Source: an uncultured Clostridia bacterium (GTDB lineage Bacteria > Bacillota > Clostridia > TANB77 > CAG-508). Taken from it: DNA of 43,514 nucleotides. Under the pieces are notes generated by a model. The model was not told where the DNA came from and did not search any database. It was given only the letters and a program-made list of their open reading frames with translations. Shown piece by piece: positions 1 to 43,514 of the stretch. The translations under genes were made by a program, and so were the position numbers. The stretch lies in NCBI GenBank assembly GCA_944391895.1, contig CALXVF010000001.1:1-43514 (forward strand). Direction: 5' to 3'. The first letter of the stretch is position 1. Every line of letters starts with the position of its first letter.

Positions 1-179
1 TTTGCAAATTCTTTTGCAACTTTTTTCCCATATTCTGTAGGCTTTCTTGTTCCCACAATTGCTAATGCTTGTGTATTTAATAGTTCTTCATTTCCTTCCA
101 CATATAATATTTGTGGCGAATTTGGTATCTTTAGTAAGTTTTTTGGATAATTACTATCCTCTTTTTTGATTAATTTCAT
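1..179 (-). CDS. dprA: DNA-processing protein DprA/Smf, N-terminal fragment (gene runs off the left edge)
   Basis: Own reverse-strand translation from the ATG at 179..177: MKLIKKEDSNYPKNLLKIPNSPQILYVEGNEELLNTQALAIVGTRKPTEYGKKVAKEFA. The YPxxL..P..LY..GN..LL..AIVGtR..t.YG pattern is typical of DprA. AAGGAG lies a few nt upstream. Confidence 0.6.
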   Translation of the reverse strand, partial: MKLIKKEDSNYPKNLLKIPNSPQILYVEGNEELLNTQALAIVGTRKPTEYGKKVAKEFA

Positions 180-276
180 TTTTCTCCTTTTGGGAAATTT
201 TTAAGAATTAAATTTTAAATAAAAATATTTTGAATGAATAAAAATATTATAATACAGTTTCCATTATTTGTAAAGT

Positions 277-309
277 AAAAGTCGTCGACAGATTTCGACA
301 ACTTTTTTT
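277..309 (-). terminator. Rho-independent terminator candidate closing the radical-SAM operon
   Basis: AAAAGTCGTCGA-cagatt-TCGACAACTTTT forms a 12-bp stem. Its single mismatch becomes a G-U pair in the minus-sense RNA. A T-run follows in the minus sense. It lies between the stop of 493..1500 and the start of dprA. Confidence 0.5.
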
Positions 310-411
310 AATATTATATCTTATAGATTTTCAATAATACAACTGAATTTTTATTATATAGAAATATGATTCATAAAACAGACAAAATCAGGTATTAATT
401 TCATTATCATT

Positions 412-444
412 AAACAGTGAATATAATAATTATACTCACTGTTT
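412..444. other. AT-rich 14-bp inverted repeat (hairpin) about 50 nt downstream of the last operon gene
   Basis: AAACAGTGAATATA-ataat-TATACTCACTGTTT with one mismatch. There is no clean T-run in the minus sense, so its function is unclear. Confidence 0.3.
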
Positions 445-492
445 TAATTTTTACATTTGCTTTTTTCTGAATTGCCATAATCACATTATCTT

Positions 493-1500
493 CTATTCTT
501 CTTTATAATGACAATTCATAATTCCACAACCATAAGTACATTGACTCATCTTTTCTCTTAACTCTTTATTTTTATTCCATATTTCTTTTAATGTCTCTGT
601 TCTAACATTTCCACATGATTTTACTCCTAATCTTGCCATATCAAAACAAAACTGAGTTTCACCATCTTCATTAATGATAAATAATGTATTCATTGCTTCG
701 CATTTTTTAAATGGCAATTTAACTGGATTTTTAAAATAAGTCAATATGTCTATAAACTGTTCTTCTGTTTGAGTTATTATTTTATGTGCACTTTTTAATT
801 TTAAAATTTCACTTATTCCTTTTTCAGCCTCTTCATATGTAGGATATAAAGAACTTTCTTCTTTCCAGTTATCTTTATATTCAGATGAAAAATTTGGTTG
901 TATTGCTTGAAAAAATATAGCATCAAAACCTATTTTCTCAAAAAATTCTATTATTCCTTTAATATTATTTAAATTATTTTTTCCTAATAAACTACTTGCA
1001 TAAATTTTTGTTTTATTATTAATATTATTTCTTAATTCTATAATATCTTTAGCAAATTTAGTTGTTAATTGAAAAGCGTCTTCATTTCCTCTAATATTAT
1101 TATGTATTTTTTCATCATTACTATCTATAGAAATAAGAATAAATTCTAGATCTAAATCTAAAATTCTCTTAAGTTCTTCTTTTTCTATTAATGTTCCATT
1201 AGTAGTAACACTTGCCCTTAAACCAACTTTCTTACATTCTTCTGCCAATTTATAAAATATATCTTTTCTGGCAAATGGTTCTCCTCCTGTAAGGCTTATT
1301 CTAATATCTTTATTCCATTTTTTTATATCATGTATTATTTTCAATTTTTCTTCTAAAGTAAGTGCATTATTCCTAATAGTAGAATCGTTTTTATGATAAT
1401 CACATTGAATACATTTTAAATTACAGGTTTCAGTAGTTCTTAGGAAAACCGTGCTAGGATTAGTTGTTAATTTTATCATACATTTCCTCATTTCTCTCAT
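493..1500 (-). CDS. Radical SAM enzyme with C-terminal SPASM/twitch-like Cys cluster
   Basis: CNLKCIQC (CX3CX2C) near the N-terminus; GGEPF SAM-binding motif; C-terminal C-x13-G-x4-C followed by QCTYGCGIMNC. ATGA start/stop overlap with the upstream gene. Confidence 0.85.
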   Translation of the reverse strand: MREMRKCMIKLTTNPSTVFLRTTETCNLKCIQCDYHKNDSTIRNNALTLEEKLKIIHDIKKWNKDIRISLTGGEPFARKDIFYKLAEECKKVGLRASVTTNGTLIEKEELKRILDLDLEFILISIDSNDEKIHNNIRGNEDAFQLTTKFAKDIIELRNNINNKTKIYASSLLGKNNLNNIKGIIEFFEKIGFDAIFFQAIQPNFSSEYKDNWKEESSLYPTYEEAEKGISEILKLKSAHKIITQTEEQFIDILTYFKNPVKLPFKKCEAMNTLFIINEDGETQFCFDMARLGVKSCGNVRTETLKEIWNKNKELREKMSQCTYGCGIMNCHYKEE

Positions 1501-2792
1501 AAATTTTTTCTATATTCTTCCGTTCCATATATTAGGTCTAAAAAAAGTGATTCATCCATTCCATCTGGCATATAATTAATATATGTCATTTTATCCATAG
1601 AATTAATATCCTCTATTGTAAGAGTTTCATCTTTGTCTTTTTGTGTTAATATTTGTCTAGGTGAATATGCTGCAATTCTTATTTCTTTTGCTCCTACTTT
1701 TTTCAAAAAACTCAAAGACTCTTTAAGATTACTTCTTGTTTGTCCTTTTATTCCCATCATTAAAAGTGGCTTTATTTCTACATTATATTTGTTAGCAATA
1801 TTAAACATATTTTCCACACTTTTTTTATAATGATTTAAATCTTTAAATTTTTTTAACTCTCTATTAGCTTCAATATCTAAAGTTTCAATTCCTACAGCTA
1901 TTTTCTTACAGCCTGATTTTGACATTTTACAAATCATTTTTTCATTTTGCAACTTATCTGTTCTTGATGTCGTTACCCAGTTAATGTTTTCACCAGTTTC
2001 AATAAGTTTATCACAAAAATCTTCAACCCATTTTTCATCATATGTAAATGTTGGTGAGAATAATTTATATGTTTCTACTTTATTTTTATTTTGTACCATA
2101 TATTCGACTAATTCATTAATATCTTTTCTTCTATCATCTTTATCAAATGTTTTTACGGCTAAACAAAACTTACAATTATATGGACATCCTCGTGATGCAG
2201 ATATCGTTACTTCATTATGTCTCAATTGCTTATATAAATCAATATCTATTAAATTGCTGTCTAAATCTGGGAAATTCCATTCTGTAAAATCCTCTCCATT
2301 ACATCTAGTAGCATTAATCCATTTATTATCTATTTTTAATGTTATTCCTGGTATGCTATTATCTAAAAAATCTTCATTTTTTAAATATTTTATATAATTA
2401 CATATTGCAACTTCCCAGTCTCCACTTTCTATTATCGCATCTAAATCTCTCAGATTTTTCTTAATAAAATTTGGGAACATACAAGTAGCATCTCCATATG
2501 CTAATAATTTTGTTTGTTTTGATATTTTGCTTACTAGTGGAACTAATTTTAGTAAAGAATTTACAGTTTCTATTCGTATTAAAAAACAAATTAAATCATA
2601 TTTATTTTTAGCAATTTCTTCCAATATTTCGGCATGAGAAATTTTAGGACTTAAGCAGTCCATAATCTTTACTTCATTTCCGTTTTTTGATACATAAGTA
2701 GCTATTTCCGCTAAATATGCCCATCTTTTTGGAATTTTAGTATTCACTGGCATATAAAATGTTTCTTCTGCTTCTACAAATAAAACTTTCAT
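1497..2792 (-). CDS. B12-binding-domain (class B) radical SAM enzyme
   Basis: N-terminal Rossmann-like cobalamin-binding-type region followed by SRGCPYNCKFC (CX3CX2C). I placed the start at the 4th codon of the track ORF (ATG at 2792) because GGGGG lies 9 nt upstream. The ORF is open to 2801. Confidence 0.85.
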   Translation of the reverse strand: MKVLFVEAEETFYMPVNTKIPKRWAYLAEIATYVSKNGNEVKIMDCLSPKISHAEILEEIAKNKYDLICFLIRIETVNSLLKLVPLVSKISKQTKLLAYGDATCMFPNFIKKNLRDLDAIIESGDWEVAICNYIKYLKNEDFLDNSIPGITLKIDNKWINATRCNGEDFTEWNFPDLDSNLIDIDLYKQLRHNEVTISASRGCPYNCKFCLAVKTFDKDDRRKDINELVEYMVQNKNKVETYKLFSPTFTYDEKWVEDFCDKLIETGENINWVTTSRTDKLQNEKMICKMSKSGCKKIAVGIETLDIEANRELKKFKDLNHYKKSVENMFNIANKYNVEIKPLLMMGIKGQTRSNLKESLSFLKKVGAKEIRIAAYSPRQILTQKDKDETLTIEDINSMDKMTYINYMPDGMDESLFLDLIYGTEEYRKNL

Positions 2793-2818
2793 TACATTCA
2801 TCCCCCTTTTTATAACAC

Positions 2819-4414
2819 TTATTTAATTCTTTCAAATAATGGTAAAATATTATCTAATATAATTTCTTTTTGTATTTCTACTGGTTTCCATTTAGTAATA
2901 TCTATATTCAAATATTTACTTAAACTTTCAGAAGAATCTGGCATAACTGGTTCAAGTAGATTAGATAAATTTGCAATAATATAAGTACAATTATATATAA
3001 CTTTATTGAATTTCTCCATATTTTCTTTATAAAGAATCCATGGTTTTTCATCATCATAATATTTATTTCCAAACTCGATTAAATTAATTATTTCTTGTAT
3101 TGCATTTCTAAATTCTAATTTTTCTATATAATCACTGACTGCACTATAAGTTTTTTCAACTTTATCTTTTATGTCTTTTTCTACTGTATTTATCATTATT
3201 TTTTCTAATCCTTTAAAATTAAGTGTTCTATTAACAAAATTGCCATACTTATTAACTAAATCAGTATTATGAACAGTTTTAAAATCTTCTAATGAAAAAT
3301 TACTATCCTTCTTTTCTGGGCCATTACTAATAAAATAATACCTTATAGAATCTATATTATATTCATTTGCTAATTCTAATATTGTAATTCCGTTTCCCTT
3401 ACTTTTAGAAATTTTTTCATCATTGATATTTAGATATTCACAAGATACCATTTTATCCGGTAATTTCATATTATCTTCCATTGCTAACAATAATCCTGGA
3501 AGTATTATACTATGAAAAATAATGTTGTCTTTTCCATGAACCATATACATCAATGTTTGTTCATTTTTCCAATAATTTTCCCAATTCAAATTATTTTCTT
3601 CACAATATCTCATTGTAGTTGTTATATATCCTAGAACTGCCTCTATCCAAACATACATTTTTTTGTTTTCATAGCCTTTTATTGGGACATCTACTCCCCA
3701 ATCTAAATCTCTTGTAACTGCTCTATCTATTAATCCTTGCTTTAAATATTTCAAAGTTTCATTCTGAGAGTTTTTTCTCCAATTAGCATGATTTTGCTCA
3801 TAATATTCTTCAATCTTATTTTGTAGTTTAGTTAGCATTAAATAAAGATTTTTATTTTTTTTCTCTATTACTGTTGTTCCGCATTCTTGACATTTTGCTT
3901 TTTTCAAATCTTCATCATTTGGATTATATCCACAGTCGCACTCTTCACCTTTTGTTTCTTTTCCACAATTCGGACACTGCAATATTAGTTCCCTATCTGC
4001 TAAGAATTTATTGCATTTTGGACAATATGGTTGTAAATCTTCCTTCTCAACTATATATCCATTATCATAAATTCTTTTAAAAATTTTTTTAACTTCCTCT
4101 TTGTGATATTCCTCTTCTGTCTTCGTATACAAATTGTAGGAAAAATTCATTTTATTAAATGCATTCTTAAATTCCATATGATATTGTTCACATATTTCTT
4201 TTGGACTCTTTTTCTCTTTTTTTGCCCTTATAGTAATTGGCGTTCCATGACAGTCTGTTCCTGAAACATATATAACATTATCTCCTAGTTTTCTATGATA
4301 TCTAGCCAAAAAATCTCCTGGCAATAATGCAACTAAATGTCCTAAATGTAAAGAACTATTTGCATATGGCCATGCACCACCTATTATTATGTTTCTACCC
4401 ATAATGATTTTCAT
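2819..4414 (-). CDS. metG: Methionine--tRNA ligase, short form (531 aa, no C-terminal tRNA-binding/dimerisation domain), embedded in the operon
   Basis: HIGH motif as HLGH (AWPYANSSLHLGHL); KMSKS motif as KISKS; connective-peptide zinc knuckles CPKC..CPNC..CDC..CQEC. The start overlaps the upstream HAD gene by 20 nt. Confidence 0.9.
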   Translation of the reverse strand: MKIIMGRNIIIGGAWPYANSSLHLGHLVALLPGDFLARYHRKLGDNVIYVSGTDCHGTPITIRAKKEKKSPKEICEQYHMEFKNAFNKMNFSYNLYTKTEEEYHKEEVKKIFKRIYDNGYIVEKEDLQPYCPKCNKFLADRELILQCPNCGKETKGEECDCGYNPNDEDLKKAKCQECGTTVIEKKNKNLYLMLTKLQNKIEEYYEQNHANWRKNSQNETLKYLKQGLIDRAVTRDLDWGVDVPIKGYENKKMYVWIEAVLGYITTTMRYCEENNLNWENYWKNEQTLMYMVHGKDNIIFHSIILPGLLLAMEDNMKLPDKMVSCEYLNINDEKISKSKGNGITILELANEYNIDSIRYYFISNGPEKKDSNFSLEDFKTVHNTDLVNKYGNFVNRTLNFKGLEKIMINTVEKDIKDKVEKTYSAVSDYIEKLEFRNAIQEIINLIEFGNKYYDDEKPWILYKENMEKFNKVIYNCTYIIANLSNLLEPVMPDSSESLSKYLNIDITKWKPVEIQKEIILDNILPLFERIK

Positions 4415-5036
4415 TCCTTTCTTTTAATTCCTCTATTAAATTTCTATTAGCCTTATTCCAATTAGAATATCCTCCATCAAATAATATTGTATCAAATCCA
4501 ATTTTTTTAGCAGATTCGATATTATTAACTTCATCATCAATAAATAACACATTTTGATTTTGTATTTTTTGCATAATCTTTATAAAATATTTTTCCTTAT
4601 CTGCCTTCTTGGTCATTCTATCAAAAACAGATATGAAAACCAATTCATTATCACAAAAATCCAAAAAATCTTTATAAAATGTTTTCACTATTGATAATCC
4701 TATTTGACTTAAATCTGAAATAATACCTATTCTATATTGTTTGCTTAAGACATCTTTTATATAAGATAATAATTCTTCATTTCTAACCACTTCAATATTT
4801 TTTATGTCATACTTAATATTATTATCTGTAACTTTTACAATTTTAAACATTTTTTCCCAAGTATCTTCTAATGATATGTTTCCATAAAATGAATCATTTA
4901 ATATCTTTGATGTTTCTTTTCTAAATTCTTCTATTGAAATATTATTATTTCTATTTTCAAAAATTTTATTTAATATTTCACCATGTATTGGTTTTAATAT
5001 TACGTTTCCTATATCCCATAATATTATATCTTTCAT
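4395..5036 (-). CDS. HAD-IA family phosphatase, YihX-like
   Basis: Motif I WDIGNV (compare E. coli YihX FDLGNV), motif II ISDLS, motif IV FIDDEVNNIESAKKIGF (compare YihX FFDDNADNIEGA). GGTGGA SD upstream. Confidence 0.75.
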   Translation of the reverse strand: MKDIILWDIGNVILKPIHGEILNKIFENRNNNISIEEFRKETSKILNDSFYGNISLEDTWEKMFKIVKVTDNNIKYDIKNIEVVRNEELLSYIKDVLSKQYRIGIISDLSQIGLSIVKTFYKDFLDFCDNELVFISVFDRMTKKADKEKYFIKIMQKIQNQNVLFIDDEVNNIESAKKIGFDTILFDGGYSNWNKANRNLIEELKERNENHYG

Positions 5037-5046
5037 TTTCCACCTA

Positions 5047-6852
5047 CTATCCTATGTGATAACTTTTTAGTTTATCAACTAATATTTTGTTAAATTCTCT
5101 CCTATTAACAGAAATTCTAATCCATTCTCCATTAATTTCAGAATATGAATTTGATAATTCTCTTATATATATTCCATCTTCTTGTAACTTTTCTGCTAAA
5201 TCTACAGCTGTAATTCCTCTTTTTATTTTACAAATTATAAAATTAGTAATACTAGGCTTTACTTCTAACCAATCAAATTTATTTAATTCATCTTCTAATT
5301 CTTTAACAAGTAAATGTATATCTTTTCTTGTTTTTTCGACAAAATCCTTATCTTTCAAACAAATAGGAAATATTACTTGTGACATTGTATTTAATGAATA
5401 TGGTATTTGCCATTTCTTATATTTTTCAATAACCTCACTATTAGAAATTAATGCTCCAACTCTTAATCCTGCAACACTAAATAATTTAGATAATGAATAT
5501 ACTATTGAAACATTTTTTAATTCTTCTACATTTTTACTTAACGTTTCATCAAAGAAATTATCATGAAGTAATAGATGTGATTCATCTATTATAAAATGGC
5601 AATTTTTATTTTCTTTTATAATTTTTAATAAATCCTTTATATATATATAAGATGATGTAGGATTATTAGGATTACAAATAAACATCATTGTTGATTCTTT
5701 AGCTGCTCTATCAAGCTGTTCTAAATCATAGTCTAACTCTTTATTTAATGTAATTTTCTTGTATTTTTTTCCTAATACTTCTAATCCTGCTGAATACCCC
5801 CAATATGTTGGAGCTATTACTGTAGCTTTTGAACTATCTAGGAATCTTGGCAACGCATATATAGCTTCAAGAGAGCCGTTTGCTATCGCTATATTTTCTA
5901 TATTCACTTTAAAAAATTCTGCTAAGTCATTGTTAATTTCAATATTTTTATAATCTGAATAAACATTAATATATCCTGAACATTGTTTTAGTGCCTGTTG
6001 AACCTTCTCTGTGGGACCAAGTGGATTAGCATTTTCCGAGAAATCATAACCTCCCATTTTTGGATATTCTTTTAACTCCATATTAACATTTTCAAAATTA
6101 TTTGAATCCGCAATTAATATAGATTTCTTTATCCATGTTTCTTCACAACAATATTTATTTTGGTTTTTTATCATATTTCCCATTTCTACATTTTTTTCAA
6201 AATGTTCTTTCGTATATTTCAATAAATGCTCATATAAATTTTTATATTCTTTTTTATATCCTAAAAAATCTTCTCCTTCTGCTCCAGTAAAAGGATTTTT
6301 GCATAAATTATCTACAAATTGACTTATTGTTACAAATCTATTAGCTGTGTATGAAAACATGACTCTTATTATTACATCCCATGCTCTATCTCTATAAGTT
6401 TCTAATATTTTTTTATTTCCAGATATAACAATTGAATTAGCTGTTAAAACATATAATAACAATCTATATTTCACATTAATAGAAGATAAAAATTCTTCTG
6501 ACTTTTCTATTTCTGGAATATAAAATTTTCTTCTAAAAATCTGGAAAGGGGGTTTCATTAACATTTTCTCTATATCAAAATAAGAATAAATTGCTTTACT
6601 TTCAAATGGTACTTCATTGTCAATTTTCATATTATTATCAAAATGAAATTTAACAGTTATATCTTTGATTTTCTTCTCATCTTCTCTATTATAATTATGC
6701 AATATTGTACATACATCTAAATCACTATTCTCAACGCCTTCAACTGAAGAACCATATAACAATACTATAGGTTCTTCATCTGGGAAAATTTTATTCACTT
6801 CTTGTGCATATTTTTTAGATAATTCTTCTATTTTTTTAGTTAAATTCGCCAT
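5047..6852 (-). CDS. Fusion protein: N-terminal Pol-beta-type nucleotidyltransferase plus C-terminal class I/II PLP aminotransferase (HisC/CobD-like)
   Basis: N-terminal LLYGSSVEGVENSDLDV (GS...DxD NTase signature). C-terminal half has NPNNPTS and the PLP-lysine motif YSLSKLFSVAGLRVG. AAAGGAG SD upstream. Confidence 0.75.
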   Translation of the reverse strand: MANLTKKIEELSKKYAQEVNKIFPDEEPIVLLYGSSVEGVENSDLDVCTILHNYNREDEKKIKDITVKFHFDNNMKIDNEVPFESKAIYSYFDIEKMLMKPPFQIFRRKFYIPEIEKSEEFLSSINVKYRLLLYVLTANSIVISGNKKILETYRDRAWDVIIRVMFSYTANRFVTISQFVDNLCKNPFTGAEGEDFLGYKKEYKNLYEHLLKYTKEHFEKNVEMGNMIKNQNKYCCEETWIKKSILIADSNNFENVNMELKEYPKMGGYDFSENANPLGPTEKVQQALKQCSGYINVYSDYKNIEINNDLAEFFKVNIENIAIANGSLEAIYALPRFLDSSKATVIAPTYWGYSAGLEVLGKKYKKITLNKELDYDLEQLDRAAKESTMMFICNPNNPTSSYIYIKDLLKIIKENKNCHFIIDESHLLLHDNFFDETLSKNVEELKNVSIVYSLSKLFSVAGLRVGALISNSEVIEKYKKWQIPYSLNTMSQVIFPICLKDKDFVEKTRKDIHLLVKELEDELNKFDWLEVKPSITNFIICKIKRGITAVDLAEKLQEDGIYIRELSNSYSEINGEWIRISVNRREFNKILVDKLKSYHIG

Positions 6853-6855
6853 ATA

Positions 6856-7557
6856 TTAAACTCCTTTCACAAAATTTAATAAATCTTCTAATTTATATCC
6901 TGCTCCTTTTATTCCTTGAGGTGTAAATTTAGGGTTTATTATTATATTTTTTAAGTTTTTATATTTGCTTTTCCATGTAATATTTGTATCATTAACTCTA
7001 CAATTACCTTCAAGATATTTTTCTAATTCTTGACCATTTGCACTTATTATTCCTGTTATATTATCATTCTCTACTGGTTTAATATTTATATTATCGTTTG
7101 CTTTTGCAATATAAACAAATAATTGCAAACATGAGTATTTTTTTCCAGTAATGTTAATATCATCTCTTAATGGCAACTTATATTCAACTATATATAATGG
7201 ATTATAATTTAAAACATCTTGGAATTTAATGGTTGAATTGTTTTCTGTATTCTTTACAATTATCGTATTTTCTATATTAGGAAATTTCAAATCTTTTATA
7301 TCTATATTAACTTCCTCTTTTAATTCTCTTTCTAATGTTTTTTCTATTTTTTCTTCCTTTTCTCTTGTTCCACCAATACCTGTAAACTTAATAATAGGTT
7401 CATTTTTTATATATTTCCAAGATTTTTCCTTGGCCAAAGCAAAATAGATTCTGTTATTTTTTATTAGTAAAACACTAGCACCTTGGTTAATTTGAAATTC
7501 CGAATCAATATATTGATTATAAAATTTATTTGCATACTCGTTAATATCTAGACACAA
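6856..7557 (-). CDS. Nudix-like hydrolase (divergent), TTG start
   Basis: G-TREKE-E-KIEKTLE-RELKEEVNI fits the Nudix box Gx5Ex7REUxEExGU except for G to N at the last G. TTG start 9 nt after AAGGAGGG. Confidence 0.45.
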   Translation of the reverse strand: MCLDINEYANKFYNQYIDSEFQINQGASVLLIKNNRIYFALAKEKSWKYIKNEPIIKFTGIGGTREKEEKIEKTLERELKEEVNIDIKDLKFPNIENTIIVKNTENNSTIKFQDVLNYNPLYIVEYKLPLRDDINITGKKYSCLQLFVYIAKANDNINIKPVENDNITGIISANGQELEKYLEGNCRVNDTNITWKSKYKNLKNIIINPKFTPQGIKGAGYKLEDLLNFVKGV

Positions 7558-7804
7558 CGGGCTTTCCCTCCTTGTATAATATATTTATGGTTTACCTCAG
7601 CATTGATATTACAAAATTCGAATACTTTTTGTCTGCAGAAAATCTTATTCAGTTTTTGTTTGAACATAATTACCAAATCGCTTTCATTAATCCTATTCAA
7701 ACTGACCATATGAAAATTTCTAAACGATACCTCTACTTACATTTGCTATGCAATCAATATAGTTGTTTTTCTTATTATATACAATAATGAAACTTTCCAC
7801 ATTT

Positions 7805-7835
7805 AACAGTTTTCAAAATAATTTTTGAAACTGTT
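7805..7835. promoter_or_regulatory. AT-rich palindrome in the 331-nt internal gap of the operon (weak terminator, attenuator or operator candidate)
   Basis: AACAGTTT(T)CAAAA-taat-TTTTGAAACTGTT: 13 bp of pairing with one bulge, about 55 nt after the decarboxylase stop, no T-run. Confidence 0.3.
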
Positions 7836-7888
7836 ATTAGTCATCCAAATTTTTATCTATTTAAAATACTTAAAAATTTTTAATAATT

Positions 7889-9367
7889 CTATTGAGAATT
7901 AATATTTAGTCTATTTTTTATTATATTTTTGATATATTCAATTAAATCATCTTGATTTTCTTCTGTTATATTATCATTACCTGACATATATCTTAACGGA
8001 TATAAATTTTTTCCTTGTTTTATCCTTCCGTTATCGTCATTAATCGAAAATTGATGCAAGAAGAACTTCCCATCCTCATCCATTATTCTTTTTATTGTTT
8101 TATTTATCTCATTAATTTTATCAACAGAGTAGCCACTCGGTGCATACATAAACATAACTGAATTTATATCAACATCATTTAGTACTATAAACCCATTTTT
8201 TATTAATTTTTCAGCAAATTCTTTAGCCATTTCATGTCTTTTTTCTATTATCTTTCCTATATCTTTTACTCCAATATTTTTTATTACACACCATACTTTA
8301 AATGATAACCAACTTTTTGATCCGATAAATGGTGTTACTTGCCCAAATGCAAATGGTTCTTGCATAATTAAGTCTGATGTTGTAGTTATTAATTTTAAGT
8401 TTTCACTATTTTTTAAAAGTAACGCACTAACTGTATATGGTGTCATTAAAACTTTATGTGGATCTGTAGAAATGCTATCAAATTTTTCTATGCCGTTAAT
8501 TTTTTCTTTCATTTTTTCACTAAAACCTAATGAAAAGCCATGACAAGCATCTGCATGAAGCCAAATATTTTCATCATATTTTTTTACAATATCAGCTACT
8601 TTTTCTAAATTATCTATTGTCATACTTCGACTATCACCAACATATGCAACAACAGCCATAACTTTTCCAGCATTTTCTTTAATTGTTTTCTCTAATTCTA
8701 TTAAATCATACTTATAATTTTGTGTAGGAACTTCTAATACATTATCTCCACATCCTATCCACATCAAACTACTTTTTATACTATAATGACCTATTCCCTT
8801 TGGGATAATAACTTTAAACTCTTCTGGTCTTTTGATTCCTTCTTTCATAGTATTCTTTTTATGATTTTCTCTTGCTAATAACATTGCTATTGCATTACTA
8901 CCTGTTCCACCATAAGTTATAATTCCACCAACATCCCATATATTTTTTATATCCTTTTTATTTCTATATCCTACAATTCTTCTTAGCCATTGTATCAATG
9001 CAATTTCTATATATGTACCTATCGGCGCACAAAAACTAGCATTTATTAAATTTTGTTGTAAAAAATCCGTTAATAACGCACCCGAAATTCCTGCAATAGA
9101 ATTACCTGCATCTGGGAAACCCATAAAATTATTTGATGAGAAATTAGTACAATATGGTAAAATATCATCCTTTATTTCTTTAATAATATCATCCATGCTT
9201 TTTCCTTCTTCTGGTAATTGGAACAGTTGATTTTGAATTTTTTCAAAATCAACTGTTTTAAGTACAACCTCGTTTTTTAATTTGAACTCTATTCCTAAAT
9301 TGATAACTTCATTAAATATTCTTTCGGCATAATCTCTATTTTTCCTATTTAATACATTTTTATCCAT
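7889..9367 (-). CDS. Group II pyridoxal-phosphate-dependent amino-acid decarboxylase
   Basis: GGTGSNAIAMLLARE, HADACHGFSL and the PLP-lysine motif STDPHKVLMTPY (S-x-D-x-HK). Length 492 aa. Confidence 0.85.
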   Translation of the reverse strand: MDKNVLNRKNRDYAERIFNEVINLGIEFKLKNEVVLKTVDFEKIQNQLFQLPEEGKSMDDIIKEIKDDILPYCTNFSSNNFMGFPDAGNSIAGISGALLTDFLQQNLINASFCAPIGTYIEIALIQWLRRIVGYRNKKDIKNIWDVGGIITYGGTGSNAIAMLLARENHKKNTMKEGIKRPEEFKVIIPKGIGHYSIKSSLMWIGCGDNVLEVPTQNYKYDLIELEKTIKENAGKVMAVVAYVGDSRSMTIDNLEKVADIVKKYDENIWLHADACHGFSLGFSEKMKEKINGIEKFDSISTDPHKVLMTPYTVSALLLKNSENLKLITTTSDLIMQEPFAFGQVTPFIGSKSWLSFKVWCVIKNIGVKDIGKIIEKRHEMAKEFAEKLIKNGFIVLNDVDINSVMFMYAPSGYSVDKINEINKTIKRIMDEDGKFFLHQFSINDDNGRIKQGKNLYPLRYMSGNDNITEENQDDLIEYIKNIIKNRLNINSQ

Positions 9368-9369
9368 AT

Positions 9370-10506
9370 TTACCCTTCCTTATTACATCTGTAACATTGA
9401 TGATTATTCATTAAGCACATTGGATCCTTTCCTAGAATATCATTAGTTGCAATATATGCATCTGTTCTACATCCTCCACAAATAGAATTATATTTACAGT
9501 CAGAAAAATGTTCTCTTAATTTTTTCATTTCTTCTGATTGATTTAAAATATCTATTAATTTTTTTTCTTTTACATTTCCAAGTTTCACACCTGTATATCC
9601 TAATAATGGACATGGGCTAACATTTCCTTCATGATCTATTCCTACCCATTCAATTCCTGCGCTACATCCCCAATATCTTTTTAATCCATTTTTATCTGTT
9701 TTTGACACACTATTACAAGTTTGCAAATTTGGAATTAATGTATCTTGTTGTTCTACATCTTTTTTCATATATTCAGGTAATTGTTCATTATGTTTTTTTA
9801 TCTCTGATTCTATAATAAGAGCATATAATGGATCTTCTACCCTTATTCTTAAATTAGGTCTATTAATAGCTATATCAAAAATTTCTAATAATGCTTTTTT
9901 ATTTTCTTCTGGTGGCAAAGTTAGCCATTTATTATTCTCTCCTCTTCCCATAGGTCTAAACCTTTTAAAATTAATTACATCTGCACACATTTCACTTGCT
10001 AAGTCAACAAATTCTTTCAAATATTCTTTATTATAGTTTGTTATTGTCATATCAATTGTCACATAAATTCCAACATTTTTTAATCTTTTTGCAGCTAATT
10101 TGACTTTTTCTATTATATCTTTTCCTCCTCGAAAAGCGTCTTCTTTTTCAGGAATTGGATTACACACACTCATAGATACGCAATTCATTCCAACATCTTT
10201 TAACCTTTTTACATTTTCTTCTGTCATAAAAAGTCCGTTTGTACACATTGACATTTCTTTCTTGGCAATTTTTTTAGCTTCTTCTAAATATTCAAATAAG
10301 TTTGGACACATAAATGGTTCTCCACCAGAAATAAAAATCATATCAGGATTAATAGTTTTTATGGATTCGGCCATTTTTCTTATTTCGTCTTTTGATAATA
10401 TTTTTTCATCTCTAAACTCTGGCCCTGAATCTGGATAACAGTGTTTGCATTTTAAATTACAATCATTATTTATTATCCAAGAAACTGCTGCTATGTAATC
10501 AATCAT
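9370..10506 (-). CDS. Radical SAM enzyme with C-terminal SPASM domain (AhbD/NirJ/PqqE-like architecture)
   Basis: CNLKCKHC (CX3CX2C), SGGEPF, then C-terminal CSAG..G-NVSP-C ... CKYNSICGGCR ... DPMC. AAGGAGG SD upstream. Confidence 0.85.
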   Translation of the reverse strand: MIDYIAAVSWIINNDCNLKCKHCYPDSGPEFRDEKILSKDEIRKMAESIKTINPDMIFISGGEPFMCPNLFEYLEEAKKIAKKEMSMCTNGLFMTEENVKRLKDVGMNCVSMSVCNPIPEKEDAFRGGKDIIEKVKLAAKRLKNVGIYVTIDMTITNYNKEYLKEFVDLASEMCADVINFKRFRPMGRGENNKWLTLPPEENKKALLEIFDIAINRPNLRIRVEDPLYALIIESEIKKHNEQLPEYMKKDVEQQDTLIPNLQTCNSVSKTDKNGLKRYWGCSAGIEWVGIDHEGNVSPCPLLGYTGVKLGNVKEKKLIDILNQSEEMKKLREHFSDCKYNSICGGCRTDAYIATNDILGKDPMCLMNNHQCYRCNKEG

Positions 10507-10562
10507 AATTTTTCCTCCTTATTATTCAATTATCTCTATAATCTCTTATCTATCATGCTATT

Positions 10563-10591
10563 ATTATATCATTTTAGTTCTTATATGTAAA
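10563..10591 (-). promoter_or_regulatory. Sigma-A-type promoter candidate for the operon
   Basis: Minus sense reads TTTACA (10591..10586), a 17-nt spacer, then TGaTATAAT (extended -10, TATAAT at 10568..10563). It lies about 55 nt upstream of the ATG at 10506. Confidence 0.5.
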
Positions 10592-10627
10592 TAATTTTGA
10601 CGTTTTTTGACAATTTTTTCCGTTACG

Positions 10628-10646
10628 TCAAGTGAAAAGTTAAATG
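10628..10646. repeat. IS left terminal inverted repeat
   Basis: TCAAGTGAAAAGTTAAATG; its exact reverse complement is at 11624-11642. Confidence 0.75.
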
Positions 10647-10739
10647 CAATTCTGTAAATAGAAATTAGTCCTACATTTTTCTTTGTTGTACAACTTAATA
10701 TATATTTGCAAATGTTTTTGGTGGAATAGAGTATGAATT

Positions 10740-11514
10740 ATGATTGAAAAATGTAAGCAACTTACATTAAGTCAAAGAATTAAATTTGAAGAAATGTTAG
10801 ACCAAAAACACAGAGAATTTGAAATTGTTAATGAATTAGATAAAAGTCAATCCACTATTGCTAAAGAAGTCAATAAACATAAGAAGTTTAAGCCTCGCGG
10901 CCCTCTTAGAAATGACAATATGTACAATTGTAAATTTTTATTAATTGTGAAAAAAACCAAACTAAAAAAGCGTAAAGAGCCACAGAATTATGATGGAAGA
11001 ACATATTCCTATTCCCTTAACTACAAGGTTTTAAATCCTTATCTTCCTACTACTAAAATGGACACTGTATACAATAGTCAATCTGGCCCATATGTTCAAA
11101 CTTTTATATTTGAAAATGCTTGTTTTATGCTTGGCATACTATATATGGATAAAACTGCTGACTCTATGTCTACGACTTTAAGTATTTTTCAAGATATATT
11201 ATCTAATGAAGAATATAAAGAACTTTTTTCACTTTTACTTACAGATAGAGGTACTGAGTTTGGTAGAACTGACAATTTGAAATTAATATTGAAACAGGTG
11301 AAATTAGAAGTAAAATGTTCTACTGTGATTCGCTACAATCTAGTCAGAAACCTCATGTAGAAAATAATTATAACTTTATTAGATAAATTCAGTACTTAGA
11401 GAATCTTTAGGTAGTAAAACACCTTTTGAAGTATTGACTTTTATTTATGGTAAAAAAACACCAGATAAATTAAATATTCTTTTACTAAAGTCAAATATTA
11501 TTTCCTTTTACTGA
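10740..11514 (+). pseudogene. IS30-family transposase pseudogene (three frame fragments)
   Basis: Fragment 1 has an HTH-like N-terminus (LTLSQRIKFEEML..STIAKEVNKH) and DDE-region remnants (MDTV...LLTDRGTEF). Fragment 2, in another frame, reads MFYCDSLQSSQKPHVENNYNFIR*. Fragment 3 reads ESLGSKTPFEVLTFIYGKKTPDKLNIL. Roughly 100 aa between the HTH and the catalytic core are missing. Confidence 0.7.
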
Positions 11515-11623
11515 AAAAAATTAAATTTTGTTATGCATATTGTTATTACTTTTTCTAATTTTATAGAAAAGTAATATTTATACAAAAATATTGCCTTTAA
11601 GTTGCTTTTAATCATGCAAATTT

Positions 11624-11642
11624 CATTTAACTTTTCACTTGA
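11624..11642. repeat. IS right terminal inverted repeat
   Basis: CATTTAACTTTTCACTTGA; exact reverse complement of 10628-10646. Confidence 0.75.
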
Positions 11643-11666
11643 ACATTTTTTAATGTTGCAAAAATT

Positions 11667-12380
11667 TTAATTTTCAAAATAGTCCATTATTCCATTATAA
11701 ATACCCCAAGCAAGCTTTTCTTGATATTCATCAGTTTGTAACTTCTTTTCTTCCTCTGGATTTGATAAAAATCCACATTCTACAATTGTAATAGGTATTT
11801 CCACATTTTTCATAATATATACGGTATTTAATGTATGAGGTGTCCTTTTATTATTATCTGAAATAGACGAATTTAAACTTAGTTGTATACTAGTTGCTAA
11901 TTTTTTAGAGTCTTCATTACCATTTTTATAAAATGTTTGCCAACCCGAATAACTACTATCTGAAATTTTATTTAAATGTATAGATACAAATACATCTGCT
12001 GATGAACTATTTCCTATTTTTACTCTATTCTTTATATCTGAAACCTTTTTTTGTGCAATTGTTTTAGCATCTATTTCATAAATTGAATTATCATCTGACC
12101 TAGTTAAAATTACTGTAGCTCCGCTACTTTCTAATAATTTTTGAATTTTTAAAGTAATTTTTAAGTTTAGCGGTGCTTCTAATGTTCCAGATGTACTTTC
12201 TGCCCCTTCATCAGGTGTCCCATGCCCAGCATCAAGTATTATAACCTTATTAGTTACTGGTAATGACATTACTGGAATGATTTCAACAGGTTTTAATCTC
12301 CTTGCAGAATAAAAAAATACTGATAGAAAAACACAACAAGTAATAATTGTAGCTCTTTTTATATTTTTACTTTTTAACAT
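11667..12380 (-). CDS. cwlD: N-acetylmuramoyl-L-alanine amidase, CwlD-like (germination-specific)
   Basis: N-terminal membrane anchor, then ILDAGHG..DEGA, FVSIHLN and VECGFLSNPEE motifs of the Amidase_3 family. Size and layout are typical of CwlD. Confidence 0.8.
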   Translation of the reverse strand: MLKSKNIKRATIITCCVFLSVFFYSARRLKPVEIIPVMSLPVTNKVIILDAGHGTPDEGAESTSGTLEAPLNLKITLKIQKLLESSGATVILTRSDDNSIYEIDAKTIAQKKVSDIKNRVKIGNSSSADVFVSIHLNKISDSSYSGWQTFYKNGNEDSKKLATSIQLSLNSSISDNNKRTPHTLNTVYIMKNVEIPITIVECGFLSNPEEEKKLQTDEYQEKLAWGIYNGIMDYFEN

Positions 12381-12462
12381 ATACTATCCTCCGGTTTAAT
12401 TACAGTATATGAATCTTTTTTTGAAATATGATATATCTATTTGAGGCTTTATTATAACTCAT

Positions 12463-12541
12463 AAAAAAATTGTATATTTAAAATTTTATAGTTACTTTTA
12501 GTTTAGGAAACAAGTAACCTTAAATTTTAAAATATACAATT
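12463..12541 (-). terminator. Long AT-rich hairpin terminator candidate after the AI-2E permease gene
   Basis: AATTGTATATTTAAAATTT pairs with AAATTTTAAAATATACAATT (19 bp, one bulge). It encloses an inner GTTACTT/AAGTAAC stem, and a T-run follows in the minus sense. Confidence 0.4.
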
Positions 12542-12571
12542 TCTATTAATTCTTAAATTTTTTCCACTTTT

Positions 12572-13732
12572 TTATTCATCTTGTGGATAATTATCTATTC
12601 TAATTTTTTCTTTTTCTTTATTTCTACTATCTACAAAATCATCAACAATTACTTTCAATAATGTGAACAATGGTGCTGCTAGGAACATTCCTAAAACTCC
12701 TCCATATGCTCCACCAACTGTTACAGCAAACATTATAAGTAATGGACTTACCTTTAATGATGAACTTGTTATTCTTGGATTAATAAGGTTTGCATCAATT
12801 TGTTGTAATATAATTACCACAATGGCCATTATTAAGGCTTGTTGCCATCCACCTGTAAGTAAAGTAATTATTATAGCAATTCCTACTCCAAATATTGCGC
12901 CAAAATATGGTATTAAGTTTGAAATACCTATTAATGTTCCAAGTAACACAGCGTATTTTACTCCCATTATACTCATAGCAATACTTGTTAATATTGCTAT
13001 AATTATTCCATCTAACATTTGACTTGACAAATATCTAAAGAATATTCTATTTCCACTTGTGAAGTATTTATTAAATCTTTGATATCCTCTTTCTGTTAAC
13101 ACTGCTCTTGCAAATCTATTTAAAAAGTTTATTATTCTTGTTCTTTGAGCTAATATATATACAGAGCAAATAATAGCAATAAATAAGTTGATTACTCCTC
13201 TTATAAAGCCCATTGCAGATGAAAGATATTCTTTTATCATATCAAAAGTAAATAAACTTTCAAAGTCTATATTTTGTATCCAGTCAACTACTGGTTTTAA
13301 AATATTTTCTTGTATAAATGGTGTTATTGTTAAATCTGGGCTATCGGATATAACTGAGTTATAATAAGTTTGAACATTACTTATTAAATCAGATATACTT
13401 GCTGCTAATATTGGTATAATTACATTCATAAACAATGCAATTAACGCTATTAAAAATATGTATGTTAATGTAATACTTGTACCTCTTGCATGCTTTACAA
13501 AGAATTTTATCTTTGTTTTCGATAACATTTTTTCTATTTTTTTACAAGGTATATATAAAATATATGCTATTAAAATACCTTCTAAAAATGGTGCTAAAAC
13601 ACTAAGTAGATTTGAAAACCAATTTCCTATTCCCGAAAAGTTATCCAATAGTTTATAAATTATTATTAATACCACACCTATTGAAACCCAATAAAACCAT
13701 CTTTTTGTACCTAATACTTTTTCTTTTTTCAT
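12572..13732 (-). CDS. AI-2E family transporter (PerM/YtvI-like permease)
   Basis: About 8 predicted TM segments. The conserved C-terminal block NLIPYFGAIFG...GGVLGMFLAAPL is typical of this family (formerly UPF0118). Confidence 0.8.
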   Translation of the reverse strand: MKKEKVLGTKRWFYWVSIGVVLIIIYKLLDNFSGIGNWFSNLLSVLAPFLEGILIAYILYIPCKKIEKMLSKTKIKFFVKHARGTSITLTYIFLIALIALFMNVIIPILAASISDLISNVQTYYNSVISDSPDLTITPFIQENILKPVVDWIQNIDFESLFTFDMIKEYLSSAMGFIRGVINLFIAIICSVYILAQRTRIINFLNRFARAVLTERGYQRFNKYFTSGNRIFFRYLSSQMLDGIIIAILTSIAMSIMGVKYAVLLGTLIGISNLIPYFGAIFGVGIAIIITLLTGGWQQALIMAIVVIILQQIDANLINPRITSSSLKVSPLLIMFAVTVGGAYGGVLGMFLAAPLFTLLKVIVDDFVDSRNKEKEKIRIDNYPQDE

Positions 13733-13775
13733 TTATAAAATTCCTTAAATAAATTTAGGTTTTTTAAAGTTTTAC

Positions 13776-14546
13776 CTATAAACCTTTTATATCCAATTCA
13801 ACTGGACAGTGGTCGCTACCCATTACATCTGTAAGTATTTTTGCATCTTCTATTTTATCTTTTAGAGACTCAGAAACTATAAAATAATCTATTCTCCAGC
13901 CTACATTTTTTTCTCTGGCATGAAACATATATGACCACCAAGAATACATGTCTGTTTTATCTGGATATTTATATCTAAAAGTATCTACAAATCCAGCATT
14001 TAAAAGATTTGTCATTTTATTTCTTTCTTTATCTGTAAATCCTGCGCTATTATGATTTGTAGATGGATTCTTTAAATCTATTTCTTCATGAGCAACATTT
14101 AAATCTCCGCAATATATTACTCCTTTTTTGCTTTTTAAAGATTCTAAATATGCTTTTATCTCATCTTCCCAAATCATTCTATAATCTAATCTTTCAAGTT
14201 CCCTCTTTGAATTTGGAGTATAGCAATTTACTAAAAAATATTTTTCAAATTCTAAAGTAATTACTCTTCCTTCTCCATCATGCTCTTCTTTACCTATACC
14301 ATAAGTTACATTCAATGGCTTTTCCTTTGATATAACACATGTTCCAGAATATCCTTTTTTAATCGCACTATTCCAATACACATATCTATCTTTGAAAATA
14401 TTGTTTATTTCATCCGTGATTTGGTCTTGTTGCATTTTTGTTTCTTGAAGGCATAATATATCTGCATCGATTTCTTTATATGCTTTTTCGAATCCTTTTG
14501 TTATTACTGCTCTTAATCCATTTACATTCCATGATATTAATTTCAT
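13776..14546 (-). CDS. xth: Exodeoxyribonuclease III
   Basis: MKLISWNVNGLRA, LCLQETK and a C-terminal SDHCPV motif. Start moved to the ATG at 14546 (GAGGT 7 nt upstream). Confidence 0.9.
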   Translation of the reverse strand: MKLISWNVNGLRAVITKGFEKAYKEIDADILCLQETKMQQDQITDEINNIFKDRYVYWNSAIKKGYSGTCVISKEKPLNVTYGIGKEEHDGEGRVITLEFEKYFLVNCYTPNSKRELERLDYRMIWEDEIKAYLESLKSKKGVIYCGDLNVAHEEIDLKNPSTNHNSAGFTDKERNKMTNLLNAGFVDTFRYKYPDKTDMYSWWSYMFHAREKNVGWRIDYFIVSESLKDKIEDAKILTDVMGSDHCPVELDIKGL

Positions 14547-14593
14547 TTCTTTTACCTCGCGCATATTATACCATGTTTTGCCTTATATGTAAA

Positions 14594-14631
14594 TAAAAAA
14601 ATCCAATAGCATAATAATATTACACTATTGG
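14594..14631 (-). terminator. Rho-independent terminator candidate after the G5-domain gene
   Basis: CCAATAG, a 15-nt loop, CTATTGG, followed in the minus sense by TTTTTTTATTT. Confidence 0.5.
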
Positions 14632-14638
14632 ATATATA

Positions 14639-15580
14639 TTAATACCATCCCTTTTTGCATGAATGATTCCATGCTGCTGATGGGCTTCCATATCTTGATT
14701 TAATATAATTTAGTCCCCAGTTGATTTGTGTTTTATAGTTTGTTAAATAGTCTGAACCAGCTGATGCCATTTTACTTGCAGGCAATGCTTGAGGTATTCC
14801 ATGTGCTCCTGAGCTTGAATTATGCGCTGCTGGGTTCCATCCACTTTCTTTATTCCATAGTTTTACTAAAGCTTGAAAGTCTGCATCAGACCATCCATAA
14901 TCAAAACATCTTTTTTCTGCATATGCTTGGTATTCTGCAACAGATCCTGTTACAATTCCACCTCTTGATGTAACTTGCTTTGTTCTAACTTCAACTATTT
15001 TATCTACTGGCTCTTTTATTACTTCTGATGAAATTTCTGTTTTTTCAATTTCTGTACCAGATTGATATCTTATTTTATATGTTACCCTTTTTAGACCATT
15101 AGATCCACTTTGTACTACTCTATTTTGAGTTGCATAACTTCCATTTGATACGTCTTTTGTTATTGTTTCAAAAGGTATTTCAACTTCTTCTGTTACTACT
15201 TTTTCTACAATTTGTGTATAGCTTGCTAATATTTCTTCTGCTGTCATATAAGAAGTGTCATCTGTTTGTTTTGCACCTTTTGTTATAGTAATTGTTTTAT
15301 TATCTGATAATTCTTCATCAATATTTGGTGTAACAGTTTCATCGTCTAATACAACAATATGATTTTCTGCTAAAATATCTGATATTTTTGTACTTGTTGT
15401 CATAACATCCATTTCGTATCCGCTTGAAAGTAATATTTTAACAGATGTAAGCTTTTGACTTGTAGCCATAACGCTCATCATACCAGCTAGTATTAAGAAA
15501 ATTATTGTTATTATGAAAATTTTCTTGAGCGAAATAGTTGCTTTCTCTTGCTTATTTTGTTTACTTATTCGTTTCCTCAT
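14639..15580 (-). CDS. YabE-like cell-wall protein: membrane anchor, DUF348, G5 domain, C-terminal lytic-transglycosylase-like (Apf-type) domain
   Basis: G5-type segment VEIPFETI..VVQSGSNGLKRVTYKIRYQSGTE. C-terminus LWNKESGWNPAAHNSSSGAHGIPQALPASKMASAGSDY..YGSP..AW. Start at the ATG at 15580 after AAAGGAGG. Confidence 0.7.
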   Translation of the reverse strand: MRKRISKQNKQEKATISLKKIFIITIIFLILAGMMSVMATSQKLTSVKILLSSGYEMDVMTTSTKISDILAENHIVVLDDETVTPNIDEELSDNKTITITKGAKQTDDTSYMTAEEILASYTQIVEKVVTEEVEIPFETITKDVSNGSYATQNRVVQSGSNGLKRVTYKIRYQSGTEIEKTEISSEVIKEPVDKIVEVRTKQVTSRGGIVTGSVAEYQAYAEKRCFDYGWSDADFQALVKLWNKESGWNPAAHNSSSGAHGIPQALPASKMASAGSDYLTNYKTQINWGLNYIKSRYGSPSAAWNHSCKKGWY

Positions 15581-15812
15581 AAAACCTCCTTTAAGTAACA
15601 CAAGTATTATTATAACATCTTTTATTAAATATGTCAAATTAGGTCTTAATTTCCAGTTTTGCTTACGGCTCAAAGGCTTTTATTTTCAAGTTACATAATA
15701 TTTTTGTTTTAATCACTGAAAACAAGCCATATTATATTTTTTACTTTTTTACTTGTTAATTTTTTCATATTATGATATATTAATAATATATAATATGAAA
15801 AAGGAGGATATT

Positions 15813-16370
15813 ATGGGCTGGATTATTTTAGCAATTGTAGTTGTAATTGCTATTATACTTGTTGTCATATACAATAATTTAGTTACATTAAGACAACGTG
15901 TACAAAACGCATGGAGTCAAATAGATGTTCAACTACAAAGAAGATTTGATTTAATTCCTAATTTAGTTGAGACTGTAAAAGGATATATGAAACATGAAGA
16001 GTCAACTCTTACTAAAGTAACTGATTTACGTTCTTCATGGGCAAAAGCATCAACTGTAGAAGAAAAGGCTAATCTAGATAATGCTCTTTCTGATACTTTA
16101 AAAACTATTATGGCTGTTGCTGAGAATTATCCTGATTTAAAAGCTAATCAATCATTTAATGCTATGCAAGCAGAACTTTCTGAAACAGAGAATAAAATTG
16201 CTTATTCAAGACAGTTTTATAATGATACAGTTACAATGTATAATACTAAATTAGAGACATTTCCTTCTAATTTAGTAGCAAATATGTTTGGATTCAAAGC
16301 ATCTACATTATTTAATGTAGATAATGAAGAAGCTAAAAAAGCTGTAAAAGTAGATTTTGGAAATAACTAA
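15813..16370 (+). CDS. lemA: LemA family protein
   Basis: N-terminal TM segment, then [42 protein letters not shown] at 15813 follows AAGGAGG. Confidence 0.85.
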
Positions 16371-16375
16371 TTTAA

Positions 16376-16477
16376 AAATTCACCAATTTTTTTCTATTTC
16401 AAGCGAGCGAAAGCTTGGAGTAAGCTGTGCGCCACGTCCTCGTGGCGTGAAATAAGAAAAAAATATTGGTGAATTTT
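16376..16477. repeat. Copy A of a GC-core element nested in a long AT-rich hairpin; fills the lemA/tatD convergent spacer
   Basis: The arms AAAATTCACCAATTTTTTTCTATTTCA and TGAAATAAGAAAAAAATATTGGTGAATTTT pair with two bulges. The core at 16402-16447 contains the box GCGAAAGCTTGGAG (16407-16420), a 5-bp AGCTT/AAGCT hairpin and a 7-bp CGCCACG-tcct-CGTGGCG hairpin. Confidence 0.6.
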
Positions 16478-16478
16478 A

Positions 16479-17258
16479 TTATTTAGCTATTTGAAAAACT
16501 CTTTCTGCATTTTCATATGTTAATCTTGCAATTTTTTCTTCACTCATTCCTTTGACTGAAGCTATTTTTTTCACAATATATTTTAAATTTATTGAATTAT
16601 TTGTTGTACCTCTAACAGGTTCAGGTGCTAAATATGGACTATCTGTTTCTATAAGCATTCTATCTGTCGGTACCATTTGTATTATTTCATCAGCATTTTT
16701 TGAATTTTTAAATGTAACTGGTCCTGCCATAGAAATATAATACCCAAGTTTAAGTGCTTCTTTTACTAATTCTCTATTTAATGGACAACAGTGGAAAATT
16801 CCTTTATTTTTTACTGTTTTTTCTTTAAGCATTGTAATTGTATCCATCACTGCATCTCTAGTATGAATTACAATCGGTAGTTCATATTTATTAGCTATGT
16901 CTATTTGCTTCGAGAATGCCTCATATTGGATTTTTTTATCTATATCATAATGATAGTCAAATCCTATCTCTCCAACCGCCAAAATCTTTCCTGAGTTCAA
17001 ATTGTCCATAATAATTTTGTCTATCTCTTCTATGTCTTGTTGCCAGTCTTCACCTAAATCATTTGGAGATATTCCTGCTGTTGTATATATAAATGGATAT
17101 TTTTTTGATAATTCTAGGTTTATTTTTGTTCCTTCTAAACTATATCCGGCACTAACAATTCTTGTAACACCTTCATTATATACTTTATTTATGATATCGT
17201 CTCTTTCTTCATCAAAACGATAACTATCATAGTGTGCATGTGAATCAAAATATTCCAT
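16479..17258 (-). CDS. tatD: TatD family metal-dependent DNase/hydrolase
   Basis: N-terminal FDSHAHYD, EIGFDYHY, VIHTRDA and ETDSPYL motifs. Confidence 0.9.
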   Translation of the reverse strand: MEYFDSHAHYDSYRFDEERDDIINKVYNEGVTRIVSAGYSLEGTKINLELSKKYPFIYTTAGISPNDLGEDWQQDIEEIDKIIMDNLNSGKILAVGEIGFDYHYDIDKKIQYEAFSKQIDIANKYELPIVIHTRDAVMDTITMLKEKTVKNKGIFHCCPLNRELVKEALKLGYYISMAGPVTFKNSKNADEIIQMVPTDRMLIETDSPYLAPEPVRGTTNNSINLKYIVKKIASVKGMSEEKIARLTYENAERVFQIAK

Positions 17259-17267
17259 TTTTCCTCC

Positions 17268-17628
17268 TCATTCTATTACTGCTACTGCTGTAGCCACTGC
17301 ATAGTCTTTTATATGTGATATACTTAAATCCACTTTTACATTAATATTTGTTTTTACATAAGGTCTTCCATTTTCATCATTTAATATTTCTACATCTTTC
17401 CAACCGTATGCTAAATTTATTATCTAATTTTTTTGATATTGCCTTAAATACCGCTTCTTTTGCAGCAAATCTAGCAGCATAATGTTGGTATTTCATTACA
17501 TTTTTTTCTTCACAATATTCAATTTCTTTTTCTGTAAATACTCTATTTAGGAATTTATCTCCTAAGTTTTCTATACTTTCTTGTATTCTTTTTACTTCAA
17601 TTATATCATTTCCTACATACACATTCAT
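17268..17628 (-). pseudogene. acpS: Holo-[acyl-carrier-protein] synthase interrupted by a +1 frameshift
   Basis: Frame 1: MNVYVGNDIIEVKRI...AARFAAKEAVFKAISKKLDNKFSIRLERCRNIK*. The shifted frame continues with the canonical AcpS C-terminus NLAYGWKDVEILNDENGRPYVKTNINVKVDLSISHIKDYAVATAVAVIE*. Total length is 361 nt (3n+1). The shift sits in the AAATTT run near 17413-17419. Confidence 0.75.
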
Positions 17629-17629
17629 A

Positions 17630-18406
17630 TTACGCAATCCAATTTCCAAGATTTATTGTTCCTATTATTATTAATACGATTAATAATATTATAGTAATTC
17701 TAAACATACTATCATGGCTATCTAATCTAGTATTTTTATAAAATAAGTCAAATTTGTTTTCGACAGATATATATAATTTTTCTATTCCTAGTTTTTCTTC
17801 CCATTCATCTATCTTCTTATTTTCTACTGCATTATCAGTTATTCTTTTTGTATAAATATCTTGAACAAAATCTACAAACAATTTTCTGTTCCTATTAAAC
17901 ATTTCTTTGTTTTCCATTATTTTATCTAATTTACTTAGGAACACAAATTTATATAAAACCAGAATATAGCTATATATCTCTTCCTCCTCAGCAGATATTT
18001 TAAATGTTTTGCTTTTATCTATATTGATTTCTTCAATGTCTTGTAAATAATTACTTTCTATTATATCCTTTTCTACTTCATCTCCTATTATGAACCCGAT
18101 TCCAGTTGAAAAGCATACAATTTGAGTACCATCTTTTTCAAAAATAGTGCATTTGTAATTATTACATATAGCAGCTCTAGTTTCGACATCCATTTTTTCA
18201 AATTCTTTGCTATCTTTTATATTAAATGTCCAAAACATATATTCACGAATTACAGGAAGATAATATTTAAATATTTTACTATCTGTCTTCTTATTCCAAA
18301 TTTTAATTTTATAACCTGTAATTAGAAGTTTCTGATAAAATTCATGATAATATTTTGTATTAATCAAAATAGGTTTTATCTTATATTTATTTTCACTTTC
18401 CATCAT
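17630..18406 (-). CDS. Hypothetical protein with C-terminal transmembrane anchor
   Basis: Long ORF with AAAGGA upstream and a stop 1 nt before the acpS ATG. C-terminal hydrophobic segment ITIILLIVLIIIGTI. I recognise no motif. Confidence 0.5.
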   Translation of the reverse strand: MMESENKYKIKPILINTKYYHEFYQKLLITGYKIKIWNKKTDSKIFKYYLPVIREYMFWTFNIKDSKEFEKMDVETRAAICNNYKCTIFEKDGTQIVCFSTGIGFIIGDEVEKDIIESNYLQDIEEINIDKSKTFKISAEEEEIYSYILVLYKFVFLSKLDKIMENKEMFNRNRKLFVDFVQDIYTKRITDNAVENKKIDEWEEKLGIEKLYISVENKFDLFYKNTRLDSHDSMFRITIILLIVLIIIGTINLGNWIA

Positions 18407-18423
18407 TCGTTTTCCTTTCCGTT

Positions 18424-19950
18424 TTATTCATTTTCATCTGTGTAATAATTTGCGTTCAAATCTGGTGCTAAATGCCATTTTCCAATAAAACTAATTACAG
18501 TATTTTGATTTAAATCATATGATGGAGAAACTACAACTTTTCCTGTTTGATCAATTGCTCCCCATTTTCCATTTGATTTTACTGCTGCATATCCATAATA
18601 ATTTTGTTCAGTTGCATCATCATAAATGTAATCAACAATTACGACTCCATTTTTGTCTACAAATCCATATTTTCCATTTTGTTCTGATAAGAATAATGTA
18701 TTTGTTGTAAATACTTCCGCTGCTGTTTTTTCTTCTAATCTAAAGTTATAATATTTATAATCATCATCGACTCTTACTTTTACATAACCATTTGTTCCAT
18801 TTATTTCTGAAACAATTCCAGTTACTTTTACTTCAAAATTATTATTTAGTAAATCTGTCTGTCCATCTTCTCTATCTGCTTCTATGAAATTCTCATCTTT
18901 CATATAAATCATATTTGTATAATTGAATTCTACTAAAGTTTCATTAGCTAAGTTGATAATTCCATATTTTCCATCTTTTTTAGCTATATAATTTTCTCCT
19001 GAAACATATGATAAATCTTCATATGTAGCCTCTACTTTTGTATCACCTTCTGTTCCCATTATTCCATATTTGCCATCATTAATTATTATCATATTATTTC
19101 CATCAATACTTTTTACATCACTAAATTTATTTTCTACTTTAGTTTGTCCATTTGTATCAACTACCTTTAGGCTACCATTTTCTCTAACTACATATAATTC
19201 ATTTCCGCATGCTGGTAATATTTCTGAATATTTACACTCTAAAACTTGTTTTTTATTATAGTTAATTAATCCATAATTTCCGTTTTCATCTTTTACTACA
19301 TATCCATCTTCATATCTATTAGTTAAAGCTTCTATTTCTGTATATGAGTTTTCTATTATTACATTTCCACTATTATCTACTAATCCATATTTTCCATCTT
19401 TACTTGTTAGTAAGCTATTTTTTACTCCTTTAAGAGGAGTTATTGAATCATATTCACAAGCTAATAATTCTTTTCCTGCAAAGTTTATAAGTCCATATTT
19501 TCCTTCTTTTGATACCTTTAAAGCATTTGTATCATAACTAATAATATTACTACTATCTATATTTTGCAATGCCTCTACTTTATCATAGCCAGAAAATAAT
19601 TCTTTTGATTTGTCATCTATAGCTTTTGAATCATATGTATTATTCTCTAAATCTACATTTGATTGATATATAAATACGGCTTTTGATGGGTCTGGAATTA
19701 TAATCATATCATCATATGTTGGTTCAATTATGGTTTCACCACTTGAATTTATAACTCCCCATTTTCCACCTGAATATACCGTTATATATGAATTTGCTAC
19801 TACTTTTGTTTCTACATCTGATTCTGGTGTAGCAAACTTAAATATAAGCACTATACACATTATTATAACAATTAATAATATTAAAACTGCTAATACCTTT
19901 TTTATATTTAATTTAGGTTCTCCATCGTATCTTCTACCGCGGCCTGCCAT
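18424..19950 (-). CDS. WG-repeat (KWG-type) protein with N-terminal membrane anchor
   Basis: Repeated units GKWGVINSSGETIIEPTYD, GKYGLINFAGKELLACEYD, GKYGLVDNSGNVIIENSY and so on. Start at the ATG at 19950 after GGAGGT. Confidence 0.75.
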   Translation of the reverse strand: MAGRGRRYDGEPKLNIKKVLAVLILLIVIIMCIVLIFKFATPESDVETKVVANSYITVYSGGKWGVINSSGETIIEPTYDDMIIIPDPSKAVFIYQSNVDLENNTYDSKAIDDKSKELFSGYDKVEALQNIDSSNIISYDTNALKVSKEGKYGLINFAGKELLACEYDSITPLKGVKNSLLTSKDGKYGLVDNSGNVIIENSYTEIEALTNRYEDGYVVKDENGNYGLINYNKKQVLECKYSEILPACGNELYVVRENGSLKVVDTNGQTKVENKFSDVKSIDGNNMIIINDGKYGIMGTEGDTKVEATYEDLSYVSGENYIAKKDGKYGIINLANETLVEFNYTNMIYMKDENFIEADREDGQTDLLNNNFEVKVTGIVSEINGTNGYVKVRVDDDYKYYNFRLEEKTAAEVFTTNTLFLSEQNGKYGFVDKNGVVIVDYIYDDATEQNYYGYAAVKSNGKWGAIDQTGKVVVSPSYDLNQNTVISFIGKWHLAPDLNANYYTDENE

Positions 19951-20061
19951 CTTTACCTCCATATACTTTTATTCATATATAATATATCAGTTTTATGTGT
20001 TTTTTTCAATAGATTTACAAAAAAATTGAGCTTCAAGGAACATCCTCAAAGCTCACATATC

Positions 20062-22509
20062 TTATTTTTTCTTATTTACTTTAAAAGCAATTACACTCAT
20101 ATCATCTCTAGCTTTTCCGAAATCATTATCAATAGCTTCGTGAAGTATAATATCTGCTATTCTTTCTGGACTATCAGTTTGTATTTCTTCTAGTAAATAT
20201 TTTACCCACAACTCTTTATTTGCATATTCGCGGTTTGATTCTATTATACCATCACTACAAATAACCACAATATCGCCATCTTCTAAATCTTTATCATATG
20301 TATCAATATTTATTTCATTTACTATTCCTGTTGGTAATGATTCTGATTTTATAAGTGTTACATTTTTATTTCTTTTAATATATGTTGGACAAGCTCCATT
20401 TTTTAGGATTTCTATTTTTCCATCATATAAATCCAATATTTCTATATCAAGTGTTGCATACATTTCTTCTTTATTTGCATTCATAATTGCGGCATTAATT
20501 AAATTTATAGATGTTTCTTTATCAAATCCAGAGCTTAATAATCTTTCCAACATACTTATTGCAATTTTACTATTTCTTCTTGCATCTGCTCCAGAACCCA
20601 TTCCATCGCTTATTGCTAACAAATATTTACCATCTGCTAATCTTAACTGAGACATATTATCTCCTGAAACAATAGAATCGTCCTTTTTAGCTTTTGCCAC
20701 ACCTGTTTGTAATATATATCTATCATCTGATATATAAGTATAAGCACAAACATTTTTATTAAGTCTTATTCCACATTTTTGTTCTTGAAGCATAAATTTA
20801 TCATCTAGCACATTTGATATAACTTTTTCTATTGGTTTAATTGGACATTTCTTTCCATTTTCATTATCACAAATATCTGAATATATATTTACTATATATC
20901 TTCCATTTTTCTCTTGTTTTATGTTTAAATCTTTAATGTCTACGTTCTTTTCTTCTAGTAGAAGTTTTATTTTCTTTTTTTCTTCATCATAGCTTTCTAC
21001 TTTTTCTTCCATACCATTTGCTATATCTTTTATAGCATTAGATACAGTTTTTAATTGCATTGATAAATTTTTATTATTTTCTTCAAGTTTCTTTTGCCAA
21101 ATGAAATTATTTTTACTTATTCTATATGCAATGTTTATTGCTTTTATCATATCTCTAATTTCTTGCAATTCGCTATCCTTTGCTCTAGGATTTTCCGAAT
21201 TCATTAAATATATATTATGCTTTGCAAATATACTAATAATTCCATTTTCAGTCATAACACCGTTTTCCAACAAATTATTTAATATATCTTCTATTATGTT
21301 TCCTTCATTGTTGTATATATCATCATATAGGGCATTTCCTTCTAAACCATCTAAACTATTTAATAGCTCGTCCTCAAATACCTCTAAATTTTTCTCATAT
21401 GTTTCATTTTCTTTAAAGTTATTTGCCATTTCAGAAATTGTTTTTGATATACTTGTTAATTTTGAAAGTGCTTCTTGACTTTCTTCTAAATTTCTTCCCG
21501 CTTCAGGCAATAATTTTGTATCTGGAATAACATCTTCTATATTTATTTTTGCTCTTTTAGGAACAAATAATAGTCCTACAGCTGCAATTAAAATTTCTTG
21601 AAATAAAATTATGTTATCTACTCCTCCACTCGCAGCATATGCAACAGCAATGTTTCCAATAATAAATCCAACAATAACTCCTATTTTTCCAAATCTATTA
21701 AGAAGACCTGCTATCATTCCTGAAATCGCGAATGCAGCAATTAATATCTCTTCTCCTCCACCAATTATGCTAAGTACGACTCCTACAGTTATTCCACTTG
21801 TAGCTCCAACTAAAATTCCATTTCTCCATCCTAAATATAATACTATGAAAATACATATAATATTTTTTAGAGAAAATGAAAATATGCTAAGGTCTCCTAG
21901 CGCTGAAACTGCTATGGCAACAAGCAGACTTGCTCCTATTACTTCTTGGGCAGAAAATACTTTCTTGATTCCGTATTCACTAATTACTGATAATGAATTT
22001 ACAAATATTTTATAAAATATATATGTAGTAATGCTTATCATTATTGCAGTTAAGAAGTCATAAAAGTAGAATCCTGTGAATAATATGTATATTAGTTGAA
22101 CTAGAAAAACTGATATTGCTAAATTTCCACCAATTTTTACTCTTTCATTTGCATCAATATCATTTCTTTTTGGTTTAGTAATTATAACTGACAAAAGAAC
22201 TAATAATGAACTAACTATATATATAAGCAATCCATTTATTCCAAAACCTATGCCTGTACCAATCAAACTTGCAATATATACCATAAACAATGGCAGACCT
22301 CTACTTATGCTAGCAGCAACTAATGCTATGCCAAATGGAGCGATTATTGCTCCATCTCCAAATCCCACCATTGATATTAATAAACTTAAAATGTATACAG
22401 CTATATTCTGTACAGTAAATATTTTTTTAGCAGCTTCCGAATAATTTTTTCTGCTTTCGCTATGTATTTCTTCATCATATCCTAATTCTTTTGAAATATT
22501 TTGTAACAT
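20062..22509 (-). CDS. spoIIE: Stage II sporulation protein E (polytopic membrane PP2C phosphatase)
   Basis: About 10 N-terminal TM segments, a central linker, and a C-terminal PP2C domain (ISDGMGSGADARRNS ... VVICSDGI ... DDMSVIAFKV). Confidence 0.9.
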   Translation of the reverse strand: MLQNISKELGYDEEIHSESRKNYSEAAKKIFTVQNIAVYILSLLISMVGFGDGAIIAPFGIALVAASISRGLPLFMVYIASLIGTGIGFGINGLLIYIVSSLLVLLSVIITKPKRNDIDANERVKIGGNLAISVFLVQLIYILFTGFYFYDFLTAIMISITTYIFYKIFVNSLSVISEYGIKKVFSAQEVIGASLLVAIAVSALGDLSIFSFSLKNIICIFIVLYLGWRNGILVGATSGITVGVVLSIIGGGEEILIAAFAISGMIAGLLNRFGKIGVIVGFIIGNIAVAYAASGGVDNIILFQEILIAAVGLLFVPKRAKINIEDVIPDTKLLPEAGRNLEESQEALSKLTSISKTISEMANNFKENETYEKNLEVFEDELLNSLDGLEGNALYDDIYNNEGNIIEDILNNLLENGVMTENGIISIFAKHNIYLMNSENPRAKDSELQEIRDMIKAINIAYRISKNNFIWQKKLEENNKNLSMQLKTVSNAIKDIANGMEEKVESYDEEKKKIKLLLEEKNVDIKDLNIKQEKNGRYIVNIYSDICDNENGKKCPIKPIEKVISNVLDDKFMLQEQKCGIRLNKNVCAYTYISDDRYILQTGVAKAKKDDSIVSGDNMSQLRLADGKYLLAISDGMGSGADARRNSKIAISMLERLLSSGFDKETSINLINAAIMNANKEEMYATLDIEILDLYDGKIEILKNGACPTYIKRNKNVTLIKSESLPTGIVNEINIDTYDKDLEDGDIVVICSDGIIESNREYANKELWVKYLLEEIQTDSPERIADIILHEAIDNDFGKARDDMSVIAFKVNKKK

Positions 22510-22542
22510 CCTTCACACCTCTTACTTTTTTAATTTACTACT

Positions 22543-22575
22543 ATTTTAATCTCTGCCATTTGATTTTTTTGTCAA
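22543..22575 (-). promoter_or_regulatory. spoIIE promoter candidate with an over-long spacer
   Basis: Minus sense reads TTGACA (22575..22570), a 21-nt spacer, then TAAAAT (22548..22543). It lies about 34 nt upstream of the spoIIE ATG. Confidence 0.4.
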
Positions 22576-22664
22576 ATTTAGTACCGAAATTTAAAAAAGT
22601 ATCTTACACATTGTGATATTTTTTTACTTATTTTACCCTAAAATCCCTAAAAAAACAATATGTT

Positions 22665-22697
22665 TACAAAAAAACGAGACTAGAATTCTAGTCTCGC
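22665..22697 (-). terminator. Rho-independent terminator of the surface-protein operon
   Basis: Perfect palindrome CGAGACTAGAATTCTAGTCTCG at 22675-22696, followed in the minus sense by TTTTTTTGT. It begins 7 nt after the stop codon. Confidence 0.7.
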
Positions 22698-22703
22698 TAT
22701 TTT

Positions 22704-25700
22704 TTATTTATTTTTTAGTACTTTCTTTCTAATTAAGAATATACTTCCGCCAATCAATACAGCTATAACAAGTCCTATTACAATCCACATTACGTAATTT
22801 CTATTAGCACCTGTTGGTGGTAATATTAATACTTGTTGTGAACTGTCTGCGTCAGGTTCTTCAGGTGTTACTAAGTCTGATTTTGTATAAATACCTTCAT
22901 CAGGATTTGCTGGGTCTCCGACGCCTAAGCTTTGGTTTGCCATTGCTTGGTTACCAACAATAGAGAATTTCATTCTTCTACCTTGGTCATTAGACACTTG
23001 AACCATTTCAGCTAAGTTATTGTATACCATACTGTCATCTCCACTATCTGGAGTTAATGTTGAAGATAACATCATTTGAGTTGATACATTTGCCGTACCT
23101 GAACCAAATGTTTCTGGATATAGGTTTGTATCACCTAAAGCCTTTGTTGTTGTAAGAGCATTATATGTTCTTAATGTATCTGTAAATTTAGTGCTTACTA
23201 AGTTCGTATTATCTCCTATATTTGTTCCAGTATTAGTATTTTTAATTAAGTCATCAACTGTTCTAATTGACCATGTAGAATTATTACTATTTGTAGGTAA
23301 GAATTGAAGGTTATTAGATACATAATCTACTACAGTATCTGCTCTTGATGTTGATACATTATTTAAGTCATTTGGAGCATTTGATACACCTGTATAATAG
23401 AATTGATTATCCATATAATCTACTTCACCTATATTAGTTACAGTAAATGTATATATTAACTCTATTCTAGCACCATACATTAATTCTTCGTCCATGTATG
23501 TTGTGATTAATTCTGGTGTGCTTTCTGAGTTAGCTCCCATTGTTACACCTATTAATCTATATGCAGGTCCGTTATTTTCATCTGGAACGCCTAGGTAATC
23601 TGCTATATGTCCTGTATGTTCTGCATATGATACGTTAGTTACAGAATGTCCTGTATCAAATAAAATTGTACCATCTGCTAAAGTAATTCTCATATTAGTT
23701 ACTTCTTTATCCATATTTAATTGTGCAACTGGTCTTTCTGCAAGTCCAAGGTCTATATCATCTATAACATATGACATTCCATTGTTATCTCCCTGGTCTC
23801 CTGTTTCTGTTCTGTTATATTCTATTTCTGTATTTATAACACCAGTTTGAGATGTCATTGCAGTATTATCCATTAATTCTTTTATCATAGAGACTTGGTC
23901 ATTAGCATTGTTGTTAGAATTTACTTTTAATCCTGCAGCTAATACTTCTGCTCTTGAATTTACTAATGTTTGATGTGTTTCTCCATCTATATCGGTTTTA
24001 CCACTAGAATAATTATTTGAACTATCTCTAATGTTTCCTACGTCTTTAGCATCTGAAACACCGCTTTGTGTTGCACTTTCGCCAATATTGTAATAATACA
24101 TTACATTCTTCTCTGTACCATCTACATTTGTAGCTTCTCTATCAATATATTTACTAATTTGATATTTTGAGCTGCTACCGTTTACTGGAGATTGGTTCTC
24201 ATTAATAGTGATATTGTAATTTTGTTCATCATATCTTGTATATGCGTCAACACCATTGTATGAACCTGTTTGACTTACTCCTGCTTGATATGTTGTACTC
24301 TTATAATCTTGACCATTATACGATTTAGCATTTAATCCTTCAGTTGAGATAAATCCTTGTTCACCATTAACATCAGTTGTTATTCCGTTTGATGTTAATA
24401 AGCTTACAACTTCTGAACCTTCTCCTGCACTTGTTGTTAATGTAGTTTGTGTTGTATCTCCATATATAAATCTTATAAAGAAGTCTCCGGCTGGTATAGC
24501 CTTAAATGCGTATTGTCCTTCTTCTGTTATATCATATCCACCAACTGCTGTTGCACCTGGTCCTGTGATAATTGGAGCTACTGTTCCAATTTGTCCACTA
24601 TAGTATCTTCTACTTCCCGAAGAACTTGAACTATCTACATCAACCCAGTTACCATTTTCATATCTCTTAGCATACCATACATATTCTCCTAAGTAGTTTC
24701 CTGTTGGACTACCTGCATCACTAGCATCAACTTCTTGTACTAATTCTACTAACTGAACTGTTACACCGTTAATTTTTGCTTCTCCAGAATCGTATCTACC
24801 ATTTCCTACTGCTGCTTTTCCTGAAGCTTCAGTTCTATTATCTTCGAATACATATCCTGTAAATGTTCTTTCATCTGCATCACTTTGTGGAAATACTAAT
24901 TTAATGTTTGGAGCCTTATCTGTATCATCCTCTGTTCTATTTGAAACTGGATCATCATCAATTATTAGGTCACCATCATTATCTATATCGTCATCACTTA
25001 AGTTACCAACACTTGAGTCTAAATCAATTACACCAGCAACGTCTCCTCCTACATCTTCATCTATAGTAGAATCTCCAGAATCTAATTCGTCTGGAATTGT
25101 TGCTCCATCTTTATAGTATGTTGAGTATCCATTTATTTCTGCAATATTACGTTTTCCAACGCCTTTTTCTGCGCCGCTGCTTACGTTTACATCCATTTGA
25201 ACACGTCCATCCATACCATTTTCGTCAGTATGTGTTTTAACTTTTAATGTTAGATATACGAATGCCATTCCTCCATTTGTAGGAAGTGCTTCATTTCCAT
25301 TTTCATCAGTTATTCCACTTAGGTATAATGGTTCATAGTAATTTGTAAGTGTTGTATCTCCTCTACCATTTGATAATGTAGTGCTTGTAGATACATCTAA
25401 ATCACCTATTCTATCTCCTGCCCTATCTCCTACATAAGTATTTTCACTAATTATTGGATTGTTTTCATCAAATTCATATTCGTTTGAGTCATAGTAATCT
25501 ACTATTTCATTTACTATAGTATCATATGATGCTGATTGATTTCTAACGGCTATTCTATATGTTACATATACTTGTAGGTCTTTAGCATCTGTTCCACCAT
25601 TTGCTCCATAAATACTTCCATCATATAGATATTCTGATTTACGTATTTCTCTAGTATAACGATAATCTCCATTATATAGATAATCTGCTGCTCTTACTGA

Positions 25701-27887
25701 AATCTTCCATGCTCCATCATCATCAATATCCGCATCTTTCTTATTATATTCGTATTCATGTGTTTTACCATTTACTCTGACAATTGCCTTGTAAACGTCT
25801 TTTTGAAGTCCTAAATCTGCTGTATCTCTTAAATATAATCCGAAATCTACATTTCTACTTTGGTCTCTATCTTTAGTATATAGGTTATCATATCCTAGTA
25901 GTGAACCGTCTTGAGGATTGTCTATGTCTTCTAGTAAGAAAACATTTTCCTCTGGATAGTTTATTGTATATGCACTAATAAGACAATCTTGAATATATTC
26001 CCAGATATTATCTTGTTCTTGACTATCAACACCTATACTGCTAAGCTCACTCTTGAAGTCTCCTTCTATATCATTATATTCCATTGCTTGCGTATATTTA
26101 TCTATATACGTATTTTCCATAGAGTCTTTATTAGTCATATCATAGTCATTTCCATATGTAGCTAATTCCTTAAATATATCCCATGCATCACAGAATCTAA
26201 ATGCACCTTCATTTATATCTGCATTTGTTCCCGATGAGCCACTATATGATATATAGTCACCTCGTGAGTTCTTTATTTTTTCGTAAAAACTATATACTTT
26301 CTTCCAGCCACCGTCTTGATAGTTATCTGGTGATGAATCTATTGTCTCAAATTTTAGATTTAAATCTTCCCTATCACTATCTCTTTCTCTAGCTGTCGAA
26401 TATCCTCCACTTAAATCATTTTTATAATAAGTGTCTTGATATACCATTCCGTTGTATATGAATCTTACATAATATTTATGCATTGGGTTAATATTTTTGA
26501 ATCCATATGCTCCATATTGGTCTGTAGTTGTACTACTTACAAAAGTATCTGTATTTGCATCATATAATTCTACTTGAATTCCTGCAAATTTTGATTCAGC
26601 TCCATCGTTGAATCTTCCGTCCATATCACTTTCTTTTGTTAAGTCACTTAATTCTTGCCATACATATCCACCAATGTACATATCTACATCAAATCCTTGA
26701 CCAGGACTTTGTAGTGTAGACCAGTTTGGAGAACAGTCATATATTTCTACCATTGGTTGTATACGACTTGTTATTCCTGCTGCATTACCTTCATCAATTG
26801 TAATATCTCCTACAATATCTCCCATAGTAGGTCTATGATCAAAGGAACCATCATAATCAAATTCAAGATGCCATGATCTTGAGCTTTTTGAATCTGATAT
26901 ATCAACTCCTATAACTATATCTTCATATGTATAAGTATAATATGTAGAATCATCTATTCCGTCTCCATCAGAATCATAATCATGACGATGACTCACACGA
27001 GTATAATCTTCTATTTTATAACTTATATTATTAAAATCTAAGCTTTCAGGAGTATATTTATGTACTGTTGCACTCATGCTAGATATATAATCTACATCTA
27101 TTGTAAAGTCTCCTGTATAATCAATTTCTCCATCATTGTTTGGTTGAAATTGTATGTAAAATTCTTCATCATTTACAAAGTCTGGAAAGTCAATTTGGTT
27201 TCTTGAAGAATTTAGGAATATTGGATTTGTTCCATCTAATCCAGATATACCTTTAAATTCCGCAAATCTAGTAGCATCAGAATAAGCTTGATTTCCTGTT
27301 CCTATAATTTCATTATATAAAATTTGTTTTGCCTCATCGTCTCCTGCGTTTACAGTTAATTTATATGGTCCTATAGTATATGTCTTATTGTTTTGGTCAA
27401 CCATCATTTTTAAATCATTGTAAGTAATTGTAAATAATGGATTACTTCCTAGTTGAGAAAAGATTTTATAATATACTGTTCCATATTGATATGATCTAGC
27501 CTCTACTTCATCTGACATTCCTGCTGTGCTAAAAGGTGGAGAATTAGATTCAAGTACAGTTGATGGGTTGTTCCATTGCATAGAAGCCCATACTGCATTC
27601 TGTACACCTTCTGGATCATTTGCACTTATTTCACTTACCCAAGCTGCGTAAACAGATGATGGTTCTGGATCAGATATGGAACTTTCTGAAAAGTCCATAT
27701 AATCTTCACTTTCTCCATTTCCTATAAAAAGTAAAGCTTTACTCTGATCCATACAAAACAAATCATCTTCAATCTCATATGCTTGAGATTCATATGGGAA
27801 TGTTCTAGCACTTACAGTTCCCTGAAACACCAACAATGCTATTATACTAATAAACAAAATTATTAATTTTTTATATATTTTTCTCAT
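22704..27887 (-). CDS. Giant (1727 aa) LPXTG-anchored surface protein with SdrD-B/Cna-B-like repeats, acidic Ca-binding-type motifs and an N-terminal thioester-domain-like motif pair
   Basis: Signal peptide; C-terminal LPPTG, hydrophobic segment and RKKVLKNK tail; GYVFEDNRTEASGKAAVGNGRYDSGEAKINGVTVQL and GGYVWQEL...FAGIQVELYD (SdrD B-like); DSDGDGIDD and DNDGDLIIDDD; N-terminal LFCMD and VQNAVW. Confidence 0.8.
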   Translation of the reverse strand: MRKIYKKLIILFISIIALLVFQGTVSARTFPYESQAYEIEDDLFCMDQSKALLFIGNGESEDYMDFSESSISDPEPSSVYAAWVSEISANDPEGVQNAVWASMQWNNPSTVLESNSPPFSTAGMSDEVEARSYQYGTVYYKIFSQLGSNPLFTITYNDLKMMVDQNNKTYTIGPYKLTVNAGDDEAKQILYNEIIGTGNQAYSDATRFAEFKGISGLDGTNPIFLNSSRNQIDFPDFVNDEEFYIQFQPNNDGEIDYTGDFTIDVDYISSMSATVHKYTPESLDFNNISYKIEDYTRVSHRHDYDSDGDGIDDSTYYTYTYEDIVIGVDISDSKSSRSWHLEFDYDGSFDHRPTMGDIVGDITIDEGNAAGITSRIQPMVEIYDCSPNWSTLQSPGQGFDVDMYIGGYVWQELSDLTKESDMDGRFNDGAESKFAGIQVELYDANTDTFVSSTTTDQYGAYGFKNINPMHKYYVRFIYNGMVYQDTYYKNDLSGGYSTARERDSDREDLNLKFETIDSSPDNYQDGGWKKVYSFYEKIKNSRGDYISYSGSSGTNADINEGAFRFCDAWDIFKELATYGNDYDMTNKDSMENTYIDKYTQAMEYNDIEGDFKSELSSIGVDSQEQDNIWEYIQDCLISAYTINYPEENVFLLEDIDNPQDGSLLGYDNLYTKDRDQSRNVDFGLYLRDTADLGLQKDVYKAIVRVNGKTHEYEYNKKDADIDDDGAWKISVRAADYLYNGDYRYTREIRKSEYLYDGSIYGANGGTDAKDLQVYVTYRIAVRNQSASYDTIVNEIVDYYDSNEYEFDENNPIISENTYVGDRAGDRIGDLDVSTSTTLSNGRGDTTLTNYYEPLYLSGITDENGNEALPTNGGMAFVYLTLKVKTHTDENGMDGRVQMDVNVSSGAEKGVGKRNIAEINGYSTYYKDGATIPDELDSGDSTIDEDVGGDVAGVIDLDSSVGNLSDDDIDNDGDLIIDDDPVSNRTEDDTDKAPNIKLVFPQSDADERTFTGYVFEDNRTEASGKAAVGNGRYDSGEAKINGVTVQLVELVQEVDASDAGSPTGNYLGEYVWYAKRYENGNWVDVDSSSSSGSRRYYSGQIGTVAPIITGPGATAVGGYDITEEGQYAFKAIPAGDFFIRFIYGDTTQTTLTTSAGEGSEVVSLLTSNGITTDVNGEQGFISTEGLNAKSYNGQDYKSTTYQAGVSQTGSYNGVDAYTRYDEQNYNITINENQSPVNGSSSKYQISKYIDREATNVDGTEKNVMYYYNIGESATQSGVSDAKDVGNIRDSSNNYSSGKTDIDGETHQTLVNSRAEVLAAGLKVNSNNNANDQVSMIKELMDNTAMTSQTGVINTEIEYNRTETGDQGDNNGMSYVIDDIDLGLAERPVAQLNMDKEVTNMRITLADGTILFDTGHSVTNVSYAEHTGHIADYLGVPDENNGPAYRLIGVTMGANSESTPELITTYMDEELMYGARIELIYTFTVTNIGEVDYMDNQFYYTGVSNAPNDLNNVSTSRADTVVDYVSNNLQFLPTNSNNSTWSIRTVDDLIKNTNTGTNIGDNTNLVSTKFTDTLRTYNALTTTKALGDTNLYPETFGSGTANVSTQMMLSSTLTPDSGDDSMVYNNLAEMVQVSNDQGRRMKFSIVGNQAMANQSLGVGDPANPDEGIYTKSDLVTPEEPDADSSQQVLILPPTGANRNYVMWIVIGLVIAVLIGGSIFLIRKKVLKNK

Positions 27888-27901
27888 ATTCTCCCTCCCT
27901 T

Positions 27902-30900
27902 CTATATTTTATTTAGGACTCTTTTTTTGATAATCCATACTGCTACGCCTATAATAGCAAGTACTCCTATGGTAATTCCGATAAAAGAAGCTACTTCTCT
28001 ACCAGTTCCTAGTGTGATTAATAAGTCCGCATAAGAAATATCATCTTCACCATCTTGTTTATTTCCTGCTGTAGAGTCTCTATCTTCTAATCCATATTCA
28101 TTATATGATTTACTTATTTCTACTAAATTATGTACTGTTCCTGTATTTTCTCCAGTCATCTTTCTGGTTAATACTAAAGTTACTGTTTTGCTCTCTCCTG
28201 GGTTTATAATCGTATTAGCCAAGCTTGTTGTATAAAGGTTTCCATCACTAGCCATATACCAGTTATTATTTAATTCAGAACTAAATGCCATTCCTTCTGG
28301 TAAATAATCAACTATTTCTTCTGCATATCCTGGAATTTCACCTTCATTTGTAACTGTTATATTGTATTCTACAAGTACAGTTGTATCTTCAATTCTTGTA
28401 TTATATAAATCAATCTTTCCAAAAGAATCATTAACTTCTTGTACAATTGTTTCTATATTAGGATTTGTTGCTGTTACTCTTGAAATTGTTTTGTCAATAC
28501 TTAAATCAAAGTTTCTTATTCTTGATAATCCTAAGTCTAAATTATAGAAATTGCTATTAGTAATTGTAAAGTTATCTGTTGCGGCAACTTCTTTCCCATC
28601 TAGAGTTGCATTTACAAAATCTGAATTTTCAGATTCTGAAATTCCTTCTGCATGATAAACTGTTACTCTATATATACTTGTATCAAATTCTGCTACAACA
28701 TTATATTGTCCAGGTTTTACATTATTAAATGTATATCTTCCATCTTCTCCAGTTGTCATTACTAAATCATTTCCTGAAACGTCTTTTGCTATTGCTCCAG
28801 TAGTAGAATCATATAACATAACTCTTATATTAGCAAATCTAGGTTCTTCTGAACTTCTTCTTCCATCATTATTATCATCAATCCATACATTACCTGTAAC
28901 TCTATATGTACCATCTATTGAAGGTTCATCTGACCCACCTTGCTCATAGTCTCCAGTTCCTTGGATTCTTACACTTACAGAGTTAATTGAAACTTCATCT
29001 CCATCTACTATTTGTAATGTTGGTTTATTTTCCACTGTAGTTTCTTGTCCTTGTGCAATAGTATTTGCTCTTGCTCTAATCGTAGCTCTAGCATTTTCTC
29101 CTGCTTTCAAAGTGAAGTTAGTTTTTATGAATCCACCTGTTGAACTTGCAACTTCTTGTCCATTAACAACTAATCTATAATTAGCAAGTCTTAAGCCACT
29201 TGGAAGAGTATCTACAAATGTTAATCTAACATCAGTATCTCCTCTATTTTCAATATCTACATAAAACTCAAGTTGGTCTGTATCTAGCATTGTTCCATCA
29301 GGAAGATTTGTTGACTGTTCTGTATAAATATCTACTTTTGAAGAATAGTATGAAATAGAATTAGAAAATTCTTCTTGTCCGCCATCATAAGTTGCACTAG
29401 CAACTACACTAGCATCATTTGAAAGCTCTCCTGAAACTCTAGCATAGAACTGAATACGTACTGTTCTTAAAGAACTAAGTTGTCCAATTGGATAGCTTAA
29501 TATGTTAGTTTCTCTATTATAGTATTCCTCATACTCTGTTCCATAGTATTCCATTCCTTGAGGAAGTTTTAAATTAAGTACTACATTATTTTTTTCATCT
29601 CTATTTACATTTTCTAAAGTCGCATAGAATGAGAAAACATCACCTGTTGATACTTTTCCTTCTACATCTGCAATTAAACTTAATCTTAATGTTCCTTTTG
29701 TATTATGGAATGAATATTCTAATACTTGTTCAGGTGTTTGATCTGACACAACTTTAAAACTTGTTAGTGTTTGATATGGGTCTTCTGTTTCTTCCGTTTC
29801 TTCTGTATCATCAATTATTTCAATATTTCCTACATTAAATTCAAGTTCTTTCTCTTCTCCAGCTCCTAAACTTTCTATTGTTTGAACCTGTTCTGTAAGT
29901 TCATAGTTTAATACATAACTTCCTGGTCCTCCTGTAGAACCTTCTTGGTAAACTAATGCTGCTAATTCGTCTGGCATTGTTTGAGTTACTTTTACATTTG
30001 TTGCTGGAACATCAGCATTATTTTTTACTTTTACTCTAAATTTGATATATTGTCCTTCTTTAATATCTGCTCCATTTGCTATTTGAGCTCCTGTATTAAA
30101 ATCATAAGCTGTAATTTCTGCTGTAACATCTGGTTCTAATCCTGTTGTAATTCCAACTGGTGTTGCTGCAACAACATTTTGGTTTGTTCCTTCTGCTGCA
30201 TCATTATCATAATATATCCCAAAATTTGATTTTACTGTATTGTTGTATTGTAAGTTTGCTGGAACTGTTACATTATAATTTAAGTTAAATCTTGTTGTAT
30301 TTGTCATAGCTCCATCTAATACTATCAAATAAGATTTTGCATCTGCTGTATAATCATTTGTCCATCCATTACTTGAATTTTGTAAATCAGCATCTGCATT
30401 TCCATTAGTAGAATAATATATAGTTCCTGTTATTCCGTCTAAAGTAATTCCACTTGCTAATTTTGTATCAAAATTGCTTCCTAGGTTTTCATTAGTTCCA
30501 ACTTTTGTATTTCCTGAGAAAGGAATTCTTCCTAATACCTTAACTCCTGTTGCATCATTTCCTAGGTTATTAACTATTGTTCCTGTTACTTGCATTGTTT
30601 TTTCTGAAGAATTTGCTGCTATTCTTCCAATTTCTTCGTTTCCTTCTTGTGAAGTAACTTTTTCATCTCCATTATATCCAGTTAAAGAATTTATTGTAAC
30701 AAATCCTGTAGGTGCAACAACATTTACAGGAGCTTGTACAGAGTTTGTAGCTGCTTCTCTTTGAACTGAATAATTATTTTGATTTGTATAATCTAATGTA
30801 ATATTTGTTTCTTTACTTGGTGCTAAATTATCTAAAGTTAAATCAACTACTAAACGGATTACTGTTCCTTTAGATACAGATTGAGTTGCATATTTTGTTT

Positions 30901-32722
30901 GTAATCCATTTAAAGATAAGTATATAGTATTTCCTTCTACTCTAAATTCATTTTGTGTTAATTCTTCTTCATATAATAATTTTGCATCTTTTAATTCAAT
31001 ATTTGTTACCTCTTCAGGTAATCTAATCATTATTTCTGGATTTTGATATAAAGCATCTGTTATATCATCTCTTTCTAGTGTTGCTGTGATAATAACATCT
31101 TCATTTTCTACTACTGTAGAAAGGTTATTGTTGCTAATTTCAATACTTGCTTTTGATGTAGGTTCTTCTAATGTAATTGTTTTAGTAGCTTCTTGATTTA
31201 TTAATATTCTTGAAGTCATACTTGTAAAGCTTTGAATTTCTTCTTTTGAAAGATTTAATTCACCTGAGATTGCTTTATCTGCATGAATTGTTATATCTCC
31301 TTCAGATACTGGTTTGCTAAATTCAAAAGTAATTTTTGAAGAATTTACATCTAATTCTAATTTATCTTTATTTAGAGTTCCTATTAATGTTCCATCTTCT
31401 TTTAAAACATTAATGCTACCTGATTCTCCAAGTACTTTTATAAGTTCTTCTTGTGAAACACTAATTTTTTTAGTGTATACAGAATTACTTATATTTTGTT
31501 CATTAAATAATTCTCCTAAATCTTTTACAGTTACCTTATCTAATGCTTCAGCTAAACCAATATTTATTTTGTAATCTTCAGAAAATTCTGTTTCTTTCTT
31601 TCCTTCACTAGTATTTATGTTATTATACATATACCCTTTATTTAGAGTTTCTACATTACTTGTAATTTCTGCTGTTACAATATCTCCAATTTTTCCATCT
31701 ATTGTATAATCATTTTCTTGTGTTTCATTTGTAAAGCTCATACCATTTATTAATGTAGTATTTGCTGTCACTTTTGATGTAACTGTTGTAGCTTCTTCAT
31801 TCATGTTTACATCATATAAATATGTAATAACAAATCTATCTGCTAGTTCTTTATTCCAAGCAATTTTTCCTTCTTCATCTTCTGGATTATTTACTTTAAT
31901 TGTAATTGTTCCAGTATTTTCATCATAGGTCCAATTTTCATTTGAAAAGGCTGTTCCGTCTAATACTCCATTTGTATTAGCTGTATCTATTGCATTTATA
32001 ATTATTTTAGAAGGTTTATTTCCAGACAACTCTGGAACAGTAACCAATAATTCCTTAGAATCAATTGGCATTTTCGCATCTTTTAATTTATCACTTAGAA
32101 TAACACTTAACATTGTTTGATTATTATATGTTAAATAACGAATAACACTTTGAGATGTTTCACTAGATAAAGAATTTTCATCTACTGTCCAAGATAAGTT
32201 TTGTACTAATTCTTTTTCTACTTTTCTTTCTTTGTTATCTTCATTAACATATGTTGCTTCTAATATAACCTTACTTTCTCTACCCCAAGTATCTTTAGAT
32301 ATATTGTCTTGCTTATCTAAAGTAATTGGAATTGCTAAGTCGATAGTTTGTCCTGCACTAATCATATTTAGTTCTACTCTATCTTGAGAAATACTTTTTA
32401 TTCTCTCATCTTCTATTCCGTCAGTTTTTAAAATATAATTATTGTTTTCTAGTCTAATAACTATATCTTTTAAATATCCTGTATTCTCAACACTTGTAGA
32501 AAGATAAAGTTTATTTGCATCAGAATCAATATTTGCTGTATACGAATATTGATCATGAGAACTATCATCTCCTATTGTTGCATTAAATTTTACATTTTCT
32601 TGGTTTGTGTTGTTATTTTGTTCTAAAAGATTAGCTGCATAAACCCCAGTTGTAATAAACTGAGTTCCTAACAACAACATAACAAGCAAAATAGCAAAGA
32701 TTTTGTTAGTTATTCTTTTCAT
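27902..32722 (-). CDS. Giant (1606 aa) surface protein with DUF11/Cna-B-like repeats and a variant C-terminal sorting signal
   Basis: Signal peptide; TGNVWIDDNNDGRRSSEEPRFANIRVMLYD...GRYTFNNVKPGQYNV (SdrD B-like); VTVTNEGEIPGYAEEIVDYLPEGMAF (DUF11-like). The C-terminus has TLGTG, a hydrophobic segment and a KKRVLNKI tail. Confidence 0.75.
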   Translation of the reverse strand: MKRITNKIFAILLVMLLLGTQFITTGVYAANLLEQNNNTNQENVKFNATIGDDSSHDQYSYTANIDSDANKLYLSTSVENTGYLKDIVIRLENNNYILKTDGIEDERIKSISQDRVELNMISAGQTIDLAIPITLDKQDNISKDTWGRESKVILEATYVNEDNKERKVEKELVQNLSWTVDENSLSSETSQSVIRYLTYNNQTMLSVILSDKLKDAKMPIDSKELLVTVPELSGNKPSKIIINAIDTANTNGVLDGTAFSNENWTYDENTGTITIKVNNPEDEEGKIAWNKELADRFVITYLYDVNMNEEATTVTSKVTANTTLINGMSFTNETQENDYTIDGKIGDIVTAEITSNVETLNKGYMYNNINTSEGKKETEFSEDYKINIGLAEALDKVTVKDLGELFNEQNISNSVYTKKISVSQEELIKVLGESGSINVLKEDGTLIGTLNKDKLELDVNSSKITFEFSKPVSEGDITIHADKAISGELNLSKEEIQSFTSMTSRILINQEATKTITLEEPTSKASIEISNNNLSTVVENEDVIITATLERDDITDALYQNPEIMIRLPEEVTNIELKDAKLLYEEELTQNEFRVEGNTIYLSLNGLQTKYATQSVSKGTVIRLVVDLTLDNLAPSKETNITLDYTNQNNYSVQREAATNSVQAPVNVVAPTGFVTINSLTGYNGDEKVTSQEGNEEIGRIAANSSEKTMQVTGTIVNNLGNDATGVKVLGRIPFSGNTKVGTNENLGSNFDTKLASGITLDGITGTIYYSTNGNADADLQNSSNGWTNDYTADAKSYLIVLDGAMTNTTRFNLNYNVTVPANLQYNNTVKSNFGIYYDNDAAEGTNQNVVAATPVGITTGLEPDVTAEITAYDFNTGAQIANGADIKEGQYIKFRVKVKNNADVPATNVKVTQTMPDELAALVYQEGSTGGPGSYVLNYELTEQVQTIESLGAGEEKELEFNVGNIEIIDDTEETEETEDPYQTLTSFKVVSDQTPEQVLEYSFHNTKGTLRLSLIADVEGKVSTGDVFSFYATLENVNRDEKNNVVLNLKLPQGMEYYGTEYEEYYNRETNILSYPIGQLSSLRTVRIQFYARVSGELSNDASVVASATYDGGQEEFSNSISYYSSKVDIYTEQSTNLPDGTMLDTDQLEFYVDIENRGDTDVRLTFVDTLPSGLRLANYRLVVNGQEVASSTGGFIKTNFTLKAGENARATIRARANTIAQGQETTVENKPTLQIVDGDEVSINSVSVRIQGTGDYEQGGSDEPSIDGTYRVTGNVWIDDNNDGRRSSEEPRFANIRVMLYDSTTGAIAKDVSGNDLVMTTGEDGRYTFNNVKPGQYNVVAEFDTSIYRVTVYHAEGISESENSDFVNATLDGKEVAATDNFTITNSNFYNLDLGLSRIRNFDLSIDKTISRVTATNPNIETIVQEVNDSFGKIDLYNTRIEDTTVLVEYNITVTNEGEIPGYAEEIVDYLPEGMAFSSELNNNWYMASDGNLYTTSLANTIINPGESKTVTLVLTRKMTGENTGTVHNLVEISKSYNEYGLEDRDSTAGNKQDGEDDISYADLLITLGTGREVASFIGITIGVLAIIGVAVWIIKKRVLNKI

Positions 32723-32758
32723 TTTAACCTCCTAATTTTCTTGAATTAACATAACTTA

Positions 32759-32787
32759 ATTATATATTATTTTAAGCTAAAATTCAA
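32759..32787 (-). promoter_or_regulatory. Sigma-A-type promoter candidate for the surface-protein operon
   Basis: Minus sense reads TTGAAT (32787..32782), a 17-nt spacer, then TATAAT (32764..32759), about 37 nt upstream of the ATG at 32722. The AT-rich context makes chance matches likely. Confidence 0.35.
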
Positions 32788-33068
32788 GGCTTTTATTGCT
32801 TTTTTTGACATTTTGCCATATCAAATAAAGCCAATTCGAGCTAATGTTTTTTATATATTAAACCTATAATTAAATAAGTTCAATATCTAATCTGGTTTTT
32901 TAGGCTTTTTCATGACTTTTTAATATACGGAAATTGAATTATCCGCTCTTTTATTAAATTTTCTTTACAAAAGTGTAACAAAATTAAAGTAAGTGAATAT
33001 AATATTATAGTCAGATAATAAGTTTGCGTAAGCAATTCTTAATGTAATATTTTGTGGAGGATATGGTT

Positions 33069-33653
33069 ATGAATAATGATGATATGAATAATATGATAAA
33101 AAAAGCTCAGGAGATGATTCAAAATAATCAAATACCTGATGAATTAAAAAATATGGTGGCAAATATGCAAAAGAACAGTGTAAATACTAATAATTCTAAT
33201 AATAATTATACTCAAAGCTCTAATTATAATAGAAATAATAGTTCAAATTATTCTAATAAGCAAGATTACAATAAATATTCAAATACCTATTCTCAAAGAA
33301 ACAGTTATCAATCAAATAATACTGTTAACAATCAATCAAACAATTCTACAAATAATATTGATTTAAACAATATTAGTGAATTATTAAAAAATTTTCAAAT
33401 GAATTCTAATAATGGTTCTAATAATAATAATCAAGACTTTCCAAATATAGATGTTGAAACTATGATGAGAATCCAAAATATCATGAGTAAAATGAAGTCT
33501 GCGGATAGCAATGATGATATGTCTAAATTATTGATTTCACTTAAGCCTTACCTTCGTGATGAGAAGAAAGGTAAAATTGATGAATATATAAAATTAATTA
33601 GAATGGGAAAAATGACCCAAATGTTTGAATCTTTTGGTGGTGATAAAAAGTGA
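33069..33653 (+). CDS. Asn/Ser/Gln-rich low-complexity protein with a conserved-looking C-terminal helical segment
   Basis: ATG at 33069, 8 nt after GGAGG. The central ~90 aa are N/S/Q/Y-rich (NSNNNYTQSSNYNRNNSSNYSNKQDYNKYSNTYSQRNSYQSNN...). The C-terminus reads LLISLKPYLRDEKKGKIDEYIKLIRMGKM. Confidence 0.55.
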   Translation: MNNDDMNNMIKKAQEMIQNNQIPDELKNMVANMQKNSVNTNNSNNNYTQSSNYNRNNSSNYSNKQDYNKYSNTYSQRNSYQSNNTVNNQSNNSTNNIDLNNISELLKNFQMNSNNGSNNNNQDFPNIDVETMMRIQNIMSKMKSADSNDDMSKLLISLKPYLRDEKKGKIDEYIKLIRMGKMTQMFESFGGDKK

Positions 33654-33811
33654 ACTTATTTCCAGTAGAAGAGGATGGAATTATTGATATTTTTGGTTTT
33701 AAACTCCATACAGACGATTTAATAATTATTCTTGTCCTCTTCATATTATATAAGGAAGATGTAAAAGATAAGTTTCTTTTTATCGCTCTTATTTTATTAC
33801 TATTAAGCTGA
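33650..33811 (+). CDS. Possible 53-aa small membrane protein, translationally coupled (GTGA overlap)
   Basis: A GTG overlaps the upstream TGA. Own translation: VNLFPVEEDGIIDIFGFKLHTDDLIIILVLFILYKEDVKDKFLFIALILLLLS*. It has two hydrophobic stretches. It falls below the length of any ORF in the supplied track. Confidence 0.3.
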   Translation: MNLFPVEEDGIIDIFGFKLHTDDLIIILVLFILYKEDVKDKFLFIALILLLLS

Positions 33812-33956
33812 TTTTTTGTACATCTTTCCTGAATAAATAAAATATGGTTTTAAATTCTCGGTGCAGGGACGCACCTTCAGGTTCACTCAGGCTGCGCCAT
33901 TCGCTCTCCTTGAATTTAAAACCATATTTTATTATTCAGTAGATATAGTAAAAAAT
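33811..33956. repeat. Copy B of the GC-core element nested in a long AT-rich hairpin; fills the convergent spacer upstream of the minC 3' end
   Basis: A perfect 21-bp stem joins 33837-33857 to 33912-33932, extended outward by 1+6 bp across a one-base bulge and then a further 7-bp A/T segment. The core at 33858-33911 holds the box (minus sense GCGCAGCCTGAG, 33897..33886) and the GGTGC-agggac-GCACC hairpin (33860-33875). Confidence 0.6.
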
Positions 33957-33984
33957 ATAATAAGTACTTAAAATAAAGCACTTA

Positions 33985-34599
33985 TTATTCCATTTCTATT
34001 ACTCCTTCATCACTTATGTATGCATATGAATATCTCTCCATATCTATCTCATCCCTTGTTCTCTCTTTTATCATACTAGATATTCTAATTTGTGGAGATT
34101 CTATTGAATGTGCTGCAATTAAAGCTTTTTCATTTCCCTTTGCTCCTGCATGTGCCATTCCCCTAAGCGTTCCTAATACTACGATATTATCTTCTGCAAT
34201 AACTTCTGCACCGTCATTGACATCTCCTAAAATAACTACACTACCTTCAAATTCTATTCTTTGACCAGATCTTAAAGATCCTTTGTAATATTTAGTTTCT
34301 GATGTCTCAATTTCTTTTTTAAAAGTTTTCTTTATTCCGTGTAGCCCTAGGGTTCTAGGGCTTTCAAAGTCAACCTTAACTTTCATTTCTCTTTGTATTA
34401 AATCTTGTATGTCATCTATTTCTGCTTTTTTTAATATTTTTCCAGTTACTAATATAGGAGTTTTATCTTCTTTGTAGAACCTTTTTAACTCTGGCAACTT
34501 TTCATTCAATTCTGCCATTATATCCCTTTTAGTGGCATCTTCTTTTATTCTTAATATGATATTATCTTGTCTCAAAAAAATATTAATATTTCTTGTCAT
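33985..34599 (-). CDS. minC: Septum site-determining protein MinC
   Basis: C-terminal beta-helix signature GSVVILGDVNDGAEVIAEDNIVVLGTLRGMAHAGAKGNEKALIAA. Position after mreBCD-PBP2. Confidence 0.85.
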   Translation of the reverse strand: MTRNINIFLRQDNIILRIKEDATKRDIMAELNEKLPELKRFYKEDKTPILVTGKILKKAEIDDIQDLIQREMKVKVDFESPRTLGLHGIKKTFKKEIETSETKYYKGSLRSGQRIEFEGSVVILGDVNDGAEVIAEDNIVVLGTLRGMAHAGAKGNEKALIAAHSIESPQIRISSMIKERTRDEIDMERYSYAYISDEGVIEME

Positions 34600-34673
34600 T
34601 ATCTTTTCCTTAAAATATATTTAGGTTTTGGCTTCCCTATAACCGCTTCATCCTTCGTATATTTAACGTTTTT

Positions 34674-34702
34674 ATTATATCATGAAGAAAATAAATTGTA
34701 AA
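34674..34702 (-). promoter_or_regulatory. Sigma-A-type promoter candidate for minC
   Basis: Minus sense reads TTTACA (34702..34697), a 17-nt spacer, then TGaTATAAT (TATAAT at 34679..34674). This is the same architecture as the promoter at 10563-10591. Confidence 0.45.
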
Positions 34703-34728
34703 GAAAAGATGGTAAGTTTTTCTTACCA
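34699..34728 (-). terminator. Rho-independent terminator candidate after PBP2
   Basis: TGGTAAG-ttttt-CTTACCA, followed in the minus sense by TCTTTTCTTT. It starts about 11 nt after the stop at 34739. Confidence 0.45.
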
Positions 34729-34738
34729 CCTAAATGCT

Positions 34739-36808
34739 CTACCTTACTGTTTGCATATATGAAGTTGCAGTCATGTCTTCTGTAACAGTTCCTGCATTCA
34801 TTCCTAAGTATTGCTCAAATATTTCTCTTGCAGTCGGCGCTGTATAATTACCGTGTTGTCCGTTTTTAACATATACTGCAACTGCAATTTCCGGATCATC
34901 AAATGGTGCAAATCCAACAAACCATGCATCTGCATTATGATTTGTATCAGTTGTTGCTGACCCTGTTTTTCCCCCTACTTCAATATCAAAATCTTTAAAG
35001 TATGAATAAGCCGTTCCAGATCCATCACTTGTAACTCCTCTCATTCCTTCTTTTATTGCTTGATAATTTGTTTCACTAATACTTATGTCCGAACCGCTAT
35101 TTCCACTTATTCCAAGTTTTTCATTAACATATGAGTTGATTTCATCTCTTGAAACCTCTGTTCCATCTGCTTTAGTTATTGATTTTACAATAGTAACGTC
35201 AATGTTTTTTCCTCCATTAGCTACCATTGCTGTATATTTTGCCATTTGAAGTGGAGTAAACGCATTATTAAGTTGTCCTATTGCTGCCTGAATTGTGTAT
35301 CCATCAACCCATGGATCCATTGTATCTCTTGAAGCTAATATACCTGGTTCTTCAGATGGTAATTCTATTCCTGTTTTTTGTCCCAATCCAAATGCAGTGG
35401 CTACTTGTGCTAATCTATCAATTCCTGTCCTTCTTCCAGTCTCATAGAAAAAATAGTTACATGATGATTCTATTGCTTGAGTTACATTAATCCATCCATG
35501 TCCTCCTCTTTTCCAACATACTGGTTGATAGTCTCTATAATAAGTATATCTTCCTGTGTCATTTATTTTAGTACTTGTATCTATTGCTCCACTTTCTAAC
35601 CCAGCAATCGCAGTTACCATTTTAAATGTAGAGCCTGGAGGAGCAATTGAAGATATTGCCTTATTTATAAGTGGATGACTTGAATCATTTAAGTAATTAT
35701 TCCAATTTTCTGTACTAATTCCATCAACAAATAATGAAGGTTCATAGTTTGGATAACTTGCCATTGCAAGAATTTCTCCTGTTTTTACATTTATTACTAC
35801 TGCTGCACCTTCCGATGCTGTTGTTGCACCACTAAGTTCGCCTGTTTTCATCATTTCTATATTATTTGCTAAAGCATCCTCTGTTATTTTTTGCAAGTCA
35901 GCATCTATTGTAAGCATAATATCATTTCCTGCAATTGCTTCTTCTGCTACATATTCATCTGTAACTATACCATCAACAGACATATCTATTTGTTTTACAC
36001 CATCTGTTCCTCTTAAGTATTTTTCAAAAACTTGCTCTATACCAGTTTTTCCTGTGACATCATTTTGATCATATATTTCTTCATTACCTTTTAGTTCATC
36101 TTCACTTATTGGACCTACATATCCTAATATATGAGATGCAAGAGTTCCATATGGATAATAAATAGTTGGCTCTGATGTAGTACTTATACCTGGAAAACTT
36201 GTGCTCATTTCATTTATTTTTGCAAGACTTGCATTACTTATATTAGAAGCTAATTCAACTGATTTTGTATTACTATATCCATCCTTTTCTATTTCATATC
36301 TAAGAATCATGATTTTCAAAGCTTCATCTACATTTTCATTACTTATTTTATATTTTTCCTTAAAATAATTAAAACATGCTTCTGCATCATATCCTTCATC
36401 TAATTTATTAGATGTTTTAAATGTTTTAGCTGTTTCTTCATTTTCAAAAGCATATGGATTTACGGTAATCGGGAAATTATCCACATATTTGTCTCCATTG
36501 CTTTCTAGTGTAGTCGCAAGTAATAATAATGAATTATTTAAAGTCTCATTATCTATTTTTGTTTTATAGATTTCCACATTATATACAAGTTTTGTGGATA
36601 CAAGCTTTTCTCCACTACTATCTAATATATTTCCTCTTGCTGCTTTTATCGTTGTCTCTCTGGTTAATCTTGTATTTGATTCTTCTCTATATTCTTTACC
36701 ATTTACTATTTGCAAATTAAATAGTTGAAGCAAAAGGATTATTCCTATTATGTATACAATAGCCATTAAAATATTGTATCTTAATTTATTTTCACTCTTT
36801 TTTCCCAT
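34739..36808 (-). CDS. mrdA: Penicillin-binding protein 2 (class B transpeptidase of the elongasome)
   Basis: N-terminal anchor and dimerisation domain; transpeptidase motifs STFK (PGSTFKMV), SCN (ESSCNYFF) and KTGS (GGKTGSA). Gene order mreBCD-PBP. Confidence 0.85.
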   Translation of the reverse strand: MGKKSENKLRYNILMAIVYIIGIILLLQLFNLQIVNGKEYREESNTRLTRETTIKAARGNILDSSGEKLVSTKLVYNVEIYKTKIDNETLNNSLLLLATTLESNGDKYVDNFPITVNPYAFENEETAKTFKTSNKLDEGYDAEACFNYFKEKYKISNENVDEALKIMILRYEIEKDGYSNTKSVELASNISNASLAKINEMSTSFPGISTTSEPTIYYPYGTLASHILGYVGPISEDELKGNEEIYDQNDVTGKTGIEQVFEKYLRGTDGVKQIDMSVDGIVTDEYVAEEAIAGNDIMLTIDADLQKITEDALANNIEMMKTGELSGATTASEGAAVVINVKTGEILAMASYPNYEPSLFVDGISTENWNNYLNDSSHPLINKAISSIAPPGSTFKMVTAIAGLESGAIDTSTKINDTGRYTYYRDYQPVCWKRGGHGWINVTQAIESSCNYFFYETGRRTGIDRLAQVATAFGLGQKTGIELPSEEPGILASRDTMDPWVDGYTIQAAIGQLNNAFTPLQMAKYTAMVANGGKNIDVTIVKSITKADGTEVSRDEINSYVNEKLGISGNSGSDISISETNYQAIKEGMRGVTSDGSGTAYSYFKDFDIEVGGKTGSATTDTNHNADAWFVGFAPFDDPEIAVAVYVKNGQHGNYTAPTAREIFEQYLGMNAGTVTEDMTATSYMQTVR

Positions 36809-36820
36809 TCTTCCTCCAAA

Positions 36821-37354
36821 TTAAAAATATCTAGTAAGAATTTTTTTGCCTTTAAAAGAATCTTCCATATAATAACCTAATTTTCTAATTAATGGATAAA
36901 AAATAATTATTAATAATGTATTAAATATAATTTCTACAAATAATGTAAGTATAAATGTTAGAACTTCAGGTTCTGCACCAGAGACAAATATTTTAACTAG
37001 ATATGTTGCTACTTCATAAAGTATAGTACTACCAACTAGCATCAAAATAATTGTTACTCTACTATCTTTAGAAAAATTCTTATCAAAATATTCTCCAAGC
37101 AATCCTATTACTCCTAAGAATACTGATGTAAATCCAATACCGTTCCCTATTGCAAAATCTAAAATAAGGCCAAATATAATTCCAAATATTCCTCCCATTT
37201 TATTTCCTACGAATAAGCCTATAAATAAACTTAAGAAAATAAATAGGTTTGGCATTATTCCACCAATATTAAACCAAGAAAAGAAATTAGATTGTAAAAA
37301 GTAAATTAAAAAAAACATTAGTAATATAATTATAATAACTTTAAATTTTCTCAA
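36821..37354 (-). CDS. mreD: Rod shape-determining protein MreD
   Basis: 177-aa polytopic membrane protein immediately downstream of mreC. Confidence 0.8.
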   Translation of the reverse strand: MRKFKVIIIILLMFFLIYFLQSNFFSWFNIGGIMPNLFIFLSLFIGLFVGNKMGGIFGIIFGLILDFAIGNGIGFTSVFLGVIGLLGEYFDKNFSKDSRVTIILMLVGSTILYEVATYLVKIFVSGAEPEVLTFILTLFVEIIFNTLLIIIFYPLIRKLGYYMEDSFKGKKILTRYF

Positions 37355-37365
37355 TTTTCTCTCCT

Positions 37366-38178
37366 TTATTGTTCAGTAATAACTAATACTGTTTCTAGAT
37401 TAGAAAAATCTGTAGATACTTCTATTTCAGCATATCTATCTGCTTCATTTTGTGTATTTACAACTGTTTTTACATTACCTATTAAAATTCCTTTAGGATA
37501 TATTCCTCCAAGTCCTGAGGTCACAACTTCGTCACCTTGCAATATTGTACTATCTGCCGGAATATATGTTGCTCTTAATATATCTGTACTATTTAGCGTT
37601 CCTTTCAATACAACACTTTCTTGCACATTTGAAATATTAGCGCTTACATTACTTGCTGTATCTATAATTGTTTGAACTTTTGCTGTATCATTAGTTACAG
37701 AAATTACATGTCCGACTAAGCCTGATTCAGAAATAACCGGCATATTTACATTAATTCCATCATCTGTACCCGCATTTATTACAATTAATTTATCATAATT
37801 ACTAAGGCTTCTTTGAATTACGTAAGCTGGAACAGTAGTATATGAAGAATATTTATCTTTTAGGTTTACATATTCTTTTAACGTGTTATTTTCTGACTTT
37901 AGTATTTCAAGTTCTCTTAACTGTTCTTGCAATTGACTATTTTCATCTTTAAGTTTTTGATTTTCTTCTTTTAGAGTTTGTATATCACTTAATTCTTGCT
38001 CGTTTCCAGTAATTTTATTTTTTAAATATACTATTCCATTTTGTATTGGCATAAATAGTTTTCCTACTGCACTTTCCATGGCCCACAAATTTCCAGTACT
38101 AATGTTTGAAATAATTACTACTACTATTAGAATAATAATAGTTATAATAATACCTATCATACCAGCTTTATTTTTCAT
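37366..38178 (-). CDS. mreC: Rod shape-determining protein MreC
   Basis: N-terminal anchor, coiled coil (LKEENQKLKDENSQLQEQLRELE), then beta-rich C-terminal domains with GLVGHV and GGIYPKGILIG. Confidence 0.9.
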   Translation of the reverse strand: MKNKAGMIGIIITIIILIVVVIISNISTGNLWAMESAVGKLFMPIQNGIVYLKNKITGNEQELSDIQTLKEENQKLKDENSQLQEQLRELEILKSENNTLKEYVNLKDKYSSYTTVPAYVIQRSLSNYDKLIVINAGTDDGINVNMPVISESGLVGHVISVTNDTAKVQTIIDTASNVSANISNVQESVVLKGTLNSTDILRATYIPADSTILQGDEVVTSGLGGIYPKGILIGNVKTVVNTQNEADRYAEIEVSTDFSNLETVLVITEQ

Positions 38179-39218
38179 TATAAACCTCTTTTTTCTGTGT
38201 TAATTAAAACACCTTTTAAATTATCTATATTTTCTAGAACTTTTCCTGCCCCAATAGCTACGCATTCTAAAGGCGTATCAGCCACATAAGTTTGAACTCC
38301 TGTTTTTTGTGAAATTAAAATATCTAAATTTCTAATTTGTGCACCACCACCTGCTAAATATATACCATTTTGAATAATATCTGATGCAAGCTCTGGAGGT
38401 GTAACAGATAAAGTACTTATTATCGCTTCTATTATTTCATTTATTGGTTTTTTCATAGCTTCTTCAATATCTTTTGATGAAACTAAAACATTTTTAGGAA
38501 GTCCTGTTTCTAAATCTCTTCCTCTAATTTCCTTAGTCATTTCTGATACAAGAGGAAGCGCACATCCTAATTCAATTTTTAATCCTTCAGCTGCTGATAA
38601 TCCTATTGCAATTCCTTTTTTCTTTTTTAAATATTCAACAATACTTTCATCAATTTCATTTCCAGCTACTCTAATTGATGTACTTGCTACAACTCCGCCT
38701 AAAGATATAACAGCAACTTCTGTAGTTCCTCCACCTATATCTATTATCATATTACCTACTGGTTCTTTAACATTAAGTCCAGCACCTATTGCTGCTGCCA
38801 TTGGTTCCTGTATTAAGTAAACTTCTTTTGCATTAGCTTGTAAAAAGGCTTCTTCTATAGCTCTTTTTTCTACTTCTGTTATACCAGATGGAACTCCTAC
38901 AACAACTCTTGGCTTTCCAGCATTATACTTTTGGCATACTTTTTTTAGCATATTTTTTAGCATTAATCCTGTTGCTGTAAAATCCGCAATAACTCCATCT
39001 TGCATAGGCCTTACGGCTTTTATATTTTCGGGTGTTCTGCCTAGCATATCCCTTGCTTCTTTTCCTGTTGCTACTATTTCTCCTGTAACTCTGTCTAAAG
39101 CAACTACTGAAGGCTCTCTTAATACTATTCCTTTTCCTTTTAAAGCAATTAGAATATTGGCTGTTCCCAAATCCATTCCTATATCTTTTGAATTAAAATC
39201 AAGTAAATTAAATTTCAT
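38178..39218 (-). CDS. mreB: Rod shape-determining actin homologue MreB
   Basis: DIGMDLGTANILI, EPSVVA, DIGGGTTEVAVISLGG and LAGGGAQIRNLD motifs. Confidence 0.95.
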   Translation of the reverse strand: MKFNLLDFNSKDIGMDLGTANILIALKGKGIVLREPSVVALDRVTGEIVATGKEARDMLGRTPENIKAVRPMQDGVIADFTATGLMLKNMLKKVCQKYNAGKPRVVVGVPSGITEVEKRAIEEAFLQANAKEVYLIQEPMAAAIGAGLNVKEPVGNMIIDIGGGTTEVAVISLGGVVASTSIRVAGNEIDESIVEYLKKKKGIAIGLSAAEGLKIELGCALPLVSEMTKEIRGRDLETGLPKNVLVSSKDIEEAMKKPINEIIEAIISTLSVTPPELASDIIQNGIYLAGGGAQIRNLDILISQKTGVQTYVADTPLECVAIGAGKVLENIDNLKGVLINTEKRGL

Positions 39219-39900
39219 TGTTATCTTTCCTCTCTAAAAATATACTTTGATACTTCCCATCTCCAATTATGATATGGTCAAGCATTGAAATTCCAAGCAA
39301 CTTTGAACTCGTCATAATTCTATCTGTAAACTTTTTATCTGATTCACTTGGCTTAGGATTTCCGCTTGGATGATTATGGATAAGAATAAACTTAGGAACT
39401 TGTTCTTTGACAATATCGCTCAAAACTTGAGCAGGTGTAATGGTTATTTCTTTACTATTTCCTACTTTTAAATCATTGATTTTAATTAGTTCATTTTTTG
39501 AATTTAACATTAAGACTTTTAAAATTTCCTGTTTTTCAAATCTAAGTTCATCCATAAATAAATCAGCAACATCTTTTGTTGACTTAATTATTTTGTTCAT
39601 CTTTTGAACTGGCACCCTCATTCTTTTGGCAAGTTCAGAAACTGCCTTTATTTGAAGGGCTTTTACCCTTCCTATTCCTTTTATTGCTTCTAGTGAATCA
39701 ATTGATATATCTTCTAAATCTCTTAATTCATTTGTTAAAAGTAATACTCTACTTGCTAATTCTAATGAAGTTGCATCTTTTGTTCCTGTCTTTATAATTA
39801 TTGCCAATAATTCTGCATTTGATAACTTTTTTGGACCATACATTTGCATTTTTTCATATGGCCTTTCTGATTCTGGCAATTCATTCATTTTTAATGGCAT
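39208..39900 (-). CDS. radC: RadC-like JAB domain protein (UPF0758)
   Basis: N-terminal HhH region (LSNAELLAIIIKTG) and C-terminal JAMM-like HNHPSGNPKPSESD. Confidence 0.9.
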   Translation of the reverse strand: MPLKMNELPESERPYEKMQMYGPKKLSNAELLAIIIKTGTKDATSLELASRVLLLTNELRDLEDISIDSLEAIKGIGRVKALQIKAVSELAKRMRVPVQKMNKIIKSTKDVADLFMDELRFEKQEILKVLMLNSKNELIKINDLKVGNSKEITITPAQVLSDIVKEQVPKFILIHNHPSGNPKPSESDKKFTDRIMTSSKLLGISMLDHIIIGDGKYQSIFLERKDNNEI

Positions 39901-39926
39901 TAAGTTTCCTTTCTGCCCCCACTTAA

Positions 39927-40184
39927 TTAAAATTTTCTATATATAAATACAGCTATTATTATTCCTATAATACTTGAAATATTGATATTGAACATTATTC
40001 CAAAAGTTAATTTTACTACCCCTAAATCCAATGAAACTGGGTCTGCTATTCCAAAGGTTTGTCCATATGAAAGCCAACTTAAGAAGCTTACTCCTTGTGT
40101 TAATTGACCAATTAATCCTCCAATAACTAAACCGCATAAAATAAATATAATTAGTACTAATGTACTTTTGTCCTTTGCTGCCAT
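39927..40184 (-). CDS. DUF4321-type small membrane protein
   Basis: The two-TM pattern LIGQL....LSYG...G...P..LDLGV.KLTFG...NINISSIIGIIIAVFIYRKF is typical of the small gene found upstream of radC/maf in Clostridia. ATG at 40184, 5 nt after GGAGGG. Confidence 0.6.
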   Translation of the reverse strand: MAAKDKSTLVLIIFILCGLVIGGLIGQLTQGVSFLSWLSYGQTFGIADPVSLDLGVVKLTFGIMFNINISSIIGIIIAVFIYRKF

Positions 40185-40364
40185 ACTTCCCTCCATTTTT
40201 TCTTACGGATATTTCTTTTTTAACATTTGTATTATATATTTTTTTCCATATTTTTTCAAGGTGTTTTTTGTAAAATTTATGTTGTTTTTTATTTATTTTC
40301 TTAAAGCTCTTTCCTTTTCAATTTTTTTGTGTTATATTATTATATACTAAAAATGGAGGATTGT

Positions 40365-40979
40365 ATGAAATTTGAAAAATTAAGTGACTATAAATTAAAA
40401 ATTACATTGTCAAATGAAGAACTTCCTAACAATAATACTGATTTAGATAGCTTTATGTCTGACCCTTCTAGTGCTAGAAAATCGTTTCTCGATATATTAG
40501 ATAAAGCTAAGGATGAAGTTGGTTTTAATGTTGGTAATAATAAAGTTAGAATAGATGCTAAATACCAAAGTAATGGTAATTTCATATTTACAGTAACTAA
40601 GTTAGTTCCTAAAAAGAAAGCAGTAAAAAAAGCAAAACCACAAAAAGTTAGTACTAATAGAAAAAACAATTGCTTAATATATAGTTTTGACAATATTGAA
40701 CACTTTTTTAATTTTTGTTTCTTTTTGAAAAATCAAAAAATTAATTGTTTAAAAAGTTTTTGCAAAATTACTGAATTATATAAATTAGATAATAAATATT
40801 ACTTAGTGTTTAATGAAATTAATAATGAATACAAATATATTGGAAAATTATATTCTGGCATGACAGAATTCGGTACCTATTTTTCAGCACAAGAAATTAT
40901 GTTTTTTATGCTAAAAGAACGTGGAGAATTAATTATTGCTAATAATGCAATACAAACTTGTCAAAAGAATTTCAAATAA
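40365..40979 (+). CDS. mecA: MecA-like adaptor protein
   Basis: MKFEKLSDYKLKITLSNEEL..., a central K-rich linker, and a C-terminal YSFDNIEHFFNF...LYKLDNKYYLVF...LKERGELIIANNAIQ that parallels B. subtilis MecA. ATG at 40365, 4 nt after GGAGGA. Confidence 0.7.
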   Translation: MKFEKLSDYKLKITLSNEELPNNNTDLDSFMSDPSSARKSFLDILDKAKDEVGFNVGNNKVRIDAKYQSNGNFIFTVTKLVPKKKAVKKAKPQKVSTNRKNNCLIYSFDNIEHFFNFCFFLKNQKINCLKSFCKITELYKLDNKYYLVFNEINNEYKYIGKLYSGMTEFGTYFSAQEIMFFMLKERGELIIANNAIQTCQKNFK

Positions 40980-40981
40980 TT

Positions 40982-41146
40982 TTTGCTATGATTCACGCAA
41001 TTATGTAAAATGATTTTAAAATGTATATTCGAAGATTTTTTGTTTCTTGCTGTCGGACATAAAGTCCTCCAAGCTGCGCGAAACTGTAAAATCTTGAATA
41101 TACATTTATTTATATTAATTTAATAATGGTTATGAATCGTAGCAAA
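40982..41146. repeat. Copy C of the GC-core element nested in a long AT-rich hairpin; fills the mecA/pcrA convergent spacer
   Basis: The outer 14-bp stem joins 40982-40995 to 41133-41146 (one G-U). The inner stem AAATGTATATTC(G)AAGATTTT at 41018-41040 pairs with 41088-41107. The core at 41041-41087 holds the box (minus sense GCGCAGCTTGGAG, 41079..41067) and the GGAC-ataaa-GTCC hairpin (41055-41067). Confidence 0.6.
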
Positions 41147-41153
41147 TTAATAT

Positions 41154-43439
41154 TTATTCTAGTATTTCTAGTCCAGCGAATTTTGCCATTAATCTCTTAT
41201 GTCCAGCTTTATCAAATTGAATATCTACTTTCAAATCGTCCGATTCTTGTTCCAAATTGGTAATAACACCCTCACCAAATTTCTTATGGAAAATTCTTTG
41301 TCCAACTTTGTATTTAGATAAATCCACTTCCTTGCTTGATTTTTTCTGGTTAAGATTATTTAGAAAGCTTTCTGCTGTTCTAAATTGGAAATTGCTTTGA
41401 GTTTTTTCTGGTATATTGTTATCAGCTTTATATGTCACAACTTTAGAATTACTGTAATTGTTATATCCCCATTCATATTTAGAATCTTCAAATCTATCAT
41501 CATCACTTTGTGTGTTCATAGCTTCTTCATATCCGTCTAATAAATCTGCTGGAATTTCTTTTACAAATCTTGAAGGTGGATTATAACTTGTTGAACCAAA
41601 AATTGTTCTCTTTTTAGCAAATGTCATATATAGATAGTTTCTTGCTCTAGTGATTCCAACATAGAATAATCTTCTTTCTTCTTCTATATCTTCCGGATTA
41701 TCTATTGATTTATGTCCTGGGAATATGCCATCTTCCATACCCACTAAAAATACAACTGGATATTCTAACCCTTTTGCACTATGTAATGTCATAAGAGTTA
41801 CCATATTATCTGTTTCTTCAATATTATCTGTATCACTAGATAAAGAAATACTATTTAAGAATTCATTTAAAGAATTATCTGCAGATTCTTTTTCAAATTC
41901 CATTGCTACTGTTAGGAATTCCTCTAAGTTTTCGATTCTACTTTCTGCTTCAACTGTATTCTCATTTTTTAAGGCCTGTGTATAACCAGTTTTATTTAAT
42001 GTTTGCTTTATAAGTTCTGATATAGGCACATCTAGTCCTCTAAGCTCTTCTATAACATTTATAAATTCTCTTGTATTATTATATATTCTAGGTATATATT
42101 TATCTGCCTCTTTTATTACTTGATACATTGATATTCCATTTTCGGCAGCTATATTTTCTATGTTTTCAATGCTGGTTTTTCCAACACCTCTTTTAGGTTC
42201 ATTAATAATTCTTTCTAATGAAAGATTGTCTGAAGGATTAGCAATTAACCTTAAATATGCAATAGTATCCTTTATTTCCTTTCTTTCATAGAACTTTAAT
42301 CCTCCAACTATTTTATATGGAATATCCTCTCTTCTTAAAATATCTTCGATTGCTCTTGATTGTGAGTTCATTCTATATAAAACAACGAAATCTGAATATT
42401 TGTAATATTCTTCTCGTCTTAATTTATTTATTTCTTGAACTATGAAAGATGCTTCTTCATATTCGTCCTCTCCGCAGAAAACATAAGGTAATGCACCTTC
42501 ATCATTTTCAGTCCATAATTTTTTCTCATATTTATTTTCATTATGCTTTATAACTTCGTTTGCAGCTTTTAAAATATTTCCTGTGCACCTATAATTTTGC
42601 TCTAATTTAACTATTTTTGAACCTGGAAAATCTTTTTCAAAATTCAAAATATTTGTAATATCTGCACCTCTAAATCTATAAATAGATTGGTCATTATCTC
42701 CTACAACTGTTATGTTTCCGTATCTTGATGCTAAAATTGAAACAAGCATAAATTGTGATTTATTTGTATCTTGATACTCGTCCACTAGAATATACTTAAA
42801 CTTTTCTGAATAATATTCTAATACATCGGCATTATCTGTTAATATGTTGATAGTAAAGTTTATGATATCGTCAAAATCTATTGCATTATTTTCTCTTAGT
42901 TTTTTCTGATATAAATGATATACTTTAGCGGTTATTTCTCTTCTATAATCTCCATTTGCTCTTTCTTCATATTTTTCAGGAGTTAGCATATCATTTTTTG
43001 CATTACTAATTTCGGATAATATAGACCTTTCCGTAAACAATTTTGGGTCAATATTTAGTTCCTTCATGCAATTCTTTATTAGAGTTTTTTGGTCAGTTGT
43101 GTCGAAAATTGCAAATGAATTATCAAACCCTATTCTATCTATGAATTTTCTAAGTATTCTTACGCAGATTGAGTGAAATGTTCCAAGCCATATATCATTA
43201 ATAGCATCTCCTACTAGCGCTTGCACTCTTTCCTTCATTTCATTTGCAGCTTTATTAGTAAAAGTTATGGCTAAAATATTCCATGGCTTAATATTTTTTT
43301 CTTTCATTAAATAGCTGATTTTATATGTTAGTACTTTTGTTTTTCCTGAACCTGCTCCTGCTATTACTAAACAAGGTCCTTCTGTTTCCATTACTGCTTC
43401 TTTTTGCTTAGGGTTTAACTCATTTAATAATTCTTCCAT
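41154..43439 (-). CDS. pcrA: ATP-dependent DNA helicase PcrA (UvrD/Rep family)
   Basis: LNPKQKEAV, Walker A AGAGSGKT, DEYQDTN, VGDNDQSIYRFRGA, TLHSAKGLEYPVVF and YVGITRA motifs. Confidence 0.9.
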   Translation of the reverse strand: MEELLNELNPKQKEAVMETEGPCLVIAGAGSGKTKVLTYKISYLMKEKNIKPWNILAITFTNKAANEMKERVQALVGDAINDIWLGTFHSICVRILRKFIDRIGFDNSFAIFDTTDQKTLIKNCMKELNIDPKLFTERSILSEISNAKNDMLTPEKYEERANGDYRREITAKVYHLYQKKLRENNAIDFDDIINFTINILTDNADVLEYYSEKFKYILVDEYQDTNKSQFMLVSILASRYGNITVVGDNDQSIYRFRGADITNILNFEKDFPGSKIVKLEQNYRCTGNILKAANEVIKHNENKYEKKLWTENDEGALPYVFCGEDEYEEASFIVQEINKLRREEYYKYSDFVVLYRMNSQSRAIEDILRREDIPYKIVGGLKFYERKEIKDTIAYLRLIANPSDNLSLERIINEPKRGVGKTSIENIENIAAENGISMYQVIKEADKYIPRIYNNTREFINVIEELRGLDVPISELIKQTLNKTGYTQALKNENTVEAESRIENLEEFLTVAMEFEKESADNSLNEFLNSISLSSDTDNIEETDNMVTLMTLHSAKGLEYPVVFLVGMEDGIFPGHKSIDNPEDIEEERRLFYVGITRARNYLYMTFAKKRTIFGSTSYNPPSRFVKEIPADLLDGYEEAMNTQSDDDRFEDSKYEWGYNNYSNSKVVTYKADNNIPEKTQSNFQFRTAESFLNNLNQKKSSKEVDLSKYKVGQRIFHKKFGEGVITNLEQESDDLKVDIQFDKAGHKRLMAKFAGLEILE

Positions 43440-43514
43440 TATATAGTCCTCTCTTCTAAAACTTTTGTTCGCAAAGAGATTGTACTATATTTTAGCCAGC
43501 TAGTCAATAAGTTT

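Follow-up and report, generated by a model that had tools for sequence, protein, structure and literature searches.

A widespread, undescribed gene module combining a Pol-beta-type nucleotidyltransferase, two PLP enzymes and a methionyl-tRNA synthetase in an uncultured Clostridia bacterium

We analysed a 43,514-nucleotide stretch of DNA from an uncultured Clostridia bacterium (hereafter, the window) and found that eight minus-strand genes at 493-10506 form one operon, which belongs to a widespread, undescribed gene module. The module has a four-part core of a Pol-beta-type nucleotidyltransferase (NTase), a CobD/HisC-type PLP enzyme, a group II PLP decarboxylase and a complete methionyl-tRNA synthetase (MetRS), with a nucleotide hydrolase, a phosphatase-type enzyme and a methyltransferase-type radical SAM enzyme as recurrent add-ons. 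A preliminary description of this DNA had been unable to match the gene combination to any characterised pathway; likewise, Pfam, NCBIfam, PADLOC, Rfam and the searchable literature yielded no described pathway.

Organization of the operon and its gene products

The features of the operon are as follows.

10563..10591, minus strand: promoter-like site TTTACA-17 nt-TG-n-TATAAT, ~57 nt upstream of gene 1
9370..10506, minus strand: gene 1, radical SAM/SPASM enzyme, 378 aa, AhbD/NirJ-like; lineage-restricted accessory
7889..9367, minus strand: gene 2, group II PLP-dependent amino-acid decarboxylase, 492 aa; core
7558..7888, minus strand: 331-nt non-coding spacer between genes 2 and 3, containing a palindrome at 7804-7836
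6856..7557, minus strand: gene 3, divergent Nudix hydrolase, 233 aa, TTG start; extended core
6067..6852, minus strand: gene 4 N-terminal domain, Pol-beta-type NTase with helical subdomain, ~262 aa; module hub
5047..6066, minus strand: gene 4 C-terminal domain, CobD/HisC-type fold-type I PLP enzyme; core
4395..5036, minus strand: gene 5, HAD-fold protein, 213 aa, atypical motif I D-x-G-N-V; extended core
2819..4414, minus strand: gene 6, complete MetRS, 527-531 aa, overlapping gene 5; core
1497..2801, minus strand: gene 7, class B-like B12-binding domain plus radical SAM, 431-434 aa; extended core
493..1500, minus strand: gene 8, radical SAM/SPASM-twitch enzyme, 328-335 aa; accessory
277..445, minus strand: two candidate terminator hairpins at ~400-445 and 277-309, from sequence and fold energies

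All eight reading frames proposed earlier were recovered, closely packed on the minus strand, with the same junctions (+2, +331, +3, +10, -20, +17 and -4 nt from gene 1 to gene 8); one boundary was revised, as gene 7 begins at 2801 and the 2792 given before is an internal start. The proposed extended -10 promoter matched 11/12 positions and gave the top promoter-like score in 1-11500. The proposed terminator hairpin at 277-309, with UUUUACUUU after it, folds stably (-14.5 kcal/mol, z = -5.1), and we observed an additional hairpin at ~400-445 (-16.1 kcal/mol, z = -5.2) directly 3' of gene 8; dprA, with its promoter, comes after both. For the identical locus L001, Pfam confirmed the suggested borders, dprA and a CwlD-type Amidase_3 gene, whereas the supposed decayed IS element at 10740-11360 was left unconfirmed, with zero Pfam or NCBIfam matches. 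The spacer between genes 2 and 3 contains neither a noteworthy ORF nor an Rfam match; its palindrome (inverted repeat I2) forms a predicted hairpin of -11.5 kcal/mol (z = -3.4). In L091 and L098 no such spacer separates the decarboxylase gene from the Nudix gene, the two abutting or overlapping; the gap is peculiar to the window lineage and not conserved among relatives.

The motifs quoted in the preliminary description are all present in the translations and are backed by profile matches, some of them weak or sub-threshold. Gene 4 encodes a single 601-aa chain (5047-6852), whose NTase domain is a new family of Pol-beta nucleotidyltransferase comprising 426 representative clusters. In Pfam this domain gave a weak MTPAP palm match alone, and distant members match PF01909/PF18765. 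Its AF2 model was confident (pLDDT 91, pTM 0.90), its Foldseek matches were all weak (DrrA, MntA, AadA and TUTases), and the YGS...SD.D motif and third acidic position (D78/E80) were invariant. The PLP domain scored 146 bits against Aminotran_1_2 in Pfam, 200.9 bits against hisC and 196.2 bits against CobD, the latter two under their equivalog cut-offs (276.55 and 290.55), and matched HisC 3FFH (105 bits) and CobD 1LC5 (86 bits) in the PDB. The PLP lysine, Lys456 in S-x-S-K, is invariant, and the ENxNPLGP motif is kept at the N-terminal end of the domain.

Gene 2 scored 150 bits against Pyridoxal_deC (Pfam) and has no equivalog, its top matches being DABA decarboxylase (96 bits) and PanP (93 bits). 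Gene 3 scored 23.6 bits against NUDIX, slightly over the 21.1 cut-off; its Nudix box, G-x5-E-x7-RE-x2-EE, is invariant in 8/8 orthologues and is the only part that matches solved structures. HAD matches of gene 5 were weak and sub-threshold in both Pfam and NCBIfam; motifs I-IV are kept in 7/7 orthologues, with the second Asp of motif I absent. Gene 6 was assigned as MetRS by tRNA-synt_1g (432 bits), TIGR00398 (476.6 bits vs a cut-off of 336) and its top PDB match, P. abyssi MetRS (344 bits), and has no C-terminal tRNA_bind domain.

The preliminary description inferred a small molecule modified by three radical SAM enzymes. In our comparison these three do not make up the invariant core: the B12-type enzyme alone is widespread, and the SPASM pair is confined to close relatives or a few loci. 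Gene 7 (Radical_SAM 58 bits; B12-binding 21 bits, sub-threshold) has orthologues of 41-74% identity in L007, L008, L010, L091, L092 and L098; its nearest families are BchE, ApyD, HpnJ and P-methyltransferases, every score falling far under the cut-off. Gene 1 (Radical_SAM 90 bits, SPASM 41 bits) lies under every equivalog cut-off (NirJ2 167 bits vs 500) and has orthologues only in L091 (80%), L098 (84%) and L099 (75%), and gene 8 (Radical_SAM 73 bits, SPASM 30 bits) only in L007 (47%) and L091 (64%).

Recurrence of the module in distant genomes

Gene-neighbourhood comparison, which had been suggested as a check, revealed that homologues co-localise in distant genomes. The four core components lie together, in many gene orders, in at least 12 of ~15 distinct loci, from gut Clostridia, Endomicrobia, Anaerolineales and ultra-small CPR bacteria of groundwater. 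Gene 2 orthologues (42-77% identity) adjoin the NTase/AT at every locus. MetRS is linked in the window, L008, L010/11, L091 (two copies), L092, L094, L098 (two copies), L101, L102, L103, L104 and L105/106, in at least nine different arrangements; in L007 and L093 the module is present and no MetRS was found within 10 kb. MetRS, first described as embedded in the operon, is no incidental gene; it is among the four most consistently linked components, and in CPR bacteria it is fused to the NTase (a 778-aa ORF in L102; nine clusters at 90% identity). Among the best 150 NTase representatives, 15 are fused to an AT-like domain and four (P0346, P0388, P0414 and P0377) to a decarboxylase part 38-55% identical to gene 2.

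The Nudix, HAD and B12 radical SAM genes occur together in L007, L008, L010/11, L091, L092 and L098. The CPR locus L105 instead carries a type I nucleotide pyrophosphatase, three NUDIX genes, a His_Phos_1 phosphatase and a ChuW/HutW-like class C radical SAM enzyme (364 bits); Nudix/nucleotide pyrophosphatase, phosphatase and radical SAM methyltransferase functions recur in the module as non-orthologous analogues.

These data bear on whether there is a system at all. That the eight enzymes are unrelated and merely neighbours, by chance or by synteny alone, could be argued from the weak domain calls (Nudix 23.6 bits; HAD and B12-binding sub-threshold) and from the 331-nt gap that splits the block. 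Yet these families are found together in different phyla, with their order shuffled or as fusions, and metG, usually a single gene, would by chance fall within 10 kb of a given gene in a proportion of cases of the order of 1% (1-4 Mb genome), against the at least 12 of ~15 loci observed. This reading is already contradicted by the comparative data, and we give it almost no weight.

The earlier suggestion of an acquired island gained support from other evidence. The L098 cluster, from a close relative and with two MetRS genes, lies on a serine-recombinase/Mob (mobilisable) element beside a tmRNA gene, so both MetRS genes are cargo, not housekeeping, and cluster flanks are different in every relative.

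A candidate nucleotide-handle pathway and its alternatives

We tentatively propose a nucleotide-handle pathway with MetRS as a participant, probably the methionyl donor, a reading that we consider quite possible but short of probable. The NTase would put an NMP, probably AMP, on a hydroxyl of an amino-acid-derived intermediate, giving a phosphodiester "handle"; the fused CobD/HisC-type domain would then transaminate or decarboxylate the carbon adjoining this handle, and the group II decarboxylase would make or remodel the amine part. MetRS would give activated methionine (Met-AMP or Met-tRNA(Met)), joined to the nucleotide-linked intermediate either at its amine or at the ribose of the added AMP, which resembles a tRNA 3' end. 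The B12 radical SAM enzyme may C-methylate, this lineage's two SPASM enzymes may oxidise or cross-link, and the Nudix and atypical HAD enzymes may trim or remove the nucleotide and phosphate. The product is likely a small metabolite that derives from a nucleotide and contains methionine; an antimetabolite directed at translation, or a signal, is plausible. In Clostridia the pathway is borne on mobile islands.

Pol-beta NTases nucleotidylate hydroxyls, the substrates of HisC and CobD are phosphate esters, and we know of no member of the CobD/HisC-type family that does not work beside a phosphate ester. MetRS-like and CysRS-like enzymes serve as non-ribosomal ligases (hydrazine synthetases, MshC). 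The anatomy of the operon, the repeated co-localisation and the invariant catalytic residues of the NTase, PLP and Nudix parts speak for the scheme, as do the MetRS motifs kept in every linked copy. The NMP/phosphate handle of the preliminary description receives indirect support from the NTase fusions and the recurring hydrolase/phosphatase analogues, whereas the product and all chemical steps are what we infer. Several observations count against parts of the scheme. The window lacks a recognisable aminoacyl-tRNA-dependent transferase, and L007 and L093 have no MetRS nearby. Its own MetRS, which shares 80% identity with MetRS genes of ordinary chromosomal surroundings (L095-L097) and has no cluster-specific active-site change, thus looks like a normal tRNA-charging enzyme, not a specialised ligase. 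The general-acid Asp of phosphomonoesterases is missing from the HAD-like protein, and the place of the group II decarboxylase is loose, since such an enzyme is unable to use carboxyl-linked methionine.

The nature of the MetRS copies is where the main rival enters, namely that the pathway makes a MetRS inhibitor, for example a non-hydrolysable methionyl-adenylate or aminoalkyl-adenylate mimic from the NTase and PLP enzymes, and that the clustered MetRS genes are immunity or target-dosage genes, not catalysts. We judge this unlikely, though it deserves serious weighing. Where known antibiotic clusters contain an aminoacyl-tRNA synthetase (aaRS) gene, it is mostly a resistance copy (mupirocin, borrelidin, indolmycin, albomycin, agrocin 84), and the linked MetRSs are complete synthetases and, from their sequences, apparently functional: all keep HIGH (here HLGH), KMSKS (here KISKS), the Zn-knuckle Cys and the anticodon-domain residues. 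Two MetRS genes per locus in L091 and L098, the latter pair on the mobile element, a MetRS clade that is cluster-linked in 4/4 members (L098b, L091b, L092 and L101), and ABC exporters at L092 and L093 also fit self-resistance. The Nudix enzyme would add self-protection, as would the GNAT whose gene overlaps the NTase-MetRS gene in CPR loci and which weakly resembles antimetabolite-resistance acetyltransferases (ArsN1, 53 bits; PPT acetyltransferase). However, no resistance-type substitution separates cluster MetRSs from housekeeping copies, and the fused CPR MetRS is of the local housekeeping type (60-72% identity to annotated CPR MetRSs). A fusion to a biosynthetic NTase is also not what one expects of an immunity gene; MccE, however, sets a precedent, with an immunity function fused to a biosynthetic enzyme. 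The passages of a review (PMC7916415) that we examined name no natural MetRS inhibitor, so such a compound would be new.

The same fusion to a housekeeping-type MetRS in small-genome CPR bacteria, together with the anticodon-binding determinants kept in all linked MetRSs, could instead suggest that the NTase and PLP enzymes act on tRNA(Met) or on MetRS-made aminoacyl-tRNA. This might be a pre-translational conversion of a tRNA-bound precursor, like SepRS/SepCysS or PSTK/SepSecS, or the modification of a CAU-anticodon tRNA with a decarboxylase-made amine, as with agmatine in agmatidine formation. Precedents exist, as Pol-beta NTases include tRNA-acting enzymes and known tRNA-dependent amino-acid conversions employ PLP enzymes and activating phosphorylation. 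Nevertheless, the module is rare (426 NTase representative clusters vs many thousands of MetRS clusters) and mobile, which speaks against a general translation function. The decarboxylase is unable to use an esterified amino acid, a dedicated tRNA was found in no cluster, and the exporter, acyl-carrier and NRPS genes of variant clusters point to a secreted small molecule. We therefore regard a translation-linked function as improbable.

More doubtful still is a cell-surface head-group pathway: the CobD-like enzyme, decarboxylase and NTase would together yield an amino alcohol activated by a nucleotide, comparable to CDP-ethanolamine or aminopropanol phosphate, for the decoration of a glycan or lipid, and the MetRS linkage would be unrelated to the chemistry. 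The standalone proteins nearest to the gene 4 PLP domain carry the annotation threonine-phosphate decarboxylase, and some variants have glycosyltransferases, a DegT aminotransferase and a PIG-L deacetylase at their flanks. Campylobacter capsules are decorated with amino-alcohol phosphates from CobD-type enzymes and HAD phosphatases. This explanation leaves the NTase-MetRS fusion and the MetRS linkage in at least 12 loci unexplained, and neither a glycosyltransferase nor a membrane protein was found in the window operon (translations, Pfam). Moreover, sugar- and alcohol-phosphate nucleotidylyltransferases normally have folds other than Pol-beta.

Comparison with known systems

We compared the nucleotide-handle reading with the closest known systems. 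CobD and HisC are the nearest families to the gene 4 C-terminal domain (~200 bits each, PLP lysine and ENxNPLGP kept), but this domain is NTase-fused, lies outside cobamide or histidine operons and falls under the equivalog cut-offs. A MetRS paralogue with a cupin and a lysine N6-monooxygenase forms a conserved operon (PMC2922099, Iyer/Aravind 2010). It offers a precedent for a MetRS-family enzyme as non-ribosomal amino-acid ligase, whereas the operon studied here has neither cupin nor monooxygenase, its partner genes are wholly distinct, and its MetRS is complete, keeps the anticodon-binding domain and lies over the metG domain cut-off. Such paralogue systems were later shown to be hydrazine-forming enzymes.

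Microcin C (MccB/D/E), which targets AspRS, is likewise a nucleotide-amino-acid conjugate processed by a PLP decarboxylase, and its MccE, which joins that decarboxylase to an immunity GNAT, parallels the GNAT adjoining the synthetase in CPR loci. The module differs in lacking a ThiF-like MccB and a precursor peptide, in its decarboxylase family (group II) and in its synthetase (MetRS vs AspRS).

Aminoacyl/peptidyl-nucleoside antibiotics share with the module a nucleotide-acting toolkit of Nudix, phosphatase, aminotransferase and radical SAM enzymes (Nudix Pur7, aminotransferase Pur4 and phosphatase Pur3 in the puromycin pathway) and an aaRS gene in the cluster, for acylation and/or immunity (a SerRS copy for albomycin; an AlaRS-like gene for ascamycin). 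No sequence-level orthology to the albomycin, puromycin or ascamycin pathways was found; the Pol-beta NTase hub, group II decarboxylase and MetRS use are new in the module, and the hosts are anaerobic Firmicutes and CPR bacteria vs actinomycetes.

Compared with fosfomycin biosynthesis (Fom1 cytidylyltransferase domain, Fom3, FomD), the operon has no PEP mutase or other phosphonate enzyme; its NTase is of Pol-beta rather than cytidylyltransferase fold, it has a Nudix rather than a DUF402 hydrolase, and its two PLP enzymes and MetRS have no counterpart. Both would rely on an NTase-installed NMP handle, a B12-type radical SAM enzyme (Fom3 being a class B methyltransferase) acting on the tethered intermediate, and a hydrolase that finally removes the nucleotide, a logic put forward in the preliminary description and consistent with the module's fusions and hydrolase analogues.

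Organisation of the operon and its surroundings

The operon is compact, with eight same-strand genes and one promoter in 10 kb. Profile searches confirmed each of the motif-based assignments that a preliminary description of this DNA had made for the eight proteins.

Genes of the operon, in operon order (distance to the next gene in brackets)
9370-10506, minus strand: gene 1, SPASM radical SAM enzyme (+2 nt)
7889-9367, minus strand: gene 2, group II decarboxylase (+331 nt)
6856-7557, minus strand: gene 3, Nudix protein (+3 nt)
5047-6852, minus strand: gene 4, nucleotidyltransferase (NTase) with a CobD/HisC-like PLP domain (+10 nt)
4395-5036, minus strand: gene 5, HAD-like protein (-20 nt)
2819-4414, minus strand: gene 6, methionyl-tRNA synthetase (MetRS) (+17 nt)
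1497-2801, minus strand: gene 7, candidate B12-type radical SAM enzyme (-4 nt)
493-1500, minus strand: gene 8, SPASM/twitch radical SAM enzyme

The promoter proposed for the operon, TTTACA-17-TGnTATAAT at 10591-10563, proved to be the region's top promoter-like site, and two strong hairpins sit 3' of the last gene. A search for known RNAs and riboswitches gave 0 Rfam matches at gathering thresholds over the whole window, gap and leader included. Between the decarboxylase and Nudix genes lies a 331-nt spacer (7558-7888) that is missing in relatives, where both genes abut or overlap; it holds a palindrome with 16-nt arms (7804-7836) and a TATAAT-like box, and may be an internal regulatory insertion. 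The spacer was rejected as a mobile repeat, a plasmid search having given no match. A RiPP maturase system was also ruled out: no conserved small precursor ORF was found, and gap ORFs occurred only in this non-conserved, lineage-specific spacer.

The two radical SAM/SPASM enzymes were AhbD/NirJ-like in profile searches, far under the equivalog cut-offs. The B12-type enzyme (gene 7) carried the CPYNCKFC motif and matched Radical_SAM at 58 bits, with the B12-binding domain at 21.2 bits (cut-off 32.1) and all NCBIfam class B models far below cut-off. Gene 2 matched Pyridoxal_deC at 150 bits. The Nudix assignment of gene 3 is marginal but real (PF00293, 23.6 bits; cut-off 21.1): the box G-x5-E-x7-R-E-U-x-E-E-x-G-U was invariant in 8/8 orthologues from Firmicutes-type clusters, except that the window protein has N where the last G is expected. 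Against the PDB, a profile search matched only the Nudix box of this protein, and its single-sequence model was unusable, at a pLDDT of 32. For gene 5, motif I reads D-x-G-N-V in 7/7 orthologues and motifs II-IV are present, with HAD Pfam scores below cut-offs; unlike in ordinary HAD phosphomonoesterases, motif I departs from D-x-D-x-T/V and lacks the second, general-acid/base Asp. A known defence system (PADLOC, e.g. prokaryotic viperins) was rejected, with no full-length match; PADLOC matches to pVip were partial, covering the radical SAM core in the N-terminal half (64-74 bits), and those to candidate families were faint. Two natural metagenome variants of the operon were also observed: in L004 (9565-10861) the B12 radical SAM gene is broken into parts of 288 and 142 aa, and in L001, another copy of the window's own locus, the last radical SAM gene is broken by a discontinuity of ~100 nt (15294-16456).

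The operon is flanked by ordinary Clostridial chromosome (CwlD-type amidase, AI-2E transporter, YabE-like G5 protein, TatD, SpoIIE, PBP and DprA). TatD and a YabE-like G5/SLT gene lie at 14639-17258; in Bacillus subtilis the TatD and YabE-like genes come after metS. No MetRS gene was found upstream of tatD in the window, and the sole MetRS in the window is that of the operon, ~12 kb away. Two neighbouring giant ORFs at 22704-32722, of 1727 and 1606 aa, carry SdrD_B and DUF11 repeats and are probably cell-surface adhesins. Outside the window, L001 shows a NUDIX, GNAT, HIT-family, GNAT block (19559-21747) just past dprA, comM and a UPF0102 gene of the same organism. Activities of NUDIX, GNAT and HIT type are known to detoxify aminoacyl-nucleotide antibiotics.

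The nucleotidyltransferase family and the distribution of the module

In the 601-aa product of gene 4, the C-terminal 340 aa are CobD/HisC-like, below both equivalog cut-offs (CobD TIGR01140, 196.2 vs 290.55; HisC TIGR01141, 200.9 vs 276.55), and the N-terminal 260 aa fall in no Pfam family. In the family alignment of this N-terminal domain, Y-G-S ... S-D-x-D is invariant and D78/E80 make up a third acidic pair, and an AlphaFold2 model built from that alignment was confident (pLDDT 91, pTM 0.90). Foldseek searches of the PDB with this model gave weak matches only (best E = 0.03, TM <= 0.36 on the query), all to Pol-beta-type proteins: the AMPylator DrrA, the MNT antitoxin MntA, the aminoglycoside adenylyltransferase AadA and terminal uridylyltransferases. 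Because these matches are all of one type, and because distant members match PF01909/PF18765 directly, the domain is assigned, on the predicted fold, to a new divergent Pol-beta NTase family with a helical subdomain.

An exhaustive profile search recovered 426 representative clusters of this family at E <= 0.001 and 159 at E <= 1e-30; the fusion protein itself has ~20 full-length relatives, with identity down to 42%. Among the best 150 of the 426 representatives, 128 were standalone, 15 carried a CobD/HisC-like domain, 4 a decarboxylase (38-55% identical to gene 2) and 2-3 a MetRS. The NTase is a hub, joined in some lineage to each of the three other core enzymes: the CobD/HisC-type PLP enzyme, the group II PLP decarboxylase and full-length MetRS. 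Such fusions constitute classical Rosetta-stone evidence for one pathway. A pattern scan of genome contigs, whose patterns fell in the aminotransferase domain, recovered mostly ordinary CobD genes; the only true relatives were those of L011 and L054.

Neighbourhoods of relatives were compared in a tblastn matrix, for which all eight proteins of the operon served as queries. The distant loci came from a Cellulosilyticum sp. (L007), an Endomicrobia MAG (L008), an Anaerolineales MAG (L010/L011), Clostridiales MAGs (L091, L092, L098) and a code-25 CPR contig (L094), together with L093. The decarboxylase adjoins the NTase/PLP gene in all loci, and the Nudix-like, HAD-like and B12-radical-SAM genes also occur in L007, L008, L010/11, L091, L092 and L098. 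Of the SPASM enzymes, gene 1 is confined to close relatives and gene 8 to a few loci. Gene order and orientation vary between loci. The preliminary description had allowed that homologues of these genes might never be co-localised in other genomes; this did not occur, since they are co-localised across distant genomes. Chance juxtaposition of the genes is excluded. The identical locus recurs in many metagenome assemblies, with the fusion protein in 48 blocks of the assembly collection.

The module, i.e., the core with its recurrent accessories, ranges over Clostridia, Endomicrobia, Anaerolineales, and Microgenomates-type and code-25 CPR bacteria. In groundwater CPR bacteria (L102-L104) it is reduced to a CobD/HisC-like gene, a decarboxylase, a standalone NTase and MetRS. 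Homology of the CPR locus L105 to the window is limited to the core (decarboxylase 57%, AT-like 33%, NTase 32% and MetRS 39% identity). There, three NUDIX genes and a type I nucleotide pyrophosphatase/phosphodiesterase take the place of the window Nudix, a His_Phos_1 phosphatase that of the HAD-like protein, and a class C radical SAM enzyme of ChuW/HutW-like type (364 bits) that of the putative B12-type class B enzyme. The locus additionally encodes a GNAT, an Amidohydro_2 protein and a further protein in which a kinase-like motif was read by eye. This functional convergence speaks for intermediates that are nucleotide-linked and carry phosphate, and for methylation by a radical mechanism.

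Other loci varied in content. L094 (1-16237) uses genetic code 25: its MetRS gene contains 28 in-frame TGA codons, which in motifs such as HLGH stand for Gly. It nevertheless carries decarboxylase, NTase, MetRS and NTase-AT genes. Variant clusters (L091 16213-19232, L008 3736-6184, L092 13915-16212, L093 798-12100) contain extra genes for an acyl-AMP ligase, a carrier protein, a ketoreductase, alpha/beta-hydrolases, glycosyltransferases, ABC transporters and an NRPS with a reductase domain. These additions point to lineages in which the core product is further elaborated and exported.

We also examined the earlier proposal that the operon is an acquired island. Part of its original basis, an IS remnant at 10740-11360, had no Pfam or NCBIfam family match; the proposal itself gains from the integrase genes near L007 and L010, from flanks that differ in every relative, and from L098, the nearest of the distinct relatives, whose fusion protein is 79% identical to that of the window. 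At 1528-16616, L098 shows a tmRNA gene, a large serine recombinase, a Mob_Pre relaxase and the cluster with both MetRS genes, in that order, an arrangement that places the cluster on an integrative mobilisable element at ssrA. One of these MetRS genes lies between the HAD-like and B12-radical-SAM genes, as in the window, and its place on such an element makes it cargo, not a host housekeeping gene. Beyond the L098 cluster lie genes for an ATP-grasp protein and a pyrimidine 5'-nucleotidase.

The methionyl-tRNA synthetase of the module

Gene 6 scored above the curated cut-off (TIGR00398, 476.6 bits vs 336.35; PF09334, 432 bits) and contains HLGH, KISKS and the CxxC Zn knuckles. N392, R396 and W459 were invariant in seven linked MetRS copies; from E. 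coli residue mapping, we take these to be the conserved Asn/Arg/Trp positions of the anticodon-binding domain. All linked copies keep HIGH, KMSKS, Zn knuckles and anticodon-domain residues, and are predicted to be complete synthetases. The window enzyme is closest to the Pyrococcus abyssi (P. abyssi) and human cytosolic MetRSs, then to that of E. coli, a type termed MetRS2 in PMC7916415.

MetRS is a core member of the module. Loci with a MetRS gene inside the module are the window, L008, L010/11, L091 (two copies), L092, L094, L098 (two copies), the minimal loci L101-L104, and L105/106; L007 and L093 alone had none within 10 kb. Furthermore, NTase and MetRS form a single 778-aa polypeptide in L102, with PF01909/PF18765 at 10-77 and tRNA-synt_1g (452 bits) at 238-633; such fusions make up nine clusters at 90% identity. 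The fused genes of L102 (10001-12337) and L105 (10001-12304) belong to CPR (Microgenomates-like) groundwater bacteria. An overlapping GNAT gene next to NTase-MetRS has the antimetabolite-resistance acetyltransferases ArsN1 and PPT as its best weak matches.

The window MetRS (2819-4414) and its homologues have AWPY(A/V)N and (E/D)AV(L/I)GY instead of the canonical methionine-pocket motifs ALPY and APIGY. A cluster-specific adaptation was ruled out: the variant is a signature of a large Clostridia and CPR MetRS clade, with or without the module, being present in 120/120 closest homologues, in MetRS genes from ordinary chromosomal contexts (L095, at 80% identity, L096 and L097) and in most CPR MetRSs. 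In the MetRS tree, cluster-linked copies are not monophyletic: the window copy groups with one copy each of L098 and L091 (L098a, L091a) and housekeeping-context copies, and the other copies of these loci (L098b, L091b) form one clade with L092 and L101, cluster-linked in 4/4.

These observations bear on the main rival explanation, namely that the product is a MetRS inhibitor, which would then be a natural one, and that the MetRS copies are immunity genes. The two MetRS genes on one mobile element (L098) and in one locus of L091, variant clusters with exporters, and a GNAT similar to antimetabolite-resistance enzymes all speak for it. The NTase-MetRS fusion counts against it, as does the absence from the cluster copy of distinguishing, resistance-type substitutions that would indicate self-resistance. 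We consider immunity less likely than not, and less likely than the pathway favoured below.

No T-box was found before any MetRS copy in the window and six related or housekeeping loci, so that such leaders did not help to separate housekeeping from cluster copies, and no tRNA gene was found in the window or inside any related cluster. A pyrrolysine-type cassette (aaRS, radical SAM and dedicated tRNA) was ruled out, no tRNA having been found. A translation-linked role of the complete predicted synthetases, whether tRNA-dependent conversion or tRNA modification, is less likely.

Candidate chemistry and comparison with known systems

The genes form one operon with a four-part core joined by fusions; catalytic motifs are conserved, and nucleotide-hydrolase, phosphatase and radical-SAM accessories recur. 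They very probably encode a single pathway of which MetRS is an integral part. Hydroxyl groups are what Pol-beta NTases nucleotidylate, the HisC and CobD reactions take place beside a phosphate ester, and group II decarboxylases require an alpha-amino acid in free form. MetRS forms Met-AMP and passes methionine on to the ribose of an adenosine linked through a 5'-phosphodiester, and MetRS/CysRS relatives are able to acylate non-tRNA acceptors. We favour a nucleotide-handle pathway because of this established family chemistry. The NTase would place an AMP tag on an amino-acid-derived alcohol, the PLP enzymes would convert the tagged intermediate to an amine, MetRS would add methionine, the radical SAM enzymes would tailor the intermediate, and the Nudix and HAD-like enzymes would trim the handle. 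We advance the full scheme tentatively, at slightly less than an even chance; it and the immunity reading are not mutually exclusive. A cell-surface head-group as product is less likely.

It is possible, if rather doubtful, that MetRS itself takes a working role in a novel kind of aaRS-coupled metabolism, in which the NTase, two PLP enzymes and the synthetase would physically assemble and build or convert a methionine-linked nucleotide or tRNA-bound intermediate. Such an assembly is suggested by pairwise fusions in different lineages, and the module is conserved from CPR bacteria to gut Clostridia.

The four-component module is uncharacterised and phylogenetically wide, with an NTase family of 426 representative clusters, and the operon, being frequent in metagenomes and compact, is open to direct heterologous-expression testing. 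MetRS is a validated antibacterial target. Excerpts of the aaRS-inhibitor review PMC7916415 name no natural product against it. A catalytic MetRS would represent a new use of an aminoacyl-tRNA synthetase in small-molecule synthesis; if the MetRS-coupled reading is true, the product would be the first natural MetRS-directed aminoacyl-nucleotide antimetabolite, or the pathway a tRNA-dependent amino-acid transformation.

The preliminary description could not match this gene combination to a characterised pathway, and our literature searches for it found none. Operons that combine two PLP enzymes with a fusion of a nucleotidyltransferase and an essential translation enzyme are undescribed in the searchable literature. 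The one predicted MetRS-paralogue system in the literature searched (Aravind 2010, PMC2922099) has partners different from those in the window. A fosfomycin-like phosphonate pathway employs PEP mutase and a cytidylyltransferase-fold NTase, neither of which is among the eight window proteins, whose NTase is of Pol-beta type. Fosfomycin CMP-handle chemistry and the puromycin, albomycin and microcin C nucleotide toolkits are alike in logic, but none of their defining components is present here. We read the cluster as one of nucleotide-handle, aaRS-associated biosynthetic type; there is an appreciable chance, well below even, that its MetRS-coupled chemistry is new in kind.

Follow-up and report, generated by a model that had tools for sequence, protein, structure and literature searches.

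Aminoacyl-tRNA synthetase (aaRS) genes inside biosynthetic clusters are among the most productive handles on antibiotics and tRNA-dependent chemistry. Cluster-borne self-resistance is provided by mupM (IleRS, mupirocin), borO (ThrRS, borrelidin), TrpRS2 (indolmycin), SerRS2 (albomycin) and agnB2 (LeuRS, agrocin 84). Ligases derived from aaRS and tRNA-dependent biosynthetic steps are represented by MshC (a Cys:GlcN-Ins ligase), VlmL/VlmA (valanimycin), AcmD/AcmF (ascamycin) and PacB, and in BD-12 an amino sugar undergoes Fem-like tRNA-dependent aminoacylation. The logic of puromycin and A201A combines an aminotransferase (Pur4), a Nudix pyrophosphatase (Pur7), a HAD phosphatase (Pur3) and an amino-acid ligase (Pur6). 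Methionyl-tRNA synthetase (MetRS) is a clinical target, with CRS3123 directed against C. difficile, and some genomes encode two of these enzymes (metS2 in Streptococcus pneumoniae; MetRS1 and MetRS2 in Bacillus anthracis/cereus), a situation linked to REP8839-type resistance. C-terminally truncated, monomeric MetRS are exemplified by E. coli M547/M551, and many bacterial MetRS have no Trbp111-like domain. We know of no MetRS example of cluster-borne self-resistance and of no MetRS-linked natural-product pathway. Related reviews are PMC13518217 and, on aaRS as drug targets, PMC7916415. A full-text search of the literature turned up no account of a cluster with MetRS of the kind analysed here, and a study of tRNA-deacylase mining (PMC13149037) concerns a different system.

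The window (the whole stretch of DNA that was analysed, 43,514 nucleotides from an uncultured Clostridia bacterium) carries a MetRS gene, metG, within an operon (Table 1). The 531-aa open reading frame 2819..4414(-), for which the original prediction reported intact catalytic signatures, does contain HLGH, KISKS and four Cys knuckles (CPKC, CPNC, CDC and CQEC), and its stop codon is TAA at 2819-2821. The second ATG (MGRN/MSKN...) is where every database homolog begins, whatever its genomic context, which places the true start at 4402 and gives a protein of 527 aa. This protein has the conserved domains tRNA-synt_1g (PF09334; E-value: 2.1e-129, over the full profile) and Anticodon_3, and it matches NCBIfam TIGR00398 (metG) with 476.6 bits, above the curated cut-off of 336.35 bits. 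It belongs to the E. coli/archaeal type, with two zinc-knuckle pairs and without a C-terminal tRNA_bind domain. A Pfam search found no C-terminal Trbp111-like domain (PF01588) in it, and its match to the full-length PRK00133-type profile covers positions 4-531 of 676 at 510.4 bits (below 587). Two housekeeping orthologs (L014 and L016) likewise score below the PRK00133 value of 587 bits and are without PF01588. Residues 6-511 align to the MetRS cores in the PDB, where 1QQT and 1F4L are the E. coli M547/M551 fragments. As in M547/M551, the core comprises a catalytic domain, a zinc-binding insertion and an anticodon-binding domain, and the C-terminal dimerisation/tRNA_bind domain is missing. Because truncated monomeric MetRS share this core, the short form alone is no evidence of a special function.

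Table 1. Features of the metG operon and its upstream region (positions in the window).
Feature	Coordinates	Strand	Remarks
Radical SAM/SPASM protein A, 335 aa	493..1500	-	Last operon gene; dprA next in longer contigs
B12-binding-domain radical SAM protein, 431 aa	1497..2792	-	Pfam and NCBIfam matches
metG	2819..4402	-	527-aa canonical MetRS core; ORF reaches ATG 4414 (531 aa)
HAD-superfamily phosphatase, 213 aa	4395..5036	-	Weak Pfam and NCBIfam matches; stop overlaps metG start
NTase-AT fusion, 601 aa	5047..6852	-	N-terminal Pol-beta-type nucleotidyltransferase (G-S...D-x-D) and C-terminal HisC/CobD-like PLP aminotransferase or decarboxylase
Nudix-like protein, 233 aa	6856..7557	-	
Group II PLP-dependent amino-acid decarboxylase, 492 aa	7889..9367	-	
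Radical SAM/SPASM protein B, 378 aa	9370..10506	-	NirJ/AhbD-like; first operon gene
Promoter-like site, best of the operon	10563..10591	-	TTTACA-17-TGnTATAAT, 11/12 matches; upstream of first operon gene
HTH_38 regulator, 206 aa	10740..11360	+	Divergently transcribed

Functional residues were compared in an alignment to an E. coli MetRS sequence (E. coli numbering). The window enzyme keeps the equivalents of the zinc cysteines C145/C148/C158/C161, the methionine-pocket residues Y15, D52, W253, A256, Y260 and H301, and the residues that recognize the CAU anticodon (N391, R395, N452, D456 and W461). L13 is replaced by W and I297 by N throughout the Clostridia group, the long-form enzyme P0117 included, so cluster-embedded copies are not set apart by these two differences. 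At none of the 32 functional positions compared does the protein differ from L016 and L014, orthologs that lie outside clusters. The dN/dS of metG is 0.08-0.18; values are slightly higher on the short branches of the window and its relative L048, but the cluster genes span the same range at that divergence, so the ratio is uninformative about relaxed selection after embedding. The window metG encodes a canonical MetRS with a predicted charging function. Like the self-resistance synthetases, it is co-localised and co-transcribed with biosynthetic genes. Unlike them, it is a native ortholog with a short branch and a GC3 resembling that of host genes, and it shows no resistance-type substitutions among the positions checked. 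Because the functional residues checked are intact and identical to those of orthologs with 90-93% identity, it is not a diverged resistance copy. MshC-type enzymes have lost tRNA dependence and diverged, whereas the window MetRS retains Anticodon_3 and the anticodon residues and is 90-93% identical to housekeeping enzymes.

The short form had originally been regarded as the mark of an unusual extra copy. MetRS of 526-545 aa make up most of the 120 best database clusters, however, and include the copies found in aaRS operons. Each of the approximately 40 species-representative genomes has a single native-type MetRS match, the best matches being 93-94% identical to the window protein, and orthologs outside clusters are 90-94% identical. 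One homolog (90% identity) is found in the context dtd-metG-hisS-classII aaRS-tyrS and another (93%) in nrdD-nrdG-metG, while more distant ones occur as recO-metG-cysS or adjoin ligA. By these comparisons, this lineage of low-GC Clostridia metagenome-assembled genomes (MAGs) normally has the short form of MetRS, of 527 aa in the window. In a neighbour-joining tree, the window protein nests on a short branch among orthologs in housekeeping contexts. It thus groups with housekeeping enzymes, as the original prediction would expect of an ordinary metG, but its genomic context is not theirs. These data also bear on the idea that the window MetRS is a dedicated extra enzyme, a resistant or biosynthetic paralog with a long-form housekeeping metG elsewhere in the genome. 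Some genomes of the wider group do have two MetRS genes, and long-form relatives with a C-terminal tRNA_bind domain exist in other Clostridia (62-63% identity). Such an arrangement is nevertheless quite improbable here, given that all of the lineage has the short form, that one native-type locus is present per representative genome, that the branch is not accelerated and has no diagnostic substitution, and that the second copies which are known are of a foreign GC-rich type rather than long-form. No second MetRS is encoded within approximately 39 kb on one side (window) or approximately 9 kb on the other (L001).

The position of metG between a HAD phosphatase gene and a B12 radical SAM gene agrees with the Pfam and NCBIfam results, the HAD matches being weak. 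Its overlap with the HAD gene, put at 20 nt in the original prediction, is 8 nt (ATGGGTAG) when counted from 4402, where homologs place the start. The predicted distances downstream are right: 17 nt separate the metG stop from ATG 2801 and 26 nt separate it from ATG 2792, the start preferred there. This second ATG is better supported, with a better-spaced ribosome-binding site (AAAGGGGG), and is the start chosen by gene callers (431 aa). Embedding in an operon likewise holds, with eight genes behind one strong promoter-like site and no terminator-like site seen on the minus strand from 10506 to 493; weak internal promoters may be present, the DNA being 25% GC. Six metagenome contigs and L048 show metG in exactly this operon context. 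Elsewhere in the window, tatD lies at 16479-17258 as predicted; as for the acpS that the original prediction placed before it, the 258-aa ORF at 17630-18406 has no Pfam match. Rfam detected no family, T-boxes and riboswitches included, in the whole window at the gathering threshold or in positions 1-11500 at E<=1, nor did it detect a T-box or riboswitch upstream of metG in eight related loci. Because neither the window nor these loci gave an Rfam match, regulation is no guide to distinguishing housekeeping from cluster-specific copies.

The NTase-AT fusion is the gene by which the cluster family is recognised. Its AlphaFold model is confident (pLDDT 92.5), and the fold matches are weak (Tam41, DrrA, MntA and AadA); in a sequence-profile comparison with the PDB, the NTase domain matches minimal nucleotidyltransferases only, with E-values of at least 0.02. 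Alignment of NTase-AT against JGI metagenomes gave two short fragments of an L039-type cluster and one remote match. A tblastn search of plasmids with the protein gave only CobD/HisC-like partial matches, and scans of IMG/VR viral contigs found nothing. The B12 radical SAM protein has one significant match in the PDB, the AprD4 diol dehydratase. The window MetRS, a class I aaRS fold, thus resembles aaRS-derived ligases in lying among nucleotide-/amino-sugar-like tailoring enzymes (NTase, Nudix, HAD, AprD4-like radical SAM, aminotransferase), a neighbourhood consistent with donation of an activated amino acid by MetRS. Puromycin/A201A logic is matched in the kinds of enzyme (aminotransferase, Nudix, HAD phosphatase and an amino-acid-activating enzyme); in the window the oxidation step would need a radical SAM enzyme, and the ligase is a true MetRS. 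Unlike known tRNA-dependent natural-product steps, the operon has no recognised transferase partner, as Pfam and NCBIfam searches of it detected no Met-tRNA-using aminoacyl-transferase of the Fem/GNAT, CDPS or PEARL type.

A RiPP reading of the operon was dropped. No RRE domain was detected in its radical SAM/SPASM proteins, and the sole small ORF (53 aa) sits in a 330-nt spacer (7558-7888) that is absent from L048.

The association between MetRS and this cluster, proposed from the window alone, recurs in homologous clusters of another Clostridia clade and of Endomicrobia, the cluster family having been inspected in four lineages. In the second Clostridia clade, a diverged cluster (L035/L039; 54-79% aa identity) has a native-type MetRS at its end. 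This cluster looks partly degraded: only a stop-interrupted remnant of the gene for radical SAM protein A is left, and the decarboxylase is split. In an Endomicrobia MAG (L066), the order is B12rSAM - HAD-like - MetRS - NTase-AT - Nudix; here the MetRS is of a different subtype, only 32% identical to that of the window, and a HAD-like gene directly precedes it, as in the window. Native-type MetRS is also present in two further kinds of radical SAM operon. One cluster of a different MetRS-containing radical SAM kind (L058) is adjoined by a 59-60% homolog of the window's HTH_38 regulator. At most of the 42 MetRS loci in the species-representative genomes, no radical SAM gene lies within 10 kb. 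No MetRS is encoded within 10 kb of the homologous cluster of Cellulosilyticum; MetRS is therefore dispensable in cis. Capture of MetRS genes into homologous clusters occurred independently at least twice and probably three times, and the placement of MetRS in the radical SAM operon is not accidental. That the sole housekeeping metG was carried into the operon by genome rearrangement and has no role in the pathway is accordingly improbable. Such passive carriage would suit the fluid context of metG, whose neighbourhood differs in almost every species examined, an enzyme indistinguishable from housekeeping orthologs, the Cellulosilyticum cluster without MetRS, and an A6-to-A7 frameshift in the B12 radical SAM gene downstream of an intact metG in two metagenome strains. 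It fits poorly with recurrent embedding that extends to a different phylum and MetRS subtype with the same HAD-like adjacency, and with the two other kinds of operon; repeated chance adjacency would be very improbable for one gene among approximately 1,500-2,000. If the gene were such a passenger, a missing C-terminal domain and operon embedding alone would be no sign of a specialised aaRS.

Three related cluster types (L035/L039, L058/L059 and L060/L061) have a second, divergent MetRS (48-50% identity) approximately 0.3-7 kb from the cluster-embedded native MetRS. The GC3 of these second genes is 27-32%, versus 12-18% in neighbouring genes, and the L058 copy is flanked by transposase genes. 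Judged by such sequence features, the second MetRS is horizontally acquired. In L039, L058 and L060, a divergent acquired copy beside the cluster recalls the self-resistance synthetases, and the pairing of a foreign copy (one of them IS-flanked) with a native MetRS recalls genomes with dual MetRS. Unlike in those genomes, the two copies in the relatives share the zinc-knuckle (E. coli/archaeal-like) family instead of representing one type each. The likeness to dual-MetRS genomes is demonstrable for the relatives. A foreign second MetRS near related clusters fits toxicity and immunity at least as well as it fits a role as methionine donor.

These copies are relevant to the main rival explanation, self-protection, which is possible though rather unlikely. 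The operon would then make an antimetabolite of methionine or an inhibitor directed at MetRS, such as an aminoacyl-adenylate mimic made through nucleotidyltransferase, Nudix and phosphatase chemistry, and co-expression of the target MetRS from the shared promoter would raise its dosage during production of the compound. The real immunity gene in relatives would then be the horizontally acquired second MetRS. Its divergence, its foreign composition and its location near the native gene in all three cluster types match the pattern seen where resistant aaRS genes have been acquired (mupA and pneumococcal metS2, for example), and a Cellulosilyticum cluster without MetRS would fit a host with a naturally insensitive enzyme. 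The window copy, however, is not a resistant variant, its pocket residues being those of non-cluster orthologs, and neither the window nor L001 provides a second MetRS over the distances given above. Dosage rarely suffices against tight-binding adenylate mimics, and neither a natural inhibitor of MetRS nor a gene for immunity to one is known to us or emerged from the literature search. Of the original proposal that the operon makes a MetRS inhibitor, self-resistance by the window copy is thus unlikely, while a MetRS-directed product is possible in view of the relatives with a foreign second MetRS.

One related cluster type (L060/L030) combines a native-type MetRS with a degenerate MetRS-like protein (468 aa in L060) and a conserved tRNA-like gene that has an 8-nt CAU anticodon loop and a compensatory stem change between two species. 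This dedicated gene beside MetRS is what would speak for a pyrrolysine-like pairing, in which the window MetRS would charge a non-canonical amino acid from the operon's pathway onto a dedicated tRNA for incorporation by the ribosome. That arrangement is extremely improbable. ARAGORN and Rfam found no tRNA gene in the whole window, a point on which the original prediction was correct and had already counted against it, and none in L001 or L048; the methionine pocket of the window enzyme is unchanged; and the 8-nt loop of the L060 gene would suit a carrier that takes no part in decoding better than a decoding tRNA.

Repeated capture of MetRS genes by homologous clusters makes it most likely that the window MetRS serves the pathway. 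The tRNA-like gene of L060/L030, beside a native-type MetRS, also speaks for tRNA-linked chemistry in a related cluster. We tentatively favour recruitment of the native enzyme to supply activated methionine while it continues to charge tRNAMet. Starting from the observed identity and orthology of the enzyme, its embedding in the operon and the recurrence of the association, the proposed model is as follows. In this species and its closest relative, the functional metG of the lineage would have come to lie inside the eight-gene operon by relocation or by copying, and it is co-transcribed and translationally coupled with its neighbours there. MetRS would supply activated methionine to the pathway as Met-AMP or Met-tRNAMet, and the product would be methionyl-containing or methionine-derived and probably nucleotide-linked. 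The same enzyme would still charge tRNAMet for translation. Supply or ligation of methionine had been one of the original options and fits best, with the donor role as the part that is inferred.

Several points count against a donor role: the operon has no recognised transferase, the Cellulosilyticum cluster does without MetRS and any cell already provides the enzyme in trans, the L035/L039 cluster looks partly degraded, and the window MetRS carries no sign of specialisation.

A broader and more speculative account, unlikely in its entirety, would place these loci in one as yet undescribed group of anaerobe clusters (gut Clostridia and Endomicrobia) that recruit the host MetRS. Their methionyl or methionine-derived, nucleotide-linked product would hit MetRS or translation, an acquired second MetRS would compensate in some producers, and one branch would use a non-decoding tRNA-like carrier with the 8-nt CAU loop. 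If such a group exists, no earlier natural-product system would have had MetRS at its centre. In these uncultured gut anaerobes, a native and apparently essential MetRS is wired into an operon for radical SAM, PLP and nucleotide-tailoring enzymes, and the wiring recurs across phyla. Should the link be biosynthetic or protective, it would point to gut microbes as a source of new methionine-based chemistry, and also to naturally occurring determinants of resistance to MetRS inhibitors.

The 531-aa MetRS ORF of the original prediction, at 2819-4414 on the minus strand, exists, and its product carries HLGH, KISKS and four cysteine knuckles. It is embedded between the HAD phosphatase and B12 radical SAM genes as described, but its start and overlap coordinates needed small corrections. 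Because all database homologs start at the second ATG, the real metG encodes 527 aa. The HAD and metG genes share 8 nt (ATGGGTAG), where the HAD stop and the metG start overlap, and the metG stop lies 26 nt before ATG 2792, a well-spaced start for the B12-type radical SAM gene. The protein matches the Pfam families tRNA-synt_1g (2.1e-129) and Anticodon_3 and passes the NCBIfam model TIGR00398 (metG; 476.6 bits, cut-off 336). Its score against the full-length model PRK00133 (510 bits) falls below 587 solely for lack of the C-terminal tRNA_bind domain.

This canonical, orthologous MetRS shares its operon with a conserved radical SAM/PLP/nucleotide-tailoring cluster. The source is a low-GC (25-33%), spore-forming Clostridia MAG in which spoIIE, cwlD, mreBCD, minC and pcrA are present, and in longer contigs cwlD and dprA flank the operon on opposite sides. 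The sole strong promoter-like site of the operon (10591-10563, minus strand) lies ahead of the first gene, and no minus-strand terminator was found within the operon. The sole significant PDB relative of the B12-domain radical SAM protein is the diol dehydratase AprD4. The nucleotidyltransferase domain of the fusion gives a confident predicted model (pLDDT 92.5), for which the only fold matches, to Tam41, DrrA, MntA and aminoglycoside adenylyltransferases, are weak. A 330-nt spacer (7558-7888), within which a 53-aa ORF is found (7548-7709, minus strand), separates the PLP decarboxylase and Nudix genes; the sister genome (L048) lacks this spacer, and its two genes are just a few nt apart. Elsewhere in the window, two giant tandem surface-protein genes (22704-32722, minus strand; 1727 and 1606 aa, with SdrD_B and DUF11 repeats) form the stretch of highest GC (30-34%). 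Upstream of tatD, where the original prediction put acpS, are 90-aa and 258-aa ORFs (17377-18406, minus strand), the latter with no Pfam match.

Operon genes of the window, their divergent regulator and the second MetRS genes of related loci
Feature	Locus	Position	Strand	Description
Operon gene 1	window		-	radical SAM/SPASM B
Operon gene 2	window		-	group II PLP decarboxylase
Operon gene 3	window		-	Nudix-like protein
Operon gene 4	window		-	601-aa fusion: Pol-beta-type nucleotidyltransferase + HisC/CobD-like PLP enzyme
Operon gene 5	window		-	HAD phosphatase
Operon gene 6	window	2819-4402	-	MetRS
Operon gene 7	window		-	B12-domain radical SAM protein
Operon gene 8	window		-	radical SAM/SPASM A
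HTH_38 regulator	window	10740-11360	+	divergent, upstream of operon
Second MetRS	L039	10158-11759	-	
Second MetRS	L035	~10320-11921	-	
Second MetRS	L058	3823-5424	+	
Second MetRS	L060	10001-11599	+	

The short form had been taken as the mark of an unusual extra copy beside a long-form housekeeping metG. This premise is quite improbable, as it is contradicted by the short form throughout the lineage: 526-545 aa is usual among the best 120 database clusters, and long forms with PF01588 appear among the homologs only at about 63% identity. A scan of species-representative genomes (42 loci, most of them in uncultured Clostridia or Clostridium MAGs) found a single native-type MetRS per genome. The 90% identical homolog of a sister species lies in an aaRS supercluster, dtd-metG-hisS-class II aaRS (423 aa)-tyrS (L014, 2319-8290); the 93% and 68% homologs lie in nrdD-nrdG-metG and recO-metG-cysS, respectively, and others adjoin ligA, a cation ATPase or folD. 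The window MetRS forms a short branch inside this housekeeping-context clade in a neighbour-joining tree. All checked catalytic, methionine-pocket, zinc and anticodon-recognition residues are conserved in an alignment to an E. coli MetRS sequence and are identical in non-cluster orthologs, to which the family scores are also equivalent. The dN/dS is 0.08-0.18 and the GC3 is that of host genes. Judged by this placement, the intact residues, equal scores, low dN/dS and host-like GC3, the window gene is the ordinary MetRS of its lineage rather than a paralog that has diverged towards resistance or ligase function.

The association of MetRS with this cluster type and with related clusters recurs. 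The order HAD-MetRS-B12 radical SAM is found in six metagenome contigs (99.6-100% identical), and L048 has the same operon, including the MetRS position (cluster proteins 94-97% identical). Two metagenome strains (L003 and L004) have A7 in place of A6 in a homopolymer at ~1936, which leaves the B12 radical SAM gene as two ORFs of 288 and 142 aa, and their metG is 100% conserved; the extra A could be a genuine frameshift or an assembly error. Four lineages were inspected in the cluster-family comparison. In a second Clostridia clade (L035, L039 and fragments L062/L063; cluster proteins 54-79% identical), the B12 radical SAM gene directly follows HAD with no MetRS between, and a native-type MetRS (61%) stands at the cluster end, after a radical SAM/SPASM A remnant with stop codons (~7930-8100 in L039). 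The PLP decarboxylase of this clade is split over two overlapping frames in three independent assemblies (L039, 1614-3105; L035; L062, 1496-2960). This version of the cluster may be decaying, or a split gene may be in use. A tightly packed cluster of an Endomicrobia MAG (L066) reads B12 radical SAM-HAD-like-MetRS-fusion-Nudix; its MetRS is of the HLGN/KFSTS type, 32% identical to that of the window, and passes TIGR00398. L066 (2052-6184 and 14974-21812) also encodes a BtrH-like acyltransferase, AMP-ligase, carrier protein, SDR, CGGC protein, 657-aa B12 radical SAM enzyme, DegT aminotransferase and GT2 glycosyltransferase, which recall aminoglycoside (butirosin) tailoring or glycan decoration. 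Most of the 42 MetRS loci of species-representative genomes, by contrast, lack a radical SAM gene within 10 kb. That MetRS has been captured repeatedly, as different subtypes and at different positions, speaks for a functional tie to the cluster. That metG is a pure hitchhiker with no pathway role is unlikely: its context is fluid and no MetRS lies within 10 kb of the cluster of a Cellulosilyticum isolate (L065), but hitchhiking leaves the recurrence unexplained.

Some relatives carry a second, divergent MetRS. In L035 and L039 it is convergent with and immediately after the first, and is 48% identical to the window MetRS. Its relatives form their own clade, of which three loci were inspected. 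Those of L058 and L060 each lie within ~7 kb of a native-type MetRS in another radical SAM operon, encoding a MoaA-like radical SAM protein, a Dph6-like PP-loop protein and Nudix (L058/L059) or a QueC-like PP-loop protein, radical SAM protein, amidohydrolase and degenerate 468-aa MetRS-like protein (L060/L061). Beside the L058/L059 operon lies a gene homologous to the HTH_38 regulator of the window (L058 9071-9817, minus strand; 59-60% identity), which hints at a shared regulatory module. The second genes show 48-50% identity to the native type and 70-78% to one another; their composition is foreign (GC 35-38%, GC3 27-32% versus ~12-18% GC3 for neighbours), and DDE transposase genes flank that of L058. 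Such foreign copies support self-protection against a MetRS-directed product, the main rival reading, which is less likely than the donor role favoured below. For the window gene it is weakened by the complete lack of specialisation of its MetRS. No foreign-type copy was found in the window or in longer contigs of its species.

The L060-type cluster contains a 73-nt tRNA-like gene (16961-17033, plus strand; also in L061), antisense between the native-type MetRS and the MetRS-like gene. A perfect TTGACA-17-TATAAT promoter stands in front of it and a T run (putative terminator) behind it, and CAU occurs within its anticodon loop of 8 nt, UUACAUGA. The same gene follows MetRS in a different species (L030, 2412-2484, minus strand). 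The two are identical at 71/73 positions, both differences making up one compensatory change in the anticodon stem, from G-C to A-U, and their promoter spacers have diverged. This conserved gene with its compensatory change suggests that the L060/L030 cluster type uses tRNA-dependent chemistry. The 468-aa protein (15491-16897, minus strand), a candidate non-canonical ligase encoded beside the QueC-like and radical SAM genes, has neither HIGH motif nor zinc knuckle, and RMSSS replaces KMSKS. The window has no counterpart of the tRNA-like gene, no tRNA genes, and no Rfam families at the gathering threshold (none at E<=1 in 1-11500). A pyrrolysine-like system, pairing a non-canonical amino acid with a dedicated synthetase, is highly improbable given the lack of a tRNA.

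We infer that the window MetRS serves the pathway. No earlier description of a MetRS-containing cluster of this kind was found in the literature searched. The combination of aminotransferase, Nudix, HAD and amino-acid-activating enzyme resembles that of the puromycin pathway, a possible parallel. The reading that we tentatively favour is a donor role, because the recruited MetRS are native-type in composition (the Clostridia copies also in phylogeny) and retain their tRNA-recognition residues, and because one branch pairs MetRS with a dedicated tRNA-like carrier. The proposed model is as follows. MetRS would activate methionine, and the resulting Met-AMP or Met-tRNAMet would be handed to the operon pathway, whose product would be methionyl- or methionine-derived and probably nucleotide-linked.

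Follow-up and report, generated by a model that had tools for sequence, protein, structure and literature searches.

Two convergent intergenic regions of the DNA studied here, a stretch of 43,514 nucleotides from an uncultured Clostridia bacterium (the window), carry long hairpins, named copies A and B, that belong to one family of dispersed repeats. We regard A and B as non-autonomous palindromic intergenic repeats, MITE/REP-like and restricted to a species or genus, which would also serve as bidirectional terminators, and we give this reading a probability of about 60%. The A/B family has not been described before; it exemplifies a known type of small repeat and does not constitute a novel type of system. 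The family has reached the 3′ ends of many genes, and between closely related strains its copies have been gained, lost, tandemly duplicated, and internally deleted, and they occur in either orientation.

According to the preferred reading, the repeated unit would be the whole hairpin, consisting of AT-rich terminal inverted arms and an asymmetric GC-rich apex. The arms measure ~27 nt in members of the B subfamily; A-subfamily arms have ~14 nt, to which an outer extension specific to the locus is added. The apex contains two boxes, GAGCGA and GAGYGAGCC, as well as a small hairpin displaying GUCCCU. Judged from position and sequence, each copy would act as a bidirectional intrinsic terminator for the flanking genes, because it occupies the spacer and T-runs follow its long stem on either strand. 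The A/B elements were not flagged by a scan with a simple terminator consensus, as their loops are longer than 8 nt, but they do lie past stop codons and have T-runs on both sides. The complementarity of the stem would be maintained either because the hairpin is under selection or because the arms undergo concerted repair, and the conserved apex may be the recognition target of a putative mobilizing or binding factor.

Copies A and B and their repeat family

The initial annotation of the window had described three convergent spacers, each filled by one long imperfect hairpin. This description was confirmed: the arms of all three hairpins (A, B, and C) were located, each spacer forms one long hairpin on either strand with RNA fold z-scores of −7.0 to −8.7, and none of 200 shuffled sequences folded as well. 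Overall, the window has a GC content of 28%, and its two most GC-rich 40-nt stretches (0.62 and 0.68 vs 0.28 overall) lie in copies A and B. Close matches to the window were metagenome-assembled genomes (MAGs) of uncultured gut Clostridia, with a protein at the TatD locus that is 97% identical in CAKNIZ010000005. Exact-protein look-ups of MecA, of the 89-aa ORF, and of the first gene of the window returned no record. A search of the window for tRNA and tmRNA genes found none, and the Rfam check proposed earlier, carried out on the whole window at gathering thresholds, matched no family.

Copy A fills the spacer at 16371-16478 between the convergent LemA and TatD genes, whose stop codons (16368-16370 and 16479-16481) border it. 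It contains an inverted repeat of 24 nt with 88% complementarity (arms 16375-16398 and 16454-16477), folds with −43.4 kcal/mol (z −7.5), and scored 110 bits (E 1e-19) against the covariance model of the family. The outer part of its 5′ arm, AAAATTCACCAAT, was seen at the LemA/TatD locus only, and the inner part, TTTTCTATTTCA, is common to copy J at another locus. The 3′ arm runs into a T-rich sequence (Table 1); the bottom strand likewise terminates in TTTTTAAATT, and a terminator scan of the spacer detected no terminator besides copy A. Copy B lies between a 199-aa ORF and the convergent MinC gene. Its arms (33836-33857 and 33912-33933) are complementary at 22 of 22 positions, its fold has a z-score of −8.7, and the covariance model gave 98.8 bits. 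The arms of copy B recur with 87% identity at an unrelated locus (copy E, L004 7110-7219).

Table 1. Positions of the hairpin elements and their parts in the window, and of related copies and sites in other sequences (L numbers)
Feature	Position	Strand	Basis
Copy A, full palindromic repeat element, A subfamily	16375..16477	+	Fold, inverted repeat, covariance model
5′ arm of A	16375..16403	+	Alignment A1, sequence of copy J, arm versus core identities
GAGCGA box of A	16405..16410	+	Family-invariant columns, 13/13 copies
GAGTAAGC box of A (family consensus GAGYGAGCC)	16418..16425	+	Alignment A1
Apical 3′ hairpin P3 of A, CGCCACG-TCCT-CGTGGCG	16430..16447	+	Helix 2 pairing across copies
3′ arm of A, then T-rich run TTTTATTATTT	16449..16477	+	Sequence, fold on both strands
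Copy B, full element, B subfamily, long form	33829..33943	-	Arms, fold z, covariance model
P3 hairpin of B, minus strand GGTGC-GTCCCT-GCACC	33860..33875	-	Sequence, alignment, consensus fold
GAGCGA box of B (plus strand TCGCTC)	33901..33906	-	Sequence, alignment
Copy C, second repeat family; core GTTTCTTGCTGTCGGACATAAAGTCCTCCAAGCTGCGCGAAAC, arms AAATGTATATTCAAG	41019..41107	.	Four near-identical loci
Outer inverted repeat TTTGCTAYGATTCA enclosing C	40982..41146 (40982-40995, 41133-41146)	.	I3, 14 nt, 93% complementary
Long hairpin, C-type arms AAATTGTATATTT, unrelated AT-rich apex	12463..12546	.	Sequence comparison
Plain intrinsic terminator, SpoIIE/WG-repeat spacer; unoccupied state of the D/E site	20027..20055	-	Strain comparison
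Element arm termini: AAAAATAAAWATATGRTTTTRAATTC, or ..ATTCACAGC			
A/B full copies	Window A, B; L004 D, E; L051 F, J, K; L065 G, G2; L067 B, B2; L077 H; L091 I; L005 A1, A2		nhmmer + cmsearch
GGGACG sites (examples)	L014 3655, 4198; L015 10178; L021 412; L023 2746, 8851; L027 20057; L113 2450-2520		

The A/B family was found at 12 or more independent loci in the species of the window and one close relative; this count, like that of four loci for the C family described below, rests on ~150 kb of the species. A covariance model, R1, was built from 13 copies, and nhmmer together with R1 added further members, including truncated and tandem ones. The family reached E values of 1e-15 to 1e-17 with the HMM and 99 to 117 bits with the covariance model. 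Copies D and E in L004 were found by a scan for GC islands and lie in a SpoIIE/WG-repeat spacer. The pattern GAGCGAN{15,45}GCGTYCCTGCNNCGRGAA, derived from B, D, and E, was run on viral and metagenome contigs. It had no match in the viral contigs and 48 in the metagenome contigs. Seven of these were in low-GC contigs, all from sample ERZ1643247 with a coverage of ~4.3 to 4.9x, and the single sample and single coverage indicate one genome, across which the refined motif set GAGCGA ... GCGTYCCTGC..CGRGAA was repeated. The remaining 41 matches, in contigs with 38 to 73% GC, are taken to be chance. No member was found with the A/B models in ~490 kb from other genera of the clade, and searches of plasmid and phage collections returned nothing similar to the A/B element sequence.

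The A/B elements are 93 to 125 nt long, typically ~110 nt, and no ORF of 80 aa or more spans any copy. All copies are intergenic, mostly 0 to 40 nt past a stop codon, and occur in both orientations; relative to the nearest upstream gene, four are sense and seven antisense. Read in the plus-strand sense of copy A, they consist of an AT-rich 5′ arm ending in TTCAAG(G), the box GAGCGA, an optional 12-nt mini-hairpin, the box GAGYGAGCC, a stem of 5 to 7 bp closing a GTCC(C)T loop (hairpin P3), GRGAA, and the 3′ arm. The mini-hairpin is present in the long forms and lacking in the short forms, and GAGCGA was invariant in all 13 aligned copies. On the A/B alignment, RNAalifold retained just two helices, those of the long stem and of the 3′ apical hairpin. 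A second small apical hairpin, from which a three-way junction in copy A had been proposed, was dropped by RNAalifold, and the short-form copies do not have the segment at all; as this hairpin is not conserved, neither is the junction.

Pairing of the stem is strongly maintained in the family. In the MAFFT alignment, 93.2% of the stem cells were paired compared to 74.4% in shuffles, none of 500 shuffles reached 93.2%, and slid partners gave 36 to 56%. The compensatory changes for which the initial annotation had suggested building a covariance model were present, with both-sided changes in 17 of the 32 pairs. For P3 (helix 2), 97.8% of the cells were paired, and three of the seven pairs had changed on both sides; its stems read CGCCTCG/CGAGGCG in J, GGTGC/GCACC in B, and GAAGC/GCTTC in E, with the loop GUCC(C)U. 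Compensatory changes also separate orthologous copies within the species, namely GGTGC/GCACC and GGCGC/GCGCC (the latter being P3 of the B ortholog in another strain group) and AAATTC/GAATTT and AGCTTC/GAAGTT. On the GAGCGA strand G-U mismatches exceeded A-C mismatches, with ~10 vs 3 independent events, a difference that is not significant alone.

Mean identity was 64% for the arms and 74% for the cores, and in 33 of 36 pairs the core was the more similar of the two. Arms of the B subfamily, ~27 nt long, are 60 to 95% identical between unrelated loci. In the A subfamily, the common part of the arm is its inner 14 nt. Copies A and J have cores that are 93% identical and identical inner 14-nt arms, whereas their outer arms are unrelated, each pair being perfectly complementary (AAAATTCACCAAT/ATTGGTGAATTTT in A and TTAGAATAAATCATG/CATGATTTATTCTAA in J). 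B-type arms without a core ("empty carriers") were not found. The earlier statement that the arms are unique to each locus thus holds within the window, but beyond it the arms of B return in E and those of D and F are 95% identical. Similarly, the contrast drawn between a conserved apex and a non-conserved stem applies to the A/B cores, but the whole hairpin is repeated in the case of B and C; the contrast arose because one member had been seen from each of three subfamilies.

Variation of gene-end hairpins between strains

TatD loci were taken from GTDB genomes, and the spacer following TatD was compared across them. Copy A was retained, with point changes, by strains of the same species, and in the strain group of L004 and L062 it carries a 16-nt internal deletion between short direct repeats. 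L005, whose TatD is 84% identical, contains two tandem A copies, the intact one being opposite in orientation with respect to the flanking genes. In L006, which is collinear with ~80% DNA identity, the A site is occupied by a short plain terminator, AAACCGAGAG-TTTAT-CTCTCGGTTT, between the same two stop codons.

Copies D and E lie in a stretch of ~330 nt that is missing from the window, from L104-L106, and from L006. L104-L106 are three further assemblies of the strain type of the window, and in them the D/E site is unoccupied. Solitary parts of elements, namely a C-type arm, AAATTGTATATTTGAA, and a GCTGTGAATTGCAAT end, are also present in the ~330-nt stretch (L004 6895-6945 and 7060-7111), which therefore looks like a mosaic of element fragments. 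Its boundaries were too diverged for target-site duplications of D and E to be called.

For copy B, 10 assemblies with identical MinC were available, seven of which have the form of the window and three an inverted apex plus a decayed tandem copy. The latter arrangement was also present in L067 and L113, which brings the total to five independent assemblies, so that an assembly artefact can be dismissed. The C site is replaced in L113 (2445-2521), L115, and L117, all with identical PcrA, by a perfect palindrome with 33-bp arms, TTTTCAATTAGGGACGGTCCTTTTTCAGAAATT-ATGCAAA-(complement); in this L113-type arrangement the spacer is 77 nt long. Gene-end hairpins are therefore replaced or rearranged within ~95% nucleotide identity.

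Two adjacent very large ORFs of 1727 and 1606 aa, with a raised GC content of 0.30 to 0.35, occupy 22704-32722, and an indel region is seen here in comparison with L067. Orthologs of the second ORF have CLIPPER and SdrD_B domain matches, and its length differs between strains (1606 and 1610 aa).

Copy C and other gene-end hairpins

Copy C was previously thought to share its apex box with A and B. The relation of A and B to each other was borne out by the GAGCGA box, the HMM, and the covariance model, but C proved to stand apart. The box GCGMAGCYTGGAG, searched with up to two mismatches, matched C alone, at 0.24 matches expected; the box as originally written was thus not enriched and does not tie C to A or B. 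Against the A/B profile, nhmmer gave E values above 10 for C, and the A/B covariance model gave 26 bits (E 0.09) on the opposite strand, which is the level of a generic AT hairpin. In local alignments the C core did not score above shuffles when compared with the A/B cores (the copy in the window had a z of 1.5, the remaining C copies a z of at most 0). Copy C belongs to a separate family of the same architecture, which is not demonstrably related to A/B and is either unrelated or very distant.

The arms of copy C (41019-41046 and 41080-41107) lie in the spacer between the convergent MecA and PcrA-UvrD genes, which C and its outer repeat TTTGCTAYGATTCA fill jointly. The four loci of the C family have near-identical cores and arms. 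One copy (L077 535-688) has the 7-bp direct repeat AATTGGT on both sides, as a target-site duplication would be, and we regard this as a transposition-like trace in the C family. In the same sequence, a 6S RNA gene (L077 257-443, minus strand, 111.8 bits) has a C-family element on each side. A third type of core, X, containing GTTCTTGCG..TCGCTTC.GCTCC, was found in L091 (3382-3528), and a similar element occurs in a distant genus (L024 12043-12139 and 12242-12281). Outer repeats resembling that of the window copy (..ATTCACAGC) also surround further C and X copies. The motif AAATTCACAGC was considered as a general terminal repeat and rejected, as the window has 18 matches vs 20 expected; yet it flanks several C and X copies elsewhere.

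Three hairpins that had been cited for comparison, as AT-rich or as a simple palindrome without the shared box, matched their description (12463-12546, 14601-14633, and 22665-22706). In L062 (10470-10530), the ortholog of the first of these is a different hairpin, AAGGTTACAATTC...GAATTGTAACCTT, with which it has short segments in common but in swapped order.

Hairpins past stop codons were also encountered in other genera. In L006-L037, the hexamer GGGACG is concentrated at the apex of AT-rich hairpins just past stops, in sense orientation. Of its 23 occurrences in 489 kb, 16 lie in non-coding sequence, which makes up 16% of the total, and 11 lie no more than 45 nt past a stop. GGGACG, which is the complement of the A/B GTCCCT loop region, may represent a clade-wide terminator-apex signal. 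In L014, an inverted repeat of at least ~44 nt, AGGGACGTTTCCTTTTGCTCGAAAACGAGCAGTTGGGACACATC, follows each of two convergent genes ~540 nt apart (3655-3700 and 4155-4208). L012 contains two inverted GC-rich segments of ~50 nt, 5.4 kb apart and with matching flanks (3835-3882 and 9220-9275), both with GCAGGGAC; one possibility is that they delimit a larger element or an invertible segment in this other genus.

Comparison with known repeats and alternative explanations

With a size below ~400 bp, the absence of coding sequence, terminal inverted repeats, and dispersed copies, A and B have several of the features by which MITEs are recognized. Correia/NEMIS of Neisseria, ERIC/IRU of enterobacteria, and RUP, BOX, and SPRITE of Streptococcus pneumoniae are MITE-type hairpin repeats near gene ends (PMC10969869). 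Like Correia, ERIC, RUP, BOX, and SPRITE, the A/B elements are multi-copy, small, and devoid of coding sequence; their terminal inverted repeats let the whole element fold as a hairpin, and the elements are intergenic, present in both orientations, clustered, nested, and variable between strains (PMC10969869). Repeats of this class are often co-transcribed at 3′ ends, and SPRITE is terminator-like (PMC10969869). A/B differ from the Correia/ERIC/RUP class in having a GC-rich and asymmetric apex whose conservation exceeds that of the termini, and in their host, which belongs to an uncultured lineage of low-GC Clostridia; neither a clean target-site duplication nor, in ~150 kb of the species, a parent insertion sequence was seen for A/B. 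To our knowledge, the A/B family has no sequence relation to Correia, ERIC, RUP, BOX, or SPRITE.

The RAYT-mobilized REP/BIME/REPIN repeats resemble A/B as gene-end palindromes with a small conserved hairpin module that form tandem and inverted clusters, and terminator or mRNA-stabilizing roles have been proposed for them. REPs, however, are 20 to 40 nt long with a GTAG/CGTC tag and a conserved stem, whereas A/B have an asymmetric core of ~50 nt within a long AT stem. Alignment A1 contained no conserved GTAG/CGTC column; its conserved boxes were GAGCGA, GAGYGAGCC, and GTCCCT. Similar in kind are also the GC clusters of yeast mitochondria, short GC-rich structured elements in AT-rich intergenic DNA that are polymorphic within a species and for which mobility was inferred (PMC4478555), and the hairpin-forming GC-rich elements of other AT-rich organelle genomes (PMC2800124). 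Unlike A/B, these organelle elements are eukaryotic and do not have long AT terminal arms in the unit, and the sequences are unrelated. The TwoAYGGAY motif (RF01731) of gut Clostridia and gammaproteobacteria likewise combines an apex of several hairpins with a long, AT-rich outer stem that closes it, and occurs in gut metagenomes. Membership in this family was rejected, as the score was 24.6 bits vs a gathering threshold of 43, the AT stem alone aligned, and AYGGAY loops are absent. Otherwise, permissive Rfam scans of A and D/E returned only generic hairpin (miRNA precursor) models and gave no support to hammerhead-like or group II domain V-like readings of the core. In chloroplast DNA, small inversions of hairpin loops between inverted repeats are known. 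The A and B loci are comparable in that the segment between the inverted arms occurs in both orientations among close relatives; unlike the chloroplast inversions, which are single-locus mutations, A/B form a repeat family in which independent re-insertion may have occurred.

Several observations weigh against MITE-like elements. For A/B there is no clean pair of empty and filled sites with a target-site duplication, the flanks being AT-rich and the D/E boundaries untidy, and in ~150 kb of the species we saw no transposase and no parent element with matching ends. The termini of typical MITEs are their best-conserved part, but here the arms diverge faster than the core, and A and J combine a 93%-identical core with unrelated outer arms. 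Moreover, the covariation of P3 and the mild G-U excess are suggestive of folding on one specific strand; a DNA element that is purely double-stranded would have no need of it. Alternatively, the mobile unit might be only ~75 nt long, comprising the GC-rich core and short inner arms, and insert preferentially at the apex of existing palindromes or terminator hairpins, also those of other elements; the outer arms would then be host DNA. The pair of A and J, with a common unit and unrelated, yet complementary, outer arms, would fit this. The nesting of C, C2, and X within outer inverted repeats, the enclosure of D by an inverted copy of the neighbouring terminator arm, and the side-by-side clustering of elements (I and C3 in L091, J and K in L051, D and E in L004) point in the same direction. 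Such apex insertion is nevertheless unlikely in our view: the 27-nt arms of the B subfamily accompany the core to unrelated loci, no orthologous site had an empty-loop hairpin with matching arms, the "empty" sites in L006 and the window hold unrelated short terminators, and A or J without the common unit would be a loopless palindrome, an abnormal terminator. Of the four options that the initial annotation had listed, the data favour the two that invoke repeat elements, one targeting terminator loops and the other REP-like; the former gains some support from the nested copies and from the comparison of A and J. Thus, the earlier observation was partly confirmed and its interpretation partly supported.

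The other two options assign a function to the apex. It may be a 3′-UTR RNA module in which P3 presents the C-rich GUCCCU loop and the AT stem, which covaries, both closes the structure and acts as terminator; which of two convergent mRNAs carries the module would then be decided when the hairpin flips. UCCC seed loops are known from Firmicute small RNAs, and the GUCCCU loop resembles them. The constancy of this loop above a covarying stem, the compensatory changes even between orthologous copies within the species, the preponderance of G-U over A-C on the GAGCGA strand, and the concentration of the loop complement GGGACG just past stops at hairpin apices in other genera would all fit an RNA role. 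The lack of an orientation preference (four sense vs seven antisense copies) argues against a simple 3′-UTR RNA function, the orientation at the same locus differs between strains, much of the core is missing from short and truncated copies, and no Rfam family matched, and we rate an RNA module as rather unlikely. The core might instead be a DNA recognition site displayed on terminators, as in uptake signals, or, in the strict sense, a REP-type hairpin served by a RAYT/IS200-like HUH enzyme on single-stranded DNA. HUH Y1 enzymes recognize a conserved small hairpin with flanking conserved boxes, which is the format of the A/B apex; the one-strand G-T bias is consistent with folding of a single DNA strand, and AGGGACGNNYC occurs five times in other genera vs 0.5 expected. 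Given an alignment without conserved GTAG or CGTC tag, a family restricted to one species group rather than a genus-wide signal, and single asymmetric cores unlike the inverted short-signal pairs of DUS/USS terminators, this proposal seems to us very improbable. The covarying P3, the constant C-rich loop, and the mild one-strand G-U excess could reflect a strand-specific role of RNA or single-stranded DNA. In an extended scenario, which we hold to be distinctly doubtful, the GC-rich apex would be a selected, structure-constrained module rather than passive cargo, with GUCCCU on one strand and AGGGAC on the other, that is spread on self-terminating palindromes and switches orientation at a given gene end between strains. 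If this were true, the orientation switch would decide which convergent mRNA bears the C-rich loop, and the module may tie into the putative clade-wide GGGACG signal that related Clostridia genera carry at the apices of terminators.

Much is known about the small palindromic repeats of proteobacteria, pneumococci, and Neisseria, but there are hardly any descriptions of them from the uncultured low-GC Clostridia so common in gut metagenomes. As the A/B family shows, the gene-end hairpins of such a genome form a fast-changing and partly mobile compartment, and within 95% average nucleotide identity they are replaced, flipped, duplicated, or absent. This has a practical bearing on the annotation of terminators and 3′ UTRs in MAGs, on strain typing, and on assembly, the latter because contigs often break at these repeats. 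If the apex is functional, it would provide a handle on a putative factor that binds or mobilizes the hairpins in such organisms.
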